A stretch of 64,000 nucleotides of DNA from Candidatus Omnitrophota bacterium (GTDB lineage Bacteria > Omnitrophota > Gorgyraeia > Gygaellales > Profunditerraquicolaceae). Below the pieces are notes generated by a model. The model saw only the letters and a list, made by a program, of their open reading frames with translations. It made no database searches and was not told where the DNA came from. Position numbers and translations under genes: made by a program. The stretch lies in contig JAQUOV010000002.1 in assembly GCA_028716965.1 (NCBI GenBank), positions 132,472 to 196,471 of the forward strand, read 5' to 3'. Shown here piece after piece: positions 1-64,000 of this stretch (positions are counted from its first letter, which is position 1; the number at the start of each line of letters is the position of its first letter).

Positions 1-64
1 GACCAACTCAAAAGAACTAATAAAGATAAGGCGATAGCTAATACTAATCGTTTTTCCATAGATT

Positions 65-289
65 TTATGTTAAGGGGTCGTAACCTGAACGGCCAGAAAA
101 AGGATGGCAACGCAGAATTCTCATTAACCCTTTACATACTCCTTTAATTAACCCGTATTTTAAAATTGCCTGTTTGGTATATTCGGAGCATCCCGGCTCA
201 AAACGGCAACTCGCCGGGATAGCAGGCCTTATATATTTCTGATATGCCGTTACCAGCTTAACTATCAGGTTGGCCGGTTTTAAATACAA
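65..289 (-). CDS. yidD: Membrane protein insertion efficiency factor YidD (hemolytic-domain family)
   Basis: 74-aa ORF with the YidD signature AYQKYIRPAIPASCRFEPGCSEY...RILRCHP. It lies beside rpmH, divergent from dnaA, as in the canonical rpmH-rnpA-yidD-yidC locus. Confidence 0.7.
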   Translation of the reverse strand: MYLKPANLIVKLVTAYQKYIRPAIPASCRFEPGCSEYTKQAILKYGLIKGVCKGLMRILRCHPFSGRSGYDPLT

Positions 290-417
290 AGTCTCTTCCT
301 GCCTTTGTGCCGTCGGCGCGCCAAAAGTTTGCGCCCAGACCTGGTTGACATTTTCCTGCGGAAACCCTGCCGCTTCTTACCAACAATATTAGACGGTGTT
401 TTTAGGTTTTTCTTCAT
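280..417 (-). CDS. rpmH: 50S ribosomal protein L34
   Basis: Manual minus-strand translation gives MKKNLKTPSNIVGKKRQGFRRKMSTRSGRKLLARRRHKGRKRLCI (45 aa), the classic L34 basic motif. It is absent from the ORF track because it is under 60 aa. Its stop overlaps the yidD start by about 10 nt. Confidence 0.75.
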   Translation of the reverse strand: MKKNLKTPSNIVGKKRQGFRRKMSTRSGRKLLARRRHKGRKRLCI

Positions 418-496
418 CTTAAACTCTCCATTTCTTATGCCTCACCATAGATACTACAAAAAAAGCAAAGAGCAGAGACCAAGAAAACTACTCTAA

Positions 497-759
497 GCAA
501 TTTTCCTAATTTTTGTGAATTGTAACACACATTCACCATGTGGTCAAGTTTTTTATTGACGTGCCTATAAATTATTGTATAATAACTGACGTTTATCTTT
601 TCAACTTGCAAGTATTTTTATCCCTGATATAATGTTCATGTTTTCATTATGTAGGTGAATTGATTTTATCCACAGATTTATGCAACTTGTGCATAAACTG
701 TTAATTCACTGCATAAAGCAATTCCGTTGCTGGCGCGTGTGTTTTGCTAGGGGGCAGGC
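497..759. promoter_or_regulatory. Candidate oriC / dnaA promoter region with DnaA boxes
   Basis: AT-rich intergenic region between divergent rpmH and dnaA. It contains a perfect DnaA box TTATCCACA at 666..674 and degenerate boxes (tgtgcataa 693..701, tgtggtcaa 540..548). Confidence 0.45.
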
Positions 760-2097
760 ATGATTGAGCTATCTAAAAACTGGGAAGAGGTCCAGGGTGA
801 TTTGAAATTCAGGCTGGGAGAAATTATATTTTCTACCTGGATAGCTCCGTTAAAATTTTCTGCTATAGATAGCCAAAATATCGGGCTTGAGGCACCAGAT
901 CAATTTTTCAAAGATTGGGTTGAAAAACACTACCTCGGACTTATTCATGAATCCCTGAAAAACAAGGGCTTGAATAACCTGTTGGTAAAATTAACTGTGG
1001 GCGGTAAAAAAGATGGCCTGGTTATACCGGATAAAATTAATACAGCAGGCAGCAAAAACCATTTCCAGGCAGGCTCTCTTAATCTTAATTTACGTTATAC
1101 ATTTGAAAATTTTGTAGTCGGCCCCGGGAACCGGCATGCTCACGCTTATTCGCTTGCTGTCGCTAATTCGCCGGCTAAAACATACAACCCGCTGTTTATT
1201 TATGGCGGGGTTGGGTTGGGTAAAACACATCTTATCCAGGCCATCTGCCATCAGATAAAAAATAACGGACCTTCGGGGGCAAAAATATGTTATATCTCAA
1301 GCGAAAAATTCACCAATGAGCTGATTGATGCCATTTTACACCATACCACTGCAGCCTTTAGGCAAAAGTACCGCAACCTCGACGTTTTGGTCATAGATGA
1401 CATCCATTTTATTGCCGGTAAGGAATCCACGCAGGAAGAATTTTTTCATACCTTTAATGCTTTATATGATGCGCATAAACAAATCGTGTTTTCCTCTGAC
1501 CGTCCACCAAAAGAAATTACTAATCTGCAAGAAAGACTGGTTTCCCGGTTTGGCTGGGGATTAGCTACAGATATCCAGCCTCCGGATCTGGAAACACGGG
1601 TCGCTATCCTAAAGAAGAAGGTTGAAAGAGAGCCTATTAGTATACCCGACGATGTGATATTTTTCATCGCACAATTAATCAAAACAAATATCCGCGAATT
1701 AGAAGGAGCACTGGTCAGAACAATCGCTTATTCTTTATTAGAAGAAGAGCCGGTAACATTGCAATTAGCTAAAGAAGTGCTCAAGGATCTATTAAAAGAG
1801 CCTAAGAAGTTAATTACTGTAGATTTTATCCAGCGCTGTGTAGCAGAGGAATTTGGGGTTTCTTTGCAAGAATTAAAAACAAAGCGGAGGAACAAACAGG
1901 TTGTGCTGCCGCGGCAAGTCGCCATGTATCTAAGTAGAGAGTTGACAGATTTATCGCTTCCTGAAATCGGAGAACTTTTTAGCGGAAAAGACCACACTAC
2001 AGTTTTACACTCCTATAAAAAGATCAAAGAAGAAATCCGCAACAGTCCGGGTTTAAAGGAGAGGGTAGAAAAAGTTATTCAAGTTATTAAACAGTAA
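760..2097 (+). CDS. dnaA: Chromosomal replication initiator DnaA
   Basis: 445 aa with AAA+ Walker [11 protein letters not shown], Walker B LVIDDIHF, and the C-terminal DNA-binding domain ([23 protein letters not shown]). Confidence 0.95.
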
Positions 2098-2239
2098 TCC
2101 AAAGATTATTAGATGTATATTTTTATTCTAATTTACCATAAATATAATAAGTTATATACTTTTTAACAGAAACATAACCCCTTTAATACTACGACGATAT
2201 TAAGTTCTTAAATATATATAAATAGAAGGAGATTATAGA

Positions 2240-3331
2240 ATGAAATTTAAAGTTGAAAAAAACAGTTTGGTTGCGGCAATTCAAACCGTACAAAATATAA
2301 TTACCTCAAAATCCGCCCTGCCAATTCTCTCTAATATATTAATTGAAACTCAACAGGGTGGTATAAGGTTAACCGCAACAGATTTAGATATAGGGATAAC
2401 ATGTGTAATACCTGTGGATATCCAGGAGCCAGGGGCAATTACTATTCCCGCAAAAAGATTTAGCGATATAGTTAAAGAATTTCCTGTAGATATTATTAAT
2501 ATATCTACTAAAAAGAATAATCTTGTGGTAGTTGATTCTGAATTATGTCAGTTTAAAATTATGGGTTTAGCAAAAGAGGAATTCCCTAAACTACCGGAGT
2601 TCAAAGATAAGAAAGTTGTTAAGGTTGAACAAATAACCTTAAAAGAAATGTTGGCCTTAACTTCATTTGCAGTATCATTTGATGAAACAAGGTATGTTTT
2701 GAATGGGATATTATTTAAGATTAATAAAGGGGTTTTAACGCTTGTTTCTACTGACGGTAAAAGACTGGCCTTTGCAGAAAGAAAATTAGAGACGGGTTTA
2801 GATGTAGATTTAAATATGATTGTTCCGATTAAAACAATACATGAGTTGAACCGCAATCTAAAAGAAGGCGGGGAATTATCTTTGGTGGTCGGCAGTAACC
2901 AGGCGCTTTTTGATTTAGGGGGTGTAGTGGTAATCTCGCGTTTGATTGAAGGGGAGTTTCCGGATTATAAACAAGTTATCCCCTCGGCATCTGAAAATAA
3001 GGTAAAGATTGGCCGGAACCAATTATTGCTGGCGGTAAAAAGGGCGGCGCTTTTAGCTACAGCAGATTATCAGGCGGTGAAATTGGAGGTTTTTAAAAAT
3101 AAACTGGTAATTTCCAAATCTACTCCGGATGTGGGAGAGTTCCATGAAGAATTAGCAGCAGAATACCAGGGCAGAGAGATGATTATTGGCTTTAACCCGG
3201 TTTATTTAATAGATATTTTGAAAAACCTTAATGAAGAGGTTATTAATTTAGAATTAACCGATGGAGAGAAACCGGGGGTTATCCGTATCAGCGGCTATGT
3301 GTATATAGTACTGCCCATGCGTATTAATTAA
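2240..3331 (+). CDS. dnaN: DNA polymerase III beta sliding clamp
   Basis: 363 aa of typical DnaN length, following dnaA. A strong RBS AAGGAGA precedes it, and the N-terminus MKFKVEKNSLVAAIQTVQNI is DnaN-like. Confidence 0.9.
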   Translation: MKFKVEKNSLVAAIQTVQNIITSKSALPILSNILIETQQGGIRLTATDLDIGITCVIPVDIQEPGAITIPAKRFSDIVKEFPVDIINISTKKNNLVVVDSELCQFKIMGLAKEEFPKLPEFKDKKVVKVEQITLKEMLALTSFAVSFDETRYVLNGILFKINKGVLTLVSTDGKRLAFAERKLETGLDVDLNMIVPIKTIHELNRNLKEGGELSLVVGSNQALFDLGGVVVISRLIEGEFPDYKQVIPSASENKVKIGRNQLLLAVKRAALLATADYQAVKLEVFKNKLVISKSTPDVGEFHEELAAEYQGREMIIGFNPVYLIDILKNLNEEVINLELTDGEKPGVIRISGYVYIVLPMRIN

Positions 3332-3335
3332 AACA

Positions 3336-6061
<2,726 letters not shown>

Positions 6062-6063
6062 CT

Positions 6064-6900
6064 ATGGAAATAATTGCGCCGGATAAATCTAACGAAATTT
6101 TATATCCCGTTGCTGTCTTTAAGGAATCCTGGGGGCTCTGTATTAGGAGTTTAAAGAAATTAAGCCTGATTTACATAATTTTTAATCTGCCGATAATTGC
6201 TTTTTACTTTACTCCTGTGGCAGAAAAAATGCAGGCAGGGAAGCCAAGCCTTACAACCTTTCTTTTATTTTTCGTTCCGGCTTTGACCGCCAGCATTTGG
6301 TGTCACATTTCTCTGCTGCTGGCGGCAAAGAAAACGGTTGGTTTTGAGGATTATGAGATTGGGGAAAGCATAGCCCAGACAAAACCTTTATTTTTTAAAT
6401 ATCTCGGCACGGTTTTGCTCATCTCCCTTTTTATATTGGGCGTTGCTATGTTTAGCAGCTTGTCTGTCGCGCTGGCCTTGACGCTGTTGTTAAAGATAAA
6501 TAAGCTGTTGGCGACGCTGGTTTGCCTTGCTTTGGGAATAGCGATTATTGCATCAGCAGTTTATTTAATTATTCTCTGGTCTCTTGCTGCTACAGTTTGC
6601 GTTCTCGAGAACCTTCACCCTATAGCGGCCTTAAAGCGCAGCACCGCTTTAGTTGGAAACCGGGTGCTTCCGGTAGTATTTGTATATTCTTTGTTCGTGG
6701 CCGCATGTATTATATGTTTGATTCCATTTGTTATCGCTGGGGCAATCTTGGGCATAGGTGGCAATGCTGTTGAGGCAAATCAGGCAGGTTCAATATACAG
6801 CATGTTTATAAATATTGTCTTAATCCCGTTCTGGTCCGTACTTACAGTAATGTTGTATAAAAAATTACAAGGGGCATTAGAAACTAATGTATACGCGTAA
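6064..6900 (+). CDS. Hypothetical polytopic membrane protein
   Basis: 278 aa with several long hydrophobic segments. It is wedged between gyrB and gyrA and overlaps the gyrA start by 14 nt. Confidence 0.5.
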
Positions 6901-9316
6901 CGAGAAAATAATACCGGTTTATATTGAAGACGAGGTAAAAGATTCCTATTTGAATTATGCAATGAGCGTAATCGTCGGCCGCGCCCTGCCTGATGTGCGC
7001 GATGGGTTAAAACCGGTCCACCGCAGGATTCTTTACGCTATGCAAGAGCTTAATCTTGGGCACTCCAAGCCATATAAGAAATGCGCGCGTATAGTCGGTG
7101 AGACCATGGGTAAATATCACCCGCATGGAGATATGGCTATTTATGATACCCTGGTAAGAATGGCGCAGAATTTCACTTTGCGCTATCCCTTGGTGGATGG
7201 CCAGGGGAACTTTGGTTCGGTTGACGGCGATGCTGCTGCTGCCATGCGTTATACCGAAGCCCGCCTTGCCGCAATTGCCGATGAGCTGCTTGGAGATATT
7301 GAAAAAGACACGGTTGTCTTCGGGCCAAATTTTGATGCTTCTTTAAAAGAACCCTTACTTTTGCCAGCCAGCCTGCCGAACCTCTTAGTTAATGGTTCAA
7401 GCGGGATTGCCGTAGGCATGGCCACAAACATACCCCCGCATAACTTAAATGAGGTTTGCGATGCGGTCATCTATCTTATCGATCATCCTGATGCGGAGAT
7501 CAAAGACCTGATGCGTTATATCAAGGGCCCGGATTTTCCCACCGGAGGATTGATTTGCGGCAAGGCCGGGATTAAGGATGCATATATGACGGGCAGGGGC
7601 AGGCTTTTGGTGCGCGCCAAGGCGACTGTAGAGCATCAAAAGAACGGTAAGGATTTGATTATTTTTACTGAAATTCCTTATCAGGTCCAGAAATCAGGCA
7701 TTATCGAGTCCATTGCCGGCTTAGTTGATGATAAAAAAATAGAAGGTATATCCGATATACGCGATGAATCGGACAAGGAAGGCATGCGTATTGTCATCGA
7801 GCTTAAGCGTGATGTCGAATCGCAGATCGTGCTGAATCAGCTTTTCAAGCACACCCAGCTGGAAAATACATTTGGTATTATTATGCTGGCATTAGTGGAC
7901 AACCGGCCAAAGGTTTTAAATTTACGCCAGGTATTGGATTGCTATATTGAACACCGCAAAGTCGTTATCCGCAGGCGCACGCAGTTTGAACTGGACAAAG
8001 CCTTAAAGCGCGCGCATATTTTAGAAGGATTAAAAATAGCGCTTAAGTTTATAGACCGGATCATTAAGGTTATCAAGACCTCTAAGAGCGTAGAGAGCGC
8101 CAAGGTAAATTTAATGAAGGAGTTTGGGCTTTCCGAGATTCAGTCACAGGCTATCCTTGAGATGCAGTTACAGCGCCTGACTGCACTTGAACGCGATAAA
8201 ATTGATGCAGAGTATGAAGAGCTCTTGAAGAAAATTGAATTATGCCGGGCGATTTTAGCTTCACAGAAAAAGATCGAGGCCATTATCAAGGAAGAGCTTG
8301 AGAATTTAAAGGAAAAATATGGAGATCAGCGGCGTACGGATATTGTAGGAGAGGCCGAGGAGCTGGAGGTTGAAGATTTAATCGCTGAAGAAGACGTGGT
8401 GGTAACAATCAGCCATGGCGGCTATATCAAGCGTTTACCGGTAAGCTCCTACCGTAAGCAAAAACGCGGAGGAACCGGGGCAACGGGTGCGGAGCTTAAA
8501 GATGAGGATTTTATCGAGCATCTTTTTGTTGCTTCGACCAAAGATTATCTGCTTATTTTTACGGATAAGGGCCAGGTACATTGGCTGAAGGTTTATGAAA
8601 TCCCCCAGGCCAGCCGTATTTCTAAAGGCAAGGCAATCGTTAATATTGTGCAAATGGAGCAGGCGGCTAAGGTCAGTTCGACTATACCGGTAAAAGAGTT
8701 CTCCCCGGATAGATATTTAGTGATGGTCACTAAGCTGGGGCAGATCAAGAAGACCAAGCTGGATGCATACGGTAACCCGCGCAAAGGCGGGATTATCGGG
8801 ATCACTTTAGATAAAGATGATGTTTTAATCGGTGTGGAGATGACTGATGGCAAGCAGGAACTGCTTATTGGGACCAAGCAGGGTAAGGCGATAAGGTTTT
8901 CCGAGGAAAATGTACGCGATATGGGCAGGTCCGCAAGGGGGGTACGCGCCGTATCTTTGGCAAAAAAAGATGAAGTTATCGATATGGTGGTTCCGCAAAA
9001 AGCATCTACTATACTTACAGTTACAGCCTTAGGTTTTGCAAAGCGCACTACCATTGATGAGTATCGGCTGACCAGCCGCGGCGGCAAAGGCGTAATAAAT
9101 ATAAGGGTTACGGATAAAAACGGAGAGGCCGTAAATTTAAAATGCGTCAATGATAAGGATGAGCTTATGGTGATTACCCAAAACGGAATATTCTTACGTT
9201 GTGCGATAAAGGATATCCGCGAGACCGGACGTTCATCCCAGGGCGTGCGGTTGATTAAGCTGCAGGATAAAGACCGGGTTTCTTGTGTTGCCCCGGTAAT
9301 CGCCGAAGAAGAATAA
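6887..9316 (+). CDS. gyrA: DNA gyrase subunit A
   Basis: 809 aa with N-terminal [28 protein letters not shown], the active-site region, and C-terminal beta-pinwheel repeats. Confidence 0.95.
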
Positions 9317-9321
9317 ACTCT

Positions 9322-9396
9322 GACCCTGTCGTCTAGCCTGGTCCAGGACAAGAGCTTTTCAAGCTCTCGACACGGGTTCAAATCCCGTCAGGGTCA
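9322..9396 (+). tRNA. tRNA-Glu (anticodon UUC)
   Basis: Hand-folded cloverleaf. The acceptor GACCCUG pairs with CAGGGUC, the D-arm CGUCUAGCCUGGUCCAGGACA resembles bacterial tRNA-Glu, and the anticodon loop is UUUUCAA. A GGGUUCAAAUCCCGU T-arm is present and the discriminator is A. Confidence 0.85.
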
Positions 9397-9463
9397 CTAA
9401 AATCGCATAAGGGCTATTGCTGATCGTATATTGTTTGCGATAGGCAATAAGCGGTAAGCTAAT

Positions 9464-11299
9464 ATGTGTGGAATAGTCGGATATATAGGTGAAAGGCCGG
9501 CCCAGGGAATGCTCTTGACCGGCCTTAAGCGTTTAGAGTACCGCGGTTATGATTCCAGCGGCATAGCCGTAATTATTCCCGGGAAAAATACCCCGTCTGT
9601 CAGGAAGGCTTCCGGTAAAATTAGCGCTTTGGAAAAATTACTTAAAGCCAGAGGGCTTAAGGGCAGCGTAGGAATTGCGCATACCCGCTGGGCTACGCAC
9701 GGGGCGCCAACACGTGCCAATGCCCATCCGCATACCGACTGCGAAAACGAAATAGCGCTTGTGCATAATGGGATTATTGAAAACTATGAGGTTTTAAGGG
9801 CACAATTGCTAAAAGAGGGGCATTTGTTTCGCAGTCAGACCGATACCGAGGTGATCGTTCACCTTATTGAGAAGTTTTATAAGAATATCCCGTTAGAAGA
9901 TGCGGTACGCAAGGCCTTGAAATTAGTCACCGGGTCTTTTGCCATCGCGGTTATCGCTAAGCAAGAACCGGACAAGCTTGTCGGTGCCCGTTCGGGAAGC
10001 CCTTTGATTGTGGGGGTCGGCAAAGGCGAAAACTTCCTTGCCTCCGACGCTCCGGCAATTCTTGAACATACCAAGGAGATAATCTTCTTAGAGGAAAATG
10101 AGGTGGCGGTATTAAGCAAAGGCAGCTGCGCAATAATGGATCTTAACGGCAAGGCAGTAATTAGGGATGCGGTACGGCTTAACTGGGATATTGAACAGGC
10201 CCAGAAGCAGGGGTATAAACATTTTATGCTCAAAGAGATCAATGAGCAGCCCAGGATTATTGAGGCCCTGCTTGATTTGAGGATACAAAAAGACAGCAGG
10301 GTATTTTTTAAAGAACAGGGTATTGCTCTTGAGAAATTAAAAAACATAAAAAGTATTTTTATCGTTGCCTGCGGCACAGCTTATCACGCAGGCCTTGTGG
10401 GCAAATATGCCTTGGAGTCCCTTTGTAAAATACCCACATATATAGATGTGTCAAGCGAATTTCGTTACCGCGACCTGCTTATTGATGAAAATACCCTGGT
10501 CTTAGCGATTAGCCAATCCGGAGAGACAGCGGATACATTGGCGGGAATCCGGGAGGCTAAAAAACTTGGCGCCTCGGTAATCTCTATATGTAATGTCCTG
10601 GGGTCAACCTTGACCCGCGAATCAGACGGGGTAATCTATACTCACGCCGGACCCGAAATCGGAGTTGCCTCTACTAAGGCCTATACTGCTCAATTGACCG
10701 CGATTTATTTATTTGCTTTTTATCTGGCAGAGGTGCGCGATATAGTCCCGCAAAACAAGATAAATAAGTTAATTGAAGAGTTAAGAGATATACCTGCTAA
10801 GCAGGAGGAGATTCTGAAAAATCAGGATACGATTGCCCGCGTATCGCACCGGCATTCGCATTTTGGCTCTTTCTTGTATTTGGGCAGGAATGTAAATTAT
10901 CCTTCGGCTTTAGAGGGCGCGCTGAAATTAAAAGAAATTTCATATATTCCGGCAGAAGGTTATGCGGCAGGAGAGATGAAGCACGGCCCCATTGCTTTAA
11001 TAGATGAATACCGCGCCGTAGTCTGTATTGCCCCGGAGTCCAAGGTATATGAAAAGATGGTTTCTAATATCCAGGAGATCCGTTCGCGGTGCGGCAAAAT
11101 AATTGCTATCGCCACAGAAGGAGACGCCAATATCAAGGAGCTGACAGGGGAGGTAATTTATATTCCCAAATGCAATGAATTATTTTCTCCCCTTCTGGTA
11201 GTATTGCCGCTGCAGTTATTAGCGTACCATATCGCAGTAAAGCGCGGATGCGACGTGGACCAGCCGCGCAACCTAGCTAAATCGGTAACCGTGGAATAA
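9464..11299 (+). CDS. glmS: Glutamine--fructose-6-phosphate aminotransferase (isomerizing)
   Basis: 611 aa beginning MCGIVGYIG (the N-terminal nucleophile Cys), followed by SIS domains and ending ...VDQPRNLAKSVTVE. Confidence 0.95.
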   Translation: MCGIVGYIGERPAQGMLLTGLKRLEYRGYDSSGIAVIIPGKNTPSVRKASGKISALEKLLKARGLKGSVGIAHTRWATHGAPTRANAHPHTDCENEIALVHNGIIENYEVLRAQLLKEGHLFRSQTDTEVIVHLIEKFYKNIPLEDAVRKALKLVTGSFAIAVIAKQEPDKLVGARSGSPLIVGVGKGENFLASDAPAILEHTKEIIFLEENEVAVLSKGSCAIMDLNGKAVIRDAVRLNWDIEQAQKQGYKHFMLKEINEQPRIIEALLDLRIQKDSRVFFKEQGIALEKLKNIKSIFIVACGTAYHAGLVGKYALESLCKIPTYIDVSSEFRYRDLLIDENTLVLAISQSGETADTLAGIREAKKLGASVISICNVLGSTLTRESDGVIYTHAGPEIGVASTKAYTAQLTAIYLFAFYLAEVRDIVPQNKINKLIEELRDIPAKQEEILKNQDTIARVSHRHSHFGSFLYLGRNVNYPSALEGALKLKEISYIPAEGYAAGEMKHGPIALIDEYRAVVCIAPESKVYEKMVSNIQEIRSRCGKIIAIATEGDANIKELTGEVIYIPKCNELFSPLLVVLPLQLLAYHIAVKRGCDVDQPRNLAKSVTVE

Positions 11300-11300
11300 T

Positions 11301-12002
11301 GTGACCGTCATTGCGAGTCCACCGAAGGTGGACAAAGCAATCTCTAATATGCTATATATTGTAGCCACGCCGGTAGGCAATTTAAAAGACATAACTTTGC
11401 GGGCGATTGAGGTTTTAAAAAACGTAGACTTAATTGCCTGCGAGGATACCCGCCACACCAAGATCCTGCTCCAATATTACGGCATCAAAACCCCAACTAC
11501 CAGTTTCTACCAGCATAACAGATTCAGCAAAGGCGAATATATCATGGGCTTGTTGAAAGAAGGCAAGAATATTGCCTTAGTTTCTGATGCCGGCACGCCA
11601 GGCATACTTGACCCGGGATATAATTTGATCAATTTGGCGATAAAAAACAATCTGGAGATGACTTTTATCCCGGGAGCAGCAGCTTTTGTAAACGCACTGG
11701 TACTCTCCGGGAAGCCGGCCCATGAATTTTTCTTTGCCGGGTTTCTTGTTAACCGTCAGCAGGCGCGTAAAAATCAACTGACAAAATTAAAACAACTTAA
11801 ATGTACGGTTATCTTTTATGAATCCTGCCATAGGATTTTGGCCAGCCTTGAAGACATACAGGATGTTTTTGGTGACAAAGAGGTAGTTGTAGCCAGGGAA
11901 CTTACCAAAAAGTTCGAAGAGGTCAAGCGCGCAAGCGCAAAAGATATCCTGGAGTCCCTAAAGAAACAAAAGCCTCGTGGTGAATTCGTAGTAATCATAT
12001 AA
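11301..12002 (+). CDS. rsmI: 16S rRNA (cytidine1402-2'-O)-methyltransferase RsmI
   Basis: 233 aa with LYIVATPVGNLKDITLRAIEVL...IACEDTRHTKILL, typical of the tetrapyrrole-methylase-fold RsmI. Confidence 0.9.
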   Translation: MTVIASPPKVDKAISNMLYIVATPVGNLKDITLRAIEVLKNVDLIACEDTRHTKILLQYYGIKTPTTSFYQHNRFSKGEYIMGLLKEGKNIALVSDAGTPGILDPGYNLINLAIKNNLEMTFIPGAAAFVNALVLSGKPAHEFFFAGFLVNRQQARKNQLTKLKQLKCTVIFYESCHRILASLEDIQDVFGDKEVVVARELTKKFEEVKRASAKDILESLKKQKPRGEFVVII

Positions 12003-12088
12003 CTGCTCTATTTATCCCAATTTGTAAGCCCCGCTCATTAAGAAAACGCTTTCTTAAAACCCCTCAAATACCCTTGTAAACACTTACC

Positions 12089-12094
12089 TATAAT
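12089..12094 (+). promoter_or_regulatory. Candidate -10 element (TATAAT) upstream of the giant gene
   Basis: A perfect TATAAT lies about 54 nt upstream of the 12148 ATG, with no good -35 at 17-nt spacing. There is no obvious Shine-Dalgarno before the giant ORF. Confidence 0.3.
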
Positions 12095-12147
12095 ATATAC
12101 TTTTTCTAACACGGCTGATAAACCGAATCTTAAAAATAACTCAAAAA

Positions 12148-15100
12148 ATGGCATACAGGCTTAGAAAAATCTTATCTTTTTTCCTTTGCTTTTTACTTAT
12201 TTTCCAGCAATCAGGCTTTACCCAGATTGCCGGAGAGTTGGATATTTCAGGCCGCTTTCTTGCCCTGCGCAACAGTTTTATCCAGGATAGATTCCGCCCA
12301 ATACATTTAAGGTATCTTTCGTACGATCCAAGTATTAACAATTTTAGCCTGCTTTTAGACAAAGGGGATTTTCTGAAGGGACTGTCCCCGAAGGATAAGG
12401 CACCCAAACCTATCGGATGGTTTGGTGCCCCGCCTTCTGCGGGGGTTGTTCCTGAAGAGATCTTGCAACAAGAAACCAAGACCCTGCTAAATTATTTTTT
12501 TATCGGCATATCTTTGCCAAATGAGGCTTTTTGGGTAAACCTTCGGCCTGATTCGCCCAATAATATCATAGATCCGGAGGTTGCCGAAACAGACGTGGGG
12601 CGTATTTTGTTGGAAGCAGACCTGCAGCTTAAGAAAGATACAGCAAGTTTTACCTCTCCCCAAACTCCCGAAGGTAAAGATTATTGGGATAAGTTATATA
12701 AAAAAGCAGAAGAACTATACGGTTCCGAAAATATAACCATACCTACGTTAACCCGCCCCTGGATTGTTCCGGATGAGATCATTATCAGGGAAAGTTCCGA
12801 TAATGCTTATATTTACAAGGCTACTCTTAAAGTTATGCTTGAGCAGGATTATCTGAAGGATTCGTTAGTTTATAATTTTACGGATGGACGCTCCAAGGCC
12901 TTAAACGAGTATTCTTCAGAGCTTATCCGTAATACCATTATCCCCAGGCTAACCAGAGAGATTAACTCTAGTAAAAGGTACGCTCCCTTGAGGCAGGTTT
13001 ATTATTCTTTAATCCTTGCCCAATGGTTTAAACAGAAATTCTACGGCAAATCCGGGCTGTATAGTTATCTTATAGACAAACATAATCTTCAGGGTTTAGC
13101 TTCCAAGTCGCCCTGGTCTAAAACAGATTATTTCAATGCTTACAAAGTTTCTTTTGAACAGGGGGAATACAATATTAAAGAGCCACGTTACACTCCTTTT
13201 GGCCAGGTTATCAGAAGTTATATGAGCGGAGGGATCCAGTTAGGCGGTCCAGAAGCTATAAAGCAAATTATCCACGCCAAACCAGCAGGCAATAGCTCCC
13301 CGTTGTTTTTTAGGAATAATTATATTGTTCAAGGGTTAGCAAAAGTCAGCAGCGCAATAGACGCTCCATATCACATAGAAGCAATAGACATAAACAATAT
13401 TATTCAGGGAGCAACAAACTCAAAACAACAGCCATCTAGTTCGCCGCTGCAGAGCGATGCTCCCGCGGTCTCCCTGGTTGCGCAAAAAAAGCCAGCCGCC
13501 ACTAGTCCTGCGCAGCAGCCAGAAAAAATTAGCAATATATACGGTTTAATCTCGGCTTTCAAGAAAGCGTTGTTCCAAAGAAAAGAACGCGCGCGTTTTT
13601 ATGAAATAAGAAAGCAGTTAATAAAAATGGGCTTTAGCCCCGCTGTTTATGAACAGGCTCTTGAGTATGCATTAGGCCTAAAGGATGCAGAGATGGCCTT
13701 GCAAGCTATCTCTGGCTTGGAACAAAAGTTTAGTACTGGCGAAGGCAAGCAGTCTGCTGAAACCTTGAAAATAATTGTTGTGTTGGCGGAACCGCAAATC
13801 GCCCAATACGCCATTAACTCCTTAGCGGTAGCGTTAACTATTGAATCGACTGATCAGAGCGCTGTATTTGCGTTAAGAGAAATTGCTAAATGCCCATTCA
13901 TAGAACCGCAAATCGCCCAATACGCCATTAACTCCTTAGCGTCGGCATTAGTTACCACTACTGATTTCGGCTTCAGCGAAGGCATTGCTTATGAATTATT
14001 TCATTTAGCCCAAGGAGGAAGAAAAGCCGTTCGAGATAAAGCCCTTTCTTCGTTAGAGATGGCCTTAAGTACTCCAGGGTTAAATCCCAAGATTTATGAA
14101 CGAATAGCTAAATTATTTGAAAGTCTTATCAGATATGCAAAAAAAGATACTGCGCAGGAAGTTATATCTTTTTTGGAATCAATTAGGGATATAAAGGCAT
14201 CGGAGCTAGACCCCGTTGCATTTAAGGTCATGGGTTATGCCTTAGCTAATACAGGTTGGCAGAGACGGGGTCTTGTTCGCAGAACCTCTATTTTTCCATT
14301 GGAGAAAGATGGTCTGCTAAAAAAATTAGCAATAATTATTCATCCTGTAGAAGATAATAATGGTGCTTTCAAAGATATTGAGAATAAGGGCAAGCAGTTA
14401 GAGTCTCGAGGATACCGAGTTATAATCGCACGCGTTGATGGAATAGATGCGCTCTTGGCAGCATTAAAGGCTGCTACCGCACAGCAGAGAGCTTCAGTAA
14501 TAATGATAGGCGGGCATGGGAGTCGTACTAGTATACAACTTGGATTCGGGGAACCCAATTCAAAATTAACAATTAGGGATAAGCAATTAAAAGAAAAATT
14601 ATCAGCCGCGGTCGGCACATTAGAAGAGAACGGCATTATTATTCTAGATAGCTGTAGTACAGGAAAAGGCGGGAGGATATTTTCAAATATCGCCCAGCTA
14701 TTCGCGGATATCTTCCCGCAGGGTTTCGTCTTTGCTTCTCCTTATCCTGTAGTAGCAGAAAAGGGGATCAAGTTGGTTTTCAATAATAAAAACGAAGTAA
14801 CCGCAGTAGAATTTCTCCATGCATATTGGCCGCATGGCTACTATAATTCTGCAGCTAAGAGGGATCTTAATTCTCCCAAAAATTTAGCAATTGCAGAGAA
14901 AGTTCGGGATCCAGAGGATTCGCAAAATGGTTCCGCCAGCTCGCCGCAGGAGACAAAGATTGCGAATAATCAGACATCCTCTCCAATCAATAGTTCAGAG
15001 ACACTATTAGATCCAAAAGATGTATTGAGGCCAGATGGCTGGAGGAAGCTAAAATTAATGGTGTCGTTTGTGAGGGAATTAATTAATTCGGGGATAGAAT

Positions 15101-18100
15101 TTGATGATGGGTATTACCGTGGCCTGTTTGACAATGATATATTCTTAAATGAAGCGGAGAGGGTTTTTGGGGAAAGAAGGTTAATTCCGGCCAGAATAGA
15201 TACCTATATTTATAACCAGGCTACATCTGTTGAACAGGCTTTAATAGAATTGATTGCTAATGCTCAGGATGCCGTGGTAAATGAGAAAAAGATAGGCAGG
15301 TTCGGAGTAGGCGCTTATCAGATGTTCCGGGAACTAAAAAGCCCGGAAGACACAATTATAGTTACTACGTCCACAGATGGCAGGCTCGGCTGGAGAATAA
15401 CTTTTAAGCTTATTGAAGGAGATCTGTGTTGTAAGACAGAGCAGCTATCAGAAGGGATAGAAAAAGGTACCACGGTAGCCGTCAATACAAAGCTTTCATC
15501 CGAAGATGTGCAAGAACGTATCAACTATATAAAGAATAAGCTGCACACCAATGCCAGGAGCAAAATTACGGTTAATGGCATCTTGATCAATAATCCCGAA
15601 CAATACCATTACATTAACGGCGATAATCTTGTTATGCCTGACATAGAGCCGGTTCAGGTTGAGATTACAGGAAAGGGGTATGTAGTAATAGACAAGGGAA
15701 GCGGGATGAGTCCAAAGACCATTTGGGAGAAGTTTTTGGTTCCCAAGGGTACTACTAAGGCCATTGAAGGTAAGCCGGCAGAAAAAAGTTCAGAGATCAG
15801 GGAAGAGACGCATTTGTTCTATTCAAATATAATATCCGGTGAAGGGCAGGGAAGAGTAGCTGTTCAAATCAGCGGTGTAAAGAATATTGAAGTCCCGATT
15901 TTCGGGATGAATATCCCTGAAGAGTTGATCATTGAGCTTCCGCATGATGCATGGCTTCCGGAGTCAAGAGATAAAATCGCCATGGACAGCGTTACAAGGG
16001 AGGGGTTGCTTGAGGTAATGCGTAAGCTTACTTCTCCCCAAAGAAGCGATATAGCCAATAGGTACGCTTTAATTAACGGAGTAGCTTCATTATTAAGGCA
16101 TATTTTAAAGGACAGTGAAGATAAGTCATTATTGTATGAACTTAGAAGGATGTGCAGCGATTATATACAGGCTGAAGGATTTGGAAAGATATTCCTGCCG
16201 AACAGAAAAGAACTCGCTTTGTTACTTCTTTCTCCTGAGCAAGAAGTAATATTTTTGGATGAGCAGATGTTTTATTTTCGCCCTAGTAATATACCGAGCG
16301 TGGAGAAAGTAAGGGATTTTGTTTCTGCGGCATATGAATTATATATTGGAAACCTGGATGATCCGGAGGAAAGTAATATATATATTGAAGGCAGCTATCC
16401 GGATGGCAGAGGATGGATTATTTTGGATAGAAAGGTCTGGGAAAAGCATAAAGCTGATCCGGCCTGGCTTAATGGATTCTTGAATTTTAGTATTGGATAT
16501 GGAGATGAAGGGAAAAACTTTGGCACTATTATAAAATCTTCGGCGGGAAAGGTATCTTCCGGGGAAGCAGGTCTATCTACGGACCAATTATCTTCGGGGC
16601 CCAGCATCGGCAAAAAAGGGTTTAAAATCAGCCAGGAAGAAATAGATGCCCTGAGAAATGATTTGATTTCCAGCAAGATGATTAAAGAACAACTGGATGA
16701 TTTTGAAGAAAGGGACGTAAATTTTATTATAAAGATAGCTGAAGAGTCAATTGCCGCAGGGGAGATTAATAAGGGCAATATAGATGAAAAAAGAATTAAA
16801 TTACATAGTTGGCTTGCATTGCTCAAGGATTTAAAGAGGTCTTTGCCTGAGGGGATGTTTAGCGAGGCATGGCTGCAAAAGGAACTTTATCAGGTGAAAT
16901 TTAATATTTTTTCTTCCCAAGAGATTATTTCTAGCCCCGAAGTTGCTAACGGAAAGTTGTATTTCTATATTACGCGGTTTGGCGATGAAACTGTCCATTG
17001 GACTACATTTGAAATAAATAAGCAGGGAACGGTTATCTCTTTTGAAGGTGCGCGTCCGGTATTTACAAGCCAACATATATATCTTATAGAAAAAGATAGT
17101 AATCTGCATAAAATATCAATAAGGAATAGCGGTGAAAATAAGATTATTCTTGAGAAGGTAGTTGGAGAGTACTTGGAAGGATCAAAAAACGAGAATCTAC
17201 TAGCGCTTGTACAAGAAGGAGAAATCATTTCAATTAAGATCATTTCCGGAGAGAATGTTGCAGAATTCTGCCGTCTGCCCGCACAAGAGATGGCTGGTAT
17301 GTTGTCCGAAAAACCTTCTGCGGTAGTATGTAACAATAAGTATGTGGTATGGTTTAGCCATTTCGGTCCCCAAATGATATTTAAGGTAAATTCCTCCGGA
17401 GATATGCAACAGATTAAAATCAAAGGAGTGGACCGGATTAAGACCATAGCAATATTCCCAAACGGAAATATTGCTATTGCCGGGCATAAGAAAACGTCTT
17501 TCCAGGATGATTTCCTTAATAAATACAGCGCGTCAAGCTCGCTGAAAGCGGATTACTTCTCGGGCATAAACAGAAAGGCAGAAATTATTTTTGTCGATGA
17601 TCATGGGAAGACGGATGAGTATTATGTCCAGGATGAGGGTATTTGGCAGAAGGATGATGCGGTATATTTTCTTAAGGATAAAGGATTAGTACGCCTTAAC
17701 CAAAATGGGGAAAGTAAAATGTTTGCCTTGCCGAACATCGACCAAATACTTGGAAGTAAGAAAATAGATTCCTTGGTATTTTCCGGAAAATACATTTATT
17801 TAGTTATTGCTGGCAGGGATGTCCCTTTGCCCGGAACAAACCCGTTATACAGAATAGAAGTTGATAAGGAGGAAGCAAAGGAGATTACCGATGGTTCGTT
17901 GTCCCATACATTGATTACCGCAGGGGAACAGTCATATTGCATATCGCTAAAGAAGGGCGGGAGCAGGAAAATCCGGCGCATAGAAGAAAACGGGGAAATG
18001 GTAATTATTTATAATGAATGGGATGTAAAAGCCGCAATTCCGGACGGCAATTCGCTGTTTGTCGTTCGGGAAGAAAGCAGGCAAGGCATGTATAACAAAT

Positions 18101-21100
18101 TGTCATTATACGAAATAAGTCAGGATGGCAAGGCAAAGTTTACTTATTCCTTAGAGGGTGTTGATTTGGAGTTCTGGAAGATGGAAAATGGAGAATTTAT
18201 GTTTTTAGAAGATTATGATGAGTTGGCCAGCCAGGAAGATGAGGTAAGCCTTCACGCCAATCCTTCTGAACCGTTTAGAACATTAAGAAGGGTTAACATT
18301 TATAATCAGCGCACAGGAGAGGCTGTAAAAAGGAGCGCAATATTCTTCGAAGGTTCTTACAGAAATATGGTTTTCTTAGACGGGCATCCTTTTGCGGTAG
18401 AATCTTATCAAATAACTGCCTACCCGAATCTATCCTTGCTTATTGAACAGAGAGAATATTTGAGGAAGAATTTAACTGTTCTTCAAGAAAGATACCTGCC
18501 GCAATTGTTCGGCTTATTGTCTGTGTTGAGGCAGAATGAAAGGGAGCGACTTTTGCAGTCTTTGGTTACTCATAAACAGTGGATGCCGGCGTTGATTTTC
18601 TTGTCCCCCGAAACCATATTGAAAGCCGGAGAAGGTATTGAACAATTACGCCAAATTCTAGATGACGTGGTTTATAAGGCCAAGAATATAAAGCAGATCA
18701 GAGAAACGTTTAAATTTATCAACTTTATATTTAGCACCATTAAAGACGAAAAGATAGCTTTACGGATTACAGGAAGATGGTGCAAGGTTTTCTTAAAGAA
18801 CCCGGATTTAGCAGAAGTAATAGCCGATAAAATGCAGGAGAAATTTGATGTACCGCAAGATGGATTTATTGAAATGTTTGCACGTAGATTTGGCATGGGA
18901 ATGAATGCCGGGGGAGTAAGTACGGGGAAAAACCCGTTAGAATTTTATCAGGATTCAAAGGATCTGGCTTACCTGCCTAGCGAGGTCAGATTATATTTAG
19001 ATTTCTTAGTCAGTGAAGAATTAATGGTCCCTGTATTCTTATCTGAAGATAGGTTTTCCGGAAGAAAAACCAAAGCCGAGATAAAGGGGGTTGATTTATC
19101 AACCCTAATCCGCCTGCGTGAGTTATCGCCAGATACCATCCTGCAGCATCATGATGTGCAATGGGAAGATGTGGTATTGGGGGTCTTGGGCTTGAACGGC
19201 TCTGACATACAGGGGATCAGGAGGGATATTGCCGGGGCGGTAAATAGCCAAGATAAAACCCAGCAATACTGGATCAGGGAGTTGGCACAAAACGCAAGAG
19301 ATGCTATCCGTGCGATGTCGGGCATAGAAGTAAAAAGTGGATTCTTGGGACATGGGTTTTATACTGCATTTGCAGGGGGTTGCAATGAAGTGCGCATAAG
19401 AACCGGCAATGGCACATATGCCTATGAAATAGTCTTAAAGCCGAGTTATGACCCTAAAGGGGACATGGTTGACATTGCGGTTGTAAGAATGACCCGTTAT
19501 GAGAGCAATTTTAAAGGGACTCAAATACAGCGCGTGAATTATTATAATAGTACGGCAGATGAAGATGTGATTTTGGGTGTATTGTATACTACCCGCCAAG
19601 TAAAACGTTTTTTAGGAGCAATACCTTCAACGGGCGAAGATGGGGTTTCAGTAATTTACAATAATGAGTTAATTAATGAAGATGGGCACAGGAGTGAAAA
19701 TGCTGCAAGGGTTATAAAGATAGGAAATGGCGTTACACAAACGCCCAATAAAGATGGCTATTACGAATGGGTTGTTAGTATTACCGATCCGGCAGGAATG
19801 GATTTGCATACGATTTTAAACAAGCTTCTGCCTCCTGATGTATCGGGCAAGCCCGCGCAAGTGTCGCCAGCCAAGGGCGCCATAGGGGCAAACTTAGAAT
19901 CAAGTTTTAGTAAAGATAAAATATTGCGTGTTACGGTAGATAGGTTGTATGTGGATGATGTCGACTCAAAATATACCGAACTTGTCCCGCAGGATATCCG
20001 CCAGGTTTTATTAAAAAGAGGCTGGAATATCAATTTTCCCCAAGGCACGCCTGTTACTAGAACCAGGATAGGCGTAATGGATAGTCAATATTACAGGCCT
20101 TGGATTGCCGCCTTGGCTTTAAGAAGCGCCGTGGTTTTATATCTGAACGAAGGCATTCCTGAACTGGAAGGCTTAATTCCAAAGGACTATATATATTCTA
20201 ATTCCAATGCTATCCGAGTATCGCCAGATATCCTTGAAGACGCCGAAGCGATAAATAACGGTATGCCGGAAAAAGTTGACTTTTCAAAATACAATAATCC
20301 ACATTTGTTGGTGCAGTTGTTTACCGTGATTAAAGTAGCGTGGAAGGAAGAGCGTATCTCGCTTTGGGAAATTAAACAGAGAGTTCTTGAGGAGTATAAA
20401 AAGACTGCCGATAAAGTTAGCCTTGAAGGTATATTGCCCCCAGGCTTGCAAGGTTTACGCGATAGAGCAGAATCTTATATAACGCAAAGCATAAATAAGC
20501 GCAGGGTTGATATCAGTTTTTTGATGCAAGAGCCCATTATTATTGCCTTTCAAGAATTTGTTAACATATTGAATCGGTTGATAAAAGTAAACAATAAAAC
20601 TAATTTTGTCTGCGATATAGGCGCTCCTTACAGTGCTTACGCCAGTGCGTTTGTGCCGGCAGAAGGGGCTATTACATGGAATCTTGCTTATTATGAATCT
20701 ATCCTCCAAGAGCTTCTTAATTTTATATCCACTGGGGCCTTAGATGGAAACTTCTTGAAATTTATTGAGACTTATATCCATGAATCTAGCCATACGGTAG
20801 AGGGAAGTTACCAGGAAAAATATAAAAATGAGTGGACGCACCAGGCAGCCAGAAATGTCGGCGGGGCTTTCGGTTGGATTATGGATTTATTGTATGGAAG
20901 ATTGCTTTCTAACATGGGGACCCCTGAAGAGTTCCGGGAAATGTCGAAAAAAGAATTAGAAGAAATGGACTTTACCATTGAGGCATTAAGGGAATCATAT
21001 GAAAAAGTCAGTAACTACATAGACCAACAAACTCCCCCCATAGGTCTCTCGACATTAGAAAAAGTAGAATTTAAGCAGCCTGCCGCTTCGCCGATAATAT

Positions 21101-24100
21101 TAAAAGAGTCTTCAAACATCTCGAATCAGCCTATAGATACAGGTCGGCGCAGATTTATTCAATTACTCGGTTCATTCGGATTAGCGAGCCTCATCGTACC
21201 AGTTCAAACTCAAGCTCAAATGTTATTCCAGTGTATTATTCAGGTAGTAACTAATGTGTTAACCGATCGTGAAATTAAGCATATTAATGCGTGGGTTAAG
21301 GAATTAATAAGGCTGGCTGATCAAGGCAATGTTGCGGAATTTCAGCAACAATTTAATAGGATGTATGAGGGGAAACCAGTTAGGAAAGATGAGGAAAAGG
21401 ACCCGACCATAACAATGAACATATCGGCTCATAGCGTGGGTTTTAGTATGGAAGCGTATACGAGACCCAAAGTCATCATTCCAAATAAGCTCTTTTTATC
21501 TAAAAATTTTTATAATTGGAAAAGTGAAATCAAGCAAGAGATTGTAAAACAGATCTTGAAAAATGCTTATGGGCTCGGAGCCCCAGAGTCATTTGAGGTC
21601 CTTGAGATTCTTGATGCGATCAGCTCAAACGAAAGACTTTTTAATATGCTAGACATGGAAGAGCAAAAATTGCTTTATACATACATAGGAAAGGCTTCAG
21701 TCAGCCAGGCATTGCTTTCTACGGAGAAAGATGTGTACCCTGCTATTGGCAGATGGATAAATTCTATCCATGATTTATATGAACAGGATGGAAAGTGGTC
21801 GGAATATGTTAAAAAATATCTTGATTCGCGCTTTTGCTCTGATGAGCAGTTATATATTTTATTGAGCCGCGGAGGGTTTGAATTATACACAGGGACATTT
21901 AACCGCGTGTTTGATGAGTTGCTAAAGAGAATACAGGCCAGTGGAAATATTATAGCATGGTTAAGCAAAGTTGATTCTGCGGGAAACATGACAAGCGAAT
22001 TTTTGTTATCGTTATCCGGCAGAGGAAGGCTAATTAGGGTGATTGATGCTTCAGCCGTTAATTTGGCCCAAAAAGAGAAGATGCTAAAACAGATTTGTGA
22101 CATAATTCGTAATATTGCATCAGCTAATGCAAAAGAGTTAATGGAGGAAAAGACTAAAATGGCGTATATTTCTAATGCCGTAAAAGATATCTTTAATTAT
22201 GGCAATAGTAACGTCAATGACTATTTAAAAGAGATTATTCTGCAGATAAAAGATAATGGGGGTATATATGGAAAAGCGTTTTCGCTTATGATTATGGCTA
22301 AATTCCAAAATGTTTTTGGTTCGACCCCGGAAACCGAAGAAATAAGAGCGGTGCTTGATTATGCTGCCAGCCCTCCATACGAACAAATACTCAAGCCCGG
22401 GAAGCGCTTAGTAGTATTAGTCGACTTCGCAAATTCCGCAAAAGATTTCTTAGGTGAATTAGTAAAGCAGTTGAGCAGTAATTATGGAGGAAGATATAAA
22501 ATAAGAAGCCATAAGCCTGATGTGCAGCATGGGATTGTAACCGTCATTGGAGGTTCAATTAATGGGGTGGATATAGAATTCCATCTTGCCAGAGGCATAT
22601 CCGGAGATGAATTTAGGGAAACGATGGAATCAGGAAAGTATTCAATTATTTTCACACGGCATCATTCTTATGAAGGTGGGGATTTTCTTGGGGTAGGATC
22701 AAATACCGTAATTCCGCAGGTAATCGGGACAGTTGGGACAGGCAAGGGTATTGAAAATAACGCTTTTTCAATTGTGCTTAGCGAAGAAATCGCGAAGACA
22801 TTCTCTTCTAGAACAGGGTGGGATGAGGTTTGGCATAATATGCGCAAGCGGTTACCCAAAAGTATGGATAATTATTTACCGCCCAATCACATTTCATTTT
22901 TGATATCATACGTATTGAATGCTATAGATACGCGTTCAACAAAGATAGATCTCAACGGCGATATTCATAACAAGCAACTGATAAAGACAATAGTGGTAGA
23001 TGGTGGTTGCGGCGGGATTAATCGAATTCCATCATATTTAAATAAGTATGGTTATGCAATAGAGAAATTTAAGAATCACCCAGCGGGAAGTCCATTATCT
23101 ATTAGACAACAAGTGGTCCCTCTAGGCAGTGCAGTGGTTTCTGGTTCATCTTCACCTGCGGACAAGATAGAGAGAGGGGGGAAAGGCGTGGATTATAGGG
23201 CTCTTGCAATAAACAGGATCCGCGATGCCTTTCAGAAAGTGCTTAACCGTAATCCGGAAGATAGAGAGGTCATGGATGTGTTTGGGTTTATAGAATCCGA
23301 CCCAGACGGAACTTATTTGGAAGAAAGAACTTATTTCGCAGTGGCGGAGGCTTATGCTAACGAAATAAAAAGAGCGGGTGCCAGCTCGCCGATTGGCATT
23401 AGCAGAACCCAGGAAGAGTTGGCTTACTACCAGCAATTAAAGGAAAATGGACCGCTGGTATTTGACAAGGATAATGATAGATGGTTTTTGGATGAAGCAT
23501 GGTCAGGTTATGATTATCATAGTGTCCGCAGTTTATTAACACCAATAGATCTAAAGAATCCGGATACATTAGAAGAGGAATTGGGCAGGATAAATGCGAT
23601 TTTCACCAGATTTGATTTAAGTAAGGTAAATAGCTTTGGCGCACTTTATGCATATATAAGATGGAGATTGTCTCCTAATCGTTACGGCGCTAATTCAAGG
23701 GTTTCCGTGGAAACCCTTGTAAACATTATTGAACAGGCACGGGATGGCAAAGAAATCAATATTGCTTTTACGGATCCGTTACTAACCCAAATATTGGATA
23801 AGGCCAAAGATCTGGTTGAGACTGATAAATCCTCCAGCTCGCCGATTAAGTTGTCTTCTAGATTAGCTATGATAGAAACGCAGATATATAATCTTGAGCG
23901 GCTGCTTTTAGATGAGGAGAAGTTAAACAATGGAGAGTGGCTTGAGCTATATTTAGCTGCAGAAGGACAAATCGGGGATGAAGCACTTTATTATGGTAAT
24001 CTGAAAATTGTTCAGGATGCCAAGGGTAATGAATCCAAATTACACCAATTAAAAAGAGCCTTTGAGCCTTATGTAAAAGGGCTTTTAACCAAGGCCAAGG

Positions 24101-26769
24101 ATTTGAAGTCTGCAAGAAGCCCCTTAACCGAAGGCTTTGTGCTTAAAAATGAAAGCCGGGGTAGAATTCAAGGGTTAGCGGAGAAATGGAAGGCAGGCTT
24201 ATTAAGCGGTCTTGATTTATTGTCAAGACCGGAAATCCCCAAAGAAGAATTCAGGATTTTGGCCCGCTTTGTTAATAAATTGGTAGAAAGCGACATAAAT
24301 GCAATAAGCGTTCCATCTGATCCGGATACACAGGTAATTCTTGACACCTTTACTATAGGTTACCCCCGCGCAGAAATAGATTTTAAGAGTACGCTTGCAG
24401 TAAAGGTTTCAGAAACAGCCCCCGATAGCGGATCTAAGTCTATTGGCCTCTTAAAACTCAAGCTGGAAAAGCTTATTGAAATAATAGATGTTTTAGAGGG
24501 GGTTATAAATTCCGAGGGGGTTATTGATACAGAATTAATAACTGCTAGTCATTATAGAGAGCCAATGAAGGTTATAACACAGAAGTTTATTGATGGGGTA
24601 ATGGAAAAGATCCCGAAACCACCTGAATTATCCTCGGGTCAGATTAAACCTGCCAGCTCGCCAGCCGAGGCGAAGAGCCCTGTAGCTTCAGAGCTTGAAA
24701 TACGCCCGGAAGAAGCCGCCAGGTTATTGAGAGAGGCAGCTCAGGAGAACTATGAAAAATGGTGTCTTTTGGGCGAGCGATTAAAAGTAGCAAGGCGTAT
24801 TTTAGTCAAGGTTCCCGGACGCGATTCTCGCGGAGGACATGAATTTCCTTTGGGGGAGATAGCCGCTACCCTGCCGATATTGATCAAGGCGTTGGTTAAT
24901 TCCGGAAAAGATATTGAAGAGCTAATAGTGCAATGTGATTCTTACCCGGAATTGGTAGAAGCGATAGGAGAAGATAAGGTCAAATTAGCTGATCCTATAC
25001 AGACAACTGATGAATTAAGGTCTATCTATTCCCCGGATTTGGTTATTGATTTTGACACGGTAGCATTAGGCGAGGAGATTCCAGAAAGCACAGTAAAATT
25101 TCCAGTGGCAAGGCTATGGATGTCTTCAGATCGCCTCGGTGAAATGCGTGAAATTTTAAGATCAGCGCAATTAATCACTCCTGAATCAGGAGAGACAATT
25201 ATTAAGAGAGAAAAGAAAGAAGATGGACAGAAAACAATATTTGTAAATCCACATAGCGATAGCAATAAGAATGATAATGTAGATTCTTGGGTAGGCTTAA
25301 TACAGGAGCTTGTCTCAAAGGGCTATAAAGTTGTACTTAATTCAGGCAAAGAGGGGGGAATAGACCAGGCACATACAAAAAATATATTAGAAAAACTTAA
25401 AAAAGAAGTTGAATCTGGGGACGTGGAAGAGTTTAAAGGCAGTATCAGAGATCTTCTAGATACCTTTTTAAGTAAAATAGACGGTGTAATAACAATAGAT
25501 AGCGGTATATTCCACGTAGTACATAATTTATATTCCTTGCCCACAGTCGTTTTTATCACGTCAAATACGCTAGGATGGATTCCGCAGGAAAAAGAGGAGT
25601 TATTATTTAAGAGGATTCAATACTCAGATTTTAAAGATTATTCCACTATAGTAGCATTATTACGGAATTTACTAGAGAGAGAAAAAAAAGTAAACACAGG
25701 CTCTCCGGTGGTGGAGAATAATATAGAAAAGATAAAGAAATATACTTTAAAATCACTCAAGGATTTTGGCTATCCAGAAAATATCTTTGGTGGCATTACT
25801 AGACTAGAAAATGATAAGGCTCGCGCTCAGGTTATCAACGGCAAAGTATTCTTTAATGAGTTTTGGGTAGATAGATTGTTTGAGGATGAAATAGAACGCC
25901 TTTGCGCACACGAAGTTCAGCATCTATCGACAGAAGATCTTATAGGTAAAGGCATCAAATTAGGCGGCCTGCAAAAGGATAAAGGGTATATAGAGTTGAT
26001 GTTACGCATAGGCAGTCGATTTGACCGGATATTTGAAGAAAAAGGATCTGTGTTAACAAAACCTAAAGAATTCTATCAGGATCCATGGGAGGCATTGTCG
26101 CTTTTGCGGGGATACCAAATTTATTTGGACCAGGTAGCAAGAGGCATAAAAGTTTCTCCGCAAGCATATGAATTCATAGAGGCATTTGAAAATGATGATA
26201 CTATTTTCTTGAATCCTAATTATGTGCAACAGATTACGAAAAATTTTATACCAGAAGATTACGGGTATGAAAGGGTTACTTATGAACAGCTGGATGGAAA
26301 AGACGAGAATGGGGGAATGAGCAGTCCTTTGTTAAAACAAGGGCAAGTAAGCAAAGAGTCAGACGTTGGAGGCATTGACATGCGTTATCTGCCTAACAAT
26401 ATGGTTCTCCAGCCGATGGCGCCTAATAACTCCTTGAATCAGAGATTTATTCCTAGGGCCGCATCTTTAACTATTTCTGATAAGGAATGGCTTGAGATAG
26501 AAAAGATGGCAAATTCAGGCATAGCTCCTTCTTGTGAGCGATTAAGAGAGTATCTTTTATCTTTGCAGGACCCAAACAGCCAGATAGATAAAGTCCTTGC
26601 CTGTATTGCAGATATCCTGAGGCAGGAGGAAGAAAAAGCCTGCTGCACGGAATCTTCCTTAAAGGAAATACTGGTCCTGCTTGAATCAGGCAAGCCGGAT
26701 AAAGAATTAAGATTGGCATTAACAAAGATCCAGGTTTTAGCTAAAGAACCGCAGTTGATAGAGCAATAA
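12148..26769 (+). CDS. Giant secreted multidomain protein (4873 aa) with caspase-like, two GHKL ATPase-like and GT9-like modules
   Basis: One uninterrupted 14,622-nt ORF. The N-terminus has a signal-peptide-like stretch (MAYRLRKILSFFLCFLLIFQQSGFTQIAG). Internal motifs are a His...Cys dyad (IGGHGS...LDSCSTG), GHKL N-boxes ELIANAQDA and ELAQNARDA each with a G1-like box, a GT9 motif ITIDSGIFHVVHNLYSLPTVVF, and two HEXXH motifs. Confidence 0.85.
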   Translation: MAYRLRKILSFFLCFLLIFQQSGFTQIAGELDISGRFLALRNSFIQDRFRPIHLRYLSYDPSINNFSLLLDKGDFLKGLSPKDKAPKPIGWFGAPPSAGVVPEEILQQETKTLLNYFFIGISLPNEAFWVNLRPDSPNNIIDPEVAETDVGRILLEADLQLKKDTASFTSPQTPEGKDYWDKLYKKAEELYGSENITIPTLTRPWIVPDEIIIRESSDNAYIYKATLKVMLEQDYLKDSLVYNFTDGRSKALNEYSSELIRNTIIPRLTREINSSKRYAPLRQVYYSLILAQWFKQKFYGKSGLYSYLIDKHNLQGLASKSPWSKTDYFNAYKVSFEQGEYNIKEPRYTPFGQVIRSYMSGGIQLGGPEAIKQIIHAKPAGNSSPLFFRNNYIVQGLAKVSSAIDAPYHIEAIDINNIIQGATNSKQQPSSSPLQSDAPAVSLVAQKKPAATSPAQQPEKISNIYGLISAFKKALFQRKERARFYEIRKQLIKMGFSPAVYEQALEYALGLKDAEMALQAISGLEQKFSTGEGKQSAETLKIIVVLAEPQIAQYAINSLAVALTIESTDQSAVFALREIAKCPFIEPQIAQYAINSLASALVTTTDFGFSEGIAYELFHLAQGGRKAVRDKALSSLEMALSTPGLNPKIYERIAKLFESLIRYAKKDTAQEVISFLESIRDIKASELDPVAFKVMGYALANTGWQRRGLVRRTSIFPLEKDGLLKKLAIIIHPVEDNNGAFKDIENKGKQLESRGYRVIIARVDGIDALLAALKAATAQQRASVIMIGGHGSRTSIQLGFGEPNSKLTIRDKQLKEKLSAAVGTLEENGIIILDSCSTGKGGRIFSNIAQLFADIFPQGFVFASPYPVVAEKGIKLVFNNKNEVTAVEFLHAYWPHGYYNSAAKRDLNSPKNLAIAEKVRDPEDSQNGSASSPQETKIANNQTSSPINSSETLLDPKDVLRPDGWRKLKLMVSFVRELINSGIEFDDGYYRGLFDNDIFLNEAERVFGERRLIPARIDTYIYNQATSVEQALIELIANAQDAVVNEKKIGRFGVGAYQMFRELKSPEDTIIVTTSTDGRLGWRITFKLIEGDLCCKTEQLSEGIEKGTTVAVNTKLSSEDVQERINYIKNKLHTNARSKITVNGILINNPEQYHYINGDNLVMPDIEPVQVEITGKGYVVIDKGSGMSPKTIWEKFLVPKGTTKAIEGKPAEKSSEIREETHLFYSNIISGEGQGRVAVQISGVKNIEVPIFGMNIPEELIIELPHDAWLPESRDKIAMDSVTREGLLEVMRKLTSPQRSDIANRYALINGVASLLRHILKDSEDKSLLYELRRMCSDYIQAEGFGKIFLPNRKELALLLLSPEQEVIFLDEQMFYFRPSNIPSVEKVRDFVSAAYELYIGNLDDPEESNIYIEGSYPDGRGWIILDRKVWEKHKADPAWLNGFLNFSIGYGDEGKNFGTIIKSSAGKVSSGEAGLSTDQLSSGPSIGKKGFKISQEEIDALRNDLISSKMIKEQLDDFEERDVNFIIKIAEESIAAGEINKGNIDEKRIKLHSWLALLKDLKRSLPEGMFSEAWLQKELYQVKFNIFSSQEIISSPEVANGKLYFYITRFGDETVHWTTFEINKQGTVISFEGARPVFTSQHIYLIEKDSNLHKISIRNSGENKIILEKVVGEYLEGSKNENLLALVQEGEIISIKIISGENVAEFCRLPAQEMAGMLSEKPSAVVCNNKYVVWFSHFGPQMIFKVNSSGDMQQIKIKGVDRIKTIAIFPNGNIAIAGHKKTSFQDDFLNKYSASSSLKADYFSGINRKAEIIFVDDHGKTDEYYVQDEGIWQKDDAVYFLKDKGLVRLNQNGESKMFALPNIDQILGSKKIDSLVFSGKYIYLVIAGRDVPLPGTNPLYRIEVDKEEAKEITDGSLSHTLITAGEQSYCISLKKGGSRKIRRIEENGEMVIIYNEWDVKAAIPDGNSLFVVREESRQGMYNKLSLYEISQDGKAKFTYSLEGVDLEFWKMENGEFMFLEDYDELASQEDEVSLHANPSEPFRTLRRVNIYNQRTGEAVKRSAIFFEGSYRNMVFLDGHPFAVESYQITAYPNLSLLIEQREYLRKNLTVLQERYLPQLFGLLSVLRQNERERLLQSLVTHKQWMPALIFLSPETILKAGEGIEQLRQILDDVVYKAKNIKQIRETFKFINFIFSTIKDEKIALRITGRWCKVFLKNPDLAEVIADKMQEKFDVPQDGFIEMFARRFGMGMNAGGVSTGKNPLEFYQDSKDLAYLPSEVRLYLDFLVSEELMVPVFLSEDRFSGRKTKAEIKGVDLSTLIRLRELSPDTILQHHDVQWEDVVLGVLGLNGSDIQGIRRDIAGAVNSQDKTQQYWIRELAQNARDAIRAMSGIEVKSGFLGHGFYTAFAGGCNEVRIRTGNGTYAYEIVLKPSYDPKGDMVDIAVVRMTRYESNFKGTQIQRVNYYNSTADEDVILGVLYTTRQVKRFLGAIPSTGEDGVSVIYNNELINEDGHRSENAARVIKIGNGVTQTPNKDGYYEWVVSITDPAGMDLHTILNKLLPPDVSGKPAQVSPAKGAIGANLESSFSKDKILRVTVDRLYVDDVDSKYTELVPQDIRQVLLKRGWNINFPQGTPVTRTRIGVMDSQYYRPWIAALALRSAVVLYLNEGIPELEGLIPKDYIYSNSNAIRVSPDILEDAEAINNGMPEKVDFSKYNNPHLLVQLFTVIKVAWKEERISLWEIKQRVLEEYKKTADKVSLEGILPPGLQGLRDRAESYITQSINKRRVDISFLMQEPIIIAFQEFVNILNRLIKVNNKTNFVCDIGAPYSAYASAFVPAEGAITWNLAYYESILQELLNFISTGALDGNFLKFIETYIHESSHTVEGSYQEKYKNEWTHQAARNVGGAFGWIMDLLYGRLLSNMGTPEEFREMSKKELEEMDFTIEALRESYEKVSNYIDQQTPPIGLSTLEKVEFKQPAASPIILKESSNISNQPIDTGRRRFIQLLGSFGLASLIVPVQTQAQMLFQCIIQVVTNVLTDREIKHINAWVKELIRLADQGNVAEFQQQFNRMYEGKPVRKDEEKDPTITMNISAHSVGFSMEAYTRPKVIIPNKLFLSKNFYNWKSEIKQEIVKQILKNAYGLGAPESFEVLEILDAISSNERLFNMLDMEEQKLLYTYIGKASVSQALLSTEKDVYPAIGRWINSIHDLYEQDGKWSEYVKKYLDSRFCSDEQLYILLSRGGFELYTGTFNRVFDELLKRIQASGNIIAWLSKVDSAGNMTSEFLLSLSGRGRLIRVIDASAVNLAQKEKMLKQICDIIRNIASANAKELMEEKTKMAYISNAVKDIFNYGNSNVNDYLKEIILQIKDNGGIYGKAFSLMIMAKFQNVFGSTPETEEIRAVLDYAASPPYEQILKPGKRLVVLVDFANSAKDFLGELVKQLSSNYGGRYKIRSHKPDVQHGIVTVIGGSINGVDIEFHLARGISGDEFRETMESGKYSIIFTRHHSYEGGDFLGVGSNTVIPQVIGTVGTGKGIENNAFSIVLSEEIAKTFSSRTGWDEVWHNMRKRLPKSMDNYLPPNHISFLISYVLNAIDTRSTKIDLNGDIHNKQLIKTIVVDGGCGGINRIPSYLNKYGYAIEKFKNHPAGSPLSIRQQVVPLGSAVVSGSSSPADKIERGGKGVDYRALAINRIRDAFQKVLNRNPEDREVMDVFGFIESDPDGTYLEERTYFAVAEAYANEIKRAGASSPIGISRTQEELAYYQQLKENGPLVFDKDNDRWFLDEAWSGYDYHSVRSLLTPIDLKNPDTLEEELGRINAIFTRFDLSKVNSFGALYAYIRWRLSPNRYGANSRVSVETLVNIIEQARDGKEINIAFTDPLLTQILDKAKDLVETDKSSSSPIKLSSRLAMIETQIYNLERLLLDEEKLNNGEWLELYLAAEGQIGDEALYYGNLKIVQDAKGNESKLHQLKRAFEPYVKGLLTKAKDLKSARSPLTEGFVLKNESRGRIQGLAEKWKAGLLSGLDLLSRPEIPKEEFRILARFVNKLVESDINAISVPSDPDTQVILDTFTIGYPRAEIDFKSTLAVKVSETAPDSGSKSIGLLKLKLEKLIEIIDVLEGVINSEGVIDTELITASHYREPMKVITQKFIDGVMEKIPKPPELSSGQIKPASSPAEAKSPVASELEIRPEEAARLLREAAQENYEKWCLLGERLKVARRILVKVPGRDSRGGHEFPLGEIAATLPILIKALVNSGKDIEELIVQCDSYPELVEAIGEDKVKLADPIQTTDELRSIYSPDLVIDFDTVALGEEIPESTVKFPVARLWMSSDRLGEMREILRSAQLITPESGETIIKREKKEDGQKTIFVNPHSDSNKNDNVDSWVGLIQELVSKGYKVVLNSGKEGGIDQAHTKNILEKLKKEVESGDVEEFKGSIRDLLDTFLSKIDGVITIDSGIFHVVHNLYSLPTVVFITSNTLGWIPQEKEELLFKRIQYSDFKDYSTIVALLRNLLEREKKVNTGSPVVENNIEKIKKYTLKSLKDFGYPENIFGGITRLENDKARAQVINGKVFFNEFWVDRLFEDEIERLCAHEVQHLSTEDLIGKGIKLGGLQKDKGYIELMLRIGSRFDRIFEEKGSVLTKPKEFYQDPWEALSLLRGYQIYLDQVARGIKVSPQAYEFIEAFENDDTIFLNPNYVQQITKNFIPEDYGYERVTYEQLDGKDENGGMSSPLLKQGQVSKESDVGGIDMRYLPNNMVLQPMAPNNSLNQRFIPRAASLTISDKEWLEIEKMANSGIAPSCERLREYLLSLQDPNSQIDKVLACIADILRQEEEKACCTESSLKEILVLLESGKPDKELRLALTKIQVLAKEPQLIEQ
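13789..13941 (+). repeat. 39-bp perfect direct repeat (two copies, 13789..13827 and 13903..13941) inside the giant gene
   Basis: gaaccgcaaatcgcccaatacgccattaactccttagcg occurs twice 114 bp apart, encoding EPQIAQYAINSLA in two consecutive helical repeat units. Confidence 0.9.
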
Positions 26770-26770
26770 A

Positions 26771-26843
26771 AAGGGGCGCTTACCTTCCCAAAAGGTTTAT
26801 CAGCCAGAAAGAAGGTTCCCCAAGAGCGTCCCTTTTTATTTCT
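26771..26843 (+). terminator. Candidate terminator after the giant gene
   Basis: AGGGGCGCU...AGCGUCCC stem with an inner CCUUC/GAAGG pairing, followed by TTTTTATTTCT. Confidence 0.4.
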
Positions 26844-26862
26844 GCAGGCAATAGAAATCGCC

Positions 26863-26891
26863 TTGACAACCCGCTTTAGAGGTGCTATATT
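26863..26891 (+). promoter_or_regulatory. Sigma70-like promoter of the pyr operon (-35 TTGACA, 17-nt spacer, -10 TATATT)
   Basis: TTGACA at 26863..26868 and TATATT at 26886..26891 with exactly 17-nt spacing. This places a leader of about 180 nt before pyrR. Confidence 0.5.
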
Positions 26892-26974
26892 TATATAAAT
26901 TAGATTAACCTTTAAGCTGGCTCTTGAGAAGCTGGCAAGGAAAAAATGAAGAATAAAGCCATGAAAAATACGAG

Positions 26975-27005
26975 CCCTTGGTAGAAAAACCAAGGGTATT
27001 TTTTT
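26975..27005 (+). terminator. Intrinsic terminator/attenuator in the pyrR leader (PyrR-type attenuation)
   Basis: CCCTTGG-agaaaaa-CCAAGGG perfect hairpin followed by TATTTTTTT, inside the 5' leader of pyrR. Additional hairpins follow (GCCGC-agga-aGCGGC at 27006..27020; CACCGGCTT...AAGCCGGGTG at 27021..27048). Confidence 0.65.
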
Positions 27006-27077
27006 GCCGCAGGAAGCGGCACACCGGCTTAACCTTTAAAGCCGGGTGTAGTGAGCGGGATAGAATCAAGCATATAA

Positions 27078-27617
27078 ATGAAAGAGAAAGCTAAAATCTT
27101 GGATAAAGAAGGGGTTCAGCGCGCATTTACGCGTATTGCCCACGAAATAATTGAGAAGAATAGCGGCATAGGCGAACTTTGCTTGGTAGGCATCAGGAAC
27201 CGCGGAGTTTATATAGCCCAAAGAATAGCTGATTGTATAGGCAAAACTGAAGGCAGGAAGATACCCGTAGGCGCGTTAGATATTACACTTTACCGTGATG
27301 ACCTGGCTTTGGCCAGTGGCCAGCCGTTGGTGCGCAAAACCGAGATCGATTTTGACATTAACAACAAAATACTTGTACTTGTTGATGATGTGCTTTATAC
27401 CGGTAGGACGATCAGGGCCGCATTGGATGCGCTAATTGATTTTGGCCGGCCGAGAACAATACAACTGGCTGTGTTAATTGATAGGGGTCACCGCGAACTG
27501 CCTATACGGGCGGATTTTGTGGGGAAAAATATACCAACATCCCAAAAAGAATCTGTAGAGGTGCGCTTGCTTGAATCAGACGGCAGGGATGAAGTAGCGA
27601 TCATGGAGAAAGATTAG
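27078..27617 (+). CDS. pyrR: Bifunctional pyrimidine operon regulatory protein / uracil phosphoribosyltransferase PyrR
   Basis: 179 aa with the PRTase motif [16 protein letters not shown] and the N-terminal PyrR pattern ([20 protein letters not shown]). Confidence 0.9.
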
Positions 27618-28550
27618 ATGTCTTGGGTAAAAAAGGATCTTTTAGGCCTGGAGTATTTGACTAAAGAAGAGATAGAGTTAATCCTGGATACCGCTGATTC
27701 ATTTAAAGAGGTCTCTACCAGAGAGATCAAGAAGGTTCCTGCCTTGCGCGGTAAGACCGCGGTAAATCTTTTTTATGAACCATCAACCAGGACAAGGGTT
27801 TCTTTTGAGGTGGCCGCAAAGAGATTATCCGCTGATGTTATTAATATCGCCACCGAGACATCCAGCGTACGCAAGGGGGAAACCTTGATTGATACGGGTA
27901 AGAATATCCAGGCGTTAAAGGCAGATATGATTATCATGAGGCATAATTGTTCCGGGGCGGCGAATATGCTTGCCCGCGCGTTGGATATCAGTGTGATAAA
28001 TGCCGGAGACGGCTGGCATGAGCATCCCACGCAGGCATTGCTTGATATGTTCACGCTTAAAGAAAAACTTGGGAGAATAGAAGGTTTGAATGTAACTATC
28101 GTAGGTGATATCGCGCATTCACGGGTTGCCCGTTCTAACATATGGGGGTTGACTAAGCTAGGGGCTAATGTTACGGCATGTGCTCCGGAGATGTTGCTTC
28201 CGGTTGCAATAGAGAAGATGGGGGTGAAAACCTCCAGCAATATTGATGAAGCCTTAAAAGAGGCTGATGCGGTAAATGTCTTAAGGATGCAGTTTGAACG
28301 CGATGAAGGCGCGGCTTTCCCGCAGCAACTGGATTATTTTAAGAGGTTCGGTATTACAAGAGAAAGATTAGCTAAAGCCAAGAAGGATATAGTTGTTATG
28401 CACCCCGGGCCGATTAACCGGGGAATTGAAATGTCCAGTGATGTGGCAGACGGAGCAAATTCTGTAATTTTAGATCAGGTGACCAACGGCATTGCCGTTA
28501 GGATGGCTGTTTTGTTCCTGGTAGCCCAGGCAAGGGAAGTGAAGGCATGA
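27618..28550 (+). CDS. pyrB: Aspartate carbamoyltransferase catalytic subunit
   Basis: 310 aa with the STRTR carbamoyl-phosphate binding motif (EPSTRTRVSFE) and the HPxQ-like HEHPTQALLD. Confidence 0.9.
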   Translation: MSWVKKDLLGLEYLTKEEIELILDTADSFKEVSTREIKKVPALRGKTAVNLFYEPSTRTRVSFEVAAKRLSADVINIATETSSVRKGETLIDTGKNIQALKADMIIMRHNCSGAANMLARALDISVINAGDGWHEHPTQALLDMFTLKEKLGRIEGLNVTIVGDIAHSRVARSNIWGLTKLGANVTACAPEMLLPVAIEKMGVKTSSNIDEALKEADAVNVLRMQFERDEGAAFPQQLDYFKRFGITRERLAKAKKDIVVMHPGPINRGIEMSSDVADGANSVILDQVTNGIAVRMAVLFLVAQAREVKA

Positions 28551-29821
28551 GTATATTGATTAAAAGCGGAAGAGTAATTGACCCGGCTAACAAAATTGAT
28601 GCTGTCTTGGATATTTTAATCGAAGAAGATAAGATATCCAAAGTTGCAAAAAATATTAAAGCGCAGGCAGACAGCATAATTGATGCAGCAGATAAAATTG
28701 TCGCTCCGGGCCTTATTGATATGCACGTGCACCTGCGCCAGCCGGGTAGAGAGGATAAAGAGACAGTGGCTACTGCCACTGCTGCAGCTACCAGGGGAGG
28801 AGTAACTACTGTTTTAGCCATGCCGAATACCAACCCGGCTATGGATTGTTTAGAGAACGCGGAGTTACTTAAAAAAATAATCGCTAAGGATGCCAGGATT
28901 AACGTGCTTATTTGCGGTACGATTACCAAGGGCCGGCTAGGTAAGGAATTAAGCGCGATCCTTGAGCTCAAGAAGAGCGGGGTTTGTGCCATATCCGATG
29001 ATGGTTGTTCGGTGGATAGCGATGAATTGATGTTTGCGGCGCTTAAAGAAGCAAAACAGGCAGGGGTTTTAACTATCTGTCATTCCGAAGACAAAAAAAT
29101 TTCAGGGAATGGGGTAATCAACCTGGGTTTTAATTCTACGCGCTTAGGGCTGCGGGGGATTTCCAATGAATCGGAATATAAGAGAGTGGCGCGCGATATT
29201 GAATTGGCAAAAAAATCCGGCGCATCCGTACACATTGCCCATGTTAGCTGCAGGCAGTCAGTAGAAATAATTGGCAAAGCCAGGAAAAACGGCGTAAAAT
29301 TGACTTGTGAAACCTCGCCACATTATTTTTCCTTAACAGAAGATGCTCTTTTGGGGTATGATACAAATATGAAGATGAATCCTCCTTTAAGAAGCTTGGA
29401 GGACCTTGTGGCAATTAAGCAAGGGTTAAAGGACGGAACGATTGATACAATCGCTTCAGACCATGCCCCGCATACGGAGAATGAAAAAGATATTGAGTTT
29501 GAACGCGCGGAGTTCGGGGTAGTAGGCCTTGAGACCGAATTGGCCGTGAGTATTACCGAGCTGATAAATTCAAAGATATTAGACTGGAGCAAACTTTTTG
29601 AGAAGTTTACTTCTAATCCTGCCAGGATCCTGGGTATAGAGAGGGGTTCTTTGAGCCAGGGAGGGCCGGCAGATGTAGCGATTGTTTCCGGAGGAAAAGA
29701 GTGGCAGGTTAAAAAAGATGAGTTGCTCTCTAAATCTAAAAACTCCGCCTTCCTTGGACGCACCTTAAAGGGGACAGTAGACTATACAATTTGCAACGGA
29801 AAGATAGTATATAAAAGGTAA
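28547..29821 (+). CDS. pyrC: Dihydroorotase
   Basis: 424 aa amidohydrolase with the metal-binding DMHVHLRQPG motif and the downstream Asp/His. It overlaps the pyrB stop by 4 nt. Confidence 0.9.
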   Translation: MSILIKSGRVIDPANKIDAVLDILIEEDKISKVAKNIKAQADSIIDAADKIVAPGLIDMHVHLRQPGREDKETVATATAAATRGGVTTVLAMPNTNPAMDCLENAELLKKIIAKDARINVLICGTITKGRLGKELSAILELKKSGVCAISDDGCSVDSDELMFAALKEAKQAGVLTICHSEDKKISGNGVINLGFNSTRLGLRGISNESEYKRVARDIELAKKSGASVHIAHVSCRQSVEIIGKARKNGVKLTCETSPHYFSLTEDALLGYDTNMKMNPPLRSLEDLVAIKQGLKDGTIDTIASDHAPHTENEKDIEFERAEFGVVGLETELAVSITELINSKILDWSKLFEKFTSNPARILGIERGSLSQGGPADVAIVSGGKEWQVKKDELLSKSKNSAFLGRTLKGTVDYTICNGKIVYKR

Positions 29822-29824
29822 AGA

Positions 29825-31063
29825 ATGGAATTTATCGCTGATTTTCATATTCATTCAAAATACTCCCGGGCAACCAGCCGTGATATGGATGTCAAGCACC
29901 TGGCAGAGTGGGCAAAGCTGAAAGGCATTACCCTTATGGGCACAGGGGATTTTACGCACCACCTCTGGCTGGAAGAATTAAAACATACATTAGAAGACTG
30001 CGCTAACGGTTTGTATAAATATGCGGGAGTGTATTTTATGCTCACGGCCGAAGTAAGCAGTATTTATTCCAAGAATGGGCGTACTTACCGCATCCATAAC
30101 TTAATCTTCAGCCCATCATTTAAAACCGTAGATAAAATAAACGAAAGATTAGGCAGGATCGGTAACCTGGCCAGTGACGGCCGGCCGATATTGGGCCTGG
30201 ATGCCGCGGAATTAGCGCGTATTGTCTTTGACATAGACGAAAACTGTATGATTGTACCCGGGCATATCTGGACGCCGTGGTTTTCCGTGTTTGGCTCTAT
30301 GTCTGGTTTTGACAGGATAGAAGACTGTTTTGAGTCGCAGACAGAAAAGATATTTGCGCTTGAGACCGGGCTTTCAAGCGATCCGACGATGAATTGGCGC
30401 CTGAGCGCTTTAGACAGGTTTACCTTGATCTCCAATAGCGATTCGCATTCTCCTTCCAGGATCGGCCGCGAAGCGAATGTCTTTAACTGCGAAATGGATT
30501 ACAAAACCATAAGGGAGGTTTTAAAAACCAAGGATAAAAAAAGATTTCTCTACACCATAGAATTTTTCCCGGAAGAAGGCAAATATCATTTTGACGGACA
30601 TAGGCTCTGTGGTATCCGCTGGTCTCCTGAAGAAACCAGGGCGCATAACGGAAAATGCCCTAAATGCGGTAAAAACGTAACCGTGGGGGTAGTTAACCGG
30701 GTGGAAAAATTGGCCGATCGCAAAGAAGGGTTTGTTCCGGATAACGCCATACCTTTTAAAAACCTTGTTTCGTTGGATCAAATAATCGCGGAGGCAAAAG
30801 GCGTGGCTAAAACCAGCATAGGAGTGGAAAGGGATTATCGTAGTTATTTGGCAAGCTTCGGCACGGAATTTGATATACTGATGCGTGCTTCCAGGGAGGA
30901 TTTGCTCAAAAAGCTTCCTCCTAAGGTTGTAGAAGGTGTTCTAAGGGCGCGGGCAGGAAAGGTAAATATAAAGCCCGGTTATGATGGGGAATATGGAGTA
31001 ATCTCAATATTTGATAAGGATTCCCCTGAAGATAAGCATGAACAGCAGCTTAAGTTATTTTAA
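29825..31063 (+). CDS. PHP-domain metal-dependent phosphoesterase with C4 zinc ribbon, endonuclease Q-like
   Basis: 412 aa. The N-terminal PHP motif is DFHIHSKYSRATS...GTGDFTHHLW, with internal SNSDSHSP...GREANVF. A GKYHFDGHRLC region is followed by a CPKCGK zinc ribbon and C-terminal GYDGEYGVISIF. This architecture matches the EndoQ family. Confidence 0.6.
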   Translation: MEFIADFHIHSKYSRATSRDMDVKHLAEWAKLKGITLMGTGDFTHHLWLEELKHTLEDCANGLYKYAGVYFMLTAEVSSIYSKNGRTYRIHNLIFSPSFKTVDKINERLGRIGNLASDGRPILGLDAAELARIVFDIDENCMIVPGHIWTPWFSVFGSMSGFDRIEDCFESQTEKIFALETGLSSDPTMNWRLSALDRFTLISNSDSHSPSRIGREANVFNCEMDYKTIREVLKTKDKKRFLYTIEFFPEEGKYHFDGHRLCGIRWSPEETRAHNGKCPKCGKNVTVGVVNRVEKLADRKEGFVPDNAIPFKNLVSLDQIIAEAKGVAKTSIGVERDYRSYLASFGTEFDILMRASREDLLKKLPPKVVEGVLRARAGKVNIKPGYDGEYGVISIFDKDSPEDKHEQQLKLF

Positions 31064-31095
31064 GGTGGCATTATTAAAAGACCTTTATGAATACC

Positions 31096-31167
31096 GCGCC
31101 TGTGGCCCAACGGATAAGGCACCAGCCTCCGGAGCTGGTGATGCAGGTTCAATTCCTGCCAGGCGCA
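31096..31167 (+). tRNA. tRNA-Arg (anticodon CCG)
   Basis: Acceptor GCGCCUG/CAGGCGC; anticodon stem CCAGC/GCUGG with loop CUCCGGA; T-arm GCAGGUUCAAUUCCUGC; discriminator A. Confidence 0.85.
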
Positions 31168-31180
31168 TAAATATGAGTGT

Positions 31181-31660
31181 ATGAAGAAAAATATAATATC
31201 AGTAATAGGTGGACATAATTCTACAGAGGAAGTGGAGCAGATTGCCATTAATTTAGGCAGAAAATTGGCAAAAGTGGTTGATGTTCTTGTGTCTGGAGGC
31301 CTAAGTGGTACAATGAAGGCAGTTTGCGCAGGTTTTAAAGCCAGCGGAGGCCTAACTATAGGAATTATCCCGAGTTACAATAAGAGAGATGCCAATGAAT
31401 TTGTAGATATTGTTATTCCTACGGGCCTTGGTTTAGCTAGAAATGTACTGGTAGTTAAAACTGCAGATGTAGTTGTGGCGCTTCCAGGTGAAGCAGGCAC
31501 TCTTTCTGAAATTGCTTATTGCCTGCAGTTCGGTATTCCCGTAATTAGTTTAGGGTCTTGGAATATTAAAGGAGTTATCAAAGTATCATCGGTTGATAAG
31601 GCAATTGATAAGATTAAAGAACTGCTGGGGAATACAGCTAAAAGAAAGGGCGTTTCTTAA
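31181..31660 (+). CDS. LOG/TIGR00725-family Rossmann-fold protein (lysine-decarboxylase-like)
   Basis: 159 aa with VIGGHNSTEE...VSGGLSGTMKAV...VALPGEAGTLSEI, the GGxGxMEA-like and PGGxGTxxE motifs of the LOG/SLOG family. Confidence 0.6.
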   Translation: MKKNIISVIGGHNSTEEVEQIAINLGRKLAKVVDVLVSGGLSGTMKAVCAGFKASGGLTIGIIPSYNKRDANEFVDIVIPTGLGLARNVLVVKTADVVVALPGEAGTLSEIAYCLQFGIPVISLGSWNIKGVIKVSSVDKAIDKIKELLGNTAKRKGVS

Positions 31661-31662
31661 GA

Positions 31663-33261
31663 ATGAGAAAAAGAGTGGTTATCTTAGGAGGAGGGCCGAA
31701 TAGAATAGGCCAGGGTATTGAGTTTGATTATTGCTGTTGTCATGCCGCCTACGCGCTTAAAGAGGAAGGGGTAGACAGCATTATGGTCAACTGTAACCCG
31801 GAGACAGTCTCTACCGATTATGATACCTCCGACAGGCTCTATTTTGAACCTCTCACTTTTGAAGATATCATGAATATTATTGAATTGGAGAAACCGATTG
31901 GGGTGATCGTGCAGTTTGGCGGCCAGACCCCGATTAACCTGGCAGTAGCCTTAAGAGGTGCAGGGGTGAACATCCTGGGGACCAGCTCTGAAAGTATTGA
32001 TATCGCAGAAGACCGCAAACGGTTCAAACAGATGATTGATAAGTTGGGACTTTTGCAGCCGAATAGCGGCACGGTATTTACATTTGACGAGGCAAAGAAA
32101 GTAGCCGCTAATATCGGATACCCCGTTTTAGTCAGGCCGTCATATGTGTTGGGCGGACGGGCTATGGAGATCGTCTATGACGCAGAAGTATTGGAGAGGT
32201 TTATTAAGGAGGCAGCCGAGGTATCCGGTGAGCACCCCATATTGATAGATAAATTCCTCGAGGATGCTATTGAAGTGGATGTTGATTTAATCGGAGACGG
32301 CCAAACTTTCGTCATCGGCGGGATCATGGAACATATTGAACAAGCGGGAGTGCACTCAGGAGATGCGGCAATGTCGCTTCCCAGTTACACTTTATCGCCG
32401 GATATTTTAAGAGATATAAGAGAAGCTACCTATGCTTTGGCCAAGGAGCTCAATATTGCCGGCTTAATGAATGTGCAGTATGCGGTTAAAGATGCCAGAG
32501 TTTATATATTGGAGGTTAACCCCCGCGCCTCACGCACCGTGCCCCTGGTTTCTAAAGTTATCGGGGTGCCTTTGGCAAAACTGGCAACCAAGGTTATGCT
32601 GGGCAGGAAGCTTAAAGATCTGGGTTTCACCGAAGAGGTAATCCCCCGGCATGTGGCAGTTAAAGAATCGGTTTTTCCTTTTAACCGTTTCCCGGGTGTA
32701 GATGTAATGCTTGGTCCGGAGATGAAATCTACCGGAGAGGTGATGGGTATTGACAAGGATTTTTCCAGCGCTTATATAAAGAGCCAGATTGCCGCCGGGC
32801 AGAAGATCCCTAAGAAAGGGAACGTATTTATCTCCGTGCATGACCGGGACAAAAGGGATGTAATTTCTATTGCCAAGAAGTTAAAGGACCTGGGATTTAA
32901 GATCTTTGCTTCAAGCGGCACGGCATCTGTTTTGAAAAAGAATAATATTCCGGCTAAAGTGCTGCCGAAAATCACCGAGGGCAGGCCGAATATACTGGAC
33001 TTAATGAAAGACGGTAAGATTCAAATGGTGATTAATACACCTTCGGGCAGGATCCCCAGGCAGGATGAGGTAAAAATCCGTTCACAGGTGATTCTTTATA
33101 ACATACCTTATACTACTACCATCTTTGGAGCACAGGCAACGGTAAACGGGATCGAGATGTTCATGAAAAAAGACTTAGGCGTAAAATCATTGCAGGAGTA
33201 CCATAAGATTAAGGGCAGGAAAGTCAAACAGGATAAAACGTGCCGGAACTTCCCGAAGTAG
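31663..33261 (+). CDS. carB: Carbamoyl-phosphate synthase large chain, C-terminal half as a stand-alone ORF
   Basis: 532 aa beginning RVVILGGGPNRIGQGIEFDYCCCHAAYALKEEGVDSIMVNCNPETVSTDYDTSDRLYFEPLT, the start of the second ATP-grasp repeat. It ends with the MGS-like domain (KGNVFISVHDRDKRD...). No N-terminal half or carA is present in the window. Confidence 0.85.
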   Translation: MRKRVVILGGGPNRIGQGIEFDYCCCHAAYALKEEGVDSIMVNCNPETVSTDYDTSDRLYFEPLTFEDIMNIIELEKPIGVIVQFGGQTPINLAVALRGAGVNILGTSSESIDIAEDRKRFKQMIDKLGLLQPNSGTVFTFDEAKKVAANIGYPVLVRPSYVLGGRAMEIVYDAEVLERFIKEAAEVSGEHPILIDKFLEDAIEVDVDLIGDGQTFVIGGIMEHIEQAGVHSGDAAMSLPSYTLSPDILRDIREATYALAKELNIAGLMNVQYAVKDARVYILEVNPRASRTVPLVSKVIGVPLAKLATKVMLGRKLKDLGFTEEVIPRHVAVKESVFPFNRFPGVDVMLGPEMKSTGEVMGIDKDFSSAYIKSQIAAGQKIPKKGNVFISVHDRDKRDVISIAKKLKDLGFKIFASSGTASVLKKNNIPAKVLPKITEGRPNILDLMKDGKIQMVINTPSGRIPRQDEVKIRSQVILYNIPYTTTIFGAQATVNGIEMFMKKDLGVKSLQEYHKIKGRKVKQDKTCRNFPK

Positions 33262-34058
33262 AGACAATAAAAAGAGATTTACAAAAGGTAATCTTGGGCA
33301 GGAAAATCACCAAGGTTTGTATATATAACCCGGCGGTAATACGCCAGCCTCTGCCTTCGGCATTTAAAAAACACCTTAAAGGGTTGGTTGTAAAGACAAT
33401 CCTGCGCCGAGGGAAGCTTTTAATTTTAGAGTTATCTAACGGATCAGCCTTGACTGTGCATTTAAGGATGACAGGACAGTTAGTGCTCGGCCAAAAGCCG
33501 GGCAATCCAGGAGGTTCCAAGGCCAGCCGGGTAACTTTTCATCTGTCCGGAGGCAGGATTTTAGATTTTAATGATCAGCGTTTGTTCGGAGAGTTGCGTT
33601 TGGTTGATGACTGGAGGAAGATAAAATTCATCCAGGGGCTTGGTCCTGAACCATTTGATCTAACTTATAGTGATTTCAAGGATATGTTTTCTAAGAAGAA
33701 AACCAAGATCAAGCCTTTACTGATGGATCAGTCGTTTATCGCCGGCATCGGCAATCTTTATGCCGCGGAGATTTTGTTCTGCGCCAGAGTTGATCCGCGC
33801 AGGCAAGCGCGAAGTTTGACAGAGGGAGAAAAACAAGCTATATATAGGGAAACCAAAAAGGTGTTAAAGAGTGCGATTGCGCATGGAGGTTCTTCGATTG
33901 ATGATTACGTGCGCCTTTCCGGCAAGCCGGGAGATTATCGTAAGTTCCACCGTGTTTACGGCAGGCAGGGCAAGCCCTGTTTTGTCTGTAAGGGCTTGAT
34001 TAAAAAGATTAACCAGGGAGGAAGAGGCACTTATTTTTGCCCAAAGTGCCAGAAGTAG
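33240..34058 (+). CDS. mutM: Formamidopyrimidine-DNA glycosylase
   Basis: 272 aa beginning MPELPEVETIKRDL (catalytic Pro2/Glu3), with H2TH and a C-terminal zinc finger CFVCKGLIKKINQGGRGTYFCPKCQK. It overlaps the carB end by 22 nt. Confidence 0.9.
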   Translation: MPELPEVETIKRDLQKVILGRKITKVCIYNPAVIRQPLPSAFKKHLKGLVVKTILRRGKLLILELSNGSALTVHLRMTGQLVLGQKPGNPGGSKASRVTFHLSGGRILDFNDQRLFGELRLVDDWRKIKFIQGLGPEPFDLTYSDFKDMFSKKKTKIKPLLMDQSFIAGIGNLYAAEILFCARVDPRRQARSLTEGEKQAIYRETKKVLKSAIAHGGSSIDDYVRLSGKPGDYRKFHRVYGRQGKPCFVCKGLIKKINQGGRGTYFCPKCQK

Positions 34059-34105
34059 TATTCCGTCAAACGAAAACCCCTTGTTTCATAAAATGACCTT
34101 CTCAA

Positions 34106-34813
34106 ATGAAAAAACGCCTTAAAATTAACGGAATTATCATGGGTTGCGCGGCAATTGTCGTCGTGTTTTTCCCAAAGTTTTTCTTTCGTAATAATATTAA
34201 CGGCGGCATGGAAGAATATATAGAGACCTTAGGGTTTGCTCTTATCCTGCTGGGGCAAATAATCCGCGTTTCTGCCCGCGGGTATAAAGCGGAACACTCC
34301 CGTGAAAGCCAGGCATTAATACAAGGCGGGCCATACCAGGTAGTGCGTAATCCGATGTACCTGGGGATATTTCTGATCGGCTTAGGCGTAGTGTTGGCGG
34401 TGTTCAAGTGGTGGGCGGCGGTAATCTTTATCATAGTTTTTATTATCCGTTATATCCTGCTTATATATAAGGAGGAAAAGAAACTCTTGGCCGTGTTTCC
34501 CGAATCATACAAAAAATATTGCCAGAAGATGCCGCGTATTCTGCCATCGTTATCTAGAATGACAAGTTTAGATATCAGCGAGTATTTACCTATAAAGCTA
34601 ATTTGGTTTAAAAAAGAAATCGGTTCAATTTTGACGCTTCTTTTACTGGTTTTATTGGTGGAATCCTGGGAGGGTATTTCCAGGCAGGGGCTTATGGCAT
34701 ATCTTAACCAGGCCGTATGGCTATTGTTGACCTTTATTTTATTTATCATTTTTGTAATTTTACTCAGCATCCGGACATATAAAAAAGATGGAAACAGCGT
34801 TGTTAAAGGTTAG
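34106..34813 (+). CDS. Isoprenylcysteine carboxyl methyltransferase (ICMT/PEMT) family membrane protein
   Basis: 235 aa, polytopic, with LIQGGPYQVVRNPMYLGIFL...EEKKLLAVFPESYKKYCQKMPR, the ICMT/phospholipid methyltransferase signature. Confidence 0.6.
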   Translation: MKKRLKINGIIMGCAAIVVVFFPKFFFRNNINGGMEEYIETLGFALILLGQIIRVSARGYKAEHSRESQALIQGGPYQVVRNPMYLGIFLIGLGVVLAVFKWWAAVIFIIVFIIRYILLIYKEEKKLLAVFPESYKKYCQKMPRILPSLSRMTSLDISEYLPIKLIWFKKEIGSILTLLLLVLLVESWEGISRQGLMAYLNQAVWLLLTFILFIIFVILLSIRTYKKDGNSVVKG

Positions 34814-35573
34814 GGTAATCTCAAATAAAAAACTTAAATGCAATTATTGGCATTTAGAGTTTGAGTGCGGTATGATTGCCAGGAATGCCAGGCCCGGGCA
34901 GTTTGTAGAGGTTAAGGTTAATCATCTTATGGATCCATTATTAAGGAGGCCTCTTAGTATCCATGGCGTAAGCGGAACAAGGGTTAGGATTATTTATGAA
35001 GTTATCGGCAAGGGCACACAGATTTTATCCGAGCAAGGCCCAGGTGTTTTTCTGGATGTTATCGGACCGCTGGGCAAAGGTTTTGAATATGGTCAGATAA
35101 CTAATAAAGCAGATAAGCAAAAAAATATTTTGGTCGCAGGAGGCATGGGGGTAGCCCCGTTGGTTTTCCTTGCGCAGAGAATGAAAGGCAGCAGGCCGCT
35201 GGTTCTCATTGGAGCCAAGACAAAAGAACATATTCTTTGTGAAAAAGAATTTAAGAGTTTGGGGTGCAAAATAAAGATCGCCACTGACGACGGCAGCCGC
35301 GGATTCAAAGGAAGGGTTACAGATCTTTTAAAGGATTTGCTGTCAACTGTCAACTGTCAACTGTCAACTATATATGCCTGCGGCCCGCAGCCAATGCTAA
35401 AAGCTGTTGCCCGGATTTCTTGTGAAAATAACCTTGCCAGCCAACTTTCGCTGGAAAGGCATATGGCGTGCGGATTCGGCGCTTGTTTAGGATGTGTTGT
35501 GTCTACTAAATCCGGATATAAAAGAGTTTGTAAGGATGGCCCGGTTTTTGCGGGCGAGGAGCTGACTTGGTAA
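34788..35573 (+). CDS. pyrK: Dihydroorotate dehydrogenase electron transfer subunit
   Basis: 261 aa with an FAD/NAD-binding ferredoxin-reductase fold and a C-terminal 2Fe-2S motif CGFGACLGCVV. It sits upstream of pyrD. Confidence 0.85.
   Translation: METALLKVRVISNKKLKCNYWHLEFECGMIARNARPGQFVEVKVNHLMDPLLRRPLSIHGVSGTRVRIIYEVIGKGTQILSEQGPGVFLDVIGPLGKGFEYGQITNKADKQKNILVAGGMGVAPLVFLAQRMKGSRPLVLIGAKTKEHILCEKEFKSLGCKIKIATDDGSRGFKGRVTDLLKDLLSTVNCQLSTIYACGPQPMLKAVARISCENNLASQLSLERHMACGFGACLGCVVSTKSGYKRVCKDGPVFAGEELTW
35340..35367 (+). repeat. Heptanucleotide tandem repeat (CTGTCAA)x4 inside pyrK
   Basis: Four exact tandem copies of ctgtcaa, read directly from the sequence. They encode LSTVNCQLST. Confidence 0.9.
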
Positions 35574-36502
35574 AGAAGCCCGGACCAGATTTAAGTGTAA
35601 AGATAGGAAGTCTGCATTTAAAGAACCCTGTAATGGTTGCTTCCGGGACTTTCGGTTACGCCGAGGAGTTCAACGGCCTCCTGGATTTAAAAAAGCTGGG
35701 TGCTATTGTTACTAAAACCATCACCATTAAGCCCCGGCAGGGCAATCTCCCTCCGCGGACCTGTGAAACTCCTTCTGGAATGCTTAATTCCATCGGCCTG
35801 GAAAACCCCGGCATAGATAAATTTATTGGAGACAAGCTTCCCTTTTTGAAAAAGCTGGGTATCCCGATCATTATTAGTATTGCCTCCGAAGATGATCCCG
35901 GGGAATTTTGCATTCTGGCGGAGAGGCTGGATAAAATAAGCGCGATCTCCGCAATCGAACTGAATATCTCCTGCCCTAATCTGCAGAAGAATAAGTTGAT
36001 CTCTCAAGATGCCAGGGAAACTTTTGCTTTAATCAGCGCACTGCGCAAACTTACCCGAAAATGCTTAATCACTAAACTTTCTCCCAATGTAACTTCCATC
36101 TCGGATATTGCTTTGGCCGCGCAGGAGGCAGGAAGCGATGCCGTGGCTTTAATCAACACACTTGCCGGTATGAGCATAGATGTACATAAGCGCACGCCAA
36201 AACTCGGATCCTGGTCTGGAGGCTTAAGCGGGCCGGCAATCAGGCCGGTAGCGGTGAAGATGGTTTGGGATGTTTATAACAAGATTAAGATTCCCATTAT
36301 CGGCATGGGTGGTATAATGGATACAGAAAGCGCCCTGGAGTTTTTTCTCGCCGGCGCTACTGCTATCAGTGTGGGAACCGCAAACTTCATTAACCCGGGA
36401 ATAAGCCTTGATATTATCTCCGGGTTAGAAAAATATATGGCAGATGGCGGCATCCAGAGTTTGAGTAATATTATCGGAAAGTTAAAAGAATGCAAAGATT
36501 AA
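35567..36502 (+). CDS. pyrD: Dihydroorotate dehydrogenase catalytic subunit (class 1B)
   Basis: 311 aa with NPVMVASGTFGY...NSIGLENPG...NISCPN...GGI....ALEF. Confidence 0.9.
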   Translation: MVKKPGPDLSVKIGSLHLKNPVMVASGTFGYAEEFNGLLDLKKLGAIVTKTITIKPRQGNLPPRTCETPSGMLNSIGLENPGIDKFIGDKLPFLKKLGIPIIISIASEDDPGEFCILAERLDKISAISAIELNISCPNLQKNKLISQDARETFALISALRKLTRKCLITKLSPNVTSISDIALAAQEAGSDAVALINTLAGMSIDVHKRTPKLGSWSGGLSGPAIRPVAVKMVWDVYNKIKIPIIGMGGIMDTESALEFFLAGATAISVGTANFINPGISLDIISGLEKYMADGGIQSLSNIIGKLKECKD

Positions 36503-37263
36503 ATAGTCCTGCCCAGCTAAAAGCCTGCGGCACTCACCCTGTTTTACCGGGAGCGGCAGGATTTCGCCAGAGAAAAGCTTGTGCTGCTCAACTCGTACTT
36601 GCCCTGGATGTGGATACAATAGGGGAGGCTAAAAGGCTTCTGGATAGCCTATACCCAAAGATAAGAGTCTTTAAAGTGGGCAGCCACCTTTTTACTGCCT
36701 ATGGCCCCAAGGTCATTGAAATGTTGCACAAAAAAGGTGCAGAGGTTTTTTTGGATCTCAAGTACTTTGATATTCCTAATACTGTGGCCAAAGCGGTGGC
36801 TTCGGCAGTGCGGCAAAAAGTGAAAATGCTTACTTTGCATATTTCTGGAGGTAAGGAGATGCTGGAGGCTGCTGTTGCTTCGGCAAGGCAGCAGGCAAAA
36901 GATGCTAAAGTAACCAGACCTCTGTTAATAGGGGTTACGATTTTAACCAGTAAAGAAGCAAAAACAGAAGAGGTGTTGGCACTTGCAAAAACAGGGATTG
37001 ATTGTGGATTAGACGGCGTAGTTTGCTCAGTCAGTGAAGCTGCTGTTTTGCGGAGAAAGATAAAAAATAATTTTATTATTGTGACCCCGGGCATCAGATT
37101 AAATGATTGTGTTCAGGATGACCAAAAAAGGATAGCTAGTGTAAGCCAGGCAGTAAAAGCAGGGAGTGATTTTTTAGTGATCGGTCGACCGATTTTAAAG
37201 GCAGATAATCCTCTGGCGAAAACGGAGGAACTTTTAGGAGATTTATCCCGTCTTCGCAGATAA
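36490..37263 (+). CDS. pyrF: Orotidine 5'-phosphate decarboxylase
   Basis: 257 aa with LVLALDV...FKVGSHLF...FLDLKYFDIPNTV. The annotated N-terminal ~30 aa may be an extension; the true start is uncertain. Confidence 0.85.
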   Translation: MQRLNSPAQLKACGTHPVLPGAAGFRQRKACAAQLVLALDVDTIGEAKRLLDSLYPKIRVFKVGSHLFTAYGPKVIEMLHKKGAEVFLDLKYFDIPNTVAKAVASAVRQKVKMLTLHISGGKEMLEAAVASARQQAKDAKVTRPLLIGVTILTSKEAKTEEVLALAKTGIDCGLDGVVCSVSEAAVLRRKIKNNFIIVTPGIRLNDCVQDDQKRIASVSQAVKAGSDFLVIGRPILKADNPLAKTEELLGDLSRLRR

Positions 37264-37322
37264 CTATGAAAAAACCTGCTTGACGGGATGTCGCTAAATA
37301 AGAATATTAGGGGGTGTTTCAT

Positions 37323-37925
37323 ATGGCGCAGGAAATTAAAGATTTGATTGACAGAATACAGCAGGAAGGGGTAATGGCGGCTGAAAATCAGGCAGCGCGG
37401 ATAAAAACCGAAGCAGAATCTTTAGCCCAAAAAATAGTCGCAGAAGCAAAGAAGCAGGCTGAGAAGATTATCGAACAGGCCAACTCCGAGGCGAAGAAAT
37501 TGGATGACTCTACTAATGCTTCTTTAAAGCAGGCAGGCAGGGACCTGCTGATTAGCTTAAGGAAGGAAATCAATTCCATGCTTGATAGATTGGTTAAGCT
37601 GAATATACACCAGTCTTTGACCATAGAGGAGCTAACCAGAATTATCAGGGACTTGATTAAGAATGCGCCGCTTTCCTCAGACAGCCAAATCGTCATTTCC
37701 CTCCCCCAGCAAGATAAGGAGAAAATAGAAAAGGGGTTTTTGAAACAGTTGGCGGAGGAGGTTAAAAAACAGGTAATCTTAAAATCTTCCGATGAAATAG
37801 ATAGCGGGTTTATCATCAGTTTTGATTCCGGAAAGTCAACGTTTGATTTTAGCGATCAGGCTTTAGCGGAGTATATATCAGGATCCCTAAGGCCCGAACT
37901 AAACAAGTTTTTAAAATCAGAATAA
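37323..37925 (+). CDS. atpE: V-type ATP synthase subunit E
   Basis: N-terminal Ala/Glu/Lys-rich coiled coil (AQEIKDLIDRIQQEGV...AEAKKQAEKII) and C-terminal globular domain. The ATG at 37323 follows the GGGGG RBS. The track ORF starts at an upstream GTG at 37314. Confidence 0.7.
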   Translation: MAQEIKDLIDRIQQEGVMAAENQAARIKTEAESLAQKIVAEAKKQAEKIIEQANSEAKKLDDSTNASLKQAGRDLLISLRKEINSMLDRLVKLNIHQSLTIEELTRIIRDLIKNAPLSSDSQIVISLPQQDKEKIEKGFLKQLAEEVKKQVILKSSDEIDSGFIISFDSGKSTFDFSDQALAEYISGSLRPELNKFLKSE

Positions 37926-38462
37926 ATGGGAGCTTATTATACATATTTAATCTCCAGCCTGCCGATGCTTAACTTTTCTTCTCCTGTCCCTTTTAGTCCG
38001 GAAGAGTTCCTTGCAAAATGCAATGGTTTAATTCCGGAAAGAGAGATTGAGCTTTTGCGCAATGCATGTTATGAAGATACATCTTTCTTAAATACAGCGC
38101 CGGATGCAACAGGCATATTGTCAAGATGGTCCGGTTTTGAGGTAGCTTTAAGAAATGAATTGGCCCGCCTCCGGGCTAGGCGTAAAAAGATAGATGCTTC
38201 AAAATTCATCCGTCTTCCTGATAATCCCGAAGCATCTATCAGCCATGTGGCTATGGCCGCTTATAGAAGCACGGCTATATTGGAAGCGGAAAAGGTATTG
38301 GACCAATCCAGGTGGGGTTTTCTGGAATCCTTAAGCCTCGGACATTATTTTGACTTTGATTTTCTTCTGATTTATCTTTTAAAGCTGAAGATTTTGGACC
38401 GCTGGGATAAAGTGCAGAAGGCGGATAAAGAACATTTATTTAATCAGGTAGTTGCAAGCTGA
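37926..38462 (+). CDS. Hypothetical protein in V-ATPase operon (DUF2764-like position, as in Chlamydia/Treponema atp operons)
   Basis: 178-aa ORF between atpE and atpA, the slot occupied by the DUF2764 protein in chlamydial and spirochaetal V-ATPase operons. It is too short for a canonical subunit C(d). Confidence 0.4.
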   Translation: MGAYYTYLISSLPMLNFSSPVPFSPEEFLAKCNGLIPEREIELLRNACYEDTSFLNTAPDATGILSRWSGFEVALRNELARLRARRKKIDASKFIRLPDNPEASISHVAMAAYRSTAILEAEKVLDQSRWGFLESLSLGHYFDFDFLLIYLLKLKILDRWDKVQKADKEHLFNQVVAS

Positions 38463-40206
38463 TATGAAAAATAAAAGATTAGGGCGTATAGTAAGGGTTA
38501 ATGCTAATATGGTTGTCGCAGAAGTTGATGGCCATATAATTCAGAATGAAGTGGCCTATATTTTGCATGGCAGCGAGCGTTTAAAAGCAGAGGTAATCCG
38601 CGTAAGGGGTAAGCGTGCCGAGATGCAGGTCTATGAAAATACCGCGGGATTAAAGGTTGGCCAGGAGGTTGAGTTTAGCGACGAATTGCTTTCTGTTGAA
38701 TTGGGCCCGGGTTTATTGGGCCAGATTTTTGACGGCCTGCAAAATCCGCTTCCGGCCTTAGCGGAAAAATGCGGCTTCTTCCTTAAGCGCGGGGTATACC
38801 TTGAAGCCTTACCTGATGAAAGAGAGTGGGATTTTACCCCTTTGGTAAAACCAGGGGAGAAAGTTTTGGCAGGAACCTGGCTGGGTTTTGTCCCGGAGAA
38901 GATATTCAAGCATTATATCATGGCTCCTTTTTCGCTCTCCGGCAGTCTTGAGGTAGTAAGTATAGTTGCTCAGGGCAGGTATAATTTAAAGCAGCCGGTT
39001 GCCCGCTTGAGAAGCTCTGATGGTAAAATGCACGATGTTTTCCTGCAGCAGATCTGGCCGGTAAAGATCCCCATCCAGGCCTACAAAGAAAAACTCAGGC
39101 CGCTTGAGCCGTTGGTAACAAAAATGCGTCTGATCGACTCTCTCTTTCCTGTCAGCCGAGGAGGTACATATTGTATCCCCGGGCCGTTTGGAGCGGGTAA
39201 GACTGTTTTGCAGCAACTGACCAGCCGGCATGCGGAGGTGGATATAGTAATTATTGCTGCCTGCGGTGAACGCGCCGGTGAAGTGGTCGAAACTCTTAAG
39301 ACCTTCCCGGAGCTAGTTGATCCGCGTACGGGTAAGCCTTTAATCGACCGCACGGTAATTATCTGCAATACCAGTTCTATGCCTGTAGCCGCGCGGGAAT
39401 CAAGCGTTTATACTGCCGCGACAATCGCAGAATATTACCGCCAGATGGGGTTAAATGTTTTATTGCTGGCGGATTCTACATCGCGCTGGGCCCAGGCCAT
39501 GCGTGAAATGTCCGGAAGGCTGGAGGAGATTCCCGGCGAGGAAGCATTTCCGGCCTATCTTGAATCGCGGATAGCTTCTTTCTATGAAAGAGCAGGTTTA
39601 GTGCGTTTACATAATGGTTTGACAGGTTCTGTTACCATCGGAGGCACGGTAAGTCCTGCCGGAGGAAACTTTGAAGAGCCGGTTACCCAGGCTACGCTTA
39701 AAGTAGTCGGGGCTTTCCACGGGCTTTCCCGGGAACGCTCTGACGCGCGCAGGTATCCGTCGATAGATCCGCTGATCAGTTGGAGTAAATATAAAGGTTT
39801 CATTGAAAAGGAAAAAGAAGATCTCGGCCATGAGTTCTTGCGTAGAAGCAATGAAGTTTTTCAGATGATGAAGGTTATTGGCGAGGAAGGTACATCGCTT
39901 AGAGATTATATCGAGTACCTCAAAGGGGAATTCTTCGATTTTGTTTATCTGCAGCAGAATGCCTTTGATGCCGTGGATGAATCTACCTCCAAGGAAAGGC
40001 AGATTTATATATTTGATTTCATTCATGATATCCTGCTTAGTGAATTTAAATTGGAGGATAAACAGGAGGCGCTGCATTTCTTCCAAAAGTTAAGGCAACT
40101 GCTAAAAACATGGAATTCCGCAGCATGGGATAGTGAAGAATTCAAAAAAATAGAAGAAGAGATAGGGATATTTTTGGAAGAGAAGAAAAGCAAGAAGGCA
40201 GAATAA
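38452..40206 (+). CDS. atpA: V-type ATP synthase catalytic subunit A
   Basis: 584 aa with Walker [10 protein letters not shown] and the A-subunit non-homologous insert region. Confidence 0.95.
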
Positions 40207-40207
40207 G

Positions 40208-41509
40208 ATGCAGAAAGTCTATACTAATATTGTTCAGATAGCCGGGGATGTCGTTACCGTGGAAGCTGAAGGGGTGGGCTATATGGATATTGCTGAAATT
40301 TCCACCCGCCGCGGCGTGTCTTTAGCCCAGGTAATCCGTATTGATTCTGAAAAAGTTTTTCTACAGGTTTTTGCCGGTAGCCGCGGGATATCTACTGGCG
40401 ATAAAGTGAGGTTTTTAGGCCACCCCATGCGCGTGGCTACCGGAGAGAACTTGCTTGGCCGCATATTTAACGGAAGCGGTCTGCCTTTAGACCGCGGTCC
40501 GGCCTTATCTGAAGATATGGTTGATGTCGGCGCTCCTCCGGTTAATCCGGTGAAAAGAATAGTTCCTGATAAGATGATCCGTACCGGCATACCCCTGATT
40601 GATGTTTTTAATTCTTTGGTAGAATCTCAGAAATTACCCATCTTCTCAATTGCCGGTGAACCGTACAATGAGCTTTTATCCAGGATTGCCATTCAGGCTG
40701 AAGTCGACATTATTATCCTAGGGGGCATGGGTTTGAAATATGACGATTATTTATTCTTCAAAGAGACATTAAATAAACATGGGTCTTTGAACCGTTCTAT
40801 ATTCTTTATGCATACCGCTTCTGATCCGGTGGTTGAGTGCCTGCTTGTTCCGGATATAGCCCTGGCCGTTGCCGAGGATTTTGCTTTAAAAGGAAAACGC
40901 GTATTAGTGTTGCTTAGTGATATGACTAATTTTGCCGATGCCTTAAAAGAGATCTCTATAACCATGGAGCAGGTTCCCTCTAACCGCGGGTATCCGGGTG
41001 ATCTTTACAGCCAGTTAGCCAGTCGCTATGAAAAGGCGGTTTCTTTTCAGGGCGCCGGTTCGATTACCATCCTTGCTGTCACTACTATGCCCGGAGATGA
41101 TGTAACACATCCTGTGCCCGACAATACCGGGTATATTACCGAAGGCCAGCTGTACCTTAAGGGCGGGGTTATCGAGCCCTTCGGATCTTTGAGCCGGCTT
41201 AAGCAACAGGTAAACGGGAAAACCCGTTCGGACCACCGCACAATCATGGATATGATGATCCAGCTTTTTGCCAATTACCGGCAGACCGTAGAAAAACAAT
41301 CAATGGGTTTTCAGATGAGCGCCTGGGATAATAAATTACTTAAATACGGCGAGCTTTTTGAAAAAAATATGATGTCTCTTAAAGTAAATATTCCTTTGGA
41401 AAAGGCTTTAGATCTGGGTTGGCAAATATTGGCGGAAAGCTTTAGCCCGGAGGAAACCGGTATCAAGCGCTCGATTATCGAGCAGTATTGGCCAAAGAGC
41501 AGCAGGTAG
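40208..41509 (+). CDS. atpB: V-type ATP synthase subunit B
   Basis: 433 aa non-catalytic B subunit ([19 protein letters not shown]...). Confidence 0.95.
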
Positions 41510-41548
41510 AATAGTATGGCGGTTATAATTTCTTAATAAATCCGAGAG

Positions 41549-42166
41549 ATGGCCAAAATAAAATTCACCAAGGGAGAATTAAAGAGGCAGCGTGATGCAT
41601 TAAGGCAGTTTCAGCGTTATCTGCCCACTTTGCAGTTGAAAAAACAGCAGTTGCAGCTGGAGATCCTGCAGCAGGGCCTGTTGCTTGAAGAAAGAAAACA
41701 GTCTTTGATTAAGAAGCGGCAGGGGGTTGATCATTGGATCGGTCTACTCAGTTATCCGCAAGCCGACTTAAAACCATTCTTATCGCCGGAAAAAACAAAT
41801 ACGCATTTTAAGAATATCGCCGGCGTGAATATCCCCATATTTGATAGTCTGGAATTTGGCAGGGGTGAATATGATTTATTTTCTACTCCTTTATGGGTTG
41901 ACGCGGCGATTGAGGCGCTTAGAGAAGTTATAACCCTAAAGAAAGAGATCCTGGTGCGCCAGGAAGGTATCGGCGTATTGCGGAACGAATTGCGTACCAC
42001 CACCCAACGGGTAAATCTGTTTGAGAAGGTTAAGATCCCCCAGGCAGAAGAAAATATCCGCTTGATCAAGATTTATATAGGCGACCAGATGGCTAATGCC
42101 GTGGGCCGTTGTAAAATTGCTAAGAGAAAAATCGAAGAGCTGGTTTTAGAAGAGGCGATAGCATGA
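41549..42166 (+). CDS. atpD: V-type ATP synthase subunit D
   Basis: 205 aa coiled-coil central-stalk subunit (MAKIKFTKGELKRQRDALRQFQRYLPTL). Confidence 0.8.
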   Translation: MAKIKFTKGELKRQRDALRQFQRYLPTLQLKKQQLQLEILQQGLLLEERKQSLIKKRQGVDHWIGLLSYPQADLKPFLSPEKTNTHFKNIAGVNIPIFDSLEFGRGEYDLFSTPLWVDAAIEALREVITLKKEILVRQEGIGVLRNELRTTTQRVNLFEKVKIPQAEENIRLIKIYIGDQMANAVGRCKIAKRKIEELVLEEAIA

Positions 42167-43944
42167 TTGTGAGGATGAAGAAAATATTTCTGTTGATCCG
42201 GCAGGACCAGGCGCATGCCGCTTTGGACAGGTTGGGCGATTTGGGCTTGGTGCATGTTGAGCATGAGAACGCTCCTTCCGGGCTTGAGATCAGCCAGATC
42301 AATGAGAAGCTAATCCTTATCGAACAGGCCAGGTCTATTTTATCCGCATACGGCCGGAAAACCACCGCAAAACATATACCCCGCAAACATGAGGATTTAG
42401 ATACTGTCTGCCATCATATAATTGGCTTAAAGAAGAGATATGATCAATTAAAAGAGTATTCGGTAACCTTGAATAACTGGATAGATATATGGGGGGCCTG
42501 GGGAGATTTTGACCCCGCTCAGATAAAGGCTTTGCAGCAAAAAGGGGTTTTAATTAGATTTTACCAGATCCCCAAGGATAGGTTAAAGACCTTGCCGCCA
42601 GACATATTGCTGAAGAAAATTTCTGCGCATGGCGCGTTGACCAATTGTTTAGTTGCGGCAACAAAGAATATAGAGATTGGTTTTAAGGAATTAGAATTAC
42701 CCAAGTCATCCCTATCCGGTATGATAAACAGGCTTAGTGAAGATACCAGGATTATGCAGGACATAAGAGAGGAGATGGAGGCACATCTGATTTATAGCAA
42801 AGACCTTCTTGCCGCCGAAGAATCCCTTTTAAACCAAAAAGATTTTTATTCTGTATTAAAAGGCATGGGGTTGGCAAATAAGATTGCGTACCTGAAAGGT
42901 TATATACCTATAGACGCGGAAGATACACTGGTTAAGCAGGCAAGGCAAAACGGTTGGGGGATCTTAACCCTTGAGCCTAAAGAGCAGGATGCCGTGCCGA
43001 CCTTAGTGCGCAATCCCGCCTGGATTGCGCTTATAAAACCGGTATTAAAATTACTGGAGCTTGTTCCCGGTTACCATGAACTTGACATAAGCCCTCTTTT
43101 CATTATATTTTTTAGCATTTTCTTCGGCATGCTTATTGGCGATGCTGGATACGGAACAATTTATTTTTTGCTTAATCTCTGGATGCAAAAGAAGTTTGGA
43201 TATAAAGTTAAAGATAAAAGCGTATTTTTCCTCTTTTATATCTTAAGTTTTTGCGCTATTATATGGGGGTTATTAACCGGGACATTTTTCGGCCAGGAAT
43301 GGCTGTTGAATATAGGGATAAGACCATTGGTCCCGGTTCTGCATAATGCGTCGTTTGTCCAGGCATTATGTTTTTTTATCGGCGCGCTGCACTTATCTCT
43401 GGCTCATGGCTGGAAGGCAATGTTAAAAGCGCCGGCATTGTCAGCCTTGGCAGAGGCGGGTTGGGTCTTTATTATCTGGGCAGTGTTCTTCCTGGCGAAT
43501 AGCTTGCTTTTAGGGGATACATTCCCTTTGGCCGGAAGCTGGCTGATTATATCTGGGTTAATCCTGGTTTTATTCTTTAGCAGCCCGCAAAAAAACATAT
43601 TTAAAGCAATAGGCGCCGGCTTAAGTACTATAGCTTTAAGCCTGGTTAACAGCTTTACCGATGTAGTCTCTTATATCCGCCTTTTTGCGGTGGGTTTGGC
43701 TACCGTAGCCATCGCGGATGCTTTTAATGCCATGGCCGCAGGGATCGTTAAAAAAGGTGATTTTTTAACGATAATTATAGCTATTTTGGTTATTATCTGC
43801 GGGCACGCACTTAATATTATTTTGGGTCCGATGTCAGTTTTGGTCCATGGGGTAAGGCTTAACGTGCTGGAGTTTTGCAGCCACGCCAATGTTGCATGGA
43901 ATGGTTTTGCATATAAACCGTTTCGTAAGAAAAAGGAGAGTTAA
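42163..43944 (+). CDS. atpI: V-type ATP synthase subunit I (a)
   Basis: 593 aa with an N-terminal cytoplasmic domain and a C-terminal polytopic membrane domain, the latter carrying RLFAVGLATVAIADAFNAMAAG. Confidence 0.8.
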   Translation: MIVRMKKIFLLIRQDQAHAALDRLGDLGLVHVEHENAPSGLEISQINEKLILIEQARSILSAYGRKTTAKHIPRKHEDLDTVCHHIIGLKKRYDQLKEYSVTLNNWIDIWGAWGDFDPAQIKALQQKGVLIRFYQIPKDRLKTLPPDILLKKISAHGALTNCLVAATKNIEIGFKELELPKSSLSGMINRLSEDTRIMQDIREEMEAHLIYSKDLLAAEESLLNQKDFYSVLKGMGLANKIAYLKGYIPIDAEDTLVKQARQNGWGILTLEPKEQDAVPTLVRNPAWIALIKPVLKLLELVPGYHELDISPLFIIFFSIFFGMLIGDAGYGTIYFLLNLWMQKKFGYKVKDKSVFFLFYILSFCAIIWGLLTGTFFGQEWLLNIGIRPLVPVLHNASFVQALCFFIGALHLSLAHGWKAMLKAPALSALAEAGWVFIIWAVFFLANSLLLGDTFPLAGSWLIISGLILVLFFSSPQKNIFKAIGAGLSTIALSLVNSFTDVVSYIRLFAVGLATVAIADAFNAMAAGIVKKGDFLTIIIAILVIICGHALNIILGPMSVLVHGVRLNVLEFCSHANVAWNGFAYKPFRKKKES

Positions 43945-43945
43945 A

Positions 43946-44401
43946 ATGGAAACAGGGGTTTTAATGCAATTTAAAGATCTGGGTTTAGAGTTAGTACTTG
44001 GTCTTTCGGCTCTGGGTTCTGCCGCCGGCGCAGGGGTAGCGGGGATGGCTGCCATAGGGGCATGGAAGAAGAACTTCAACCAGAATAAAAGCGCCTCATT
44101 TTTATTGGTCGCTTTAGTGGGGGCGCCTTTAACACAGACAATCTATGGCAATATCGTAATGACCAAAATGGTGGAATTGGCAAATAAGGGGCAATACCTT
44201 TGGGGAATAGGTGCTTTTGCCGGTATGGCAATAGGCCTTTCCGCTTATTTTCAAGGCAGGTGCTCTGCCTGTGCCTGCGATGCGATGGGCGAAACCGGCA
44301 AAGGCTTCGGCAATTACCTGGCGGTGTTGGGTATCGTTGAAACGGTTGCGCTTTTTGTAATGGTGTTTACTTTGATTATTATCGGCAAGCTATCCGGGTA
44401 A
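43946..44401 (+). CDS. atpK: V-type ATP synthase proteolipid subunit K
   Basis: METGV start preceded by the AAGGAGAG RBS. The sequence is Gly/Ala-rich and hydrophobic with LGSAAGAGVAGMAAIGAW... The track ORF starts earlier at 43889. Confidence 0.8.
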   Translation: METGVLMQFKDLGLELVLGLSALGSAAGAGVAGMAAIGAWKKNFNQNKSASFLLVALVGAPLTQTIYGNIVMTKMVELANKGQYLWGIGAFAGMAIGLSAYFQGRCSACACDAMGETGKGFGNYLAVLGIVETVALFVMVFTLIIIGKLSG

Positions 44402-44475
44402 TGATTTTGAGGCGGATTAACTCGTCCTTAAAAAGATGATTTCGCTGGTCCGCGGTAAAGTAACTTAGATTTTGG

Positions 44476-44552
44476 GGGCGATTAGCTCAGTTGGTTAGAG
44501 CGTCTGACTTACATTCAGAAGGCCAGGGGTTCAACTCCTCTATCGCCCACCA
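44476..44552 (+). tRNA. tRNA-Val (anticodon UAC)
   Basis: Acceptor GGGCGAU/AUCGCCC; D-arm GCUCAGUUGGUUAGAGC; anticodon stem UCUGA/UCAGA with loop CUUACAU; T-arm AGGGGUUCAACUCCUCU; encoded CCA. Confidence 0.85.
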
Positions 44553-44627
44553 TTAAAGATCAAAAATAAATAGTGGATTTTGGTTTAAAAGAAAGTATAA
44601 TAAGTTCCTAAAATTTAAATATTCGCG

Positions 44628-44706
44628 GGGGTCGTGGCCTAGTCTGGTTTAAGGCGCCTCCCTGTCACGGAGGAAATCGCGAGTTCAAATCTCGTCGGCC
44701 CCGCCA
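44628..44706 (+). tRNA. tRNA-Asp (anticodon GUC)
   Basis: Acceptor GGGGUCG/CGGCCCC; anticodon stem CCUCC/GGAGG with loop CUGUCAC; T-arm GCGAGUUCAAAUCUCGU; discriminator G; encoded CCA. Confidence 0.8.
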
Positions 44707-44710
44707 GTTA

Positions 44711-44745
44711 AAAAGCCGCAAATCAATTTGCGGCTTTTTGCTTTT
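44711..44745 (+). terminator. Rho-independent terminator after the tRNA-Val/tRNA-Asp pair
   Basis: AAAAGCCGCAAAT-caa-ATTTGCGGCTTTT perfect 13-bp stem followed by TGCTTTT. Confidence 0.8.
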
Positions 44746-44850
44746 AATTCCAGGGCGCCTTGCAGGTGTCTTTTGCCTTGAGTTTTCTCACCGCAGGTGT
44801 TACCATGAATTTAAGTTTTTTAGGTATAAAACTTCTATAAGGCCAGGAAG

Positions 44851-46365
44851 GTGAAAAGAAAGGTTCTGCTTTCTTTAGTTGTAATCCTTAACTTTATACC
44901 TAAGGCCCATAGTTATGAACTGCTTAATAACGAGCAGTTAGTCCTGGGCCTGGATACTTATTTTCGCGCAGACGTGGTAAACTTCAAGAACGTAGTGGGG
45001 TTAGACAGCCATAATAAGGATGACCGCACTACCTATTTGGGCATAGATTACAGCTTTGCTTTAAACGCGGATTTTAAAGATTCGGCAAATAAATTTTATA
45101 TTAAGCTGGAACGTAACGGGCCATATGATTACAGCGCTCCGGTTTTTATTCATAATACGCTGATTAATTCCGGGGGCAGGGTGGAAAAGTACCGTAACGC
45201 GGAATTACTCCCCCAGGTTGAAGAGTTTTGGCTTGATTCCAGGAGCCAGGGTGGTTTTGGGTTCAAGGCCGGGTTGTATATTTATGAAGTAGGCAATGGG
45301 TTCAGCCTTAACGGCGGTTATGAAAATTACGGGGTTACCCTGTATCAGGAGTCAGAAGCTTTCCTTTGGCGCCTTTATTATTGCCGCCCGGATTTGGTTT
45401 ACAAGGACCATTTAGGTCCGTATATCAAACAGGAAGAAGAGCAAGGGCAAAGATATGAGCCGAATGCAGCTAACTTCTTTGCCGCGGATGTTAAAATTAC
45501 GGCAGCCAACCAGACCTTTTGGCCGTATGTAGGGATGTTGGCGGATTATACTTCCGAGGGTAAAAGGGACAATCTTTTTGCTGCGCCCGTAAAAAAAGAC
45601 CTGTTGGGTACATTTGGTACTGCCTGGCAGTTGCAAACAGAAGAGTTTACCCTGAAATTAGAGGCAGCGCATAATTTCGGTTATGCCTGTAGCCAGGACA
45701 GCACCTATAAAAATATCCAGCATACGGGTTACATGTTTTATTCCGGGTTGGATTATACTTTGGGAAAATTTGTCCCGGAGCTGCAATTCTTGATTTGTTC
45801 CGGAAATAAAGCTACGCCGGAGATGGCAAGGGACGGCGATACCTCGTACCCTGGGAGTAAAAACCGCGCTTTTAGTTATTACTCGCCTACCAATATGAAT
45901 TTAGGGGATGCCATAAGCAGCAGTAATGTAGATATGCTTCCTATCGTAGCGATGGGCGGAGGTTATGGTTTAAATTATGGCGTACCCAGGCCGGGAACAT
46001 TTTCTTCGGGTGATTTTGACAACCTGGTTATGCCTTCAGTGGGGCTTGATTATAATTTTAACGCCAAGCTCTGTATCAGTTTGTATGGTTATTATTTAAG
46101 CGCCTTTACCCGCCCGGTAGGAACATTAGGAGGAGAGGGAAAGTATCTCTCCAGGGATTTGGGGTTTGAAGCGGATTTCTATATTGACTATAAGGCCAGC
46201 CGTCATATGACGATTGGTCTTTTAGGGGGTTGTTTTATCCCGGGCAAGTTTTATAGAGAAAGACGCGATGATCTGGATGGGAGCTTGTTTAGCCCATATG
46301 TGCGCGGTGACGGTTCGGCAAATAATGCGTATCAGCTTGAATTCTACGTGGAGTTAAAATTTTAG
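44851..46365 (+). CDS. Putative outer-membrane beta-barrel protein (porin-like)
   Basis: 504 aa with an N-terminal signal peptide (KVLLSLVVILNFIPKAHS) and alternating amphipathic Tyr/Gly-rich segments. It ends in a C-terminal aromatic residue (...EFYVELKF), typical of OMPs. Confidence 0.55.
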   Translation: MKRKVLLSLVVILNFIPKAHSYELLNNEQLVLGLDTYFRADVVNFKNVVGLDSHNKDDRTTYLGIDYSFALNADFKDSANKFYIKLERNGPYDYSAPVFIHNTLINSGGRVEKYRNAELLPQVEEFWLDSRSQGGFGFKAGLYIYEVGNGFSLNGGYENYGVTLYQESEAFLWRLYYCRPDLVYKDHLGPYIKQEEEQGQRYEPNAANFFAADVKITAANQTFWPYVGMLADYTSEGKRDNLFAAPVKKDLLGTFGTAWQLQTEEFTLKLEAAHNFGYACSQDSTYKNIQHTGYMFYSGLDYTLGKFVPELQFLICSGNKATPEMARDGDTSYPGSKNRAFSYYSPTNMNLGDAISSSNVDMLPIVAMGGGYGLNYGVPRPGTFSSGDFDNLVMPSVGLDYNFNAKLCISLYGYYLSAFTRPVGTLGGEGKYLSRDLGFEADFYIDYKASRHMTIGLLGGCFIPGKFYRERRDDLDGSLFSPYVRGDGSANNAYQLEFYVELKF

Positions 46366-46388
46366 GGCCTATCCTTTAGGAGGAGAAG

Positions 46389-46709
46389 ATGACAACTATT
46401 GATGATTTCAGGAAGTTGGATTTAAGAATAGCAGAAATTAAAGAGGTTAATGAGCATCCTAACGCCGATAAATTGTTAATTTTGACTTTGGATTTGGGGG
46501 ATAGGCAAAAACAGGTGGTTGCCGGCATAAGGAGTTTTTATTCCAAGGAAGAGCTTTTGGGTAAACAGGTGGTTTTGGTGGATAATCTTGAACCGGCAAC
46601 CTTACGCGGCGTAGAAAGCCAGGGGATGATCTTGGCCGGCTCCGATGAAAATACACTGGCTATTGTTAGTCCCGAGAGAAAACTTAAGATAGGAAGCATT
46701 GTTAAATGA
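46389..46709 (+). CDS. tRNA-binding domain protein (CsaA/Trbp111/EMAP-II-like)
   Basis: 106 aa with FRKLDLRIAEIKEVNEHPNADKLLILTLDLGD...VVAGIRSFYSKEELLGKQVVLVDNLEPATLRGVESQGMILAGS, the OB-fold tRNA-binding signature. Confidence 0.8.
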   Translation: MTTIDDFRKLDLRIAEIKEVNEHPNADKLLILTLDLGDRQKQVVAGIRSFYSKEELLGKQVVLVDNLEPATLRGVESQGMILAGSDENTLAIVSPERKLKIGSIVK

Positions 46710-47215
46710 TTAAACAGTTTGTCCCGCAGGAGTTTTGTCTTAAGTGCAGGGGTTGCTGCCGCTTCAGGGAAGCTGACTCCGTATGGAGCCCATGTCTTAT
46801 GGACGAAGAGATACAGTTACTTTTAGACAAGAAAGATATCCCGGCTGCCTCTATCTCCATTGAACGGCGCATACAGCTTATAGCTAATCCCAATGGCGTA
46901 GATTTTATCTGCCCGTTTTTAAGCAGTTTAAGTAATAAATGCGCTATTTACGATATCCGTCCGTTTGAATGCCAGCTTTACCCTTTTTTGATTAACCTGC
47001 GTAAGGATAAAATACTCCTGACCGTAGACTTAAATTGCCCTTATGTTTGTGAAAAAATAAACAGCCCGGAAATCAAAGATTATATTTCTTATCTTGCCGG
47101 TTACCTGAATTCTCCGGAACAGCTAAAGATGCTAAAGGATAACCCGCGACTTATCCAGGCTTATGAAGAGGTAAGAGAGGTGGCCGAGCTAATATTCCCC
47201 CATGAAATTAAATAA
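46706..47215 (+). CDS. YkgJ-family (UPF0153) Cys-cluster Fe-S/Zn protein
   Basis: 169 aa with the CLKCRGCCRF motif (CxxCxxCC) and further conserved Cys residues. It overlaps the upstream gene by 4 nt. Confidence 0.6.
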   Translation: MIKQFVPQEFCLKCRGCCRFREADSVWSPCLMDEEIQLLLDKKDIPAASISIERRIQLIANPNGVDFICPFLSSLSNKCAIYDIRPFECQLYPFLINLRKDKILLTVDLNCPYVCEKINSPEIKDYISYLAGYLNSPEQLKMLKDNPRLIQAYEEVREVAELIFPHEIK

Positions 47216-48098
47216 GTTAACATTAAAAGACAGGAGGGTATTTAATAAGCACCTTGCTTTTTCCAGGCATGAGCTTTCGGCATTTTCTTTTGCCAACATC
47301 TACATTTGGCGGGCCATCTTTGATATCCAATGGTCTTTGTTTGAAGGCATCCTCTGCGTATTTTTTCGCGATAAGACAGGCTGTTTTATGTATCTGCCGC
47401 CGTTAGAAAAAGAGCGGCACCCGCTGGTTATAAAAAAGGCATTTGCGGTAATGGATAGCATTAATAAGAACAGGGATATCTCGCGTATTGAAAATATCGG
47501 ACAAGAAGATATAGAATATTACCGGGCCTTAGGTTATTTGTGCCATCAGAAATATCCCGATTACCTTTGTTCAAGGAGCGACTTGGCTTATCTTAAAGGG
47601 AATAAATTTAAATCCCAGCGCGCCGCGTATAATTATTTTGTCAAACATTATGATTTCAAAGTGTTAAAGCTTAAGGCAAAGGATAATGCCAGTTGTTCAA
47701 TTCTATTTAATGAGTGGATAGAAGAGCGTAAAACGCACTGCCGCCAGGACCTTTATTGCGGCATGCTTGAAGATAACCGCAAAGTAATCAGAGAAGCCTT
47801 ATTTAATTATAGGCAGCTGGACCTGGAAGGCATAGTGGTGATGGTCGGTAAAAAGATAAAAGGTTTTACCTTTGGTTATAAATTAAATAATAATACCTTT
47901 TGCATACTTTATGAGGTTACCGATCTCTCTATTAAAGGCCTTGCCCAGTTTATTTTCCGCAGGTTCAGCACGGAATTGAAAGATTATGATTATATCAATA
48001 TCATGGATGATTCAGGGCTGGATAATTTACGGAAGGTGAAACTTTCCTATAAACCGCGGCGGTTGATCCCCGCTTATATTGCAACCAGAGATGCTTAA
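47202..48098 (+). CDS. DUF2156 protein (MprF C-terminal-like, putative aminoacyl-tRNA-dependent transferase fold)
   Basis: 298 aa. The N-terminal SAFSFANIYIWR pattern and C-terminal DDSGLDNLRKVKLSYKP (GL..FK..F.P-like) resemble the LPG-synthase C-terminal / FemAB-like family. Assignment is from remembered family patterns only. Confidence 0.5.
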   Translation: MKLNKLTLKDRRVFNKHLAFSRHELSAFSFANIYIWRAIFDIQWSLFEGILCVFFRDKTGCFMYLPPLEKERHPLVIKKAFAVMDSINKNRDISRIENIGQEDIEYYRALGYLCHQKYPDYLCSRSDLAYLKGNKFKSQRAAYNYFVKHYDFKVLKLKAKDNASCSILFNEWIEERKTHCRQDLYCGMLEDNRKVIREALFNYRQLDLEGIVVMVGKKIKGFTFGYKLNNNTFCILYEVTDLSIKGLAQFIFRRFSTELKDYDYINIMDDSGLDNLRKVKLSYKPRRLIPAYIATRDA

Positions 48099-48912
48099 AC
48101 ATATTGATGAGGTAGAGTTTACTATATTTGATACGGAGACTACCGGACTTAACCCGGCTTCCGGGGATCGTATAGTTGAGCTGGCGGGCTTAAGAGTTAA
48201 AGGCAGGGAGAGAATTGCTAAATTCGATATGTTAGCTAACCCGGGCAGAGAAATTTCCCCGGAAGCTTTTGCGGTCAATAAGATCACGCCGGAGATGCTT
48301 AAAGATGCCCCAGCCATAGAGATAGCAATACCCAGGTTTCTTGATTTTTCCCGGGGCAGCTTTCTTTGTTCCTACAATGTTGAATTTGATTTGAGTTTCT
48401 TGAACAGTGAATTAAGGTTTAGCGGTTTACCGGCCCTGGATGGCCAGGTTTTCTTTGATATATTGACTATGGCAAAACGCCTTATGCCGAACCAGCAACG
48501 TTATGCCCTTTGGTTTATAGCTGAGAAATTAGGGATTAAGACCAGGCAAGAACACCGTGCTTTTTCCGATGTGGAGATGGCCTGGGAGGTTTTTAGCAGG
48601 CTAAAAGATACCTGCCTGGAAAAAGGGATTACAAGGTTTGCCGATTTCTCAAGCCTATTTTCTTTTAATCCTAAATATTTGGAAAGTCCCCATTTTTTGA
48701 AGATATCCCAAGTTGAGAAAGCGATCAATTTAAAAGCGCGCCTGAAGATAAGATACCTGTCCGTAAAGGATGCGACTATCTCTTCAAGAGAGGTGATTCC
48801 TGCTGAAATCCGTCAGGAGGGGAAAAATAAATATTTAGTCGGGTTTTGTTGCCTAAAACAGGAAGAGCGTGTTTTTAAAATTGATAATATACTGGATCTG
48901 GAGATAGTTTAG
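48079..48912 (+). CDS. DEDDh 3'-5' exonuclease (DnaQ/RNase T-like) fused to a C-terminal WYL domain
   Basis: Exo motifs FTIFDTETTGL (Exo I), FLCSYNVEFDLSFL (Exo II) and HRAFSDVEMAWEVF (Exo III, H-x4-D). The C-terminal ~100 aa ends in KYLVGFCCLKQEERVFKIDNILDLEIV, matching the WYL-domain pattern (xYL...R.F.ldRI). Confidence 0.65.
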   Translation: MQPEMLKHIDEVEFTIFDTETTGLNPASGDRIVELAGLRVKGRERIAKFDMLANPGREISPEAFAVNKITPEMLKDAPAIEIAIPRFLDFSRGSFLCSYNVEFDLSFLNSELRFSGLPALDGQVFFDILTMAKRLMPNQQRYALWFIAEKLGIKTRQEHRAFSDVEMAWEVFSRLKDTCLEKGITRFADFSSLFSFNPKYLESPHFLKISQVEKAINLKARLKIRYLSVKDATISSREVIPAEIRQEGKNKYLVGFCCLKQEERVFKIDNILDLEIV

Positions 48913-48980
48913 CGATATTGGTGTTGAATTAGCCGGCCAGCCTGGTTAAAATGTAGGGAATTGGATGAAAGGCGAAGAGC

Positions 48981-50912
48981 GTGTTAAAAAAACATAATGA
49001 CAGTTTAGGTGCGGAACGCAGAAAATATATCCGCCTGGATACCGTCTTACCTGTACAGTTCCGTTTGGAAAGCCTGGACAGCAAACAATCATTGTCACCA
49101 TGGATCCAGGGTTTTACTAACAATATTGGACACGGAGGCATATGTCTTTCGGTAAATGACCTTGCGCCTGAGTTTATAAATTTAATCCGCGAGAAAAAGG
49201 TAAAGCTTGCCATAGAGATCGATATGCCTTTAGGCGGCGATTCTGTATGTGCATCGGTTTCTTTGGCCTGGGTCAAAGAAGGCGGGGGTTTGTCCAAACG
49301 TTATTTAGTGGGTTTAGATTATGAAAAGATCAACCCGGGGCAAAACAGCAGGCTTATACGTTATGCCTGGGCAAGAAAGCTATTTTTACCATTCGTAATC
49401 TTGTCTGTTTTCATTTTGAGTTTGTCTTTGGGGATCGGCGCTTATTTAAACATACAACTGACCCATAAGAATAAGATGCTCGTTGAAGAGCTGGTAGGGG
49501 TTTTGCAAGAATCCAAGTCGGCTAAAGAGCAGTTAAGGCAGATAGCCCAGGAAAAAGCAGCTTTGCAAAGCAGGATTAGTTCCTTGAGTTCACAAATTAA
49601 GTCTATTGCCGAGAAGAAAAGCGTACAAGCTCCGGCTTCCATCGATAATGCAAATGAGTTAAACGGCATAATCGTAGGGCTTGTCCAGGAAAGGGACCTT
49701 CTGCAGGCCAAACTGGCTTCTTTGCAATTAAATGAAAAGACGGCCCAGGCAGAATCGTTGCGCCTTGAGAACAAAAAACTGGTTTTGGAAAAGGCGAACC
49801 TGGATAAAATGTACCAGTGGTTTAAGGTGCGCCAGAACCCGCGCACGGGCCTGGTAATGAGCTTCGAAGGAGATAAGGATATAGATAGCTGGGCCTTTCT
49901 TTACGACCAGGCTTTGCTGATTCAGGTTTATATAAAATTCTCGGATTTTCCACGCGCAAGGAAGATCCTCGATTTCTTTGCTGATGATGCAAAACGGCAA
50001 GACGGATGGTTCCTTAATGCCTACTATGTCAATGACGGCTCTCCTGCAGAATACGTACTGCACTCCGGGCCGAATATCTGGCTGGGTATTTCTATCCTTC
50101 AGTATACCCGCGTCACCGGCGATAAGAAATATTTGAGAATAGCCGAAGAGATCGCCAGTAATATAATCCAGCTGCAGAATTCAGACCCCGAGAACGGTAT
50201 ACGTGGAGGACCGCAGATGAGCTGGTATTCTACGGAGCACCATTTGGATGCTTATGCTTTTTTCAAAATGTTGGCGAGTATAACCAGTACCAGTAAGTAT
50301 GAACAAGCAGGGGAAAAAACTTTGAATTGGCTGGTAAGGCATACTTATGACCGTCAGGACCTGCCGATTAAGCGCGGCAAGGGTGATTCTACTATTGCCA
50401 CGGATACTTACGCATGGTCTATCGCTGCCATTGGCCCGGCTAAGCTTAAGTCTTTAGGTATGGACCCGGATAAAATTATGGAGTTTGTTGAAGAAAATTG
50501 TAGCGTAGAGGTTAACTTCAACCGGCCGGGGGGGCAGGTAGTTAAAATCCGTGGTTTTGATTTTGCCCCGCAACGCAACCTCTCCCGGGGCGGAGTAGTC
50601 TCAAGCGAATGGACAGCCCAGATGGTTGTGTCTTTTAAGATTATGGCAGATTATTACCGCAAGAATGGACAAGCGGATAAGGCCGCTGTTTATCAGGATA
50701 AAGCGGATAACTATCTGGCTCAGCTGGGAAAGACGATTATCTCCAGTCCTTCTCCTTCGGGCCAGGGTGAAGGCTGCCTGCCTTATGCCACGCAGGATTA
50801 TGTGGATACTGGCCATGGCTGGATGACCCCAAAAGGCAAACATACCGGCTCGGTATCGGGGACTGCTTATACTATTTTTGCCTATTATGGCGTCAATCCT
50901 TTGGAATCTTAA
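48981..50912 (+). CDS. PilZ-domain membrane protein with long coiled-coil and large C-terminal domain (possibly (alpha/alpha)6 glycosidase-like)
   Basis: 643 aa. The N-terminal PilZ-like motifs are RRKYIR (RxxxR) and NIGHGGICLSV ((D/N)xSxxG-like). A TM helix LFLPFVILSVFILSLSLGIGAYL and a coiled coil follow. The C-terminal ~350-aa Trp/Tyr-rich domain is of uncertain fold. Confidence 0.5.
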   Translation: MLKKHNDSLGAERRKYIRLDTVLPVQFRLESLDSKQSLSPWIQGFTNNIGHGGICLSVNDLAPEFINLIREKKVKLAIEIDMPLGGDSVCASVSLAWVKEGGGLSKRYLVGLDYEKINPGQNSRLIRYAWARKLFLPFVILSVFILSLSLGIGAYLNIQLTHKNKMLVEELVGVLQESKSAKEQLRQIAQEKAALQSRISSLSSQIKSIAEKKSVQAPASIDNANELNGIIVGLVQERDLLQAKLASLQLNEKTAQAESLRLENKKLVLEKANLDKMYQWFKVRQNPRTGLVMSFEGDKDIDSWAFLYDQALLIQVYIKFSDFPRARKILDFFADDAKRQDGWFLNAYYVNDGSPAEYVLHSGPNIWLGISILQYTRVTGDKKYLRIAEEIASNIIQLQNSDPENGIRGGPQMSWYSTEHHLDAYAFFKMLASITSTSKYEQAGEKTLNWLVRHTYDRQDLPIKRGKGDSTIATDTYAWSIAAIGPAKLKSLGMDPDKIMEFVEENCSVEVNFNRPGGQVVKIRGFDFAPQRNLSRGGVVSSEWTAQMVVSFKIMADYYRKNGQADKAAVYQDKADNYLAQLGKTIISSPSPSGQGEGCLPYATQDYVDTGHGWMTPKGKHTGSVSGTAYTIFAYYGVNPLES

Positions 50913-50915
50913 ATA

Positions 50916-51554
50916 ATGAAGCGCAGGTTAAACCGTATCTTTTTACGGCTTTACTCTTTTTTCGGTCCGCAATATTGGTGGCCCGCGGATAGTGGTTTTG
51001 AAGTAATCATAGGGGCGATTCTTACGCAGAATACTAATTGGGGCAATGTAGAAAAGGCAATCTCATACATTAAAAAAGAAGGATACCTTGATCCGGAAAG
51101 GCTTTTGAAGCTTCCCCTTCATAAGCTGGCACGTTTAATTAAAAGCGCGGGCTATTATAATATTAAAGCAGCCAGGATCAAAAATTTCCTCAAGTTCTTT
51201 TTTGACTCATATTCGGCTGATCTAAAACGCATGTCCGGAAAAGATCCAGCAGCCCTGCGCAAGCAATTACTTGCGGTTAAGGGGATCGGCCCGGAGACAG
51301 CAGATTCCATTTTGCTTTATGCCTTAAATAAACCTGTATTCGTGATCGATGCCTATACTAAAAGAATATTCTCCCGGCACCATCTTTTAGAAGAAGACGC
51401 TACTTATGAGCAGGCCCAGGATGTTTTTATGCGTAACCTCAAGAGCGAAGTAAGATTGTTTAATGAATATCACGCTCTTTTAGTAAAATTGGGCAAGGAT
51501 TATTGCCGTAAACATAACCCCAAATGCGAGATCTGTCCGCTCCATGGTCAATAA
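50916..51554 (+). CDS. HhH-GPD superfamily DNA glycosylase (endonuclease III-like)
   Basis: 212 aa with HhH LLAVKGIGPETADSILLYAL and catalytic Asp in VFVIDAYTKRIFSRH. The C-terminal CRKHNPKCEICPL carries only 3 Cys of a possible Fe-S loop. Confidence 0.7.
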   Translation: MKRRLNRIFLRLYSFFGPQYWWPADSGFEVIIGAILTQNTNWGNVEKAISYIKKEGYLDPERLLKLPLHKLARLIKSAGYYNIKAARIKNFLKFFFDSYSADLKRMSGKDPAALRKQLLAVKGIGPETADSILLYALNKPVFVIDAYTKRIFSRHHLLEEDATYEQAQDVFMRNLKSEVRLFNEYHALLVKLGKDYCRKHNPKCEICPLHGQ

Positions 51555-52671
51555 AAAACGCTTAACAAAAACAATACAGAAACTAATTTCTCTGGATTCC
51601 CAGAATCCCCCCGGGAATGAGGAGAAGATTGCCGGTTTTGTAAGCTCTTATTTGAAGACTTTAGGCCTTAAAACCAAAACTTATGCGTTTAGCGACAAAA
51701 GGGTTAATGTTGTGGCTGTTCTTAAAGGCAGCAAAAGCAATAGGTCGCTTTTGTTGACTCCCCATCTGGATACTGTGCCGGCTGGTAAAAACTGGAAACT
51801 TGACCCGTTTAATGCTAAGATTATCGGGGATAAAATCTATGGTTTAGGGGCAACAGACTGCAAAGGGAACCTGGCCAGCGGCATGGAGGCAATCAGCTCA
51901 ATAGTTGAAGACGGCATTAAACTTGATTATGATTTGGTGTTCGCTGCTACCGCTGATGAGGAAAGCGGTTCATCTTTAGGGTTAATACCATTGCTTGAGC
52001 GCGGTATTCTAAAGGCGGATGCCGCGGTAGTCCTGGATGCGGATGAGTTTGAAATTATTATTACGCAAAAAGGGCTCGTGCACCTTAAGGTCTACATTAA
52101 AGGCAGAAAAGCGCATGGCGCCTATCCCTGGTTGGGGATTAATGCCATAGATATAGCGGCCAGGATAATCGTAGATTTAAAAGAACAGAGGATCGATTAT
52201 AAGAAGAACAAGTATTTGCGTCCTCCTACAATTAACGTCGGCACTATAAGCGGCGGGGATAAGGTAAATGTGGTCAGCGACTGGTGTGAGTTTGAACTGG
52301 ATTTCAGGTTTTTGCCGGGGGAATCGCAAAAAGAAATTTTGAGCTCTTTAAGAAAAATTATTTCCAAGTATACTAGAAATTTTAAAATCGAGGTTCAATG
52401 GATACAGGCGCCCTATAATATTGAATCCGGTCATCCTTTGGTAAAGGGTCTTGTTTCCGCAATGAGGGATCTAAAAATTAGTCCGCATATCAGCGGATTG
52501 GAGGGGGCGACAGTAATAACTTTCTTTAAACTCAAGAATATACCGGCCGTAGCCACTGGTTTTGGCACTCAGAAATGCGCGCATATTGCAGATGAATATG
52601 CCTGTTTAAGCAGCCTATATAAAGGCGCGCAGGTCCTGGTATCATTTTTGAACAGTTATAAGTTTAACTAA
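51544..52671 (+). CDS. M20 family peptidase (ArgE/DapE-like deacylase)
   Basis: 375 aa with the metal ligands HLDTVP, GATDCKG, ATADEESG and the dimerisation-domain pattern. Confidence 0.8.
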   Translation: MVNKKRLTKTIQKLISLDSQNPPGNEEKIAGFVSSYLKTLGLKTKTYAFSDKRVNVVAVLKGSKSNRSLLLTPHLDTVPAGKNWKLDPFNAKIIGDKIYGLGATDCKGNLASGMEAISSIVEDGIKLDYDLVFAATADEESGSSLGLIPLLERGILKADAAVVLDADEFEIIITQKGLVHLKVYIKGRKAHGAYPWLGINAIDIAARIIVDLKEQRIDYKKNKYLRPPTINVGTISGGDKVNVVSDWCEFELDFRFLPGESQKEILSSLRKIISKYTRNFKIEVQWIQAPYNIESGHPLVKGLVSAMRDLKISPHISGLEGATVITFFKLKNIPAVATGFGTQKCAHIADEYACLSSLYKGAQVLVSFLNSYKFN

Positions 52672-52697
52672 TTGTAAGGTATCTTCCGCCTTAAAAA

Positions 52698-52732
52698 CTA
52701 TACCAAAATTATCGTAGAGAATTTTGGTATAT
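52698..52732. repeat. Inverted repeat (ctataccaaaatt / aattttggtatat) downstream of the M20 gene
   Basis: 12/13-bp arms with a 9-nt loop and no following T-run. It could be a terminator hairpin or an operator. Confidence 0.3.
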
Positions 52733-52801
52733 TCGGCGGGATTTCGCTAAACAAGAGCATAAGGTGCTCAAATTCACACATTGATTTACTCATACTGGTG
52801 C

Positions 52802-52815
52802 CTGCCTGCAGGCAG
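52802..52815. promoter_or_regulatory. 14-bp perfect palindrome CTGCCTGCAGGCAG about 40 nt upstream of the PAC2-like gene
   Basis: A perfect dyad read directly from the sequence. It is a candidate operator for a dimeric regulator. Confidence 0.3.
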
Positions 52816-52854
52816 TTATTCGTAAATCAAGTATTCATTTAAAGGAGAATTAGA

Positions 52855-53844
52855 ATGGAAATGTTAAAGATATCTAAAAGGCCGCGGCTTAAAAAGCCAT
52901 ATCTCATTGTTGCCTGGCCGGGCATGGGGGAGGTTGCGTTTAAGGCTGCGGCTTATTTAATCGAAGAGTTAAAGGCTCAGGAGTTCGCCTATCTCCAGCC
53001 GGAAGAGTTTTTTTATCTGACCGGCAGCGTTATACAGTCTGGAATATTGGAAACCCCTCTCCTGCCGCAGGGAAAATTCTATTATTGGAGGAATCCCGCG
53101 GCAAAACGCGCAGGGACGGGGAAAAACGACTTGATTATTTTTCTAAGTAATGCCCAGCCTGACCTATCTAAGGCGGATAATTACGCAAAGATAATTATTG
53201 ATTTGGCTAAGGGTTTAGGCGTGGAAATGGTCGTTAGTTTTGCTTCTATGCCCCAGGCAACCGATCATACCCAAGATTCACGCGTCTGGTTTGCGGCGAC
53301 GGATAAGAAAACAAAAGAAAGTCTGGATAAATATAACTTTATTCCGTTGGAAGACGGACAGATTAGCGGGATGAACGGTTTGTTCCTGGGTATGGCCAAG
53401 AAATCGGGGTTGAAAGGATTCTGCCTGCTCGGCGATATACCCCTTTATACAATTCAGATTGAAAATCCTAAGGCTTCAGCCGCAGTGCTCCTTGGGTTGG
53501 GGAAGATTATAAATCTGCAGATAAATGTACAGCCATTAAAGGAGCAGGCGCAGACGATGGAAAATGAAATTAACAAGCTTTTGGATTATCTGAAGCTCGG
53601 TAGCTCCGGACAGGCCGCTCCTATAGGCGAGGAGGAGGTGGAGCTGATCAAGAAGACCTTAAGTCAGTTTACTAAATTACCGGTTTCGGTAAAAGAAAAA
53701 ATCGAGAAGCTTTTTGAAGAAAGCCGCCTTGACATTACCCGGGCCAGTGAACTAAAAGTGGAACTGGACAAATGGAATGTTTATAAGGAATATGAGGATA
53801 GGTTCCTGGATTTATTCAGGAAGAGCACGGATAAAGGCAATTAA
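52855..53844 (+). CDS. PAC2-family (proteasome-assembly-chaperone-like) protein with C-terminal coiled coil
   Basis: 329 aa. N-terminal KKPYLIVAWPGMGEVAFKAAAYLIEEL and ...SGMNGLFLGMAKKSGLKGFCLLGDIP resemble the PAC2/DUF75 family. Assignment is from pattern memory. Confidence 0.45.
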   Translation: MEMLKISKRPRLKKPYLIVAWPGMGEVAFKAAAYLIEELKAQEFAYLQPEEFFYLTGSVIQSGILETPLLPQGKFYYWRNPAAKRAGTGKNDLIIFLSNAQPDLSKADNYAKIIIDLAKGLGVEMVVSFASMPQATDHTQDSRVWFAATDKKTKESLDKYNFIPLEDGQISGMNGLFLGMAKKSGLKGFCLLGDIPLYTIQIENPKASAAVLLGLGKIINLQINVQPLKEQAQTMENEINKLLDYLKLGSSGQAAPIGEEEVELIKKTLSQFTKLPVSVKEKIEKLFEESRLDITRASELKVELDKWNVYKEYEDRFLDLFRKSTDKGN

Positions 53845-53847
53845 TAA

Positions 53848-54513
53848 ATGTCCGAGTCCAGAATAAAAGTTGTGCTTTTTGATTTAGGCAATGTACTGGT
53901 AGATTTTGACTTAAGGCCTGCCGTAGAAAGGATCTCCGGTTTTTGCAGCAAAGCTCCCGGCGAAATATTCAAGCTTTTTCTTGATTCAGGCGCAACCATT
54001 TCATTCGAAAAGGGGGAACTGTCAGCAGAGGAGTTTTATGTACGGGTAAAGGATGCGTTGGGTATAAAGCTTGGATATGAGTCTTTTGTCTCCATTTGGA
54101 ACGAAGTTTTCTTTTTTAGCCCGAAAAACCGCGCCGTCTACCATATCGCCAATCGCCTTAAGAAAAACTATCGCATCGCCCTGCTGTCCAACACCAATAT
54201 TTTGCATTTTAGGCATATTAAAAGTAGCTTTCCTATTTTTAATATTTTCGAAAGGCTTTTTTTGTCTTTTGAAATCGGAGCTGTCAAACCGGAAAAGATA
54301 ATTTATCAAAAGGTAATTAAAGAATTGGGGGTTTTGCCGGAAAATATATTTTATACCGATGACCGCCCCGAACTGGTAAAGGGCGCTTCCTGCCTTGGGA
54401 TTAAAAGTTTCCTTTTTACTGGCGCTGAGCAGTTAATCAAGGATCTGGTTAGCCTGGATATTATTTTGGGAGGTTGTCAAGAATCCTGCCAGCTAGGCGA
54501 ATTTTTGCGTTAG
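53848..54513 (+). CDS. HAD-superfamily hydrolase (subfamily IA)
   Basis: Motif I VVLFDLGNVLVDFD, motif II LLSNTN, and motif III/IV ...K.....DD. Confidence 0.75.
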   Translation: MSESRIKVVLFDLGNVLVDFDLRPAVERISGFCSKAPGEIFKLFLDSGATISFEKGELSAEEFYVRVKDALGIKLGYESFVSIWNEVFFFSPKNRAVYHIANRLKKNYRIALLSNTNILHFRHIKSSFPIFNIFERLFLSFEIGAVKPEKIIYQKVIKELGVLPENIFYTDDRPELVKGASCLGIKSFLFTGAEQLIKDLVSLDIILGGCQESCQLGEFLR

Positions 54514-54596
54514 CTTCGTATGTTCAAGCAGTAGTTTTGTTACAAAACTTCAGTCTGCCAGCCGGATATAATTAATTTCACAACTCCTTAATAAAC

Positions 54597-54625
54597 TTGC
54601 AGTTTAATTTCAAACGTAATATAAT
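54597..54625 (+). promoter_or_regulatory. Sigma70-like promoter (TTGCAG, 17 nt, TATAAT) giving a probable leaderless transcript for the GT1 gene
   Basis: A perfect TATAAT at 54620..54625 is 6 nt before the ATG at 54632, with TTGCAG at 17-nt spacing. There is no Shine-Dalgarno. Confidence 0.4.
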
Positions 54626-54631
54626 AAACAA

Positions 54632-55792
54632 ATGGGCTACTGTCGGAAAATCAACCTCCTCTATATAATTACAAAGCTGGAATTAGGAGGGGCCCAAAAA
54701 CAGCTTTTAAGCCTTGTCCGCACGCTGGATAAAGAAAGATTCAATGCGTATATAATTACCGCCCGGGATGGTTTATTGGTTGAGGCGGCGGAAAAGACTC
54801 CCGGCCTTAAATTAATACGTTGCAGGTTCCTTGAAAGGCCCATCAGGCCTATTCAGGACATTTTGGCTTTATTTTTTATATATCGTTTTATAAGAAACAA
54901 TGATATAGATATAGTCCATACACATAGTTCCAAGGCAGGTATCTTAGGAAGATTGGCGGCTAAGGCCTCCGGGGTCAAAACAATTATACATACTGTCCAT
55001 GGGTGGAGTTTCCATGATTACCAGTCCGGAATAACTCATTATTTTTACCTATTCCTGGAAAAGCTCTGCGCTTGCCTGTCCAGCGCGATAATCATCGTCT
55101 CTCAATCGGATAAAAAACGAGCCTTGCATAATTCGCTCGGCAGGCCGGATCAGTATAAATTAATAAGATACGCCGTCGATTATGCGGAATTTGAAAACAA
55201 CAAGCGGGTTTCCCGGGCAAGAAAAGAGCTTGGTTTATCCGAGACAGATCTGGCCGTAGGCATGGTCGCTTGTTTTAAGCCGCAGAAATCTCCCCTGGAC
55301 TTCATAAAACTGGCCAGTTCCATTAAAAAAGATATCCCTAATGTTAAATTCATTTTGGTCGGAGACGGAATCCTGCGTAATAAAATTTGCGCGTTGATAA
55401 ATAAACTTAATTTAAATGAACAGATTATTCTCACAGGTTGGCGCGGTGACATTGCTTCAATTATGTCTTGTTTAGATGTTTTTGTTTTAACCTCGTTATG
55501 GGAGGGCCTGCCGATTGCCGTTTTAGAGGCGATGGCCGCGGGATTACCAGTAGTAGCTACTGATACCGGCGGCATAAGCGAGGTCGTCCTGGATGGCAAA
55601 ACAGGTTACTTGGTTAAACCCCGTGATATACAGACTTTGCAGGATAAACTAAGAAAGTTGTTAATAGAGCCTGGCTTGCGGGAAGAGTTTGGCAGACTTG
55701 CTATCGCAACCTTAAAATCTAAGGAGTATTCATTAGATAATATGCTTAAGAATACCACTCAGCTTTATTTGGATTTGTGCCCCGTGGTTTAA
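54632..55792 (+). CDS. Glycosyltransferase family 1 (GT4-type)
   Basis: 386 aa with the C-terminal EGLPIAVLEAMAAGLPVVATDTGG (E-x7-E motif region). Confidence 0.85.
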   Translation: MGYCRKINLLYIITKLELGGAQKQLLSLVRTLDKERFNAYIITARDGLLVEAAEKTPGLKLIRCRFLERPIRPIQDILALFFIYRFIRNNDIDIVHTHSSKAGILGRLAAKASGVKTIIHTVHGWSFHDYQSGITHYFYLFLEKLCACLSSAIIIVSQSDKKRALHNSLGRPDQYKLIRYAVDYAEFENNKRVSRARKELGLSETDLAVGMVACFKPQKSPLDFIKLASSIKKDIPNVKFILVGDGILRNKICALINKLNLNEQIILTGWRGDIASIMSCLDVFVLTSLWEGLPIAVLEAMAAGLPVVATDTGGISEVVLDGKTGYLVKPRDIQTLQDKLRKLLIEPGLREEFGRLAIATLKSKEYSLDNMLKNTTQLYLDLCPVV

Positions 55793-55842
55793 AAGGGAGA
55801 CAGGTTAAACCAGTATAGTCCTATTCCTGGGAAGGAGGGGGA

Positions 55843-56826
55843 ATGCTCAGATACTTAATTATTTTCTCTAGTGCTTTAATTACCAGTATATTGTGTGTTT
55901 TTTTATTGGCAAGGGTTTCTTTAAAATATAAAATACTGCAAGCAAAGGGTATCCCTTTGGCAGGAGGTTTGGGTATAGGGGCGGCTTTTGTATTTTCTTC
56001 TTGCTTAGGTGTATATGTATATGGTATCTCCGGAGCCAAGATTTTTTCAATCCTCGGTGCCGCTCTTTTAATGCTGTTTTTTGGCATAGTCGATGATTTT
56101 AAAGAGCTCTCTATCCTGCAAAAATTCCTAGCCCAATCTTTTTGCGCGGCCCTGCTGATCTCCTCCGGGGTAATGACCGATATTATATATCTGGGGTTTT
56201 GGGGGAATGTCATAGTTACATTCTTCTGGATTTTAGGCATTACCAATGCCTTTAACTTATTGGATATTATGGATGGCCTGGCTGCCGGCACCGCATTAAT
56301 TGTAAGCAGCGCATTATTAACGGTAGCGTTTTTTAATCCAGATTTAGATATGCAGATCTTATCACTTATTTTATGCGCAGTAACTTTTGGATTCCTGATC
56401 TTCAACCTGCCTCCGGCCAGGGTGTACCTGGGCAACTCCGGGAGCCATTTCTTAGGTTTTATGATTTGCGCCATCGCCCTGGTTTTACGCTATGCCTCTA
56501 AAAATAACGTTTTTGCCTTGTTAAGCCCTGTAGTAATTTTGTGGCTTCCAATTACAGATACGCTCCTGCTGATTATTTTCAGGATAATGAAAAAAAAGAT
56601 GCCTTTTAAAAAAAGCAATGATCATATCGCTTTTAGAATAAAGTTTTTTGCTTCCTCTCCCACAAAGACTATTCTGGTTATGTTCTTATTATGTTTTATT
56701 TTTGCTCTTGCGGGAGTGATTTTAGTGAAAGTAACTAATTTTGTGGCAAGCGGTATTATTATGGCCATGTTTTTGTTCAGCGTCATTTTATTCTGGAAGC
56801 TGATTAAAGTAGATATATATGAGTAA
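55843..56826 (+). CDS. Polyprenyl-phosphate sugar-1-phosphate transferase (MraY/WecA, glycosyltransferase family 4)
   Basis: 327 aa, polytopic, with GIVDDFKELS and NAFNLLDIMDGLAAG conserved motifs. Confidence 0.75.
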   Translation: MLRYLIIFSSALITSILCVFLLARVSLKYKILQAKGIPLAGGLGIGAAFVFSSCLGVYVYGISGAKIFSILGAALLMLFFGIVDDFKELSILQKFLAQSFCAALLISSGVMTDIIYLGFWGNVIVTFFWILGITNAFNLLDIMDGLAAGTALIVSSALLTVAFFNPDLDMQILSLILCAVTFGFLIFNLPPARVYLGNSGSHFLGFMICAIALVLRYASKNNVFALLSPVVILWLPITDTLLLIIFRIMKKKMPFKKSNDHIAFRIKFFASSPTKTILVMFLLCFIFALAGVILVKVTNFVASGIIMAMFLFSVILFWKLIKVDIYE

Positions 56827-58117
56827 TAAGAAAATCGTTATTTTGGGTGCAGGGCTGGCGGGTTTGAGCGCAGCCTGGCATCTTCAAAAGAAGGCGATAG
56901 AATGTTTTGTGTTGGAGAAAGAGCCTGTCGTAGGCGGCCTATGCCGCTCCAGGCAAATCAAAGGTTTTATTTTCGACTGTGACGGCCATCTCCTGCATTT
57001 TAGAAATAAATATACCTTGCAGCTGGTAAAAAAACTGTTAAAAGATAATCTGGCCTGCCATCAAAGGAGCGCATGGATCAATAATTATGGCATCCTCAGC
57101 CGTTATCCTTTTCAGGCAAACCTTTACGCCTTACCCAGGCCGATAGCGGAAGAATGCCTGCTTGAATTCTTAAAAGCCAGCCAATCTCCGCAAAGCAAAG
57201 CCCCTGCCGACTTTCTCAAATGGGTAAATGCTTCTTTTGGTAAAGGCATATCCAGGCATTTCATGGTCCCTTATAATGAAAAATTCTGGACCGTCCCTTT
57301 AAACGAAATGACCTGCGCCTGGACGGATAACTTTATACCTCGACCCAAGCCATCTGAAGTGATTAAAGGTTTCTTTGCGGAAAACAAGCATCGTTTCGGT
57401 TATAATGCTACTTTTTGGTATCCCCGGCGTTCAGGAATAGGGCAATTGCCCCTGGCGTTTGAAAAGCAGCTATCTAATGTTTTTAAGAATTGCCGCGTTA
57501 AAGCAATTGACCTTAAGAAGAATGAACTATATGCCGAGGGAATGCCAAAAATCAAGTTCGATACTTTAATTTCAACGATGCCCTTGCCCGAATTGGCAAA
57601 AATAATCCGGCCTCTGCCCGGCAATATCATGAGTATGTTTGATAAGTTGCGCTGGAACTCAATATTCAATCTTAATCTTGGGATAGATGGCGCTTGCCAA
57701 GAGGGCAGGCATTGGGTGTATTTTCCGCGCAAAGGGATTGCTTTCTTCAGGGTGGGTTTTTTCCATAACTTTTCTGATAATATCGTACCTTGCGGCAAGA
57801 GCGCAATATACGCCGAAGTAGCGTATTCCAGGAACAAGCCAATCAATAAGAATAGGATTATCCCCAAGATAATAAATGACCTTAAGAGCTGCGGAATATT
57901 GAGCAGAAAGAATAGGGTATCCGTCTTGGATGTAAATGATATAAAGTATGGCTATTTGATTTACGACAAATATTATCTTCGGGCCACGGCGGCAATAAAA
58001 AACTTCTTGCTACGCAATAATATAATCGCCTGCGGTCGTTACGGGAGTTGGCAATACATGTCCATGGAAGATGCGATATTGGATGGCAAGCGGGCTGCAG
58101 GTAAGATTAAAAGATGA
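56819..58117 (+). CDS. FAD/NAD(P)-binding oxidoreductase (amine-oxidase / UDP-galactopyranose-mutase-like)
   Basis: 432 aa with an N-terminal Rossmann KIVILGAGLAGLSAAWHL ... VLEKEPVVGG, located in the glycan cluster. Confidence 0.55.
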   Translation: MSNKKIVILGAGLAGLSAAWHLQKKAIECFVLEKEPVVGGLCRSRQIKGFIFDCDGHLLHFRNKYTLQLVKKLLKDNLACHQRSAWINNYGILSRYPFQANLYALPRPIAEECLLEFLKASQSPQSKAPADFLKWVNASFGKGISRHFMVPYNEKFWTVPLNEMTCAWTDNFIPRPKPSEVIKGFFAENKHRFGYNATFWYPRRSGIGQLPLAFEKQLSNVFKNCRVKAIDLKKNELYAEGMPKIKFDTLISTMPLPELAKIIRPLPGNIMSMFDKLRWNSIFNLNLGIDGACQEGRHWVYFPRKGIAFFRVGFFHNFSDNIVPCGKSAIYAEVAYSRNKPINKNRIIPKIINDLKSCGILSRKNRVSVLDVNDIKYGYLIYDKYYLRATAAIKNFLLRNNIIACGRYGSWQYMSMEDAILDGKRAAGKIKR

Positions 58118-59604
58118 AGAAAACAATTGAATGTTTGCTGCTTTTTGTATTCCTGGTTATTTTTTTGTATTTAGCCAGGGGGAAGCTTGAGGCGTTCTTC
58201 TATAACCAGGGCAAGGATTATTTTGAGCGTTCTTTAGACAAAGAAGCGATAATATCTTATAAGAATACGCTTAAAATAAATCCGCAGTCTTTGCCGGCCC
58301 GTTTAGGATTAGCAAGAGCATATTGGGATAGCAAGGATTATGATAAAGCGGCAGGGGAATACAACAAAGTTTTAAACATAGACCCTTTTTGTTTGGAGGC
58401 GTACAAGTCTTTAGCAGAGATATATTCTCAGGAAGGCAACTATGCCGAAGCCTTGATAGTAATTAACCGGGCGCAGGATAAAATCCCCGGTAATCCGGAG
58501 CTCAGCCAATCCAGGGGTGAATGTTGTTATGCCTTTGTGTCCTCTGCATTAGATAAAAGCGAGAAATTGTTTCTGGAAAATAATAACGAAGAAGCAATAT
58601 CTACTCTAAGGGATACGCTTAAATGGTGCCCTGATTTTGCAGTAGCCCAGTATATGCTGGGCTATTATTATTTTTCCATTAAAGATTACGATAATGCCGT
58701 ATTCAGCCTGAAGCAGGCCTTGTTGATAGACCCGCAGTTCCATTATGCGTTTAAATTACTCAGCCAGGTGTATTTTAGAAAGGGGGATTTTGAAAAAGAA
58801 CTATCTTTCGCGAAAGAGGCGCTTGCATCAAATAGTAACAATCCCACTGCTTATAATGATATCGGCCTGGCGTTAATGCACCAGGAGCGCTATGCAGAAG
58901 CAATAACTTATTTACAAAAGGCAGTTAGTCTTGAACCAAATAATGTAGAGTATATTTACAGCTTAGGTAGTGTCTATAGGGACAATAAAATGTTCAATCA
59001 GGCAATCTCGGAATACAATAAAGTAAGCGCATTAAAGAATAATTACCCAAACGTACATAATGATTTAGCCGATATTTATGATAATCTAGGCAACCGTGCT
59101 CAAGCTACCTTGGAATACCAAAAAGAAGTGCAGCTTTGCCAGCAGGAGATCAGGAGTAATCCCGATAGCCCAATTTTGCTTAATAATTATGCTTATGCTT
59201 TAAACGGCCTCGGAGAATCCAAGAAAGCGAAAGGCATTATAGATGGCGTAATAAATTCCCACCCAAGTTACCGTCCGGCATATCTGACTTTGTCAAAGAT
59301 TGGCGAGAGGATGCAGGATAGAGGATTAGCTTTAAGTGCTATGGAGAAAGCAAGGCAATTTTCAACAGGGGATGGTTTCATAGACAATGAGATCTCTAGG
59401 TTGAATGAGCAGCCTTTACCTGATACAGCAGTTCAGTTGGGGCAACAAGACACAATCTGTTTGAAAAACGGCCGCAGCTTGCGGGGAAGAATAAAAAAAG
59501 AATACCCGGATAGGGTAGTGTTAGAGGTGCAGTTAGGTTCTTCGCGAGGAGAAGTAATCTTGTACCGGGATTCAATCGAACGCATAGGCAAAAGTCAGAA
59601 TTAA
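58114..59604 (+). CDS. TPR-repeat protein with N-terminal membrane anchor
   Basis: 496 aa with an N-terminal hydrophobic helix, then multiple 34-aa TPR-like units (AxxxYxxALxxxP patterns). Confidence 0.75.
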   Translation: MKKTIECLLLFVFLVIFLYLARGKLEAFFYNQGKDYFERSLDKEAIISYKNTLKINPQSLPARLGLARAYWDSKDYDKAAGEYNKVLNIDPFCLEAYKSLAEIYSQEGNYAEALIVINRAQDKIPGNPELSQSRGECCYAFVSSALDKSEKLFLENNNEEAISTLRDTLKWCPDFAVAQYMLGYYYFSIKDYDNAVFSLKQALLIDPQFHYAFKLLSQVYFRKGDFEKELSFAKEALASNSNNPTAYNDIGLALMHQERYAEAITYLQKAVSLEPNNVEYIYSLGSVYRDNKMFNQAISEYNKVSALKNNYPNVHNDLADIYDNLGNRAQATLEYQKEVQLCQQEIRSNPDSPILLNNYAYALNGLGESKKAKGIIDGVINSHPSYRPAYLTLSKIGERMQDRGLALSAMEKARQFSTGDGFIDNEISRLNEQPLPDTAVQLGQQDTICLKNGRSLRGRIKKEYPDRVVLEVQLGSSRGEVILYRDSIERIGKSQN

Positions 59605-59651
59605 GCGTGGTGACCGGAAAATGTTTTAAAAAATTGTAGTTTATAAAACTA

Positions 59652-59679
59652 TTGACTAAAGCATTCCATAGTATAGAAT
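59652..59679 (+). promoter_or_regulatory. Sigma70-like promoter (TTGACT, 16 nt, TAGAAT)
   Basis: Its position implies the downstream CDS starts at the ATG at 59723 (RBS AAGGAGGG), not at the track's 59681. Confidence 0.45.
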
Positions 59680-59722
59680 AATGTCGTCAAGCCGAGCATT
59701 CTTAAAACCAAAAGGAGGGTGT

Positions 59723-60133
59723 ATGCGCAGGGATATTCTTGGGCTGTGTTTGCTTATTTTGTGTCTTTCGGTAGGCATATCTTTTGCGGAAGGTAAGAAA
59801 ATACCCATACAGGCGATCAACAACTCCATCGGGATATTCTCGGGAGAGGATGACATAGTAGCGGTAGATGAAGTGACCGTCTTTGACGTAGTCCGCCCCG
59901 TGATCTTCTGGCTAAGCCCCTTGGTATTCCTGGTAGGCATGCTTTTAGTGCTCTACGGCAATTATAAGAAGCTTGATTCTATGCTTGCCAAGGAGATGGG
60001 CATCCGCAAGAAACTCCTGCCCAAGATGGAAAGTAGCAACTATACCTTCCATGAATGGCTTTTGGAAAAACACACCTTAACAGGGGTAATTTGCATAATT
60101 TGCGCAGCGGTCTTCTTCTTTGTCTTCAGGTAA
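59723..60133 (+). CDS. Small exported/membrane protein (signal peptide plus C-terminal TM)
   Basis: MRRDILGLCLLILCLSVGISFAEG signal peptide after a strong RBS, and a C-terminal hydrophobic helix. Confidence 0.5.
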   Translation: MRRDILGLCLLILCLSVGISFAEGKKIPIQAINNSIGIFSGEDDIVAVDEVTVFDVVRPVIFWLSPLVFLVGMLLVLYGNYKKLDSMLAKEMGIRKKLLPKMESSNYTFHEWLLEKHTLTGVICIICAAVFFFVFR

Positions 60134-60215
60134 TACAACCTGTTTTTTAGCACAGGTATGAGGTTCTTTCGTTGGCATAAACAAAAGACACTGTAAATAT
60201 TAAGAGGAGGCCGTT

Positions 60216-60365
60216 ATGCTTGTTACATCCGGAGTCTCAGAGTTAATGCTGTTTGCGATATTCGTTTTCATCGTGGATGTATCATTCAACCTGCGCCGGG
60301 TAAACAAGAACATCACGACGCTACTGAAGAAATACGAAGAGGTCCACGGCACCCTGAACAAATAA
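60216..60365 (+). CDS. Candidate small membrane protein (49 aa), not in the ORF track
   Basis: ATG preceded by a strong RBS AAGAGGAGG at a 6-nt gap. Translation is MLVTSGVSELMLFAIFVFIVDVSFNLRRVNKNITTLLKKYEEVHGTLNK, with one TM helix. It lies upstream of yggT. Confidence 0.4.
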   Translation: MLVTSGVSELMLFAIFVFIVDVSFNLRRVNKNITTLLKKYEEVHGTLNK

Positions 60366-60449
60366 GGCAGGTCTTTCAGGAAAGAGAGGGAAAGGACAAT
60401 TTTTGTATTATCTAATTTCCTAGTTTCAGCAGCGCGTGTTCTGGGTATC

Positions 60450-60701
60450 TTGTTGGAAATACTTTATTGGTTGATATTGTTTCGTGCTTTGATCAGCTGG
60501 GTAAACCCGGATCCTTCTAACCCGATAGTGCAATTCCTGGAAAAATGTACTGAGCCCGTACTTGGGCCCATAAGAAGAATATTGCCGCTTAACTTTAGAT
60601 TTGGCATAGATATATCTCCGATAATCGCCTTTCTGGCGATCATGTTCCTCAAATCGTTTTTAGTTAACACCCTGTTAGACCTGGCTGTCAGGTTAAGATA
60701 A
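60450..60701 (+). CDS. YggT-family membrane protein
   Basis: 83 aa with LILFRALISWVNPDPSNPIVQFLEKCTEPVLGPIRRILP, the YggT/Ycf19 signature. Confidence 0.75.
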   Translation: MLEILYWLILFRALISWVNPDPSNPIVQFLEKCTEPVLGPIRRILPLNFRFGIDISPIIAFLAIMFLKSFLVNTLLDLAVRLR

Positions 60702-60748
60702 TCGTCTTCCTGATTTTTGTTTAAATTTAATATATTGGTATATGGAAA

Positions 60749-61021
60749 ATGAAGAAGCTGGCCCTTTTTTTAGTGCTGATTTTTACGCTCACCAAGCCTT
60801 CTTATGCAGTTAATATTATTGATCAATTAATAAATAAAGAGGTCGTTTTAGTTGCTAATCGTATGACCGTTTTAGTAAACCGTATAACGGGAGAAGTTAA
60901 GTATATAAAACTTAATAACGGTAGATGGATGCCTCTTAAAGGCGGCCTGAAGAATAAATGTCAGTTAATGTATGATAACCAAAGCTCATCCCGGCCTGCC
61001 TTAGCTCCTGCTCTGCGATAG
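60749..61021 (+). CDS. Hypothetical small secreted protein
   Basis: 90 aa with signal peptide MKKLALFLVLIFTLTKPSYA. No recognisable family. Confidence 0.35.
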   Translation: MKKLALFLVLIFTLTKPSYAVNIIDQLINKEVVLVANRMTVLVNRITGEVKYIKLNNGRWMPLKGGLKNKCQLMYDNQSSSRPALAPALR

Positions 61022-61174
61022 ATTTTAAAATAATTCCCTTGATTTAGTTTTTTATCCACGATATACTTTTTGTGTCGTTGTCAGCCCTTTAATCAAACGA
61101 GGCAGGATTTTTCCCCGAAAACAGTCCCCGCCGGTTTTAAGCGGGGAAATAGGAGACTGTATAAGCAGGTTTAT

Positions 61175-61245
61175 TGCCCTGTCGTCTAATGGTAGGACAC
61201 AAGATTCTGGATCTTGTTATCATGGTTCGAGTCCATGCGGGGCAA
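61175..61245 (+). tRNA. tRNA-Gln (anticodon CUG)
   Basis: U1:A72 acceptor (UGCCCUG/CGGGGCA) typical of tRNA-Gln; anticodon stem CAAGA/UCUUG with loop UUCUGGA; T-arm CAUGGUUCGAGUCCAUG. Confidence 0.75.
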
Positions 61246-61288
61246 CTTTTTATAATTAGTTAGTTCATCAGAGAGCTTAAAAATAAAA

Positions 61289-62035
61289 ATGGCATTACGG
61301 GAAGATATGGAAAAACAAGGCAAATGGCTTTTTAGGTGGAGGAGCTATCTGCCGCTTTTGGGTATCCCGGTTTTTATTGTTGCCATAAAACAGTCTGGGT
61401 TACTGGAAAAGAAGTTTGGCGACTCCGTAAGCGATATCTGGGGGACCTGCGCAATTATAATATCTTTTTTGGGCCTTGTAGTGCGCGGGATTACTGTAGG
61501 GTATGCTCCCCGTGGCACATCAGGCAGGAATACGAAAACACAAGTAGCAGAGACGCTTAATACGACGGGAATGTACTCTATTTCCCGGAACCCACTTTAT
61601 TTGGGAAATTTCATCATAGTTTTAGGCATCACATTGTTTATCCAGGTATGGTGGTTGGCTTTATTGGTCTGGTTTGGGTTCTGGCTTTATTACGAACGGA
61701 TTATTTTTACTGAAGAGGAGTTCTTAAGAGATAAGTTTAAAGATCAGTTTATAAGGTGGGCTGAAAAGACGCCGATCGTAATTCCCCGTTTCAGGAACTG
61801 GCAGAAGCCGGAATTGAGTTTTTCGCTTAAGACAGTTTGCAGAAGGGAATTTTCTACATTTTTTTCCATTGCCGCAACTTTTTTCTTCCTGGAAATCCTG
61901 ACTAATTTCTTTACCCAAAATAGGCTTGGTGTTCGTTATTCTTGGGTAATATTCTTTATCGTAAGCCTGGGCATATATTTGGTTTTTTTTATCCTGAAGA
62001 AGAAAACAAAGCTGCTTAACATCCCCGGCAGATAA
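61289..62035 (+). CDS. Isoprenylcysteine carboxyl methyltransferase (ICMT)-family membrane protein, second paralog
   Basis: 248 aa with GMYSISRNPLYLGNFIIVLG...YERIIFTEEEFLRDKFKDQFIRWAEKTP. Confidence 0.6.
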   Translation: MALREDMEKQGKWLFRWRSYLPLLGIPVFIVAIKQSGLLEKKFGDSVSDIWGTCAIIISFLGLVVRGITVGYAPRGTSGRNTKTQVAETLNTTGMYSISRNPLYLGNFIIVLGITLFIQVWWLALLVWFGFWLYYERIIFTEEEFLRDKFKDQFIRWAEKTPIVIPRFRNWQKPELSFSLKTVCRREFSTFFSIAATFFFLEILTNFFTQNRLGVRYSWVIFFIVSLGIYLVFFILKKKTKLLNIPGR

Positions 62036-62127
62036 GCCGACATTTATGCGACAGCTTAAGGATAAGATTCTCCCGGCGGCATCCGCTTTTTGGTCTCGTA
62101 ACCTTCACCATTACTAAGAGAATAGCC

Positions 62128-63060
62128 ATGAAAAACAGCTCGGGTAGCTCAATCAGTATCGTTATCGTAACCAGCGGCTCAAAAGAATATTTATTCCACT
62201 GCCTTGATTCTATAAAGGCGCAGAGTTACCCCGCATTTGAGGTTATTGTTATTGACAATTCACTTAACCCGGATTTCTCCGCCGATGTCCGCCGGAGGTT
62301 CCCCTCCATAAACTTATACTCAAGCCCAAAGAACCTTTACTACGGACTGTCGTTAAACAAGGGGATAGGAATCAGCCAAGGCGAGTTTGTTCTTTGTCTT
62401 AATGATGATGTAGTTTTAAGCCGGGATTTTATACGCCAGGCACTTAACGGTTTCTGGGTAAAGGATAATATCGGCATGGTAAGCGGCAAGGTCCTGCGCG
62501 CCGATGGTTTGATTTTGGATAGTACAGGATTATTCTTAAGTATTTTTTACTCAGCCGAAGAAAGAGGGTATGGTAAGATAGATACGGGGAAATTTGAAAA
62601 ACCCGGGCTTATCTTTGGAGTAAGCGGTTCGGTAGCTTTTTATCGAAAGAAAATGCTGGAGGATATTAAACAGGGAGAGGATTATTTTGATCCTGCTTTC
62701 CGTATGTTTTATGAAGACCTGGATGTGTCCTGGAGGGCCAATAAGCGCAGGTGGCAGGCTTATTATATCCCTGCGGCAAAGGCTTTTCATGTACGCGGAG
62801 GATCATTACGTGCCGACTCTGGATTGGATAAGCCTTTCGCGCGTAAATATATTAATGATGAATTACACTGCGATTTGATTAAAAACCGATATCGCGCAAT
62901 ACTCAAGAACGCAAGCCTTCTTGGTTTTCTCGTGCATCTTGTTCCGATAATACTGTATGATATTGGCGCATGGGCATATGTATTATTGTTCCGTCGCAAG
63001 GTAGCCAGGATATTCTTGCGTGATTTAAAACACCGTTTAAGTCTTAGGTTTAGGCAGTAA
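62128..63060 (+). CDS. Glycosyltransferase family 2
   Basis: 310 aa with VIVIDNSLNP (DxD-like region), LCLNDDVVL and other GT-A fold motifs. Confidence 0.8.
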   Translation: MKNSSGSSISIVIVTSGSKEYLFHCLDSIKAQSYPAFEVIVIDNSLNPDFSADVRRRFPSINLYSSPKNLYYGLSLNKGIGISQGEFVLCLNDDVVLSRDFIRQALNGFWVKDNIGMVSGKVLRADGLILDSTGLFLSIFYSAEERGYGKIDTGKFEKPGLIFGVSGSVAFYRKKMLEDIKQGEDYFDPAFRMFYEDLDVSWRANKRRWQAYYIPAAKAFHVRGGSLRADSGLDKPFARKYINDELHCDLIKNRYRAILKNASLLGFLVHLVPIILYDIGAWAYVLLFRRKVARIFLRDLKHRLSLRFRQ

Positions 63061-64000
63061 GCCTAAAATCGCCCACCAAATTAAACTCACCTCCGGAAGA
63101 AAAAAGCTAAAATCCCATAAATTCTGGAAGATAAATGTTGCCAGGCAGGTAAGCAGAACCAGGGTTTCTTTGTCATCCGAAAGGTTTTTAACCTGATTGA
63201 TACTGTTTATCATAATCCTGTGAATGAGCCAGAACAATGAAGTAATTGCAAATAACCCCGCCTCTGCCCAGAATTGCAGGAAGGAGTTATGCGCGTAGCG
63301 GGAATAAGCAAGGTTAAAATTGCCTAACCCTACCCCAAGGAAAGGGTGCATTTTGATTATTCCTACAGTATCGCGCCAATAATTAATACGCATAAATATA
63401 GAAAATAAGGGGCTGAGGTGTCCTTTCCCGGATGCATCTCTCATAAAAAACACTAGCGGGATAAATAGGGCCAGCCCCAAAAGCAGGATGGCCCTTGTTT
63501 TCTTGAAACCTTTTCTTAATGATGCATAAACTAATCCCGCTAAAAACAGGCTGATAAAGGCCCCAAGGGATTTAGTAAGGAACAAAGCGCATAATATTGG
63601 TATGGAAAGCCAGACCCTTTTTTTGTATAAAAGTACAAGCGGCCCGACCATGGCCAGGTAACCGGCGAGCAATCCGGGGGTAACAAAGGGGAAGAAAACC
63701 CTTTTTTGCCTCAGGTAGTCTAAGACAAAAGGGTCGGTTATCTTTTGTGTATTTATGAAATTGCGTAGATGCGAGAAACCAATAAAGTATTGATAAAGAG
63801 CCGCTATGCTTATGACTATACCGCAGGTTAATATCCCTGCGATGTAGTTTTTACGGGTTTTTCCCGTTAAGCCTGGCAGGATCAGAATGAGCAGTATGGC
63901 GCTCAGGTATTTATATAATTCCGAGGCGCTTTTAACCCTGTTTATGGAAAAATACGAGGATATGGCTAAAGCCAGAAAAAAAGATATCAGCGGGAAAAAT
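63037..64000 (-). CDS. O-antigen ligase/polymerase-like (Wzy_C) polytopic membrane protein, 5' part runs off the window
   Basis: C-terminal portion contains HPFLGVGLGNFNLAYSRYAHNSFLQFWAEAGLFAI, the Wzy_C pattern. Manual minus-strand translation shows the frame stays open with no stop up to position 64000 (...FFPLISFFLALAISSYFSINRVKSASELYKYLSAILLILILPGLTGKTRKNYIAGILTCGIVISIAALYQYFIGFSHLRNF...). The track's 63672 start is an internal TTG. Confidence 0.6.
   Translation of the reverse strand, partial: FFPLISFFLALAISSYFSINRVKSASELYKYLSAILLILILPGLTGKTRKNYIAGILTCGIVISIAALYQYFIGFSHLRNFINTQKITDPFVLDYLRQKRVFFPFVTPGLLAGYLAMVGPLVLLYKKRVWLSIPILCALFLTKSLGAFISLFLAGLVYASLRKGFKKTRAILLLGLALFIPLVFFMRDASGKGHLSPLFSIFMRINYWRDTVGIIKMHPFLGVGLGNFNLAYSRYAHNSFLQFWAEAGLFAITSLFWLIHRIMINSINQVKNLSDDKETLVLLTCLATFIFQNLWDFSFFLPEVSLIWWAILGLLPKPKT

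What the first reader, a model, noticed from the sequence alone, without database searches (positions are those of the whole stretch)
12148..26769. Single 14.6-kb ORF encoding a 4873-aa secreted multidomain giant protein
An uninterrupted open frame of this length cannot arise by chance at this GC content. The product begins with a signal-peptide-like segment and has no Shine-Dalgarno. Interspersed with long regions of no recognisable family, it combines enzymatic-looking modules that do not normally co-occur: a caspase-like His/Cys module, two GHKL ATPase-like modules, a GT9 Rossmann module and HEXXH motifs. It sits in otherwise core chromosomal context between rsmI and the pyr operon with uniform composition, so it is not obviously horizontally acquired. 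Giant genes of this kind are reported for nanobacterial and predatory lineages such as Omnitrophota, and their functions are essentially unknown.
Basis: partly seen in the sequence, partly recalled or inferred. Interest (0 to 1): 0.85.

Follow-up and report, generated by a model that had tools for sequence, protein, structure and literature searches.

The report
Capped, cassette-built giant protein of Omnitrophota
The 14.6-kb gene is real and belongs to a very large, apparently undescribed family of Omnitrophota proteins in which two conserved end-modules of unknown fold frame a freely swapped string of enzyme cassettes joined by a short signature motif, which gives the phylum's puzzling giant genes a testable building plan.

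Summary
Observation confirmed: ATG 12148 to stop 26769 is one open frame of 4873 codons (chance about 1e-152), between rsmI and pyrR. The identical protein is in NCBI as a hypothetical protein of a Candidatus Omnitrophica MAG.

A signal-peptide-like N-terminus plus a 360-aa N-cap (confident model, no PDB, Pfam or viral match) and a 145-aa C-cap (GGIDxRxLP plus a five-helix domain) frame about 4,300 aa of cargo. The N-cap occurs, always N-terminally, in 7,743 protein clusters and 425 loci of species-representative genomes, almost all Omnitrophota.

The cargo consists of cassettes separated by [SA]-A-S-S-P-[VLI] (12 copies vs 0.84 expected). Other lineages use QKDGG instead. Both motifs are codon-biased, and similarity breakpoints fall on them.

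The locus is a positional orthologue in at least 27 species, but a close relative shares only 18% of the protein.

Domain calls:
- Two related Hsp90-like ATPase modules: supported.
- DUF5050 beta-propeller: supported, and new.
- Caspase-like His/Cys module, GT9-like module, HEXXH: suggestive, below threshold.

Function is inferred only. The most likely reading is an exported or anchored carrier of swappable enzyme cassettes.

Verdict: a new variant of the known Omnitrophota giant-protein phenomenon.

The parts
12148..26769 (+). Whole gene, 4873 aa, identical to NCBI MAG protein PHT50_01915 (hypothetical protein, Candidatus Omnitrophica)
12074..12101 (+). Weak sigma-70-like promoter match (TTGTAA-16-TATACT) 46 nt upstream of the ATG; consensus match only
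   Evidence: site counts in the region are at chance level
12148..12222 (+). Signal-peptide-like segment, aa 1-25 (n-region RLRK, 12-aa h-region, c-region GFT|Q). The family consensus is LCFxLIFEQxGFA|Q, unusually conserved for a signal peptide
   Evidence: by inspection, no predictor available
12148..13233 (+). N-cap, aa 1-362, the family-defining domain (FWVNLRPD, EADLQLKKD, TRPWIVP, YKATLKVxLExD, LRQVYYSLILAQWFK, GEYN, RxYxSGG). Mixed alpha/beta model, core pLDDT about 90, no known fold or family
13435..13446 (+). Junction motif 1 (SSSP, aa 430), in the disordered stretch after the N-cap
13447..14319 (+). Cassette aa 434-724, helical, no family. It travels with the next module as one block, 77-81% identical in P0002, P0004 and P0007, at a different position in P0004
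14320..14817 (+). Caspase-like Cys/His module, aa 725-890 (GGH790GS ... LDSC836STG)
14935..14985 (+). Junction motifs 2 and 3 (ASSP aa 930, TSSP aa 943)
15187..16527 (+). Hsp90-like (GHKL) ATPase module A, aa 1014-1460: ELIANAQDA, IGRFGVG, then IDKGSGMS...KGTTK
16882..17919 (+). Beta-propeller region, aa 1579-1924. DUF5050 passes its cut-off at aa 1775-1924 (32.7 bits vs 27); weak NUP159-type propeller hit upstream
19168..20400 (+). Hsp90-like (GHKL) module B, aa 2341-2751, more degenerate (DPAGMD in place of DxGxG). Paired with module A in the same order in 20 relatives
20779..20793 (+). HESSH motif, aa 2878; conservation could not be tested (no homologues retrieved for this stretch)
21082..21093 (+). 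Junction motif 4 (AASP, aa 2979)
21139..21222 (+). Internal Tat-signal-like segment (TGRRRFIQLLGSFGLASLIVPVQTQAQ), 17 aa after junction 4, at the start of a cassette. Read as the fossil N-terminus of a captured exported protein, or as a membrane segment
22363..23844 (+). Junction motifs 5-9 (aa 3406, 3646, 3667, 3745, 3896) delimiting small cassettes of no known family. aa 3749-3895 is shared with P0003
24652..24663 (+). Junction motif 10 (ASSP, aa 4169; GCC AGC TCG CCA)
24664..25695 (+). GT9-like / GT-B-like cassette, aa 4173-4516 (TIDSGIFHVVHN). 76-78% identical to cassettes at other positions in P0003, P0005 and P0006; 82.5% nt identity to L085
25696..25707 (+). Junction motif 11 (TGSP, aa 4517). 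DNA homology with the orthologous locus L085 ends at 25708, one base after this motif
25708..26316 (+). HEVQH cassette, aa 4521-4723 (HEVQH at nt 25909-25923). The same cassette, with HEVQH conserved, lies before the C-cap in P0009 and directly after the N-cap in P0136
26317..26328 (+). Junction motif 12 (MSSP, aa 4724), immediately before the C-cap
26329..26766 (+). C-cap, aa 4728-4873: disordered GGIDMRYLP (nt 26368-26394), a variable spacer, then a five-helix Cys-containing domain (aa 4774-4860, pLDDT 94-97). No known family

Best explanation
The ORF is a genuine gene for one member of a very large, essentially Omnitrophota-restricted family that I call capped cassette proteins.

Shown:
- Every member starts with the same signal-peptide-like helix and a 360-aa N-cap, and ends with the same 145-aa C-cap.
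- Between the caps lies a variable string of cassettes.
- Cassettes are separated by a short lineage-specific junction motif: ASSP[VLI] here, QKDGG in other lineages.
- The same cassettes occur at different positions in different members.
- Some cassettes still begin with a Met plus a Tat-type signal, which indicates that they were captured as whole genes.
- The gene next to rsmI is a positional orthologue across many species, but its interior is replaced between close relatives.

Cargo of this copy:
- a caspase-like Cys/His hydrolase;
- two related Hsp90-like ATPase modules flanking a beta-propeller;
- several cassettes of no known family;
- a GT9/GT-B-like glycosyltransferase;
- a small HEXXH module.

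Inferred mechanism:
- The N-terminal signal takes the chain to the Sec translocon with the bulk outside the cytoplasmic membrane (N-in/C-out by charge distribution).
- The caps are the constant handles, for anchoring, docking or assembly on a conserved partner.
- The cassettes are the exchangeable payload, acting at the envelope or at the interface with the host or prey cell of these ultra-small symbiotic bacteria.
- The junctions are disordered hinges read by a lineage-specific factor, most plausibly as processing sites, and they are also the points at which cassettes are exchanged.
For: Reality of the gene.

Family and caps:
- 118 of 119 retrieved relatives align to aa 1-~390 and about 108 to aa ~4720-4873, while the middle is nearly unique.
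- 109 of 119 have both caps at the extreme termini.
- 7,743 clusters at 50% identity carry the N-cap, always at residues 1-~360.
- 425 loci in species-representative genomes, multi-copy per genome.

No known family or fold for the caps.

Junction motif:
- 12 copies vs 0.84 expected, 0 of 2000 shuffles.
- 477 vs 76 expected family-wide.
- The motifs lie in low-pLDDT linkers.
- 40% of internal similarity endpoints lie within 10 aa of a motif vs 3.8% at random, and 155 of 182 shared blocks sit at shifted positions.

Dialects:
- ASSP and QKDGG densities are anti-correlated (rho -0.42, p 2e-6).
- Three paralogues of one genome all use DGG, and the nearest N-cap neighbour shares the dialect in 49 of 50 cases.

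Captured genes: Tat-like M..RRxF + hydrophobic segments at cassette starts, 5 of 12 within 40 aa of a junction vs 7.7% at random.

Positional orthology with cargo turnover.

Cargo identities: Hsp90-like; Cys/His; DUF5050, GT9; GT-B.

Lifestyle context: Omnitrophota are ultra-small, host-dependent or predatory, with giant ORFs of unknown role (PMC10066038; bioRxiv 10.1101/2023.11.21.568195; bioRxiv 10.64898/2026.06.07.730766).
Against: - Export is inferred from sequence features only; no signal-peptide predictor, topology data or proteomics were available.
- Most recognisable cargo in this protein and its relatives (ATPases, SAM methyltransferases, NDP-sugar glycosyltransferase, kinases, radical SAM, glycolytic enzymes) needs cytoplasmic cofactors. 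That fits poorly with a periplasmic or surface location unless the payload reaches another cell's cytoplasm.
- No secretion system, protease or other conserved partner lies next to this gene or the two other family loci inspected.
- Cleavage at junctions is not demonstrated. SSP and DGG are also simply good turn-formers.
- The strong codon bias at junctions suggests a DNA- or translation-level role that the protein-level model does not explain.
- Several domain assignments are below curated thresholds.
Confidence: 0.5

Rival explanations
1. Cytoplasmic-face scaffold. The hydrophobic N-terminus is only a membrane tether or a buried helix, and the protein is a cytoplasmic multi-enzyme scaffold that co-localises ATP-, SAM- and NDP-sugar-dependent activities. 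In relatives that would include whole stretches of glycolysis.
For: The cargo chemistry is cytoplasmic: Hsp90-like ATPases and a GT-B glycosyltransferase here; methyltransferases, kinases, radical SAM, TIM/PGK/GAPDH/enolase and transketolase in relatives. No secretion genes lie nearby.
Against: - Positive charges precede and acidic residues follow the h-region, which predicts N-in/C-out.
- The h-region is 12 aa, signal-peptide length rather than transmembrane length.
- Fossil Tat signals and a DUF5050 propeller point to exported ancestry for some cassettes.
- In the 10-kaa-and-above Omnitrophota catalogue, 94% carry a signal peptide or transmembrane helices (bioRxiv 10.64898/2026.06.07.730766).
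Confidence: 0.22
2. Polyprotein precursor. The giant is synthesised once and cut at the ASSP (or QKDGG) junctions, and at the GG boundaries of the caps, into free enzymes. Cassettes that keep a Tat-type signal are then exported on their own. The built-in caspase-like module or a genome-encoded protease does the cutting.
For: - The junction is a specific 5-6-residue motif rather than a low-complexity linker.
- There are two lineage-coherent dialects, as expected for co-evolution with a reader enzyme.
- Both caps are bounded by GG + hydrophobic.
- Tat-like signals sit 5-37 aa after junctions.
- A Cys/His module is present here.
- Post-translational cleavage has been proposed for larger Omnitrophota giants.
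Against: - No cleavage data exist.
- The Cys/His module is present in only about 6 of 120 relatives.
- No protease is conserved next to the genes.
- The codon-level bias at junctions is not needed for a protease site.
Confidence: 0.2
3. Surface coat, adhesin or cell-wall-degrading giant of the Archaeovorin type, simply a short example.
For: It comes from the same phylum, has a signal peptide and shares the cargo repertoire (HATPase, methyltransferase, GNAT, HEAT, sugar enzymes) with the published multi-enzyme giants.
Against: - 4.9 kaa rather than 30 kaa or more.
- One internal hydrophobic segment instead of dozens of transmembrane helices.
- No adhesin, dockerin, HEAT, C39 or lytic-transglycosylase hit in this protein.
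- No T2SS-like locus upstream or pilZ downstream.
- No internal repeats.
Confidence: 0.06
4. Assembly artefact: a chimera of several genes or strains, or a run of genes whose stops were lost.
For: The exact sequence is known from a single contig. Related cassettes exist in co-occurring relatives.
Against: - Chance of the open frame is about 1e-152.
- The start-cap / junction / end-cap grammar is reproduced in over 100 independently assembled relatives.
- The flanks are collinear with a relative.
- Shared cassettes are only about 77% identical at protein level, too divergent to confuse an assembler.
Confidence: 0.02

Closest known systems
Omnitrophota giant multi-enzyme proteins ('Archaeovorins', West-Roberts et al. 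2023 bioRxiv 10.1101/2023.11.21.568195; 'multi-enzyme metabolic cluster' class, Nielsen & Lui 2026 bioRxiv 10.64898/2026.06.07.730766)
   Same: Same phylum. Long single ORFs with an N-terminal signal, tiling many unrelated enzyme domains. The cargo repertoire across the family is the same (HATPase_c, methyltransferases, GNAT, HAD, HEAT, sugar and glycolytic enzymes). Function is unknown in both.
   Different: Those studies treat proteins of 10 kaa or 30 kaa and above, with tens to hundreds of transmembrane helices, often next to T2SS/Tad-like loci. This protein is 4.9 kaa with one internal hydrophobic segment, and lies between rsmI and pyrR. The conserved N-cap, C-cap, junction motif, dialects and positional orthology are not mentioned in either text.
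MARTX toxins (multifunctional autoprocessing repeats-in-toxin) of Vibrio (from established knowledge)
   Same: Conserved N- and C-terminal regions frame a strain-variable array of effector domains that are exchanged by recombination. A clan-CD cysteine protease domain inside the protein cuts between effectors.
   Different: MARTX termini are glycine-rich repeat arrays and secretion is by T1SS without a Sec signal. Here there are no repeats, the start is Sec-like, the caps have an unrelated and unknown fold, the caspase-like module is present in only a few members, and the payload looks metabolic or regulatory rather than toxic.
Polymorphic toxins such as CdiA and Rhs (from established knowledge)
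   Same: A multi-copy family in which a constant delivery part is joined to a variable part at a short conserved demarcation motif (VENN, PxxxxDPxGL), with cassette exchange between loci.
   Different: In those systems only the C-terminal tip varies and an immunity gene follows. Here the whole interior varies, is bracketed by a second conserved cap, holds up to a dozen cassettes, and no immunity-like gene follows.
Hsp90 / sacsin-type GHKL ATPases
   Same: The two largest cassettes carry the Hsp90 hallmark boxes (ELIxNAxDA; IGxFGxG; DxGxGM...GTK), and their profile retrieves HtpG, TRAP1, Grp94 and Hsp90 N-domains. Like sacsin, one giant protein holds several such modules; there is a faint NF047352 sacsin hit.
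   Different: The box order is N-box, then the IGxFGxG box, then about 130 aa, then DxGxGM. The query scores below Pfam cut-offs. Module B has lost a G1-box glycine. No Hsp90 middle or C-terminal domains were detected.
Viral and bacterial polyproteins
   Same: One long translation product made of independent functional units separated by a recurring short site.
   Different: Cleavage is not shown here. The units are shuffled between paralogues and bracketed by two constant caps.

Membership tests
Capped cassette family (defined here by the N-cap profile A1) | N-terminal signal-like helix plus the N-cap motif set, ending in RxYxSGG[ILVMF] | tested here: met
   aa 1-362. The query scores 656.6 bits (E 1.1e-192) against profile A1, though it is itself a member of A1. 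The end motif is present in 109 of 120 members.
Capped cassette family (defined here) | C-cap at the extreme C-terminus: GG[IV]D[FLM]R.LP plus the helical Cys-containing domain | tested here: met
   aa 4741-4873. The motif is present in 110 of 120 members with only one internal copy.
Capped cassette family (defined here) | Cargo punctuated by a junction motif (ASSP[VLI] or QKDGG) far above expectation | tested here: met
   12 vs 0.84 expected; ASSP dialect.
Archaeovorin-type giant proteins (West-Roberts et al. 2023) | Length of tens of thousands of residues with numerous transmembrane helices | tested here: not met
   4873 aa; only the N-terminal and one internal hydrophobic segment.
Archaeovorin-type giant proteins | N-proximal C39 or S8 peptidase domains, HEAT repeats | tested here: not met
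   No such Pfam or NCBIfam hit at E <= 1.
Archaeovorin-type giant proteins | T2SS/T4P-like locus upstream, pilZ and sugar-transport genes downstream | tested here: not met
   Upstream glmS and rsmI; downstream pyrR, pyrB, pyrC.
GHKL / Hsp90-like ATPase (Pfam HATPase_c, HATPase_c_3) | N-box, G1 box (DxGxG) and G2 box (GxxGxG) motifs | tested here: met
   ELIANAQDA, IDKGSGM and IGRFGVG are all present in module A, but in the order N, G2-like, G1. Module B has DPAGM for G1.
GHKL / Hsp90-like ATPase | Significant profile match to the family | tested here: inconclusive
   The query alone scores 11.9-14.9 bits vs a cut-off of 25. 5 of 11 module relatives hit HATPase_c (best E 2e-4). The module profile hits 137 Hsp90-family PDB sequences, best E 4e-6.
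GHKL / Hsp90-like ATPase | Bergerat fold | not tested
Clan CD cysteine peptidases (caspase C14 / CHAT) | beta-strand-His-Gly ... beta-strand-x-x-Cys catalytic dyad | tested here: met
   VIMIGGH790GS and IIILDSC836STG; both residues are kept in all five relatives (read from the alignment, with the Cys of P0081 displaced by an insertion).
Clan CD cysteine peptidases | Profile score at or above the curated cut-off | tested here: not met
   Peptidase_C14 17.5 bits vs 21.4. CHAT, DUF4347 and RavJ_Peptidase hits are likewise weak (E 0.003-0.006; DUF4347 17.9 bits vs a cut-off of 24.6). The PDB profile search found nothing.
Glycosyltransferase family 9 (heptosyltransferase-like, GT-B) | Profile score at or above the curated cut-off | tested here: not met
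   PF01075 19.8 bits vs 22; TIGR02193 20.7 bits vs 185.
Glycosyltransferase family 9 | GT-B two-Rossmann fold and the D-[ST]-G-x-x-H nucleotide-sugar motif | tested here: inconclusive
   TIDSGIFHVVHN is present (that this motif defines the family is from my own knowledge). The model is only partly confident. Foldseek best hits are GT-B enzymes: WecB at E 8.5e-4, GT9 3tov at rank 26, E 0.07.
Zincin-type HEXXH metallopeptidase | HEXXH motif conserved among homologues | tested here: met
   HEVQH at aa 4588 is conserved in P0009 and P0136. HESSH at aa 2878 could not be compared. Two motifs vs about 0.06 expected (plus my arithmetic).
Zincin-type HEXXH metallopeptidase | Third zinc ligand, fold, or a family profile match | tested here: not met
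   Only DUF5700 at E 0.055.
DUF5050 beta-propeller (PF16472) | Profile score at or above the curated cut-off | tested here: met
   32.7 bits vs 27 when aa 1501-2100 is scanned alone; 25.6 bits in the whole protein.
MARTX toxins | Glycine-rich N- and C-terminal repeat arrays; T1SS export without a Sec signal | tested here: not met
   No internal repeats; Sec-like N-terminus.
Sec signal peptide | Positively charged n-region, 10-15-aa h-region, small residues at -3/-1 | tested here: inconclusive
   The n- and h-regions are clear. The family consensus G-F-A|Q fits the -3/-1 rule, whereas the query has G-F-T|Q. No predictor was available.

The most novel reading that the evidence does not exclude
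The family is an in-frame gene-capture system, a protein-level analogue of an integron. The constant caps provide expression, export and assembly. Whole genes, even with their own start Met and Tat signal, are spliced in and swapped between paralogues and genomes at 12-nt G+C-rich junction words (GCCAGCTCGCCG or AAAGACGGCGGG). These words double, once translated, as lineage-specific processing or pausing sites, so a tiny genome can rapidly re-equip an exported multi-enzyme payload aimed at its host.
Probability: 0.15. Interest if true: 0.9.

Novelty: new variant of a known kind. Interest (0 to 1): 0.66.

Why it matters
Giant genes are a signature of Omnitrophota and of other ultra-small symbiotic bacteria, and their function is an open question. 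The published work looks at the extreme giants and reports that they are mostly sequence-unique.

This analysis shows that the mid-size members, thousands of clusters, follow a simple and conserved building plan:
- two caps of unknown fold;
- a junction motif with lineage dialects and a codon signature;
- shuffled cassettes that include captured genes;
- a conserved chromosomal site whose cargo is replaced between close relatives.

That plan turns 'function unknown' into concrete experiments:
- What do the caps bind?
- Are the junctions cut?
- Where does the payload end up?
- How are cassettes exchanged?

It also gives annotators a profile, the N-cap, that recognises the family regardless of cargo.

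Tried and rejected
- Whole-protein Pfam and NCBIfam scans gave nothing above threshold. Segment-wise scans helped only for DUF5050.
- C-cap: Pfam and PDB were negative. Foldseek of the C-terminal model returned only weak GT-B hits.
- AFDB50 was not available.
- The homologue search with the cap-less middle timed out. The search with the GHKL alignment returned nothing. The C-cap alone returned one fragment.
- Short N-cap proteins (453-574 aa), looked at as possible minimal cap-to-cap members, lack a C-cap and look cut short, probably at contig ends.
- An extended recombination site around the junction is rejected: nucleotide information falls to background outside about 12 nt.
- No internal repeats and no second family member in the window.
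- NRPS/PKS-type megasynthase and repeat adhesin are rejected for lack of any such domain or repeat.
- The missing SD as a special feature is rejected.


Full report
**1. The observation**

The window holds one + strand ORF from ATG 12148 to the stop at 26769, 4873 aa. With the local base composition, a stop-free run of this length has a probability of about 1e-152, and the other five frames contain 154-448 stops.

It lies between glmS and rsmI upstream and pyrR-pyrB-pyrC downstream. Further upstream are gyrB, gyrA and tRNA-Glu, and dnaN by comparison with L085.

The product begins with MAYRLRK, a 12-residue hydrophobic run, then QQSGFTQ. That is the n/h/c layout of a Sec signal peptide, with charges that predict N-in/C-out (by inspection).

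The gene has no Shine-Dalgarno, but only 17 of 42 ORFs in the window have even a loose one.

Its GC (0.407) and GC3 (0.392) are lower than those of the flanking housekeeping genes (GC3 0.45-0.50), so composition is similar but not uniform.

**2. Whose gene it is**

The identical protein is in NCBI as hypothetical protein PHT50_01915 of a Candidatus Omnitrophica MAG. About 190 further hits are almost all 2.7-7.4-kaa proteins of Omnitrophota MAGs.

**3. The architecture**

BLAST coverage of the query by 119 relatives is sharply bipartite. 118 align to aa 1-~390 and about 108 to aa ~4720-4873, while most of the 4,300 aa in between has no relative, or very few, among the retrieved proteins. In 109 of 119 relatives both conserved parts sit at the extreme ends.

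The N-cap (aa 1-362):
- It is 50-80% identical across the family, with invariant motifs FWVNLRPD, EADLQLKKD, TRPWI, YKATLKVxLExD, LRQ..YSL..QWFK, GEYN and RxYxSGG.
- Its AlphaFold model is confident in the core (pLDDT about 90): a mix of long helices and three beta-hairpins.

The C-cap:
- It starts with a nearly invariant GG-I-D-[FLM]-R-x-L-P in a disordered stretch.
- After a variable spacer it ends in a five-helix, Cys-containing domain predicted at pLDDT 94-97.
- It also has no Pfam or PDB relative.

Both caps are bounded on the cargo side by GG plus a hydrophobic residue: 109 of 120 for the N-cap and 110 of 120 for the C-cap.

**4. Size and spread of the family**

An exhaustive HMMER search with the N-cap profile finds 7,743 representative proteins (clusters at 50% identity) at E <= 1e-3, of which 6,433 are at E <= 1e-30. 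In the 150 best hits listed, all but one have the domain at the very N-terminus. The many shorter hits inspected lack a C-cap and look cut short, probably at contig ends.

In species-representative genomes there are 425 loci. Nearly all are labelled Omnitrophota; a few are labelled otherwise and are probably mis-binned or mis-named. Several genomes hold multiple copies, and one has two on a single contig. No second copy lies in this window.

**5. Junction motif**

The cargo is punctuated by [AGSTM][AGS]SP. There are 12 copies against 0.84 expected, and 0 of 2000 shuffles reach 12. The first lies just after the N-cap and the last just before the C-cap.

Across 120 family members there are 477 copies against 76 expected, with consensus [SA]-A-S-S-P-[VLI]. 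In both structure models the motifs fall in low-confidence linkers.

A second dialect, (A)QKDGG, replaces ASSP in other members:
- The two motif densities are anti-correlated (rho -0.42, p 2e-6).
- Three paralogues from one genome all use DGG.
- The nearest N-cap relative shares the dialect in 49 of 50 cases.

Both dialects are constrained at codon level:
- In ASSP, the Ser before Pro is TCG in 43% of motifs against a 9% background (p 1.5e-36), and Pro is CCG in 48% against 28%.
- In QKDGG, Asp is GAC in 13 of 13 against 30%, and the second Gly is GGG in 69% against 22%.
- Conservation does not extend beyond about 12 nt.

So the junctions are short G+C-rich DNA words in an A+T-rich gene. I could not decide whether this reflects recombination microhomology, a translational pause or something else.

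**6. Cassettes move**

- Block aa 444-961 is 77% identical to aa 1306-1819 of P0004.
- Block aa 4170-4549 is 76-78% identical to blocks at three different positions in P0003, P0005 and P0006.
- The HEVQH cassette lies before the C-cap in P0009 and directly after the N-cap in P0136.
- Among all 120 proteins, 155 of 182 shared internal blocks sit at shifted positions.
- 40% of their endpoints lie within 10 aa of a junction motif, against 3.8% at random.

Cassette S3 starts, 17 aa after a junction, with TGRRRFIQLLGSFGLASLIVPV, a Tat-signal-like segment. Similar segments, several still preceded by a Met (GMDRRTFLG..., QMTRRAFLLG...), occur in eleven other members and are enriched just after junctions. 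The simplest reading is that cassettes are captured whole genes.

**7. A fixed locus with replaceable cargo**

rsmI lies directly upstream of the N-cap gene in 27 of the 80 best loci from different species. P0071 and P0005 both sit in the same gyrB-gyrA-glmS-rsmI ... pyrR-pyrB-pyrC frame.

P0005 comes from a relative whose RsmI is 93% identical. It is 7,391 aa long and shares only 17.8% of the query's residues.

At DNA level the flanks are collinear at 81-83% identity. Inside the gene only three pieces align: the N-cap (72.6%), the GT9-like cassette (82.5%, ending exactly at the TGSP junction) and the last ~300 nt. The 11.4 kb in between stands opposite 17.9 kb of unrelated sequence.

**8. What this copy carries**

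(a) aa 725-890, Cys/His module.
- His790 and Cys836 each follow a hydrophobic strand and are conserved in all five relatives.
- There are convergent but sub-threshold hits to Peptidase_C14 (17.5 bits vs 21.4), CHAT, DUF4347 and RavJ_Peptidase, and nothing in the PDB by sequence.
- Verdict: caspase-like is plausible, not established.

(b) aa 1014-1460 and aa 2341-2751, two ATPase-like modules.
- They are homologous to each other (hhalign 99.1%, E 8e-19) and occur as an ordered pair in 20 relatives.
- Their profile retrieves 137 Hsp90-family PDB sequences (HtpG, TRAP1, Grp94, Hsp90; best E 4e-6), matching the N-box, the DxGxGM...GTK box and the IGxFGxG box.
- In these modules the IGxFGxG box follows the N-box directly, and the DxGxGM box comes about 130 aa later.
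- Module B is degenerate.

(c) aa ~1579-1924, a beta-propeller. DUF5050 scores 32.7 bits against a cut-off of 27.

(d) aa 4173-4516, GT9-like cassette.
- PF01075 scores 19.8 bits against 22, and TIGR02193 has E 2e-4.
- The DSGxxH motif is present.
- The GT-B fold matches are weak, on a partly confident model.

(e) HEVQH at aa 4588 is conserved in two relatives. HESSH at aa 2878 is untestable.

(f) About 1,900 aa in other cassettes have no recognisable family.

**9. How it most likely works**

The building plan and its evolution are shown. Location and activity are inferred.

The N-terminal charge pattern and short h-region argue for Sec targeting with the bulk outside the cytoplasmic membrane. 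The unusual conservation of the signal region and of both caps argues that the caps are handles for a conserved partner, for anchoring, docking or assembly. The lineage-specific junction dialects argue for a trans-acting reader, most simply a processing protease. Exchange of cassettes at junctions explains the rapid cargo turnover.

Omnitrophota are ultra-small and host-dependent or predatory (PMC10066038). I therefore favour an exported or anchored carrier of exchangeable enzyme cassettes acting at the envelope or host interface (confidence about 0.5 for the whole statement).

The main difficulty is that the recognisable cargo needs ATP, SAM or NDP-sugars. That keeps a cytoplasmic-scaffold reading alive (0.22), and it makes delivery into another cell, or processing before export, attractive but untested.

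**10. Comparison with what is known**

Giant ORFs of Omnitrophota are described in three texts:
- PMC10066038;
- bioRxiv 10.1101/2023.11.21.568195;
- bioRxiv 10.64898/2026.06.07.730766.

These cover ORFs above 20 kb or proteins of 10-30 kaa and above. They report mostly sequence-unique proteins with many transmembrane helices and secretion or pilus neighbours.

In what I read and searched of these texts there is no mention of a conserved N-terminal or C-terminal domain, a junction motif, or the rsmI-linked orthologue. This protein fails the defining features of Archaeovorins that I could test.

By design it works most like MARTX toxins or polymorphic toxins, with constant ends, exchangeable modules and demarcation motifs, but it is not a member of either.

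Verdict: a new variant of a known kind. Interest 0.66.

Noticed in passing
window 6064-6900 (+); also L085 3873-4709: A 278-aa ORF with no Pfam match is wedged between gyrB and gyrA, overlapping the gyrA start by 14 nt. An ORF of the same length and position occurs in a related genome.
   Followed up: partly
window 26863-26997 (+): Between the giant's stop and pyrR there is a near-consensus sigma-70-type promoter (TTGACA-17-TATATT with a TG before the second hexamer, 11 of 12), followed by a 9-bp hairpin with a T-run at 26974-26997, ahead of the pyrR ATG at 27078. This looks like a PyrR-type attenuator leader, although the Rfam gathering scan reported only tRNAs.
   Followed up: no
window 31663-33261 (+): The carbamoyl-phosphate synthase large chain is half-size (532 aa, one ATP-grasp unit plus MGS), as in L085 (522 aa). 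The relative in L001 has carA plus a full 1089-aa carB.
   Followed up: no
L001 5497-9660 and L002 988-5151 (- strand): Six small ORFs with no Pfam match lie between rsmI and the giant gene in the P0071 genome. They are absent from the window, where only 145 nt separate rsmI and the giant.
   Followed up: no
family members P0021 and P0049; P0013: Two relatives carry a Pfam Intein_splicing domain and one carries a precomputed TAT_signal hit inside the protein. This may bear on self-processing and on the origin of cassettes.
   Followed up: partly
family members P0077, P0080, P0084, P0089, P0093, P0096, P0104, P0105, P0111: Several relatives carry runs of central-carbon enzymes (TIM, PGK, GAPDH, enolase, aldolase, phosphoglycerate mutase, transketolase, transaldolase, PGM) between the same caps. 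Whether these are the only copies in their genomes would settle where the payload works.
   Followed up: no
window 12166-13244 vs L085 10028-11058: The N-cap DNA is only 72.6% identical between the two orthologous loci, less than the flanking housekeeping genes (81-83%), although the N-cap is the most conserved part of the family at protein level. Gene conversion among paralogues is one possible reason.
   Followed up: no
window 1-64000: Almost every gene of 150 aa or more is on the + strand, with positive GC skew throughout. dnaN (by comparison with L085), gyrB and gyrA lie at the left end, so the window probably sits just downstream of the replication origin on the leading strand.
   Followed up: no

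Follow-up and report, generated by a model that had tools for sequence, protein, structure and literature searches.

What is a segment resembling an LPS heptosyltransferase doing inside a giant protein that appears to be made for export? The question is raised by an open reading frame (ORF) of 4,873 aa from an Omnitrophota bacterium, encoded in the window, the 64,000-nucleotide stretch of contig JAQUOV010000002.1 analysed as a whole (Table 1); an identical protein is present as entry P0001 of the representative library. Its Sec-type signal peptide was assigned by eye only, without a predictor, and the n/h/c pattern ending in GFAQ is present in 20 of the 20 homologues inspected. No secretion genes or delivery machinery were found within the window. 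An earlier note had matched a peptide in the interval 25230-25620 to the C-terminal half of LPS heptosyltransferases. This peptide is exactly present as residues 4364-4473 of the ORF (nt 25237-25566), running from IFVNPHSD, which starts at residue 4364 (nt 25237), to VVFITSN, which ends at residue 4473 (nt 25566). The interval encloses it, and the reading frame is that of the ORF rather than frame 1 of the interval. Homology to the nucleotide-sugar-binding Rossmann lobe of GT9 is borne out by the 1PSW profile match and the hhalign alignment given below, but it is not only a half that is encoded: the N-terminal lobe (residues 4216-4345) lies just upstream of the quoted segment. Residues 4182-4518 are thus, with high confidence, a complete though very divergent GT-B module of the GT9 family, and one carried as variable cargo.

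Table 1. Features of the 4,873-aa ORF and its neighbours, in window coordinates.
Feature	Position	Strand	Basis or remark
rsmI-like gene	11301..12002		upstream neighbour of the 4,873-aa ORF
Host ORF, 4,873 aa	12148..26769	+	contains the GT9-type module
Sec-type signal peptide (MAYRLRKILSFFLCFLLIFQQSGFTQ)	12148..12225	+	by-eye reading
Conserved N-head domain of the class	12226..13323	+	434 homologues
Upstream junction motif ASSPA	24652..24666	+
Complete GT9-type GT-B module, residues 4182-4518, ~337 aa	24691..25701	+	profiles, AF2 fold, dN/dS
Extra N-terminal helix before the first beta-strand of the module	24703..24783	+	helices 11-30 and 32-36 in the AF2 model
N-terminal (acceptor) Rossmann-like lobe, net charge about -9	24793..25182	+	AF2, hhalign
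G4236-E4237 at WaaC G12-D13 (catalytic base position)	24853..24858	+	hhalign
C-terminal (donor nucleotide-sugar) Rossmann lobe	25225..25698	+	includes the quoted segment 25237-25566
FVNPHSDSNK loop	25240..25269	+	aligned to WaaC T187/T188 and K192
D4406 = WaaC E222 (ribose hydroxyl ligand)	25363..25365	+	alignment
TIDSGIFH motif, with D4451-S-G and H4456	25492..25515	+	alignment to WaaC
Downstream junction motif NTGSP	25693..25707	+
Next cassette, HEVQH at 25909-25923 (possible Zn-peptidase motif)	25702..26316	+
Conserved class C-tail (SSPLL...GGIDMRYLP...CC...)	26317..26766	+
pyrR	27078..27617		downstream neighbour of the 4,873-aa ORF

The assignment to GT9 is significant because of family-level profiles and the fold, not because of the Pfam score of the window sequence. 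The comparison with Glyco_transf_9 (PF01075) that the earlier note had proposed gave a divided answer, with the isolated module (E 5.6e-4, 19.7 bits) falling short of the gathering score of 22 bits and three relatives, scanned as whole proteins, exceeding it (27.3, 23.3 and 22.2 bits); 12 of the 20 family members match the model (best E 4.2e-7). The NCBIfam model for heptosyltransferase I, TIGR02193, matches the module at E 5.6e-6 and in collinear register (query residues 174-288 on profile positions 175-280 of 320), and four more heptosyltransferase models match as well. A profile of 20 family sequences retrieves 1PSW (WaaF) from the PDB at E 2.4e-5, and hhalign against E. coli WaaC, WaaF and WaaU returns a probability of 96.3% and E 1.7e-9 over 279 columns, which reach from WaaC residue 1 to the end of WaaC. 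The AF2 model, with an input alignment of only 20 sequences, has a pLDDT of 87.5 and a pTM of 0.86 and is composed of two Rossmann-like lobes. GT9 structures fill the first eight places of the Foldseek search (E 2.7e-8 to 2.3e-7), and all five GT9-fold representatives of the PDB rank above every other GT-B structure. The prediction supports a GT-B fold nearest to WaaF and WaaC and, as the earlier note anticipated, includes the C-terminal Rossmann lobe. Chance resemblance, with a generic Rossmann or flavodoxin-like domain unrelated to GT9, would fit the sub-threshold Pfam score of the window sequence and a phmmer search against PDB sequences, which found no match. It is contradicted by the collinear full-length profile-profile alignment, the structure ranking and the Pfam scores of the relatives, and we regard it as exceedingly improbable. 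The module is also under purifying selection, with a dN/dS of 0.14-0.17 against three orthologues of ~80% identity (L001-L003).

Compared with E. coli WaaC (HepI) and WaaF (HepII) and with Veillonella 3TOV, the module has the same two-lobe GT-B fold at a similar length, and its register matches theirs throughout, beginning at the first beta-strand and ending at the C-terminal helix. All of them have the D-[ST]-G-x-x-H motif, an acidic ribose ligand and G-[DE] at the base position, while a phosphate loop with Lys is common to GT9 heptosyltransferases and the clade of the window module. Identity is just ~12-17%, with the window sequence under both Pfam and NCBIfam cut-offs, and the module is extended by a helix at its N-terminus and has 10 extra residues in the beta1-alpha1 loop. 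In contrast to WaaC and WaaF, which are free cytoplasmic enzymes beside LPS genes with a base Asp and a basic acceptor lobe, it has a Glu and an acidic lobe and resides within a protein with a signal peptide.

With the residue roles taken from work on WaaC (bioRxiv 10.1101/2021.06.16.448588), the active sites can be mapped onto one another. K4374 corresponds to K192, D4406 to E222, D4451/S4452/G4453 to D261/T262/G263 and H4456 to H266, and H4369/S4370 of the FVNPHSDSNK loop align with T187/T188. T4449 is invariant and D4451 is kept in 19 of 20 family members, and the near-invariant columns (T-x-D-[ST]-G, FxN, LNxG and W4381) fall mostly within the donor-binding lobe. The equivalent of K192 is a Lys only in the module's own clade (4/5); the rest of the family does not conserve it. 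At the catalytic-base position, HepI homologues are described as having a strictly conserved Asp; the window module has a Glu (E4237) there, and among 18 family members 13 have an acidic residue in this column and 5 do not. With the FVNPHSxSN(K) phosphate loop, D4406 and T-I-D-S-G-x-x-H retained in the C-terminal lobe, and G4236-E4237 offered by the N-terminal lobe as a candidate base, the module would be a competent, metal-independent inverting transferase, and it is probably catalytically active. A GT9 fold can also be put to other use: PnsB1 (NDF1; PDB 7WFF, chain a), which belongs to the chloroplast NDH complex, has this fold but is a structural subunit with no known transferase activity. 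The module might likewise be non-catalytic, a binder of nucleotide-sugar, nucleotide or glycan or else a scaffold. This seems unlikely when the strongest conservation lies mostly in the donor-binding lobe, when the window clade retains every mapped HepI donor ligand and is acidic at the base position, and when dN/dS is ~0.15 in each of the two lobes.

GT9-like modules of this family are rare, with 24 clusters among 1.84 billion. They are nearly always embedded in long modular proteins, and the members that can be traced to a named genome are from Omnitrophota. Their companion domains in other proteins include NUDIX, HTH, sigma-70 region 4, GHKL ATPase, methyltransferase and GT5/amylase, the relative P0015 bearing both GT5 and alpha-amylase domains. 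The functions of these companions require a cytoplasm.

The protein that carries the module belongs to a class built of a Sec signal peptide, a conserved N-head, variable enzyme cassettes and a conserved C-tail, with cassette junctions of the form x-S-S-P-hydrophobic. The N-head has no match in Pfam, NCBIfam or the PDB; its homologues with a named source are nearly all from Omnitrophota/Omnitrophica, and among the cargoes that they carry are PGK, GAPDH and PGM domains, HD and HEAT. The C-tail, 43% identical to the end of P0070 (a head and tail protein of 609 aa), is common to P0002, P0004, P0006 and L011. The cassette that follows the module shares 55% identity with the C-terminal cassette of P0025 and reaches an E of only 0.2 against Pfam DUF5700. 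Where relatives carry a module ~80% identical to this one, head, GT9 module and tail are all that they have in common with the window protein, except for P0002, which shares one additional cassette. In L011 and L012 the equivalent chromosomal slot, gyrB-gyrA-glmS-rsmI / pyrR-pyrB-pyrC, encodes a head, HEXXH, HprK-like and tail arrangement from which the GT9 module is absent. As the same slot in a relative is without the GT9 cassette, the module is a variable cargo, an interchangeable cassette and no fixed part of the protein around it. MARTX toxins are similarly built, with conserved N- and C-terminal regions around a series of enzyme cassettes whose make-up varies from one close relative to the next. 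The likeness is one of architecture only; the window protein has no RTX repeats and no recognised CPD.

This setting also bears on another account of the module, an ordinary LPS inner-core heptosyltransferase of the WaaC/WaaF type fused by accident into a giant ORF. WaaC and WaaF are indeed its best matches in both sequence and structure. However, the NCBIfam score of 25.8 bits is far under the equivalog cut-off of 185, the surrounding protein has a signal peptide and a relative has the same slot without the module, and as far as they were examined, none of the 24 matching clusters is a stand-alone LPS enzyme of the canonical kind. Moreover, the acceptor lobe, with a net charge of +8 in WaaC, carries -9 here, and the position of WaaC R189 is occupied by D4371. 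Because the acceptor lobe is acidic, the LPS core or another LPS-type acceptor is unlikely, and the accidental fusion as a whole is very improbable.

A glycosyltransferase in a giant secreted protein is less unusual than the earlier note held. The Omnitrophota giants known as Archaeovorins contain GT5 and GT1 modules (West-Roberts et al., 2023, preprint). As in the window protein, GT-B domains occur there in very long modular proteins with peptidase, methyltransferase and NUDIX domains; the window protein differs in being shorter (4.9 kaa), in its distinct head and tail frame and in carrying a GT9-like module, a type not mentioned in that preprint. With such modules already published, the GT9 cassette is a real find, but only a moderately surprising one.

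On what, then, might the module act? TibC and AAH, the bacterial autotransporter heptosyltransferases, share with it a GT9-related GT-B catalytic core and heptosylate autotransporters, a precedent for the modification of Ser in an exported protein by a heptosyltransferase-like enzyme (PMC4358343). A BAHT-like module would O-glycosylate the serines of the x-S-S-P junctions, in its own chain or in paralogous head-tail proteins, in the cytoplasm of the producer before export. The earlier note had likewise considered the protein's own Ser/Pro linkers, a target now disfavoured because the junction motif and the GT9 module do not co-occur. The motif [AGST]SP[ILVAF] is class-wide in head-bearing proteins, yet none of the head-bearing members listed (all 704 aa or shorter) is recorded with a GT9 domain, and it is missing from 14 of the 23 GT9-module proteins counted. 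Together with the absence of the cassette from the orthologous slot of a relative, this makes self-modification quite improbable. The module may act on a molecule of a host or prey. If active, it would transfer a sugar onto a non-LPS acceptor, with an ADP-heptose-like compound or another NDP-sugar as the donor, and might do so in the cytoplasm of a host or prey cell after delivery, beside the other cytoplasm-type cassettes of the class. The target-cell cytoplasm is the likeliest site because no compartment other than a cytoplasm contains the donor substrates and the protein that carries the module bears a signal for export, and action there, considered by itself, is put forward tentatively. 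The full proposal, of an active GT9-type cargo module working in the target-cell cytoplasm, is one that we lean towards.

One cassette of the giant protein is a whole GT9-type module of GT-B fold, whose donor site is preserved and whose acceptor lobe is unlike that of the LPS heptosyltransferases. It is kept under purifying selection and resides in a class of proteins that carry an export signal. The earlier note had read a segment near the C-terminus as the C-terminal half of a heptosyltransferase, and the peptide it quoted is found exactly in the host protein, enclosed by the interval 25230-25620 and read in the frame of the ORF, not in frame 1 of that interval. The homology holds, but the restriction to a half does not: the size of the module matches that of a whole GT9 enzyme.

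From the window sequence alone, the evidence for GT9 would be judged borderline. The isolated module scores 19.7 bits (E 5.6e-4) with the Pfam Glyco_transf_9 profile (PF01075), under its gathering threshold of 22 bits; the whole host protein scores 14.8 bits, and phmmer with the module found no match among PDB sequences. The proposed Pfam check thus failed for the window module and succeeded for three of its relatives from the representative-protein search (P0006, P0014 and P0011), which were scanned as whole proteins and reach 27.3, 23.3 and 22.2 bits, tying the subfamily to GT9. Five NCBIfam heptosyltransferase models also match the module. The best of these is TIGR02193 (E 5.6e-6), a profile of 320 positions in which 175-280 align with module residues 174-288; the two are thus in collinear register from the module start. 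It is the alignment of 20 modules (A1) that settles the resemblance as real. Twelve of its 20 members match the Pfam GT9 profile (best E 4.2e-7), and a PDB search with the family profile picks out E. coli WaaF (1PSW, E 2.4e-5). When compared by hhalign with an alignment of E. coli WaaC, WaaF and WaaU (sequences from NC_000913.3), the family gives a probability of 96.3% and E 1.7e-9 over 279 columns. Query positions 44-343 are matched to template positions 1-329, from WaaC residue 1 to the C-terminus, which amounts to full-length collinearity. A chance resemblance to GT9 is hardly credible beside these values.

Structure prediction agrees with the profiles. AF2 returned an unusable model from the single module sequence (pLDDT 37.6) and, with the 20 sequences of A1 as input, a model with two Rossmann-like lobes (pLDDT 87.5, pTM 0.86). 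In a Foldseek search of the PDB with this model, GT9 structures take all eight top places (WaaC, WaaF and 3TOV of Veillonella; E 2.7e-8 to 2.3e-7, TM 0.52-0.61). The predicted module therefore has a GT-B fold nearest to solved GT9 structures, including the C-terminal Rossmann fold expected from WaaC and WaaF. Neither outcome that the earlier note had held to count against its reading, the lack of a significant GT9 match or of this fold, was seen with the family-level profiles and the AF2 model. By fold and profile the module is GT9 enzyme-like. Its membership of GT9 is partial: fold, collinearity and donor motifs agree with the family, while the window sequence falls under the Pfam threshold and Glu replaces the catalytic Asp.

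Residues of E. coli HepI (WaaC), with their roles as summarised previously (bioRxiv 10.1101/2021.06.16.448588), were mapped onto the window through the hhalign alignments and the family columns of A1. By this mapping, equivalents of the WaaC donor-site residues are retained in the module (see table). The near-invariant columns of the family (F4365, N4367, W4381, N4398, G4400, F4429, T4449 and D4451) lie mostly in the donor-binding lobe. The catalytic Asp that follows Gly at the beta1-alpha1 turn has been described as strictly conserved; in five of the 18 family members compared at this column it is neither D nor E but L, M, G, F or S. Both lobes have a dN/dS of 0.14-0.17 against the orthologous modules of three Omnitrophota MAGs (loci L001-L003, 79-80% identity), which indicates purifying selection. 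We predict that the module is probably an active, inverting NDP-sugar transferase. A GT9 fold without catalysis, of the PnsB1 kind, is unlikely, and a mere binding domain or inactive relic would make the present result a routine refinement of annotation.

Features of the window and of the compared loci
Feature	Position (nt)	Residues of host protein	WaaC counterpart	Remark
Host protein ORF, + strand	12148-26769			4,873 aa
N-head	12226-13323			
Upstream Ser-Pro junction motif	24652-24666	4169-4173		ASSPA
GT9-like module	24691-25701	4182-4518		~337 residues, bounded by Ser-Pro junction motifs
Quoted peptide	25237-25566	4364-4473		IFVNPHSD to VVFITSN
Downstream Ser-Pro junction motif	25693-25707	4516-4520		NTGSP
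C-tail	26317-26766			
Catalytic base		G4236-E4237	G12-D13	acidic in 13/18 members
Pyrophosphate		H4369/S4370	T187/T188	
Pyrophosphate		K4374	K192	Lys restricted to the window's clade
Ribose		D4406	E222	
Heptose and alpha-phosphate		D4451-S4452-G4453	D261-T262-G263	D in 19/20; preceding T4449 invariant
Heptose		H4456	H266	
DUF4347/RavJ-peptidase-like stretch	about 14420-14750	~759-870		weak, E 0.01-0.06
GHKL-like motif	about 15260-15290	~1040		IELIANAQDA
HATPase_c_3 match		1174-1197		weak, sub-threshold
DUF5050-type beta-propeller cassette	about 17470-17920	1775-1924		30.4 bits, above cut-off
GHKL-like motif	about 19010-19045	~2290		IRELAQNARDA
Tat-like segment	21127-21213	2994-3022		TGRRRFIQLLGSFGLASLIVPVQTQAQ
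gyrA, window	6887-9316			809 aa, without intein
V/A-type ATPase operon	37314-44401			subunits E, A, B, D, I, c/K
Corresponding slot, locus L011	8001-11433			
Corresponding slot, locus L012	800-4232			
gyrA, locus L011	1124-4879			1,251-aa product
GT9-like gene, locus L007	3802-5088			
GT9-like gene, locus L008	1-2187			
GT9-like gene, locus L009	3-1763			
GT9-like gene, locus L010	165-1394			

The acceptor lobe tells a different story from that of WaaC, in which it is basic. Its net charge is -9 in the module and +8 in the N-lobe of WaaC, and the position of WaaC R189 is taken by D4371, so the basic patch for Kdo2-lipid A binding (WaaC R60, R63, K98, R120 and R189) is not kept. As the hhalign alignment reads, a gap covers the R60/R63 region and the K98 column lacks a basic residue. 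The three LPS equivalog models score far under their cut-offs (TIGR02193, 25.8 against 185.3; TIGR02201, 20.1 against 170.2; TIGR02195, 11.7 against 134.6). Fusion of an ordinary LPS enzyme to the giant protein would fit neither the acidic lobe nor these scores and is highly improbable. No genes for LPS, heptose or secretion lie in the 64-kb window, and tblastn with E. coli WaaC, WaaF, WaaU and RfaD found in it no second GT9 gene and no gene of the heptose pathway. The change from a basic to an acidic lobe suggests that GT9 chemistry may serve non-LPS acceptors outside the TibC/AAH family of autotransporter heptosyltransferases, and we infer that the putative acceptor of the module is such a molecule.

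The family is rare, and nearly all of its members lie inside long modular proteins, not in LPS loci. Of 1.84 billion representative proteins (clusters at 50% identity) searched exhaustively with phmmer, only 24 match the module at E<1e-3, host protein included. Word-indexed searches with the module and with the family alignment found none of these. Such a search listed only N-head matches of up to 704 aa, from which long proteins seem to be beyond its reach. Four relatives have a module of ~80% identity; two of these are fragments, and the other two are proteins 4,375 and 7,391 aa long. One has a module of 42% identity in a 1,454-aa protein, and those of the others are 26-38% identical, mostly inside proteins of 600-3,117 aa. 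All three genome matches (L001-L003) come from MAGs named 'Candidatus Omnitrophota bacterium'. The distant proteins that bear a GT9-like module also contain NUDIX, HTH, sigma-70 region 4, GHKL ATPase, methyltransferase, and GT5 plus alpha-amylase domains. For P0009, a seemingly stand-alone relative, no metagenome locus was found. Four distant metagenome loci (L007-L010), retrieved with an alignment of the C-lobe (A2) and the pattern T-[IV]-D-[TS]-G, were set aside as relatives because they belong to a different, more canonical GT9-like family that is uninformative on the module. Their proteins are stand-alone, ~410-430 aa long and carry a GIGD motif; two have a fused C-terminal region that resembles, by eye, a Cys-rich zinc ribbon and a SAM-dependent methyltransferase.

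GT5 and GT1 domains, both GT-B, have already been published for Omnitrophota giant proteins (bioRxiv 10.1101/2023.11.21.568195). GT9 and heptosyltransferase modules go unmentioned both there and in a 2026 survey of long proteins in Omnitrophota. The GT9-like module in an Omnitrophota giant protein is therefore what is new, a rare and previously unflagged GT9-derived subfamily. In domain style the host protein resembles the 'Archaeovorin' giant proteins of the phylum, which are typified by that of V. archaeovorus and combine GT, methyltransferase, GH, peptidase and NUDIX domains.

The class to which the host protein belongs is built from a Sec-type signal peptide, an N-head of ~365 aa, variable cassettes and a C-tail of ~150 aa (GGIDxRxLP...CC), and is apparently specific to Omnitrophota. 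Nearly all source-named members among 434 N-head homologues are from Omnitrophota/Omnitrophica, the exceptions being one Margulisiibacteriota and two named only 'bacterium'. A signal peptide ending in ...GFAQ was recognised by eye in all 20 homologues inspected. The N-head has no match in Pfam, NCBIfam or, by profile search, the PDB. The smallest members (P0070 and P0077, ~609 aa) consist of N-head and C-tail only; in others the cargo is a phosphoglycerate kinase, GAPDH or phosphoglucomutase domain, HD or HEAT. The HEXXH cassette directly after the GT9 module recurs in one N-head protein (P0025).

Relatives with a module of ~80% identity share with the host protein the first ~360-450 residues, the module and the last ~150 residues, to which P0002 adds one further cassette. 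The middle cassettes of the 4,375-aa and 7,391-aa relatives are mostly unrelated to those of the host protein. The view of the module as a constant core was rejected as ascertainment bias after an unbiased comparison that started from the best N-head match, not from the GT9 module. The host gene lies among housekeeping genes on one strand, with gyrB, gyrA, glmS and an rsmI-like gene upstream and pyrR, pyrB, pyrC and carB downstream, followed farther on by the V/A-ATPase operon and DNA repair genes; the giants upstream of pyrB in L002 and L003 have at least 4,420 aa and start outside the locus. In another genome (L011 and L012), the gyrB-gyrA-glmS-rsmI / pyrR-pyrB-pyrC slot that corresponds encodes a head, the HEXXH cassette, an HprK-like cassette and a tail, ~1.15 kaa in two overlapping ORFs, and no GT9 module. 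The module is thus one of the variable cargoes framed by head and tail, and the rsmI / pyrR slot is a cassette-hypervariable locus in which close relatives keep head and tail around very different enzyme cassettes. This logic and its hypervariable slot are a more intriguing by-product than the module itself. The gyrA of L011 contains an intein with a LAGLIDADG homing endonuclease. An Rfam scan of the window returned five tRNAs and nothing else.

The cassette boundaries of the class are marked by a junction signature, x-S-S-P-hydrophobic. In the host protein, [AGST]SP[ILVA] occurs 12 times and SSP 10 times against 1.2 expected from shuffles for each, and the near-identical [AGST]SP[ILVAF] occurs 50 times in the tails of 54 N-head proteins against 5.7 expected, an enrichment of about 10-fold. 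The earlier note had suggested that the module could glycosylate the Ser/Pro linkers of its own protein. A BAHT-like enzyme would do this by acting on the serines before export. The motif does not track the module: among the head proteins listed with the motif, all of 704 aa or less, not one has a recorded GT9 domain, and 14 of the 23 GT9-like family proteins counted have no junction motif. We downgraded the suggestion after this count, and such self-glycosylation is now distinctly unlikely. The module also lacks the N-terminal beta-barrel, beta-hairpin thumb and four-Cys iron finger of the BAHT enzymes.

Where a predicted transferase with a non-LPS acceptor would work is a matter of its substrates and its carrier. 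Because NDP-sugars are found in the cytoplasm and the carrier bears a signal peptide (by eye), the cytoplasm of a target cell is the most plausible site, and we tentatively place there the module and the other cytoplasm-type cassettes. Such a site agrees with reports of a predatory or parasitic life for Omnitrophota and of giant proteins in which GT, peptidase, methyltransferase and NUDIX domains occur (bioRxiv 10.1101/2023.11.21.568195). Delivery of the cassettes to other cells, if it takes place, would make the finding directly relevant to how these reportedly predatory or parasitic bacteria act on their partners. By analogy with MARTX, the signal peptide, N-head and C-tail might bring interchangeable enzymes of cytoplasmic type into host or prey cells, where the GT9-like cassette would be a glycosylating effector using the target's ADP-heptose or NDP-sugars, a doubtful reading at present. 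To our knowledge, the bacterial glycosylating toxins described so far are GT-A enzymes, and a GT9-derived GT-B effector would be a new effector type if the MARTX-like reading is true.

Some observations concern the other cassettes, in which an NCBIfam scan found nothing. A segment in the middle of the ORF resembles a twin-arginine (Tat) signal peptide, and a similar one (DRRTFLGALGGLAGLTFLL) lies near residue 3786 of the relative P0004. Whole genes may have been captured as cassettes, signal peptide included, or the segment may affect topology. Two cassettes contain N-terminal motifs like those of GHKL/sacsin-like ATPases, with only the HATPase_c_3 match of the table nearby. A beta-propeller cassette and a weak peptidase-like stretch are also listed there.

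Follow-up and report, generated by a model that had tools for sequence, protein, structure and literature searches.

In the literature of 2015-2018, endonuclease Q (EndoQ) was presented as an enzyme of archaea, with "a limited number" of homologues in bacteria. For PfuEndoQ (PF1551; PDB 5ZB8 and 7K30-7K33), the metal ligands have been listed, with Ser14 and Arg114 replacing the ligands of the third metal, the roles of Asp193 and His195 are backed by mutagenesis data, and the β15-β16 loop props up the Zn-binding domain (PMC5961232). The roles of the residues of the deaminated-base pocket, to which Leu168 contributes through main-chain atoms only, have likewise been described (PMC5961232, PMC8307549). 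Bacillus EndoQ is experimentally active, and its activity is the same as that of the archaeal enzyme (PMC5961232, PMC6202378). In the literature searched, no description was found of a pyr-operon context for Bacillus EndoQ or of any regulation that ties alternative excision repair to de novo pyrimidine synthesis, and no characterised member of the stand-alone bacterial clade with a His-Cys3 zinc site was reported.

The first-pass annotation of the DNA studied here had described EndoQ as rare in bacteria, a statement that turned out to be outdated: at least 600 GTDB species-representative genomes, spread over many phyla that are mostly uncultivated, carry the gene, and the family comprises 1021 clusters of 50% identity at E ≤ 1e-30. 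The phyla among the matches listed include Omnitrophota, Patescibacteria, Nitrospirota, Thermodesulfobacteriota, WOR-3, Aminicenantes, Chloroflexi and others. The picture of an archaeal enzyme is out of date: a stand-alone His-Cys3 form with a clamp motif and fusions to UvrD are both widespread in uncultivated bacterial phyla.

Family assignment and predicted mechanism of the endoQ product

The endoQ ORF lies at 29825..31063 on the + strand of the window (the whole 64-kb stretch of Omnitrophota DNA that was analysed), starts with ATG and encodes a stand-alone bacterial EndoQ family protein of 412 aa. The ORF and all three motifs on which the first-pass annotation had based its EndoQ call, D6-FHIHSKY-S14, G252-K-Y-H255...C278-P-K-C281-G-K and G385-Y-D-G-E-Y-G391, proved to be real. 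A phmmer search against the PDB returned PfuEndoQ (5zb8/7k30) as a full-length match at E 1e-53 (query residues 5-396 against 5-383), and because this match spans the whole protein at such an E-value, chance resemblance is no concern, with an overall identity of only 33%. The NCBIfam model TIGR00375 was matched from position 2 to 374 of its 374 positions at E 1.8e-54 with 185.5 bits, which does not reach the curated cutoff of 326.6; the protein therefore falls outside the archaeal-type equivalog, is filed in the wider EndoQ family rather than in the archaeal-centred equivalog, and could differ in substrate range. The bacterial clade is a subfamily separate from the archaeal TIGR00375 seed. The local copy of Pfam-A, which holds no EndoQ model, gave weak zinc-ribbon and PHP_C matches only (PHP_C E 0.1), the precomputed Pfam annotation places PF27218 (MJ0043_C) on all homologues, and the NCBI name for the identical protein P0001 from an Omnitrophica MAG is "endonuclease Q family protein". 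An AlphaFold2 (AF2) model of the 412-aa protein (pLDDT 89.2, pTM 0.89) was aligned by Foldseek to 5zb8 over 413 columns with TMq 0.86 and TMt 0.89, and the apo and DNA-bound PfuEndoQ structures gave TM values of 0.84-0.89 over about 400 columns. The 5zb8 entry was released on 2018-04-04 and probably predates the training cut-off of the AlphaFold2 weights, so that the model may not be fully independent of it.

Residue-level comparison was carried out by alignment to PfuEndoQ and over 44 bacterial homologues of 50-88% identity. PHP motif I, D6-FHIHSKY-S14 (29840..29866, +), contains the predicted metal ligands H8 and H10 and aligns with H8, H10 and S14 of PfuEndoQ; as in that enzyme, S14 occupies the place of the third-metal Asp of other PHP enzymes. 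The PfuEndoQ metal ligands H8, H10, E76, H84, H139 and D193 correspond to H8, H10, E76, H91, H147 and D206, while Ser14, Arg114 and the essential His195 correspond to S14, R120 and H208, and all of these are invariant in the 44 homologues. The motif D206-S-H208 (30440..30448, +) thereby supplies a predicted metal ligand and the predicted essential His, equivalent to D193 and H195. The wall of the deaminated-base pocket, G169-L170-S171 in PfuEndoQ, is matched by G182-L183-S184 (30368..30376, +), and both this triplet and the other pocket residues H147, T150, E180, T181, N204 and D206 are invariant in the same homologues; relative to the PfuEndoQ pocket (H139, T142, E167, L168, G169, L170, S171, N191, D193), the sole change is L168 to T181. 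The DNA-contact residues R201 and K243 of PfuEndoQ are represented by identical or conservative residues that are also invariant across the set.

The predicted zinc site, H259-x2-C262...C278-x2-C281 (30599..30667, +), retains the CPKCG knuckle and is of a His-Cys3 type, its first ligand being His259 in contrast to Cys249 of the Cys4 set in PfuEndoQ (C249/C252/C268/C271). The idea that this His-for-Cys exchange might be an oddity of the present gene was rejected, as it is the rule throughout the bacterial clade: 82 of 86 related loci carry a "DGHRxC" motif, which is invariant in the 44 homologues. G385-YDGEY-G391 (30977..30997, +) aligns with the conserved β15-β16 loop, which reads GGGGKYG in PfuEndoQ. 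The C-terminus ends in Q408-L-K-L-F412 (31046..31060, +), a candidate β-sliding-clamp-binding motif in a predicted disordered tail (residues 399-412 have pLDDT <50 in the AF2 model). A Qxx[LIMF][FLW] motif falls within the last 14 residues of 205 of the 219 stand-alone homologues and of 70 of the 80 locus proteins, at a background frequency of 0.0002 in internal 14-mers. We do not present QLKLF as a new observation, since a clamp motif at the C-terminus of bacterial EndoQ homologues had already been noted in 2016 (PMC4858679).

By homology with PfuEndoQ, the PHP domain would hold Zn2+ through H8, H10, E76, H91, H147 and D206. Uracil, hypoxanthine, xanthine or an abasic site would be flipped into the small pocket formed by H147, T150, E180, G182, L183, S184, N204 and D206, and the phosphodiester bond directly 5′ of the lesion would be hydrolysed; strand-displacement or gap-filling repair could then proceed from the resulting nick. 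It is by this analogy that we infer a specificity of 5′ nicking at dU, dI, dX and AP sites. The QLKLF tail, judged by its motif, probably binds the β sliding clamp and would tether the enzyme to it, much as the PIP box of archaeal EndoQ does with PCNA.

Organization and conservation of the pyr operon around endoQ

The first-pass annotation had also placed endoQ within a pyrimidine operon, which was borne out by Pfam assignments and by the synteny of relatives. The operon (all features on the + strand) opens with a leader at 26863..27006, consisting of a promoter-like site at 26863-26891 (11/12 matches with an extended TG in a promoter scan) followed by a PyrR-binding-site-like hairpin with an intrinsic terminator at 26905-27006, the terminator having its stem at 26974-26997 and a T-run. 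The full Rfam RF00515 PyrR model fits the leader with 32.5 bits, short of its gathering score of 54. At the same position upstream of pyrR in relatives, RF00515 scored 51.5 bits in L015, 50.7 in L016, 43.7 in L001 and 40.5 in L003, so that PyrR-site-like leaders precede pyrR in five of the five genomes examined, with every score below the gathering score. Downstream of the leader lie pyrR, for the PyrR regulator/uracil phosphoribosyltransferase (27078..27617; NF003549 257 bits, cutoff 138; Pfam Pribosyltran), pyrB, for aspartate carbamoyltransferase (27618..28550; Pfam OTCace_N and OTCace), and pyrC, for dihydroorotase (28547..29821; Pfam Amidohydro_1, DHOase). The stop codon of pyrC (29819-29821) leaves a 3-nt gap before the endoQ ATG. 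This gap had been read as translational adjacency, and it is real, but it is not distinctive: of the 42 intergenic gaps in the window, 24 measure at most 5 nt or are overlaps, the median of all gaps is 2.5 nt, and all large ORFs lie on one strand. Special translational coupling was therefore rejected, short gaps being the norm in this genome.

Directly after endoQ, inside the operon, stands a tRNA-Arg(CCG) gene (31096..31167; ARAGORN, Rfam tRNA 66.5 bits), so any long transcript would have to be processed; a tRNA-Arg occurs at the same place in L001-L014 and L018 and is absent from L015-L017. It is followed by a gene for a SLOG cluster-4/TIGR00725 family protein (31181..31660; LDcluster4 E 1.5e-38; TIGR00725 119 bits, cutoff 107) and by the C-terminal half only of carB, for a split carbamoyl-phosphate synthase large subunit (31663..33261; NF003671 positions 551-1058 of 1058; Pfam CPSase_L_D1, CPSase_L_D2 and MGS). 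The end of carB overlaps by 22 nt with mutM/fpg, for formamidopyrimidine-DNA glycosylase (33240..34058; GTG start; TIGR00577 282 bits, cutoff 203; Pfam Fapy_DNA_glyco, H2TH and zf-FPG), and a gene for a PEMT/ICMT-like membrane methyltransferase (34106..34813; Pfam PEMT, ICMT) precedes the distal pyr genes at 34788..37263, namely pyrK (34788-35573), pyrD (35567-36502) and pyrF (36490-37263), assigned from Pfam DHODB_Fe-S_bind, DHO_dh and OMPdecase, respectively. No terminator-like site was found on the + strand between pyrC and endoQ, and this arrangement suggests that endoQ is most likely co-transcribed with the pyr genes from the putatively PyrR-attenuated leader. The base composition of endoQ is the same as that of its neighbours in the composition profile, and there is thus no sign of recent transfer.

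Two further repair genes had been assigned to the same locus. The mutM call was confirmed, as the gene belongs to the same gene string and passes the TIGR00577 cutoff. For the gene called EndoIII-like, the HhH-GPD ORF is real (50916..51554), but it lies 20 kb downstream of endoQ and outside the locus, with a V-type ATPase operon and two tRNA genes in between, and the model that fits it best, with a score below cutoff, is that of a MagIII-like 3-methyladenine glycosylase and not Nth. Searches for ung, dut, polX and uvrD within the 64-kb window found none; a DnaN is encoded in the window, at 2240-3331.

Gene context was then taken from the loci of relatives. The results showed that pyrC is directly upstream of endoQ in 23 loci with EndoQ identities of 55-88%, and Omnitrophota-type loci keep the order pyrR-pyrB-pyrC-endoQ even where EndoQ identity has fallen to 55%. 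Among 60 loci from other phyla, none had pyr neighbours beside endoQ, and the associations seen there were weak (PolX in 7 of 60 loci; UvrD, HIT and SLOG in 4 each). The downstream mutM is conserved in L001-L014 and L018 and is confined to one subclade. In L018, pyrRBC are not upstream of endoQ, and in both L018 and L051, where pyrRBC are lost, endoQ still adjoins carB. On the question of a single origin of the linkage, a neighbour-joining tree placed the pyr-linked sequences in two adjacent groups with an unresolved backbone. The conserved position of endoQ inside the pyrimidine-synthesis operon of Omnitrophota is the modestly new point of this analysis, and the gene was probably inherited in this phylum as an internal gene of an operon of the form pyrR-pyrB-pyrC-endoQ-...-pyrK-pyrD-pyrF.

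Nature of the protein and of its pyr linkage

The EndoQ-family claim is borne out by the sequence, by the predicted fold and by each of the catalytic and pocket residues, and on these grounds the Omnitrophota 412-aa protein is identified as an EndoQ homologue. The weak local PHP_C match (E 0.1) and the TIGR00375 score below cutoff might point to another PHP subfamily, such as histidinol phosphatase, YcdX, RNase AM or 3′,5′-bisphosphate nucleotidase, but the PHP, Zn and helical three-domain architecture parallels PfuEndoQ end to end, the third-metal ligands are replaced by S14 and R120 exactly as in EndoQ, and PF27218 is found on all homologues. In the Foldseek comparison, other PHP enzymes reached TM values of only 0.3-0.55 and aligned to the PHP barrel only, the next PHP proteins reaching TMq ≤0.34; YcdX, histidinol phosphatase, RNase AM and the PHP domains of PolX/PolC gave TMq 0.19-0.34 at 12-16% identity, with E-values at least 30 orders of magnitude weaker than that of EndoQ. 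YcdX, the example of a refuting subfamily named beforehand, came at rank 27 with TM 0.19 and E 0.07; the EndoQ assignment stands, and the idea of a different subfamily is exceedingly improbable and effectively already refuted. A repurposed EndoQ fold, whose substrate would be a nucleotide or RNA of pyrimidine metabolism and not damaged DNA, would suit a gene placed between pyrC and pyrK, or a SLOG-family gene of a kind often linked to nucleotide metabolism, as well as the presence of nucleotide phosphoesterases in the PHP superfamily. Yet the DNA-binding and pocket residues, the Zn domain and the clamp-binding tail are all conserved, the same features occur in relatives from other phyla that lack the pyr context, and the closest relatives include UvrD helicase fusions and genes with PolX neighbours, which are DNA-repair partners. 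We therefore regard repurposing as very unlikely, and consider it highly probable that the protein is a bona fide EndoQ-family member, inherited inside the Omnitrophota pyr operon and working, by homology, through a PfuEndoQ-like mechanism.

As to why endoQ sits in the pyr operon, we give an even chance to a neutral history in which the position is meaningless, with one insertion in an ancestor of Omnitrophota that was kept by descent in a compact, unidirectional genome whose genes nearly all adjoin one another. This is consistent with the tight packing of the window (24 of 42 gaps short or overlapping, large ORFs all on one strand), with the fact that the endoQ-pyrK slot also took in an unrelated tRNA-Arg, a SLOG gene, a PEMT-like methyltransferase and mutM, with the total lack of pyr neighbours in the 60 loci from other phyla, where PolX, UvrD-type helicases, HIT and SLOG are the commonest, and with the loss of pyrRBC from their place upstream of endoQ in L018. 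Less easily explained by descent alone is that the adjacency persists, amid changing flanking content, at identities as low as 55% for EndoQ and 43-53% for PyrC, and that endoQ stays by carB, itself a pyrimidine-pathway gene, even where pyrRBC are gone (L018, L051). The first-pass annotation had proposed that pyrimidine synthesis is coupled to repair; in this adaptive reading EndoQ, together with MutM in one subclade, would be under PyrR and repair would track pyrimidine supply, one scenario being that low UMP/UTP derepresses the operon just when more uracil would enter DNA because of a higher dUTP/dTTP ratio. The conserved pyrR-pyrB-pyrC-endoQ order, the PyrR-attenuator-like leader in 5/5 genomes examined, the recruitment of mutM as a second base-excision gene into the same operon and the persistence of the endoQ-carB link without pyrRBC all speak for such coupling. 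Against it, the evidence is synteny alone, the linkage is confined to one phylum, and the substrates of MutM are oxidised purines with no obvious tie to pyrimidine pools; we hold adaptive coupling as a tentative possibility, somewhat doubtful. That EndoQ, with MutM in one subclade, is a fixed part of a PyrR-regulated pyr operon across Omnitrophota appears unlikely.

The protein itself adds little, being a routine and already auto-annotated EndoQ-family member, an ordinary new member of a known family in a mildly interesting conserved context. Synteny conserved within Omnitrophota suggests that repair may be linked to pyrimidine supply, and the conserved PyrR-type operon position yields a concrete and testable hypothesis, namely joint regulation of uracil repair and pyrimidine supply. 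Were EndoQ indeed a fixed part of a PyrR-regulated operon across the phylum, the ultra-small Omnitrophota would clear uracil and deaminated bases from their DNA in step with the state of their pyrimidine nucleotide pool; co-regulation, if borne out by expression data, would add something new, if small, to what is known of DNA-repair regulation in bacteria.

Comparison with known EndoQ systems

Compared with PfuEndoQ, the Omnitrophota protein has the same three-domain architecture over its full length at 33% identity, and the metal ligands, the essential R114 and H195, the pocket residues T142, E167, G169, L170, S171 and N191, and W144 are identical; the DNA-contact residues R201 and K243, the CPxCG zinc knuckle and the G-rich β15-β16 loop are shared as well. 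It differs from PfuEndoQ in having H259 for Cys249 and T181 for L168, in a 7-residue insertion after E76, and in its C-terminal tail, which carries the β-clamp motif QLKLF where PfuEndoQ has the PCNA PIP box QRTLLQYI. Its host is a mesophilic uncultivated bacterium, and its gene lies within a pyr operon. The TIGR00375/MJ0043 family (an NCBIfam hypothetical equivalog; PF27218) matches the protein from end to end of the model, but with a score below the cutoff. The EndoQ of Bacillus pumilus/B. subtilis (Shiraishi et al., 2017, as cited in PMC5961232 and PMC6202378), compared here by description only, is likewise bacterial, and the Bacillus enzyme nicks 5′ of dU, dI and AP sites. The EndoQ-UvrD fusions (~1000-1200 aa; P0123, P0125, P0131) resemble the Omnitrophota protein over their N-terminal ~420 residues (50-56% identical), share the His-Cys3 site and carry a Qxx(L)F motif directly after the EndoQ module; unlike the stand-alone Omnitrophota protein, they continue into a C-terminal UvrD/PcrA-type SF1 helicase.

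Family identity and distribution of EndoQ

Translation of the endoQ ORF (29825..31063, plus strand, ATG start) gave a product of 412 residues and confirmed the ORF; the three motifs quoted in the first-pass annotation (D6-FHIHSKY-S14, G252-KYH ... C278-PKCGK and G385-YDGEYG) were all found in the product. A phmmer search against all PDB chains returned Pyrococcus furiosus endonuclease Q (PfuEndoQ; 5ZB8, 7K30-33) as the top match at E = 1e-53, query residues 5-396 being aligned with residues 5-383 of the enzyme; the second-best match had E = 0.25. An end-to-end match was obtained with NCBIfam TIGR00375, the MJ0043/EndoQ hypothetical equivalog model (E = 1.8e-54), at a score of 185 bits, which falls under the curated cutoff of 327 bits, and the protein therefore represents a divergent, non-archaeal subfamily. 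A profile search of a local copy of Pfam matched no model, and the precomputed family PF27218 ('MJ0043_C') is assigned to all homologues. The EndoQ assignment is supported, and public annotation already carries it, the identical sequence in NCBI being named 'endonuclease Q family protein [Candidatus Omnitrophica bacterium]'.

The first-pass annotation had raised membership in another subfamily of PHP metal enzymes as the alternative to EndoQ. An AlphaFold2 model built on the homologue alignment had a mean pLDDT of 89.2 and a pTM of 0.89, with disorder confined to the last 14 residues and with the caveat that the data used to train AlphaFold2 probably extend past the release of 5ZB8 (2018-04-04). 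When this model was compared with the PDB using Foldseek, apo and DNA-bound PfuEndoQ were matched at TM 0.84-0.89 over ~400 columns (E 1e-36 to 1e-33), whereas other PHP proteins, among them PsfC, BAD_1165, TM0559 and Pol III alpha, reached a TMq of at most 0.34, and YcdX appeared at rank 27 with E = 0.07. Since PfuEndoQ stood far above YcdX and the other PHP proteins, another PHP identity was rejected and the comparison came out for EndoQ.

Publications of 2015-2018 present EndoQ as an archaeal enzyme that has 'a limited number' of homologues in bacteria. The first-pass remark that it is rare in bacteria was contradicted by two scans. HMMER, run exhaustively over 1.84 billion 50%-identity representatives, yielded 1021 clusters at E <= 1e-30. 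With each GTDB species represented by a single genome, homologues were found in at least 600 genomes from numerous phyla; the best 80 of these included Omnitrophota, Patescibacteria, Thermodesulfobacteriota, Nitrospirota, WOR-3, Aminicenantes, Chloroflexi, Cloacimonadota, Margulisiibacteriota and others. The nearest 50%-identity clusters (~50% identity; homologous proteins P0123-P0270) were mostly 1000-1200-residue fusions of EndoQ to a UvrD-type helicase. Unlike these cluster representatives, the GTDB species representatives were dominated by stand-alone forms, and 80 of 86 related loci encoded a stand-alone EndoQ of 403-442 residues. In NCBI, several stand-alone proteins carry the wrong name 'DNA helicase UvrD'. 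In a few homologues (P0121, P0122, P0170), the conserved core of EndoQ is interrupted at query residues ~146-207 by inteins that bear LAGLIDADG homing-endonuclease domains. Two contigs labelled as MAGs of Candidatus Micrarchaeota (DPANN archaea; loci L034 and L061) encode a bacterial-type EndoQ of 54-56% identity to the window protein, reflecting transfer between domains or else an error in binning.

The endoQ locus and its putative regulation

The genetic context on the plus strand shows pyrR (27078), pyrB (27618) and pyrC (28547, stop codon ending at 29821) followed by endoQ (29825), tRNA-Arg(CCG) (31096-31167), a SLOG cluster-4/TIGR00725 gene (31181-31660), the C-terminal half of carB (31663-33261, model positions 551-1058), mutM (33240), a PEMT-like methyltransferase gene (34106), pyrK (34788), pyrD (35567) and pyrF (36490). 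The 3-nt gap between the pyrC stop and the endoQ ATG, to which the first-pass annotation had attached meaning, is real and carries no special weight, because 24 of 42 intergenic gaps in the window are <=5 nt or overlapping (median 2.5 nt). The tRNA gene lies inside the operon, 32 nt past the endoQ stop and 13 nt ahead of the SLOG gene, and is kept at the same place in related loci L001-L014 and L018 and absent from L015-L017; its processing would cut any polycistronic transcript at this point. A scan of ORFs in the window turned up no N-terminal half of carB; carB occurs as two tandem halves at the equivalent place in L009, L013, L014, L018, L024 and L048, and is absent there from L003.

Upstream of pyrR, a promoter-like site (26863-26891) matched 11 of 12 positions and had a TG extension. 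The Rfam PyrR-binding-site model was matched at full length at 26905-27006 (32.5 bits), ending in a terminator hairpin and T-run. Each of the four relatives examined also had a match at the corresponding place (40.5 to 51.5 bits), all five matches being under the gathering score of 54. A PyrR attenuator in the pyr leader is likely, since a sub-threshold match stood at the expected place in five of five genomes. Given these leader matches, together with the absence of a terminator-like site on the plus strand between pyrC and endoQ and a base composition of endoQ like that of neighbouring genes, co-transcription of endoQ with the pyr genes under PyrR control can reasonably be inferred. Another hairpin, also perfect (ACACCGGCTT-AACCTTTAA-AGCCGGGTGT; 27006-27060), separates the leader terminator from the start codon of pyrR, and its loop AACCTTTAA repeats the start of the PyrR-site-like element (26906-26914).

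The window opens (760-11299) with dnaA, dnaN, gyrB, a 278-aa ORF, gyrA and glmS. Because of this dnaA-region start, and because all 43 large ORFs lie on the plus strand and the 64 kb shows positive GC skew along its whole length, the operon is probably ~27 kb from the replication origin on the leading strand. A giant ORF of 4873 aa (12148-26769, plus strand) separates a TP_methylase gene (11301-12002) from the pyrR leader; it appears to be a genome-specific insertion, since pyrR directly follows the TP_methylase gene in L001 and L003. Giant genes in Omnitrophota are reportedly the subject of a bioRxiv preprint (10.1101/2023.11.21.568195).

An EndoIII-like gene had also been assigned to this locus by the first-pass annotation. 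An HhH-GPD gene was confirmed at 50916-51554 (plus strand), 20 kb from endoQ and past a V-type ATPase operon and tRNA genes; the best NCBIfam model of its product was a MagIII-like 3-methyladenine glycosylase, below cutoff. The product is predicted to be closer to MagIII-type 3-methyladenine glycosylases than to Nth, and the gene is not part of the endoQ locus. The C-terminus of the product, ...CRKHNPKCEICPLHGQ, reads C-x6-C-x2-C with the stop five residues on, so that the EndoIII-type 4Fe-4S motif lacks its fourth Cys. A nearby ORF (48079-48912, plus strand), also present in L003, fuses an RNase T/DEDD exonuclease domain to a C-terminal WYL domain, and the plus-strand ORFs 48981-50912 (643 aa) and 44851-46365 (504 aa) had no Pfam match at E <= 1e-4.

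Conservation and meaning of the pyr linkage

When window proteins were compared by tblastn with 86 loci, pyrC was found directly upstream of endoQ in 23, comprising close relatives and deep Omnitrophota-type branches, the latter with 55-63% EndoQ and 43-65% PyrC identity. The deep-branch order was pyrR-pyrB-pyrC-endoQ-pyrK-pyrD-pyrF (L015-L017, L019, L026, L027, L031, L033), and in the window subclade (L001-L014) the tRNA-Arg, SLOG, carB, mutM and PEMT block lies between endoQ and pyrK. L018 and L051 had no pyrRBC upstream, yet carB was still downstream of endoQ. In a rough neighbour-joining tree, pyr-linked endoQ fell into two adjacent groups on a backbone without resolution. In 60 loci of other phyla, no pyr gene lay within 10 kb of endoQ, the commonest neighbours being PolX (7), a UvrD-type helicase (4), HIT (4) and SLOG cluster 4 (4). 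The SLOG cluster-4/TIGR00725 gene comes straight after endoQ and tRNA-Arg in the window as well as in 14 Omnitrophota loci, and a SLOG cluster-4 gene was near endoQ (<=10 kb) in 7 Patescibacteria loci (L021, L022, L030, L050, L053, L056, L072); the two genes may form a recurrent partnership independent of the pyr genes.

The position of endoQ might be adaptive, with repair tuned to pyrimidine supply, for example where a high dUTP/dTTP ratio raises DNA uracil, or it might be inherited baggage of the Omnitrophota pyr operon. Inherited baggage is ranked higher, at about twice the likelihood of the adaptive reading, because the genome is uniformly compact, unrelated genes were accepted into the same slot and the pyr linkage is restricted to one phylum. 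A literature search returned no paper linking EndoQ to Omnitrophota or to pyr operons.

Comparison with archaeal EndoQ

Residues were compared with PfuEndoQ positions set by structure and mutagenesis (PMC5961232; PMC8307549). The metal ligands H8, H10, E76, H84, H139 and D193 of PfuEndoQ correspond to H8, H10, E76, H91, H147 and D206, the essential R114 and H195 to R120 and H208, and S14, which replaces a third-metal ligand, to S14. The base pocket (T142, E167, L168, G169, L170, S171, N191) is represented by T150, E180, T181, G182, L183, S184 and N204, the loop residue W144 by W152, and the DNA contacts R201 and K243 by R212 and K253. Across 44 aligned homologues (50-88% identity), these positions were invariant apart from W152 (W or H) and R212 (R or K). 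The first-pass identification as EndoQ is thus borne out by the PfuEndoQ match, residues and fold, and the protein is probably an ordinary, functional bacterial EndoQ that would introduce nicks on the 5' side of uracil, hypoxanthine, xanthine or AP sites.

The sole departure named in this comparison is the zinc site, C249/C252/C268/C271 in PfuEndoQ versus H259/C262/C278/C281 here. The 'DGHRxC' His was present in 82 of 86 related loci and all 44 aligned homologues; judged from sequence, it characterises the clade and is no defect.

The last five residues of the protein are Q408-L-K-L-F412. Of 219 stand-alone homologues, 205 had Qxx[LIMF][FLW] within the final 14 residues (188 with an exact LF ending), and the motif also occurred in 70 of 80 locus-encoded proteins, against a frequency of 0.0002 in internal 14-mers. 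This tail corresponds to the bacterial beta-clamp-binding consensus, which the predicted protein satisfies, and the clamp would tether the enzyme. Through a C-terminal PIP box, the archaeal enzyme binds to PCNA and is stimulated by it, and beta-clamp motifs on bacterial homologues were remarked in the same study (Shiraishi et al., 2016, PMC4858679), so the clamp motif seen here is a known feature.

Follow-up and report, generated by a model that had tools for sequence, protein, structure and literature searches.

The DNA analysed here (the window) is a 64,000-nt stretch from a Candidatus Omnitrophota bacterium, a member of a phylum whose ultra-small bacteria are uncultured and may depend on a host. 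The window begins with dnaA-dnaN-gyrB-gyrA, and nearly all of its genes lie on the + strand. About 46 kb from dnaA, in an origin-proximal position, it carries a cluster of four genes that encode a tRNA-binding protein, a YkgJ-type cysteine-cluster (CxxCxxCC, hereafter Cx) protein, a DUF2156 protein and an exonuclease with a WYL tail (Table 1). The four open reading frames predicted from the sequence are all present where they had been placed, and every domain call scores above the Pfam gathering score, including those of DUF2156 and WYL, for which a profile check had been proposed. None of the four is a membrane protein, and no transmembrane segments were found in them.

Table 1 Features of the four-gene cluster (window coordinates)
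Feature	Position	Strand	Basis
Shine-Dalgarno AGGAGG	46378..46383	+	5 nt upstream of gene 1 start; read from sequence
Gene 1, tRNA_bind, 106 aa	46389..46709	+	ORF table, Pfam PF01588
Gene 2, YkgJ/CxxCxxCC, 169 aa	46706..47215	+	ORF table, Pfam PF03692
Gene 3, DUF2156, 298 aa	47202..48098	+	ORF table, Pfam PF09924
Gene 4, exonuclease-WYL, 273 aa, likely ATG start	48091..48912	+	Listed ORF 48079-48912, 277 aa from TTG
DEDDh exonuclease domain of gene 4	48124..48594	+	Pfam RNase_T, residues 16-172 of 277-aa ORF
WYL domain of gene 4	48706..48906	+	Pfam WYL, residues 210-276

The original prediction gave overlaps of 4, 14 and 20 nt between successive genes, of which the first two are correct and the third is not. 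Because nearly all exonuclease orthologues are 273 aa long, we place the start of gene 4 at the ATG at 48091 rather than at the TTG at 48079, and genes 3 and 4 therefore overlap by 8 nt. The median junctions across the fetched Omnitrophota loci are -4, -14 and -8 nt. The AGGAGG upstream of gene 1 is the sole strong ribosome-binding site in the cluster, genes 2-4 having none, an arrangement that fits a predicted coupled translation of genes 2-4. Scans for promoters and terminators returned site counts close to the shuffled expectation, with no convincing terminator inside or just past the cluster, and no mobile-element genes flank it. The overlaps had also been read as implying a unit, but overlap alone is no proof of functional unity here: counted from the ORF table, the window has 42 junctions between genes on the same strand, 15 of which are overlaps, and unrelated neighbours overlap too (a carB-like gene and fpg by 22 nt; an HhH-GPD glycosylase gene and an M20 peptidase gene by 11 nt).

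Gene 1 encodes a clear match to PF01588 (tRNA_bind; E = 1e-30, 105.9 bits against a cut-off of 27) that also passes TIGR00399, the MetRS C-terminal domain model metG_C_term (130.7 bits, cut-off 116.65). Its scores with the CsaA models are too low to pass (TIGR02222 and PRK10089.1-5 give 54 bits against 119.65 and 48.5 against 171), and it misses the cut-offs of the YgjH-type models as well. The product is a predicted free-standing tRNA-binding OB fold of the Trbp111 or MetRS C-terminal (beta subunit) type. Across 80 species, gene 1 retains 61-93% identity, and in most of them it shares a 4-nt overlap (ATGA) with gene 2.

The protein encoded by gene 2 matches PF03692 (CxxCxxCC; E = 2e-7, 32 bits, cut-off 23), with eight cysteines (C11, C14, C17, C18, C69, C79, C89 and C111) invariant among 51 free-standing and fused sequences. 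This eight-cysteine domain is probably the metal- or Fe-S-binding half of a core enzyme, with iron-sulfur or zinc as the candidate ligand. Gene 3 supplies the other half. It matches PF09924 (LPG_synthase_C/DUF2156; E = 1e-29, 103.7 bits, cut-off 27.5) over residues 23-294 of 298, and its product is soluble, with a pI of 9.4 and no transmembrane segment, because the most hydrophobic 19-residue stretch scores only 1.25. A soluble tandem GNAT about 300 aa long that closely resembles 2HQY, the structure of BT_3689, in both sequence and fold, it is of the BT_3689/2HQY type. Gene 3 is thus a predicted tandem-GNAT DUF2156 acyl/aminoacyl-transferase and the putative catalytic half of the core. The fold had been likened to that of MprF. 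Membership of PF09924 bears out the family assignment, but no sequence-level link to MprF was found: the DUF2156 family profile reached no MprF structure in the PDB even at E <= 10, and the branch is that of BT_3689/2HQY. The protein also lacks the N-terminal membrane (flippase) domain that defines the MprF-type aminoacyl-phosphatidylglycerol synthase.

Of the four genes, only 2 and 3 are clearly parts of one enzyme. Among 149 representatives at 50% identity related to the DUF2156 protein, 58 distant gene 3 relatives are single-protein fusions with a full-length, orthologous N-terminal Cx domain, and genes 2 and 3 therefore encode one enzyme. The predicted structure of a fused Cx-DUF2156 protein is one confident model (pLDDT 91.9, pTM 0.78). 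On this reading the core is a cytosolic two-part enzyme; its parts are encoded by overlapping genes here and, as the fusions show, by a single fused gene in many other Omnitrophota. Its donor may be of either of two kinds. In the gene 3 family, S243-I-K-G-L-A248 matches the GNAT pyrophosphate-loop pattern (xxxGxA), with K245, G246, L247 and A248 invariant, a match that is suggestive only of putative acetyl-CoA binding. The 2HQY structure (BT_3689) has been described as holding acetyl-CoA, and a homologue has been tied to protein lysine acetylation (PMC10700544). Because 2HQY reportedly holds acetyl-CoA, the use of aminoacyl-tRNA is no more than one candidate chemistry for the donor out of two; given also that the Helicobacter homologue is linked to acetylation, the substrate of gene 3 may be unrelated to tRNA. 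Aminoacyl-tRNA is a possible donor, for which the adjacent tRNA_bind gene and the neighbours in fold speak indirectly.

Gene 4 combines a DEDDh exonuclease with a WYL domain, besides which the exonuclease is the sole domain that Pfam detects; there is no helix-turn-helix (HTH). The exonuclease matches PF00929 (RNase_T; E = 2e-32) and exceeds the cut-off of the dnaQ family domain model TIGR00573 (92.7 against 71.5), and its DEDDh residues (D14, E16, D100, H155 and D160, in the Exo I, II and III motifs D-x-E, D and H-x4-D) are invariant in 55 orthologues. In the PDB, the sequences that it matches best are those of the PolC exonuclease domain 2P1J (4e-24), PolC and Pol III epsilon, and its relatives are the PolC, DnaQ, DinG, ExoX and Cas2-DEDDh DNA exonucleases. 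Gene 4 is not itself a true epsilon or PolC (94.9 against 222.7 for TIGR01406 and 129 against 873 for PRK00448, both equivalog cut-offs). The original prediction had pointed to RNase T, which trims tRNA 3' ends. We rejected gene 4 as an RNase T, its similarity being to DNA exonucleases: RNase T models are absent among its 25 best NCBIfam matches, and no RNase T or oligoribonuclease (Orn) chain appears among its PDB matches at E <= 0.01. Judged by these relatives, the enzyme most likely has DNA 3' ends, not tRNA, as its substrate. With CCA encoded by two of the window's five tRNA genes, trimming of 3' ends by an exonuclease is possible, but this mixed CCA status does not discriminate between exonuclease roles.

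The WYL domain (PF13280; E = 2e-10, 41.2 bits, cut-off 21.8) had been introduced as a ligand-sensing domain of a kind often found in regulators of defence systems. Its nearest relative is not a sensor in a regulator but the single-stranded-DNA-binding accessory WYL of Pif1 helicases (residues 184-271 match 8BNV/8BNS, E = 3e-7), and no HTH accompanies it. WYL is also missing from about 19 of the 76 gene 4 orthologues and from the exonucleases of L085 and L087 and of the P0415 contig. The tail is most likely a facultative clamp on single-stranded nucleic acid, as its homology suggests. The literature searched holds no description of an exonuclease-WYL fusion.

A gene-neighbourhood comparison had been proposed to establish whether the four families co-occur, and they do. 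The order tRNA_bind, CxxCxxCC, DUF2156, exonuclease recurs on one strand in the genomes of about 80 Omnitrophota species, and several deeply divergent lineages share it. No instance of the module was found outside the phylum, every named match among the close and fused relatives being from Omnitrophota. In fused or deeply divergent lineages (L085, L087, L090, L172 and the P0415 contig), tRNA_bind lies directly 5' of the core, and from one divergent lineage to the next its upstream neighbours nearly always differ (OMP, GT2, YfhO, an RF-1-like protein and unknowns). The partners are also lost: tRNA_bind is missing beside the core at L083, L089 and L066, and the exonuclease at L048, L066, L078, L089 and L090. 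Two fusion contexts are truly non-syntenic (L171 and L082), and neither tRNA_bind nor the exonuclease adjoins the core in them. Synteny across the phylum exceeds the four genes, with pyrD-pyrF upstream and pabB-pabC, a TPR/DUF3857 gene and a PilZ-domain gene downstream. Because the whole region is syntenic, the conserved order may be partly inherited rather than selected. No named pathway matches the four-gene combination, as had been stated at the outset, and the literature searched contains no description of such a module (DUF2156 with a tRNA-binding protein, YkgJ/PF03692, or DUF2156 in Omnitrophota).

The explanation that we favour, and to which we give about an even chance, is that the cluster is a vertically inherited Omnitrophota housekeeping operon with a two-part Cx-DUF2156 core, a tRNA_bind partner and a loosely attached exonuclease, and not a mobile or defence element. 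In functional terms it is most likely a housekeeping module for acyl or aminoacyl transfer, probably linked to tRNA, to which a DNA exonuclease is loosely attached. Gene 1 would probably be translated in coupled fashion with the core, and its product would keep a tRNA or an aminoacyl-tRNA in place for the transfer step. The core enzyme might then move an aminoacyl group from aminoacyl-tRNA onto an acceptor, as MprF and Fem enzymes do, or use acyl-CoA to acylate tRNA or its amino acid. Gene 4 would be co-transcribed as the least firmly attached partner, with DNA 3' ends as its likely substrate. Joining a DUF2156 enzyme physically to a tRNA-handling module has a precedent in ErdS, an aminoacyl-tRNA synthetase-DUF2156 fusion (PMC8913301). 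Against the favoured explanation stand the regional synteny, the lost partners, the bare fusions at L171 and L082 and the reported acetyl-CoA of 2HQY described above, and also the BT_3689 gene, which in Bacteroides has no tRNA_bind, Cx or exonuclease neighbour. The domain identities, the co-occurrence and the unnamed pathway of the original prediction thus survive, its tRNA links are weakened and its defence reading falls. That three of the four products have tRNA-related homologies was overstated, the exonuclease being of DNA type.

Much of the same evidence could be accommodated if only genes 2 and 3 cooperate, a tentative alternative that we consider less probable. The tRNA binder (for example, a detached MetRS C-terminal domain or a general tRNA cofactor) and a DNA repair or proofreading exonuclease would then be functionally unrelated neighbours that ancestry and overlapping frames hold in position, since overlapping junctions without safe breakpoints would freeze gene order mechanically. 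Overlap is the norm in this genome, unrelated pairs included, and phylum-wide synteny reaches well past the four genes; several lineages no longer have one or other partner beside the core, and at L171 and L082 the fusion stands without either. Passage of the MetRS C-terminal domain model by gene 1 and the DNA type of the exonuclease point the same way. However, tRNA_bind stays joined to the core despite differing upstream neighbours in almost every divergent lineage, and chance is unlikely to have put a tRNA binder next to a protein whose fold class, as far as it has been characterised, uses aminoacyl-tRNA.

Two more elaborate readings keep the whole cluster on nucleic acid. It is improbable, in our view, that Cx-DUF2156 represents a new iron-sulfur-dependent class of tRNA-directed acyltransferase (either an Elp3/TmcA analogue using acyl-CoA or an aminoacyl-tRNA-dependent enzyme with a dedicated Trbp111-like presenter) that shares its nucleic-acid substrate with the DEDDh-WYL exonuclease as a genuine fourth subunit. 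Slightly more doubtful still is an operon for tRNA maturation or modification, in which an Fe-S domain and an acetyl-CoA-binding GNAT would together modify a tRNA base or aminoacyl moiety by the logic of Elp3/TmcA, the Trbp111-like protein would present the tRNA, the DEDDh enzyme would trim 3' ends and WYL would grip the trailer. Elp3 joins Fe-S, GNAT, acetyl-CoA and tRNA, and WYL1 binds single-stranded RNA, both of which count towards such an operon. So do the tRNA-binding partner gene immediately 5' of the core, the room for 3' trimming left by the window's tRNA genes (CCA encoded in two of five), the catalysis-essential [4Fe-4S] bound by CX4CX3CC of FliB, a motif likened to that of PF03692, and the acetyl-CoA reportedly held by 2HQY (PMC10700544). 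Against it, the exonuclease resembles neither RNase T nor Orn at E <= 0.01 and DNA is the substrate of every PDB relative, Pfam detected no radical-SAM motif or SAM-binding domain in the cluster proteins, and both exonuclease and WYL are dispensable in many lineages. We rejected as very improbable the reading as an uncharacterised system for defence or stress, with a WYL domain that would sense a ligand and control the nuclease, since the PADLOC matches to gene 4 are to generic DEDDh and WYL models and the candidate system PDC-S48, whereas genes 1-3 have none, the cluster has no HTH or effector architecture, WYL is often absent, no mobile-element genes flank the locus and it is origin-proximal, vertically inherited and syntenic in about 80 species.

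DUF2156 enzymes divert aminoacyl-tRNA from translation into modified lipids, sterols and natural products. The combination of a YkgJ-type eight-cysteine domain with a DUF2156 tandem GNAT is apparently an undescribed architecture, widespread in Omnitrophota and usually paired with a tRNA-binding protein. The cluster offers a concrete, expressible candidate for asking whether the donor in the BT_3689 branch is tRNA or acyl-CoA, and it bears on the role of the widespread PF03692 cysteine-cluster domain and on what a WYL tail brings to an exonuclease. It also illustrates that, in compact syntenic genomes, overlap and conserved order alone are no proof of a functional unit.

Among known systems, gene 3 is closest to BT_3689 of Bacteroides thetaiotaomicron (PDB 2HQY), a free-standing DUF2156 tandem GNAT with about 22% identity to it. 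The ligand of BT_3689 is reportedly acetyl-CoA, and the Helicobacter pylori homologue HPB8_1270 has been linked to protein lysine acetylation (PMC10700544). Unlike the Omnitrophota locus, BT_3689 has pta, lrgAB and another GNAT gene as neighbours and no CxxCxxCC, tRNA_bind or exonuclease gene. Aminoacyl-tRNA-dependent transferases of the same fold are the MprF synthase domain, FemA/FemX, Sbb17 and ErdS. Gene 3 differs from MprF in having no membrane or flippase domain, the partner in the cluster is a bare tRNA-binding OB fold where ErdS has a synthetase, and the eight-cysteine domain attached to the gene 3 type is absent from all four. For gene 2, the nearest parallel is the flagellin lysine methyltransferase FliB, which has eight conserved cysteines and an N-terminal Cys-rich motif that binds an oxygen-sensitive [4Fe-4S] cluster; its authors liken the motif to CX2CX2CC of PF03692. 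The likeness is one of motif description, the spacing being CX4CX3CC in FliB against CX2CX2CC in gene 2, and FliB is not joined to a GNAT. Gene 1 shares the PF01588 OB fold with Trbp111, the MetRS C-terminal domain and CsaA and, at 106 aa, passes TIGR00399; unlike them it stands alone and is encoded with an acyltransferase, not a synthetase. Gene 4 has all five DEDDh residues in common with PolC and DnaQ (Pol III epsilon), with the PolC exonuclease domain and epsilon as its best matches, yet scores far under the equivalog cut-offs of true epsilon and PolC; for its WYL region, the closest match is the accessory ssDNA-binding WYL of the Pif1 helicases DdPif1 and SsPif1.

The cysteine-cluster protein of the CxxCxxCC/YkgJ type (Cx) and the DUF2156 protein, encoded by genes 2 and 3 in the window, are a single fused gene in many other Omnitrophota. 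An exhaustive HMMER search with the DUF2156 protein against 1.84 billion cluster representatives returned 3431 relatives, and many of the closest (33-48% identity) were proteins of 440-545 aa with the DUF2156 domain at the C terminus. Nine of ten long relatives tested against Pfam carried an N-terminal CxxCxxCC domain, and an HMM built from Omnitrophota Cx orthologues detected Cx in 58 of 149 representatives, full-length in most (E 1e-27 to 1e-48 for full-length matches). No fusion to tRNA_bind or the exonuclease was present among the Cx-DUF2156 fusion representatives, and the named fusion proteins were from Omnitrophota in every case. Eight cysteines (C11, C14, C17, C18, C69, C79, C89 and C111) are invariant in free-standing and fused Cx alike, and the fused orthologue P0404 gave a single confident predicted model (pLDDT 91.9, pTM 0.78). 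This split-versus-fused pattern strongly indicates that the Cys-cluster and DUF2156 proteins act as one enzyme.

All four ORFs were borne out by an ORF check, and each domain proposed for them matched Pfam above its gathering score. The original prediction described gene 1 as CsaA/Trbp111-like. With 130.7 bits it passed the NCBIfam model TIGR00399 (cut-off 116.65) and is of the MetRS C-terminal/beta-subunit type, whereas the NCBIfam CsaA models scored under their cut-offs. Homologues of gene 4 are nearly all 273 aa long, matching an ATG at 48091, and the third overlap, first put at 20 nt, is thus 8 nt. Transmembrane segments are lacking in all four proteins, and a strong Shine-Dalgarno site precedes gene 1 alone.

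Coordinates of the four genes and of other features of the window
Feature	Position	Strand	Product	Match or remark
Gene 1	46389-46709	+	106 aa	tRNA_bind PF01588, E 1e-30
Gene 2	46706-47215	+	169 aa	CxxCxxCC PF03692, E 2e-7
Gene 3	47202-48098	+	298 aa	LPG_synthase_C/DUF2156 PF09924, E 1e-29
Gene 4	48079-48912	+	277 aa from TTG	RNase_T PF00929, E 2e-32; C-terminal WYL PF13280, E 2e-10
dnaA, dnaN, gyrB, unannotated ORF, gyrA	760-9316
Unannotated ORF	6064-6900		278 aa
Giant ORF	12148-26769		4873 aa
Pyrimidine genes	27078-37263			PRTase, pyrB, pyrC, carB-like, pyrK, pyrD, pyrF
fpg	33240-34058
Methyltransferase	34106-34813			PEMT/ICMT type
tRNA-Val, tRNA-Asp	44476-44740			3' CCA encoded; then terminator
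Terminator	44709-44740			Strong, 14-bp stem
PilZ-like gene	48981-50912		643 aa	Weak N-terminal PilZ match under Pfam cut-off; strongly hydrophobic segment near residue 134; long uncharacterised C-terminal region
PAC2-family gene	52855-53844			Bacterial PAC2, E 6.5e-39

The window opens with dnaA to gyrA, has a GC skew that is positive nearly throughout and carries genes almost all on the + strand, which places its start on or close to the replication origin and its course along the leading strand. The cluster thus belongs to the leading strand, some 46 kb from that origin. Around it are pyrimidine-biosynthesis genes, a V-type ATPase operon, tRNA genes and DNA glycosylases. The overlaps had been taken as the sign of a unit; those of 4 and 14 nt exist, but they are weak evidence for a functional unit because overlap is usual in this genome (at 15 of the window's 42 same-strand junctions, counted from the ORF table), including between unrelated genes such as carB-like and fpg (22 nt) or an HhH-GPD glycosylase and an M20 peptidase (11 nt). 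The pyrimidine genes, interleaved and overlapping with the unrelated fpg and methyltransferase genes, likewise show that overlap does not track function here. Elsewhere in the window, tRNA-Glu, tRNA-Arg and tRNA-Gln do not encode CCA. The PAC2-family protein, whose Pfam family takes its name from a proteasome assembly chaperone, is unexpected in this setting. As to the giant ORF, a preprint that discusses giant genes in predatory bacteria names Omnitrophota often (bioRxiv 10.1101/2023.11.21.568195).

A scan in which each GTDB species was represented by one genome gave 153 DUF2156 relatives. The best 80 of these, which were fetched, are all from Omnitrophota, some records bearing the label 'Planctomycetales'; for genes 3 and 4, every named homologue belongs to Candidatus Omnitrophota. 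As tblastn with the window proteins revealed, the four families co-occur as tRNA_bind, Cx, DUF2156 and exonuclease, in that order and on one strand, in essentially all fetched loci (best 80 of 153). The junctions are tight: tRNA_bind/Cx has a median of -4 nt (within 50 nt in 71/78), Cx/DUF2156 -14 nt (78/81) and DUF2156/exonuclease -8 nt (66/76). The flanks are less constant than the cluster. An upstream gene for a 504-aa outer-membrane-type protein is absent from about half of the loci, and distant loci have 2.4-7 kb of other genes between the exonuclease and the PilZ-domain gene: hypF-like and hypD, or pabB and pabC, together with a TPR/DUF3857/transglutaminase gene. The 643-aa PilZ-like protein is kept downstream in most Omnitrophota loci, sometimes behind such lineage-specific inserts. 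Taken together, these comparisons establish an operon found across Omnitrophota with a two-part enzyme, Cys-cluster plus tandem-GNAT, at its core.

Whether genes 1 and 4 belong with this core was judged from fusions and divergent relatives. The series tRNA_bind, fusion, exonuclease occurs without WYL in L085/86 (protein P0424); between GT2 and pabB-pabC, again without WYL, in L087/88 (P0404); between an RF-1-like gene and pabB-pabC, with WYL, in L172 (P0422); and between YfhO and pabB-pabC on the P0415 contig. L083 (P0291) lacks tRNA_bind (rpsT on the opposite strand, fusion, exonuclease-WYL, pabB, pabC) and L090 (P0299) lacks the exonuclease (tRNA_bind, Cx, DUF2156, pabBC). The partners are absent from L089 (P0277; CBS-domain gene, DUF2156, pabB), L171 (P0416; GGDEF gene on the opposite strand, fusion, sensor kinase) and L082 (P0252; a short contig). 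In L172, the RF-1-domain protein (121 aa, 3319-4004) abuts tRNA_bind upstream and resembles an ArfB-type peptidyl-tRNA hydrolase, a translation- or tRNA-related neighbour seen once, in a single divergent lineage. The 157-aa CBS-pair protein of L089 (4535-5008) overlaps the DUF2156 gene start at the usual Cx position and could be an alternative ligand-binding partner.

That unrelated housekeeping genes were simply kept together by frozen synteny is possible, if on the unlikely side. The shared downstream pabB, pabC, TPR/DUF3857 and PilZ-domain genes and upstream pyrD-pyrF indicate that the region is ancestrally syntenic as a whole, the two truly different contexts of the fusion have neither tRNA_bind nor exonuclease alongside, and at least five lineages (L048, L066, L078, L089 and L090) have no exonuclease next to the core. 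By contrast, tRNA_bind is kept beside the core while its own upstream neighbour nearly always changes, which argues for selection on the pairing. From this mixed evidence, gene 1 likely belongs with the core, and the link of gene 4 is weaker; the evidence for all four genes as one system is mixed.

The core belongs among the DUF2156 acyl/aminoacyl-transferases. By sequence, DUF2156 searches of the PDB reached no MprF synthase domain even at E<=10, and the sole match was 2HQY (BT_3689 of Bacteroides thetaiotaomicron; E 3e-29 when the query was one sequence and 9e-38 when it was the family profile). One paper reports acetyl-CoA in the active site of 2HQY and a part for HPB8_1270, a DUF2156 protein of Helicobacter pylori, in the lysine acetylation of RNase J (PMC10700544). 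The donor could therefore be aminoacyl-tRNA, to which the fold neighbours and the tRNA-binding gene next door point, or instead an acyl-CoA, to which the closest homologue points.

The DEDDh residues of the exonuclease are all invariant, and it passes the dnaQ-family domain model while falling far under the equivalog cut-offs for Pol III epsilon and PolC. It had been likened to RNase T, but its PDB relatives (PolC exonuclease, epsilon, DnaQ, DinG exonuclease, ExoX, Cas2-DEDDh and MrfB) all act on DNA, and the same search matched no RNase T or Orn chain. With tRNA_bind beside a candidate transferase, a tRNA modification and maturation operon of Elp3-like logic is conceivable and, given such an exonuclease, improbable. 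Residues 184-271 of gene 4 align with the WYL part of Pif1 helicases (8BNV and 8BNS), where WYL is described as an accessory ssDNA-binding module (bioRxiv 10.1101/163188); lacking an HTH domain, gene 4 is not a WYL regulator. Because WYL is missing from about 19 of 76 exonuclease orthologues (189-230 aa), a considerable share of the phylum has lost it or never acquired it. WYL-less exonucleases of about 190-230 aa occur in L010-L016, L019, L021, L022, L024-L026, L029, L030, L032, L041, L043, L075, L085 and L087. A defence or stress system is very improbable: PADLOC returned nothing for genes 1-3 and, for gene 4, generic DEDDh and WYL matches plus one candidate-system model (PDC-S48), and the cluster is origin-proximal, vertically inherited and syntenic, with no mobile-element neighbours.

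As the likeliest mechanism, we propose that the Trbp111-like protein, stoichiometrically coupled on the same message, would keep tRNA or aminoacyl-tRNA bound for the transferase, a basic protein (pI 9.4) that would move the aminoacyl group to an acceptor or acylate a tRNA-borne substrate from acyl-CoA, while the metal site of the cysteine cluster would be structural or redox-active. Whether or not it carries the WYL tail that would bind single strands, the gene 4 enzyme most likely degrades DNA in the 3'-5' direction; it would be made from the shared transcript and has a putative part in the process.

Every domain family here is already known. In the literature searched, neither the Cx-DUF2156 architecture nor its pairing with a free-standing tRNA-binding protein turned up, and nor did a DnaQ-like exonuclease that carries a WYL tail. 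The Cx-DUF2156 operon is a clean, testable candidate from an uncultured phylum. FliB offers the closest biochemical lead for the Cx domain. Unlike the Omnitrophota cluster, BT_3689 has no Cx, tRNA_bind or exonuclease genes nearby and adjoins pta, lrgAB and another GNAT; in a Bacteroides metagenome locus (L094, 3579-7936) the order is pta (opposite strand), lrgA, lrgB, DUF2156 and an Acetyltransf_9 GNAT, a neighbourhood linked to acetyl metabolism, in agreement with the reported acetyl-CoA ligand.
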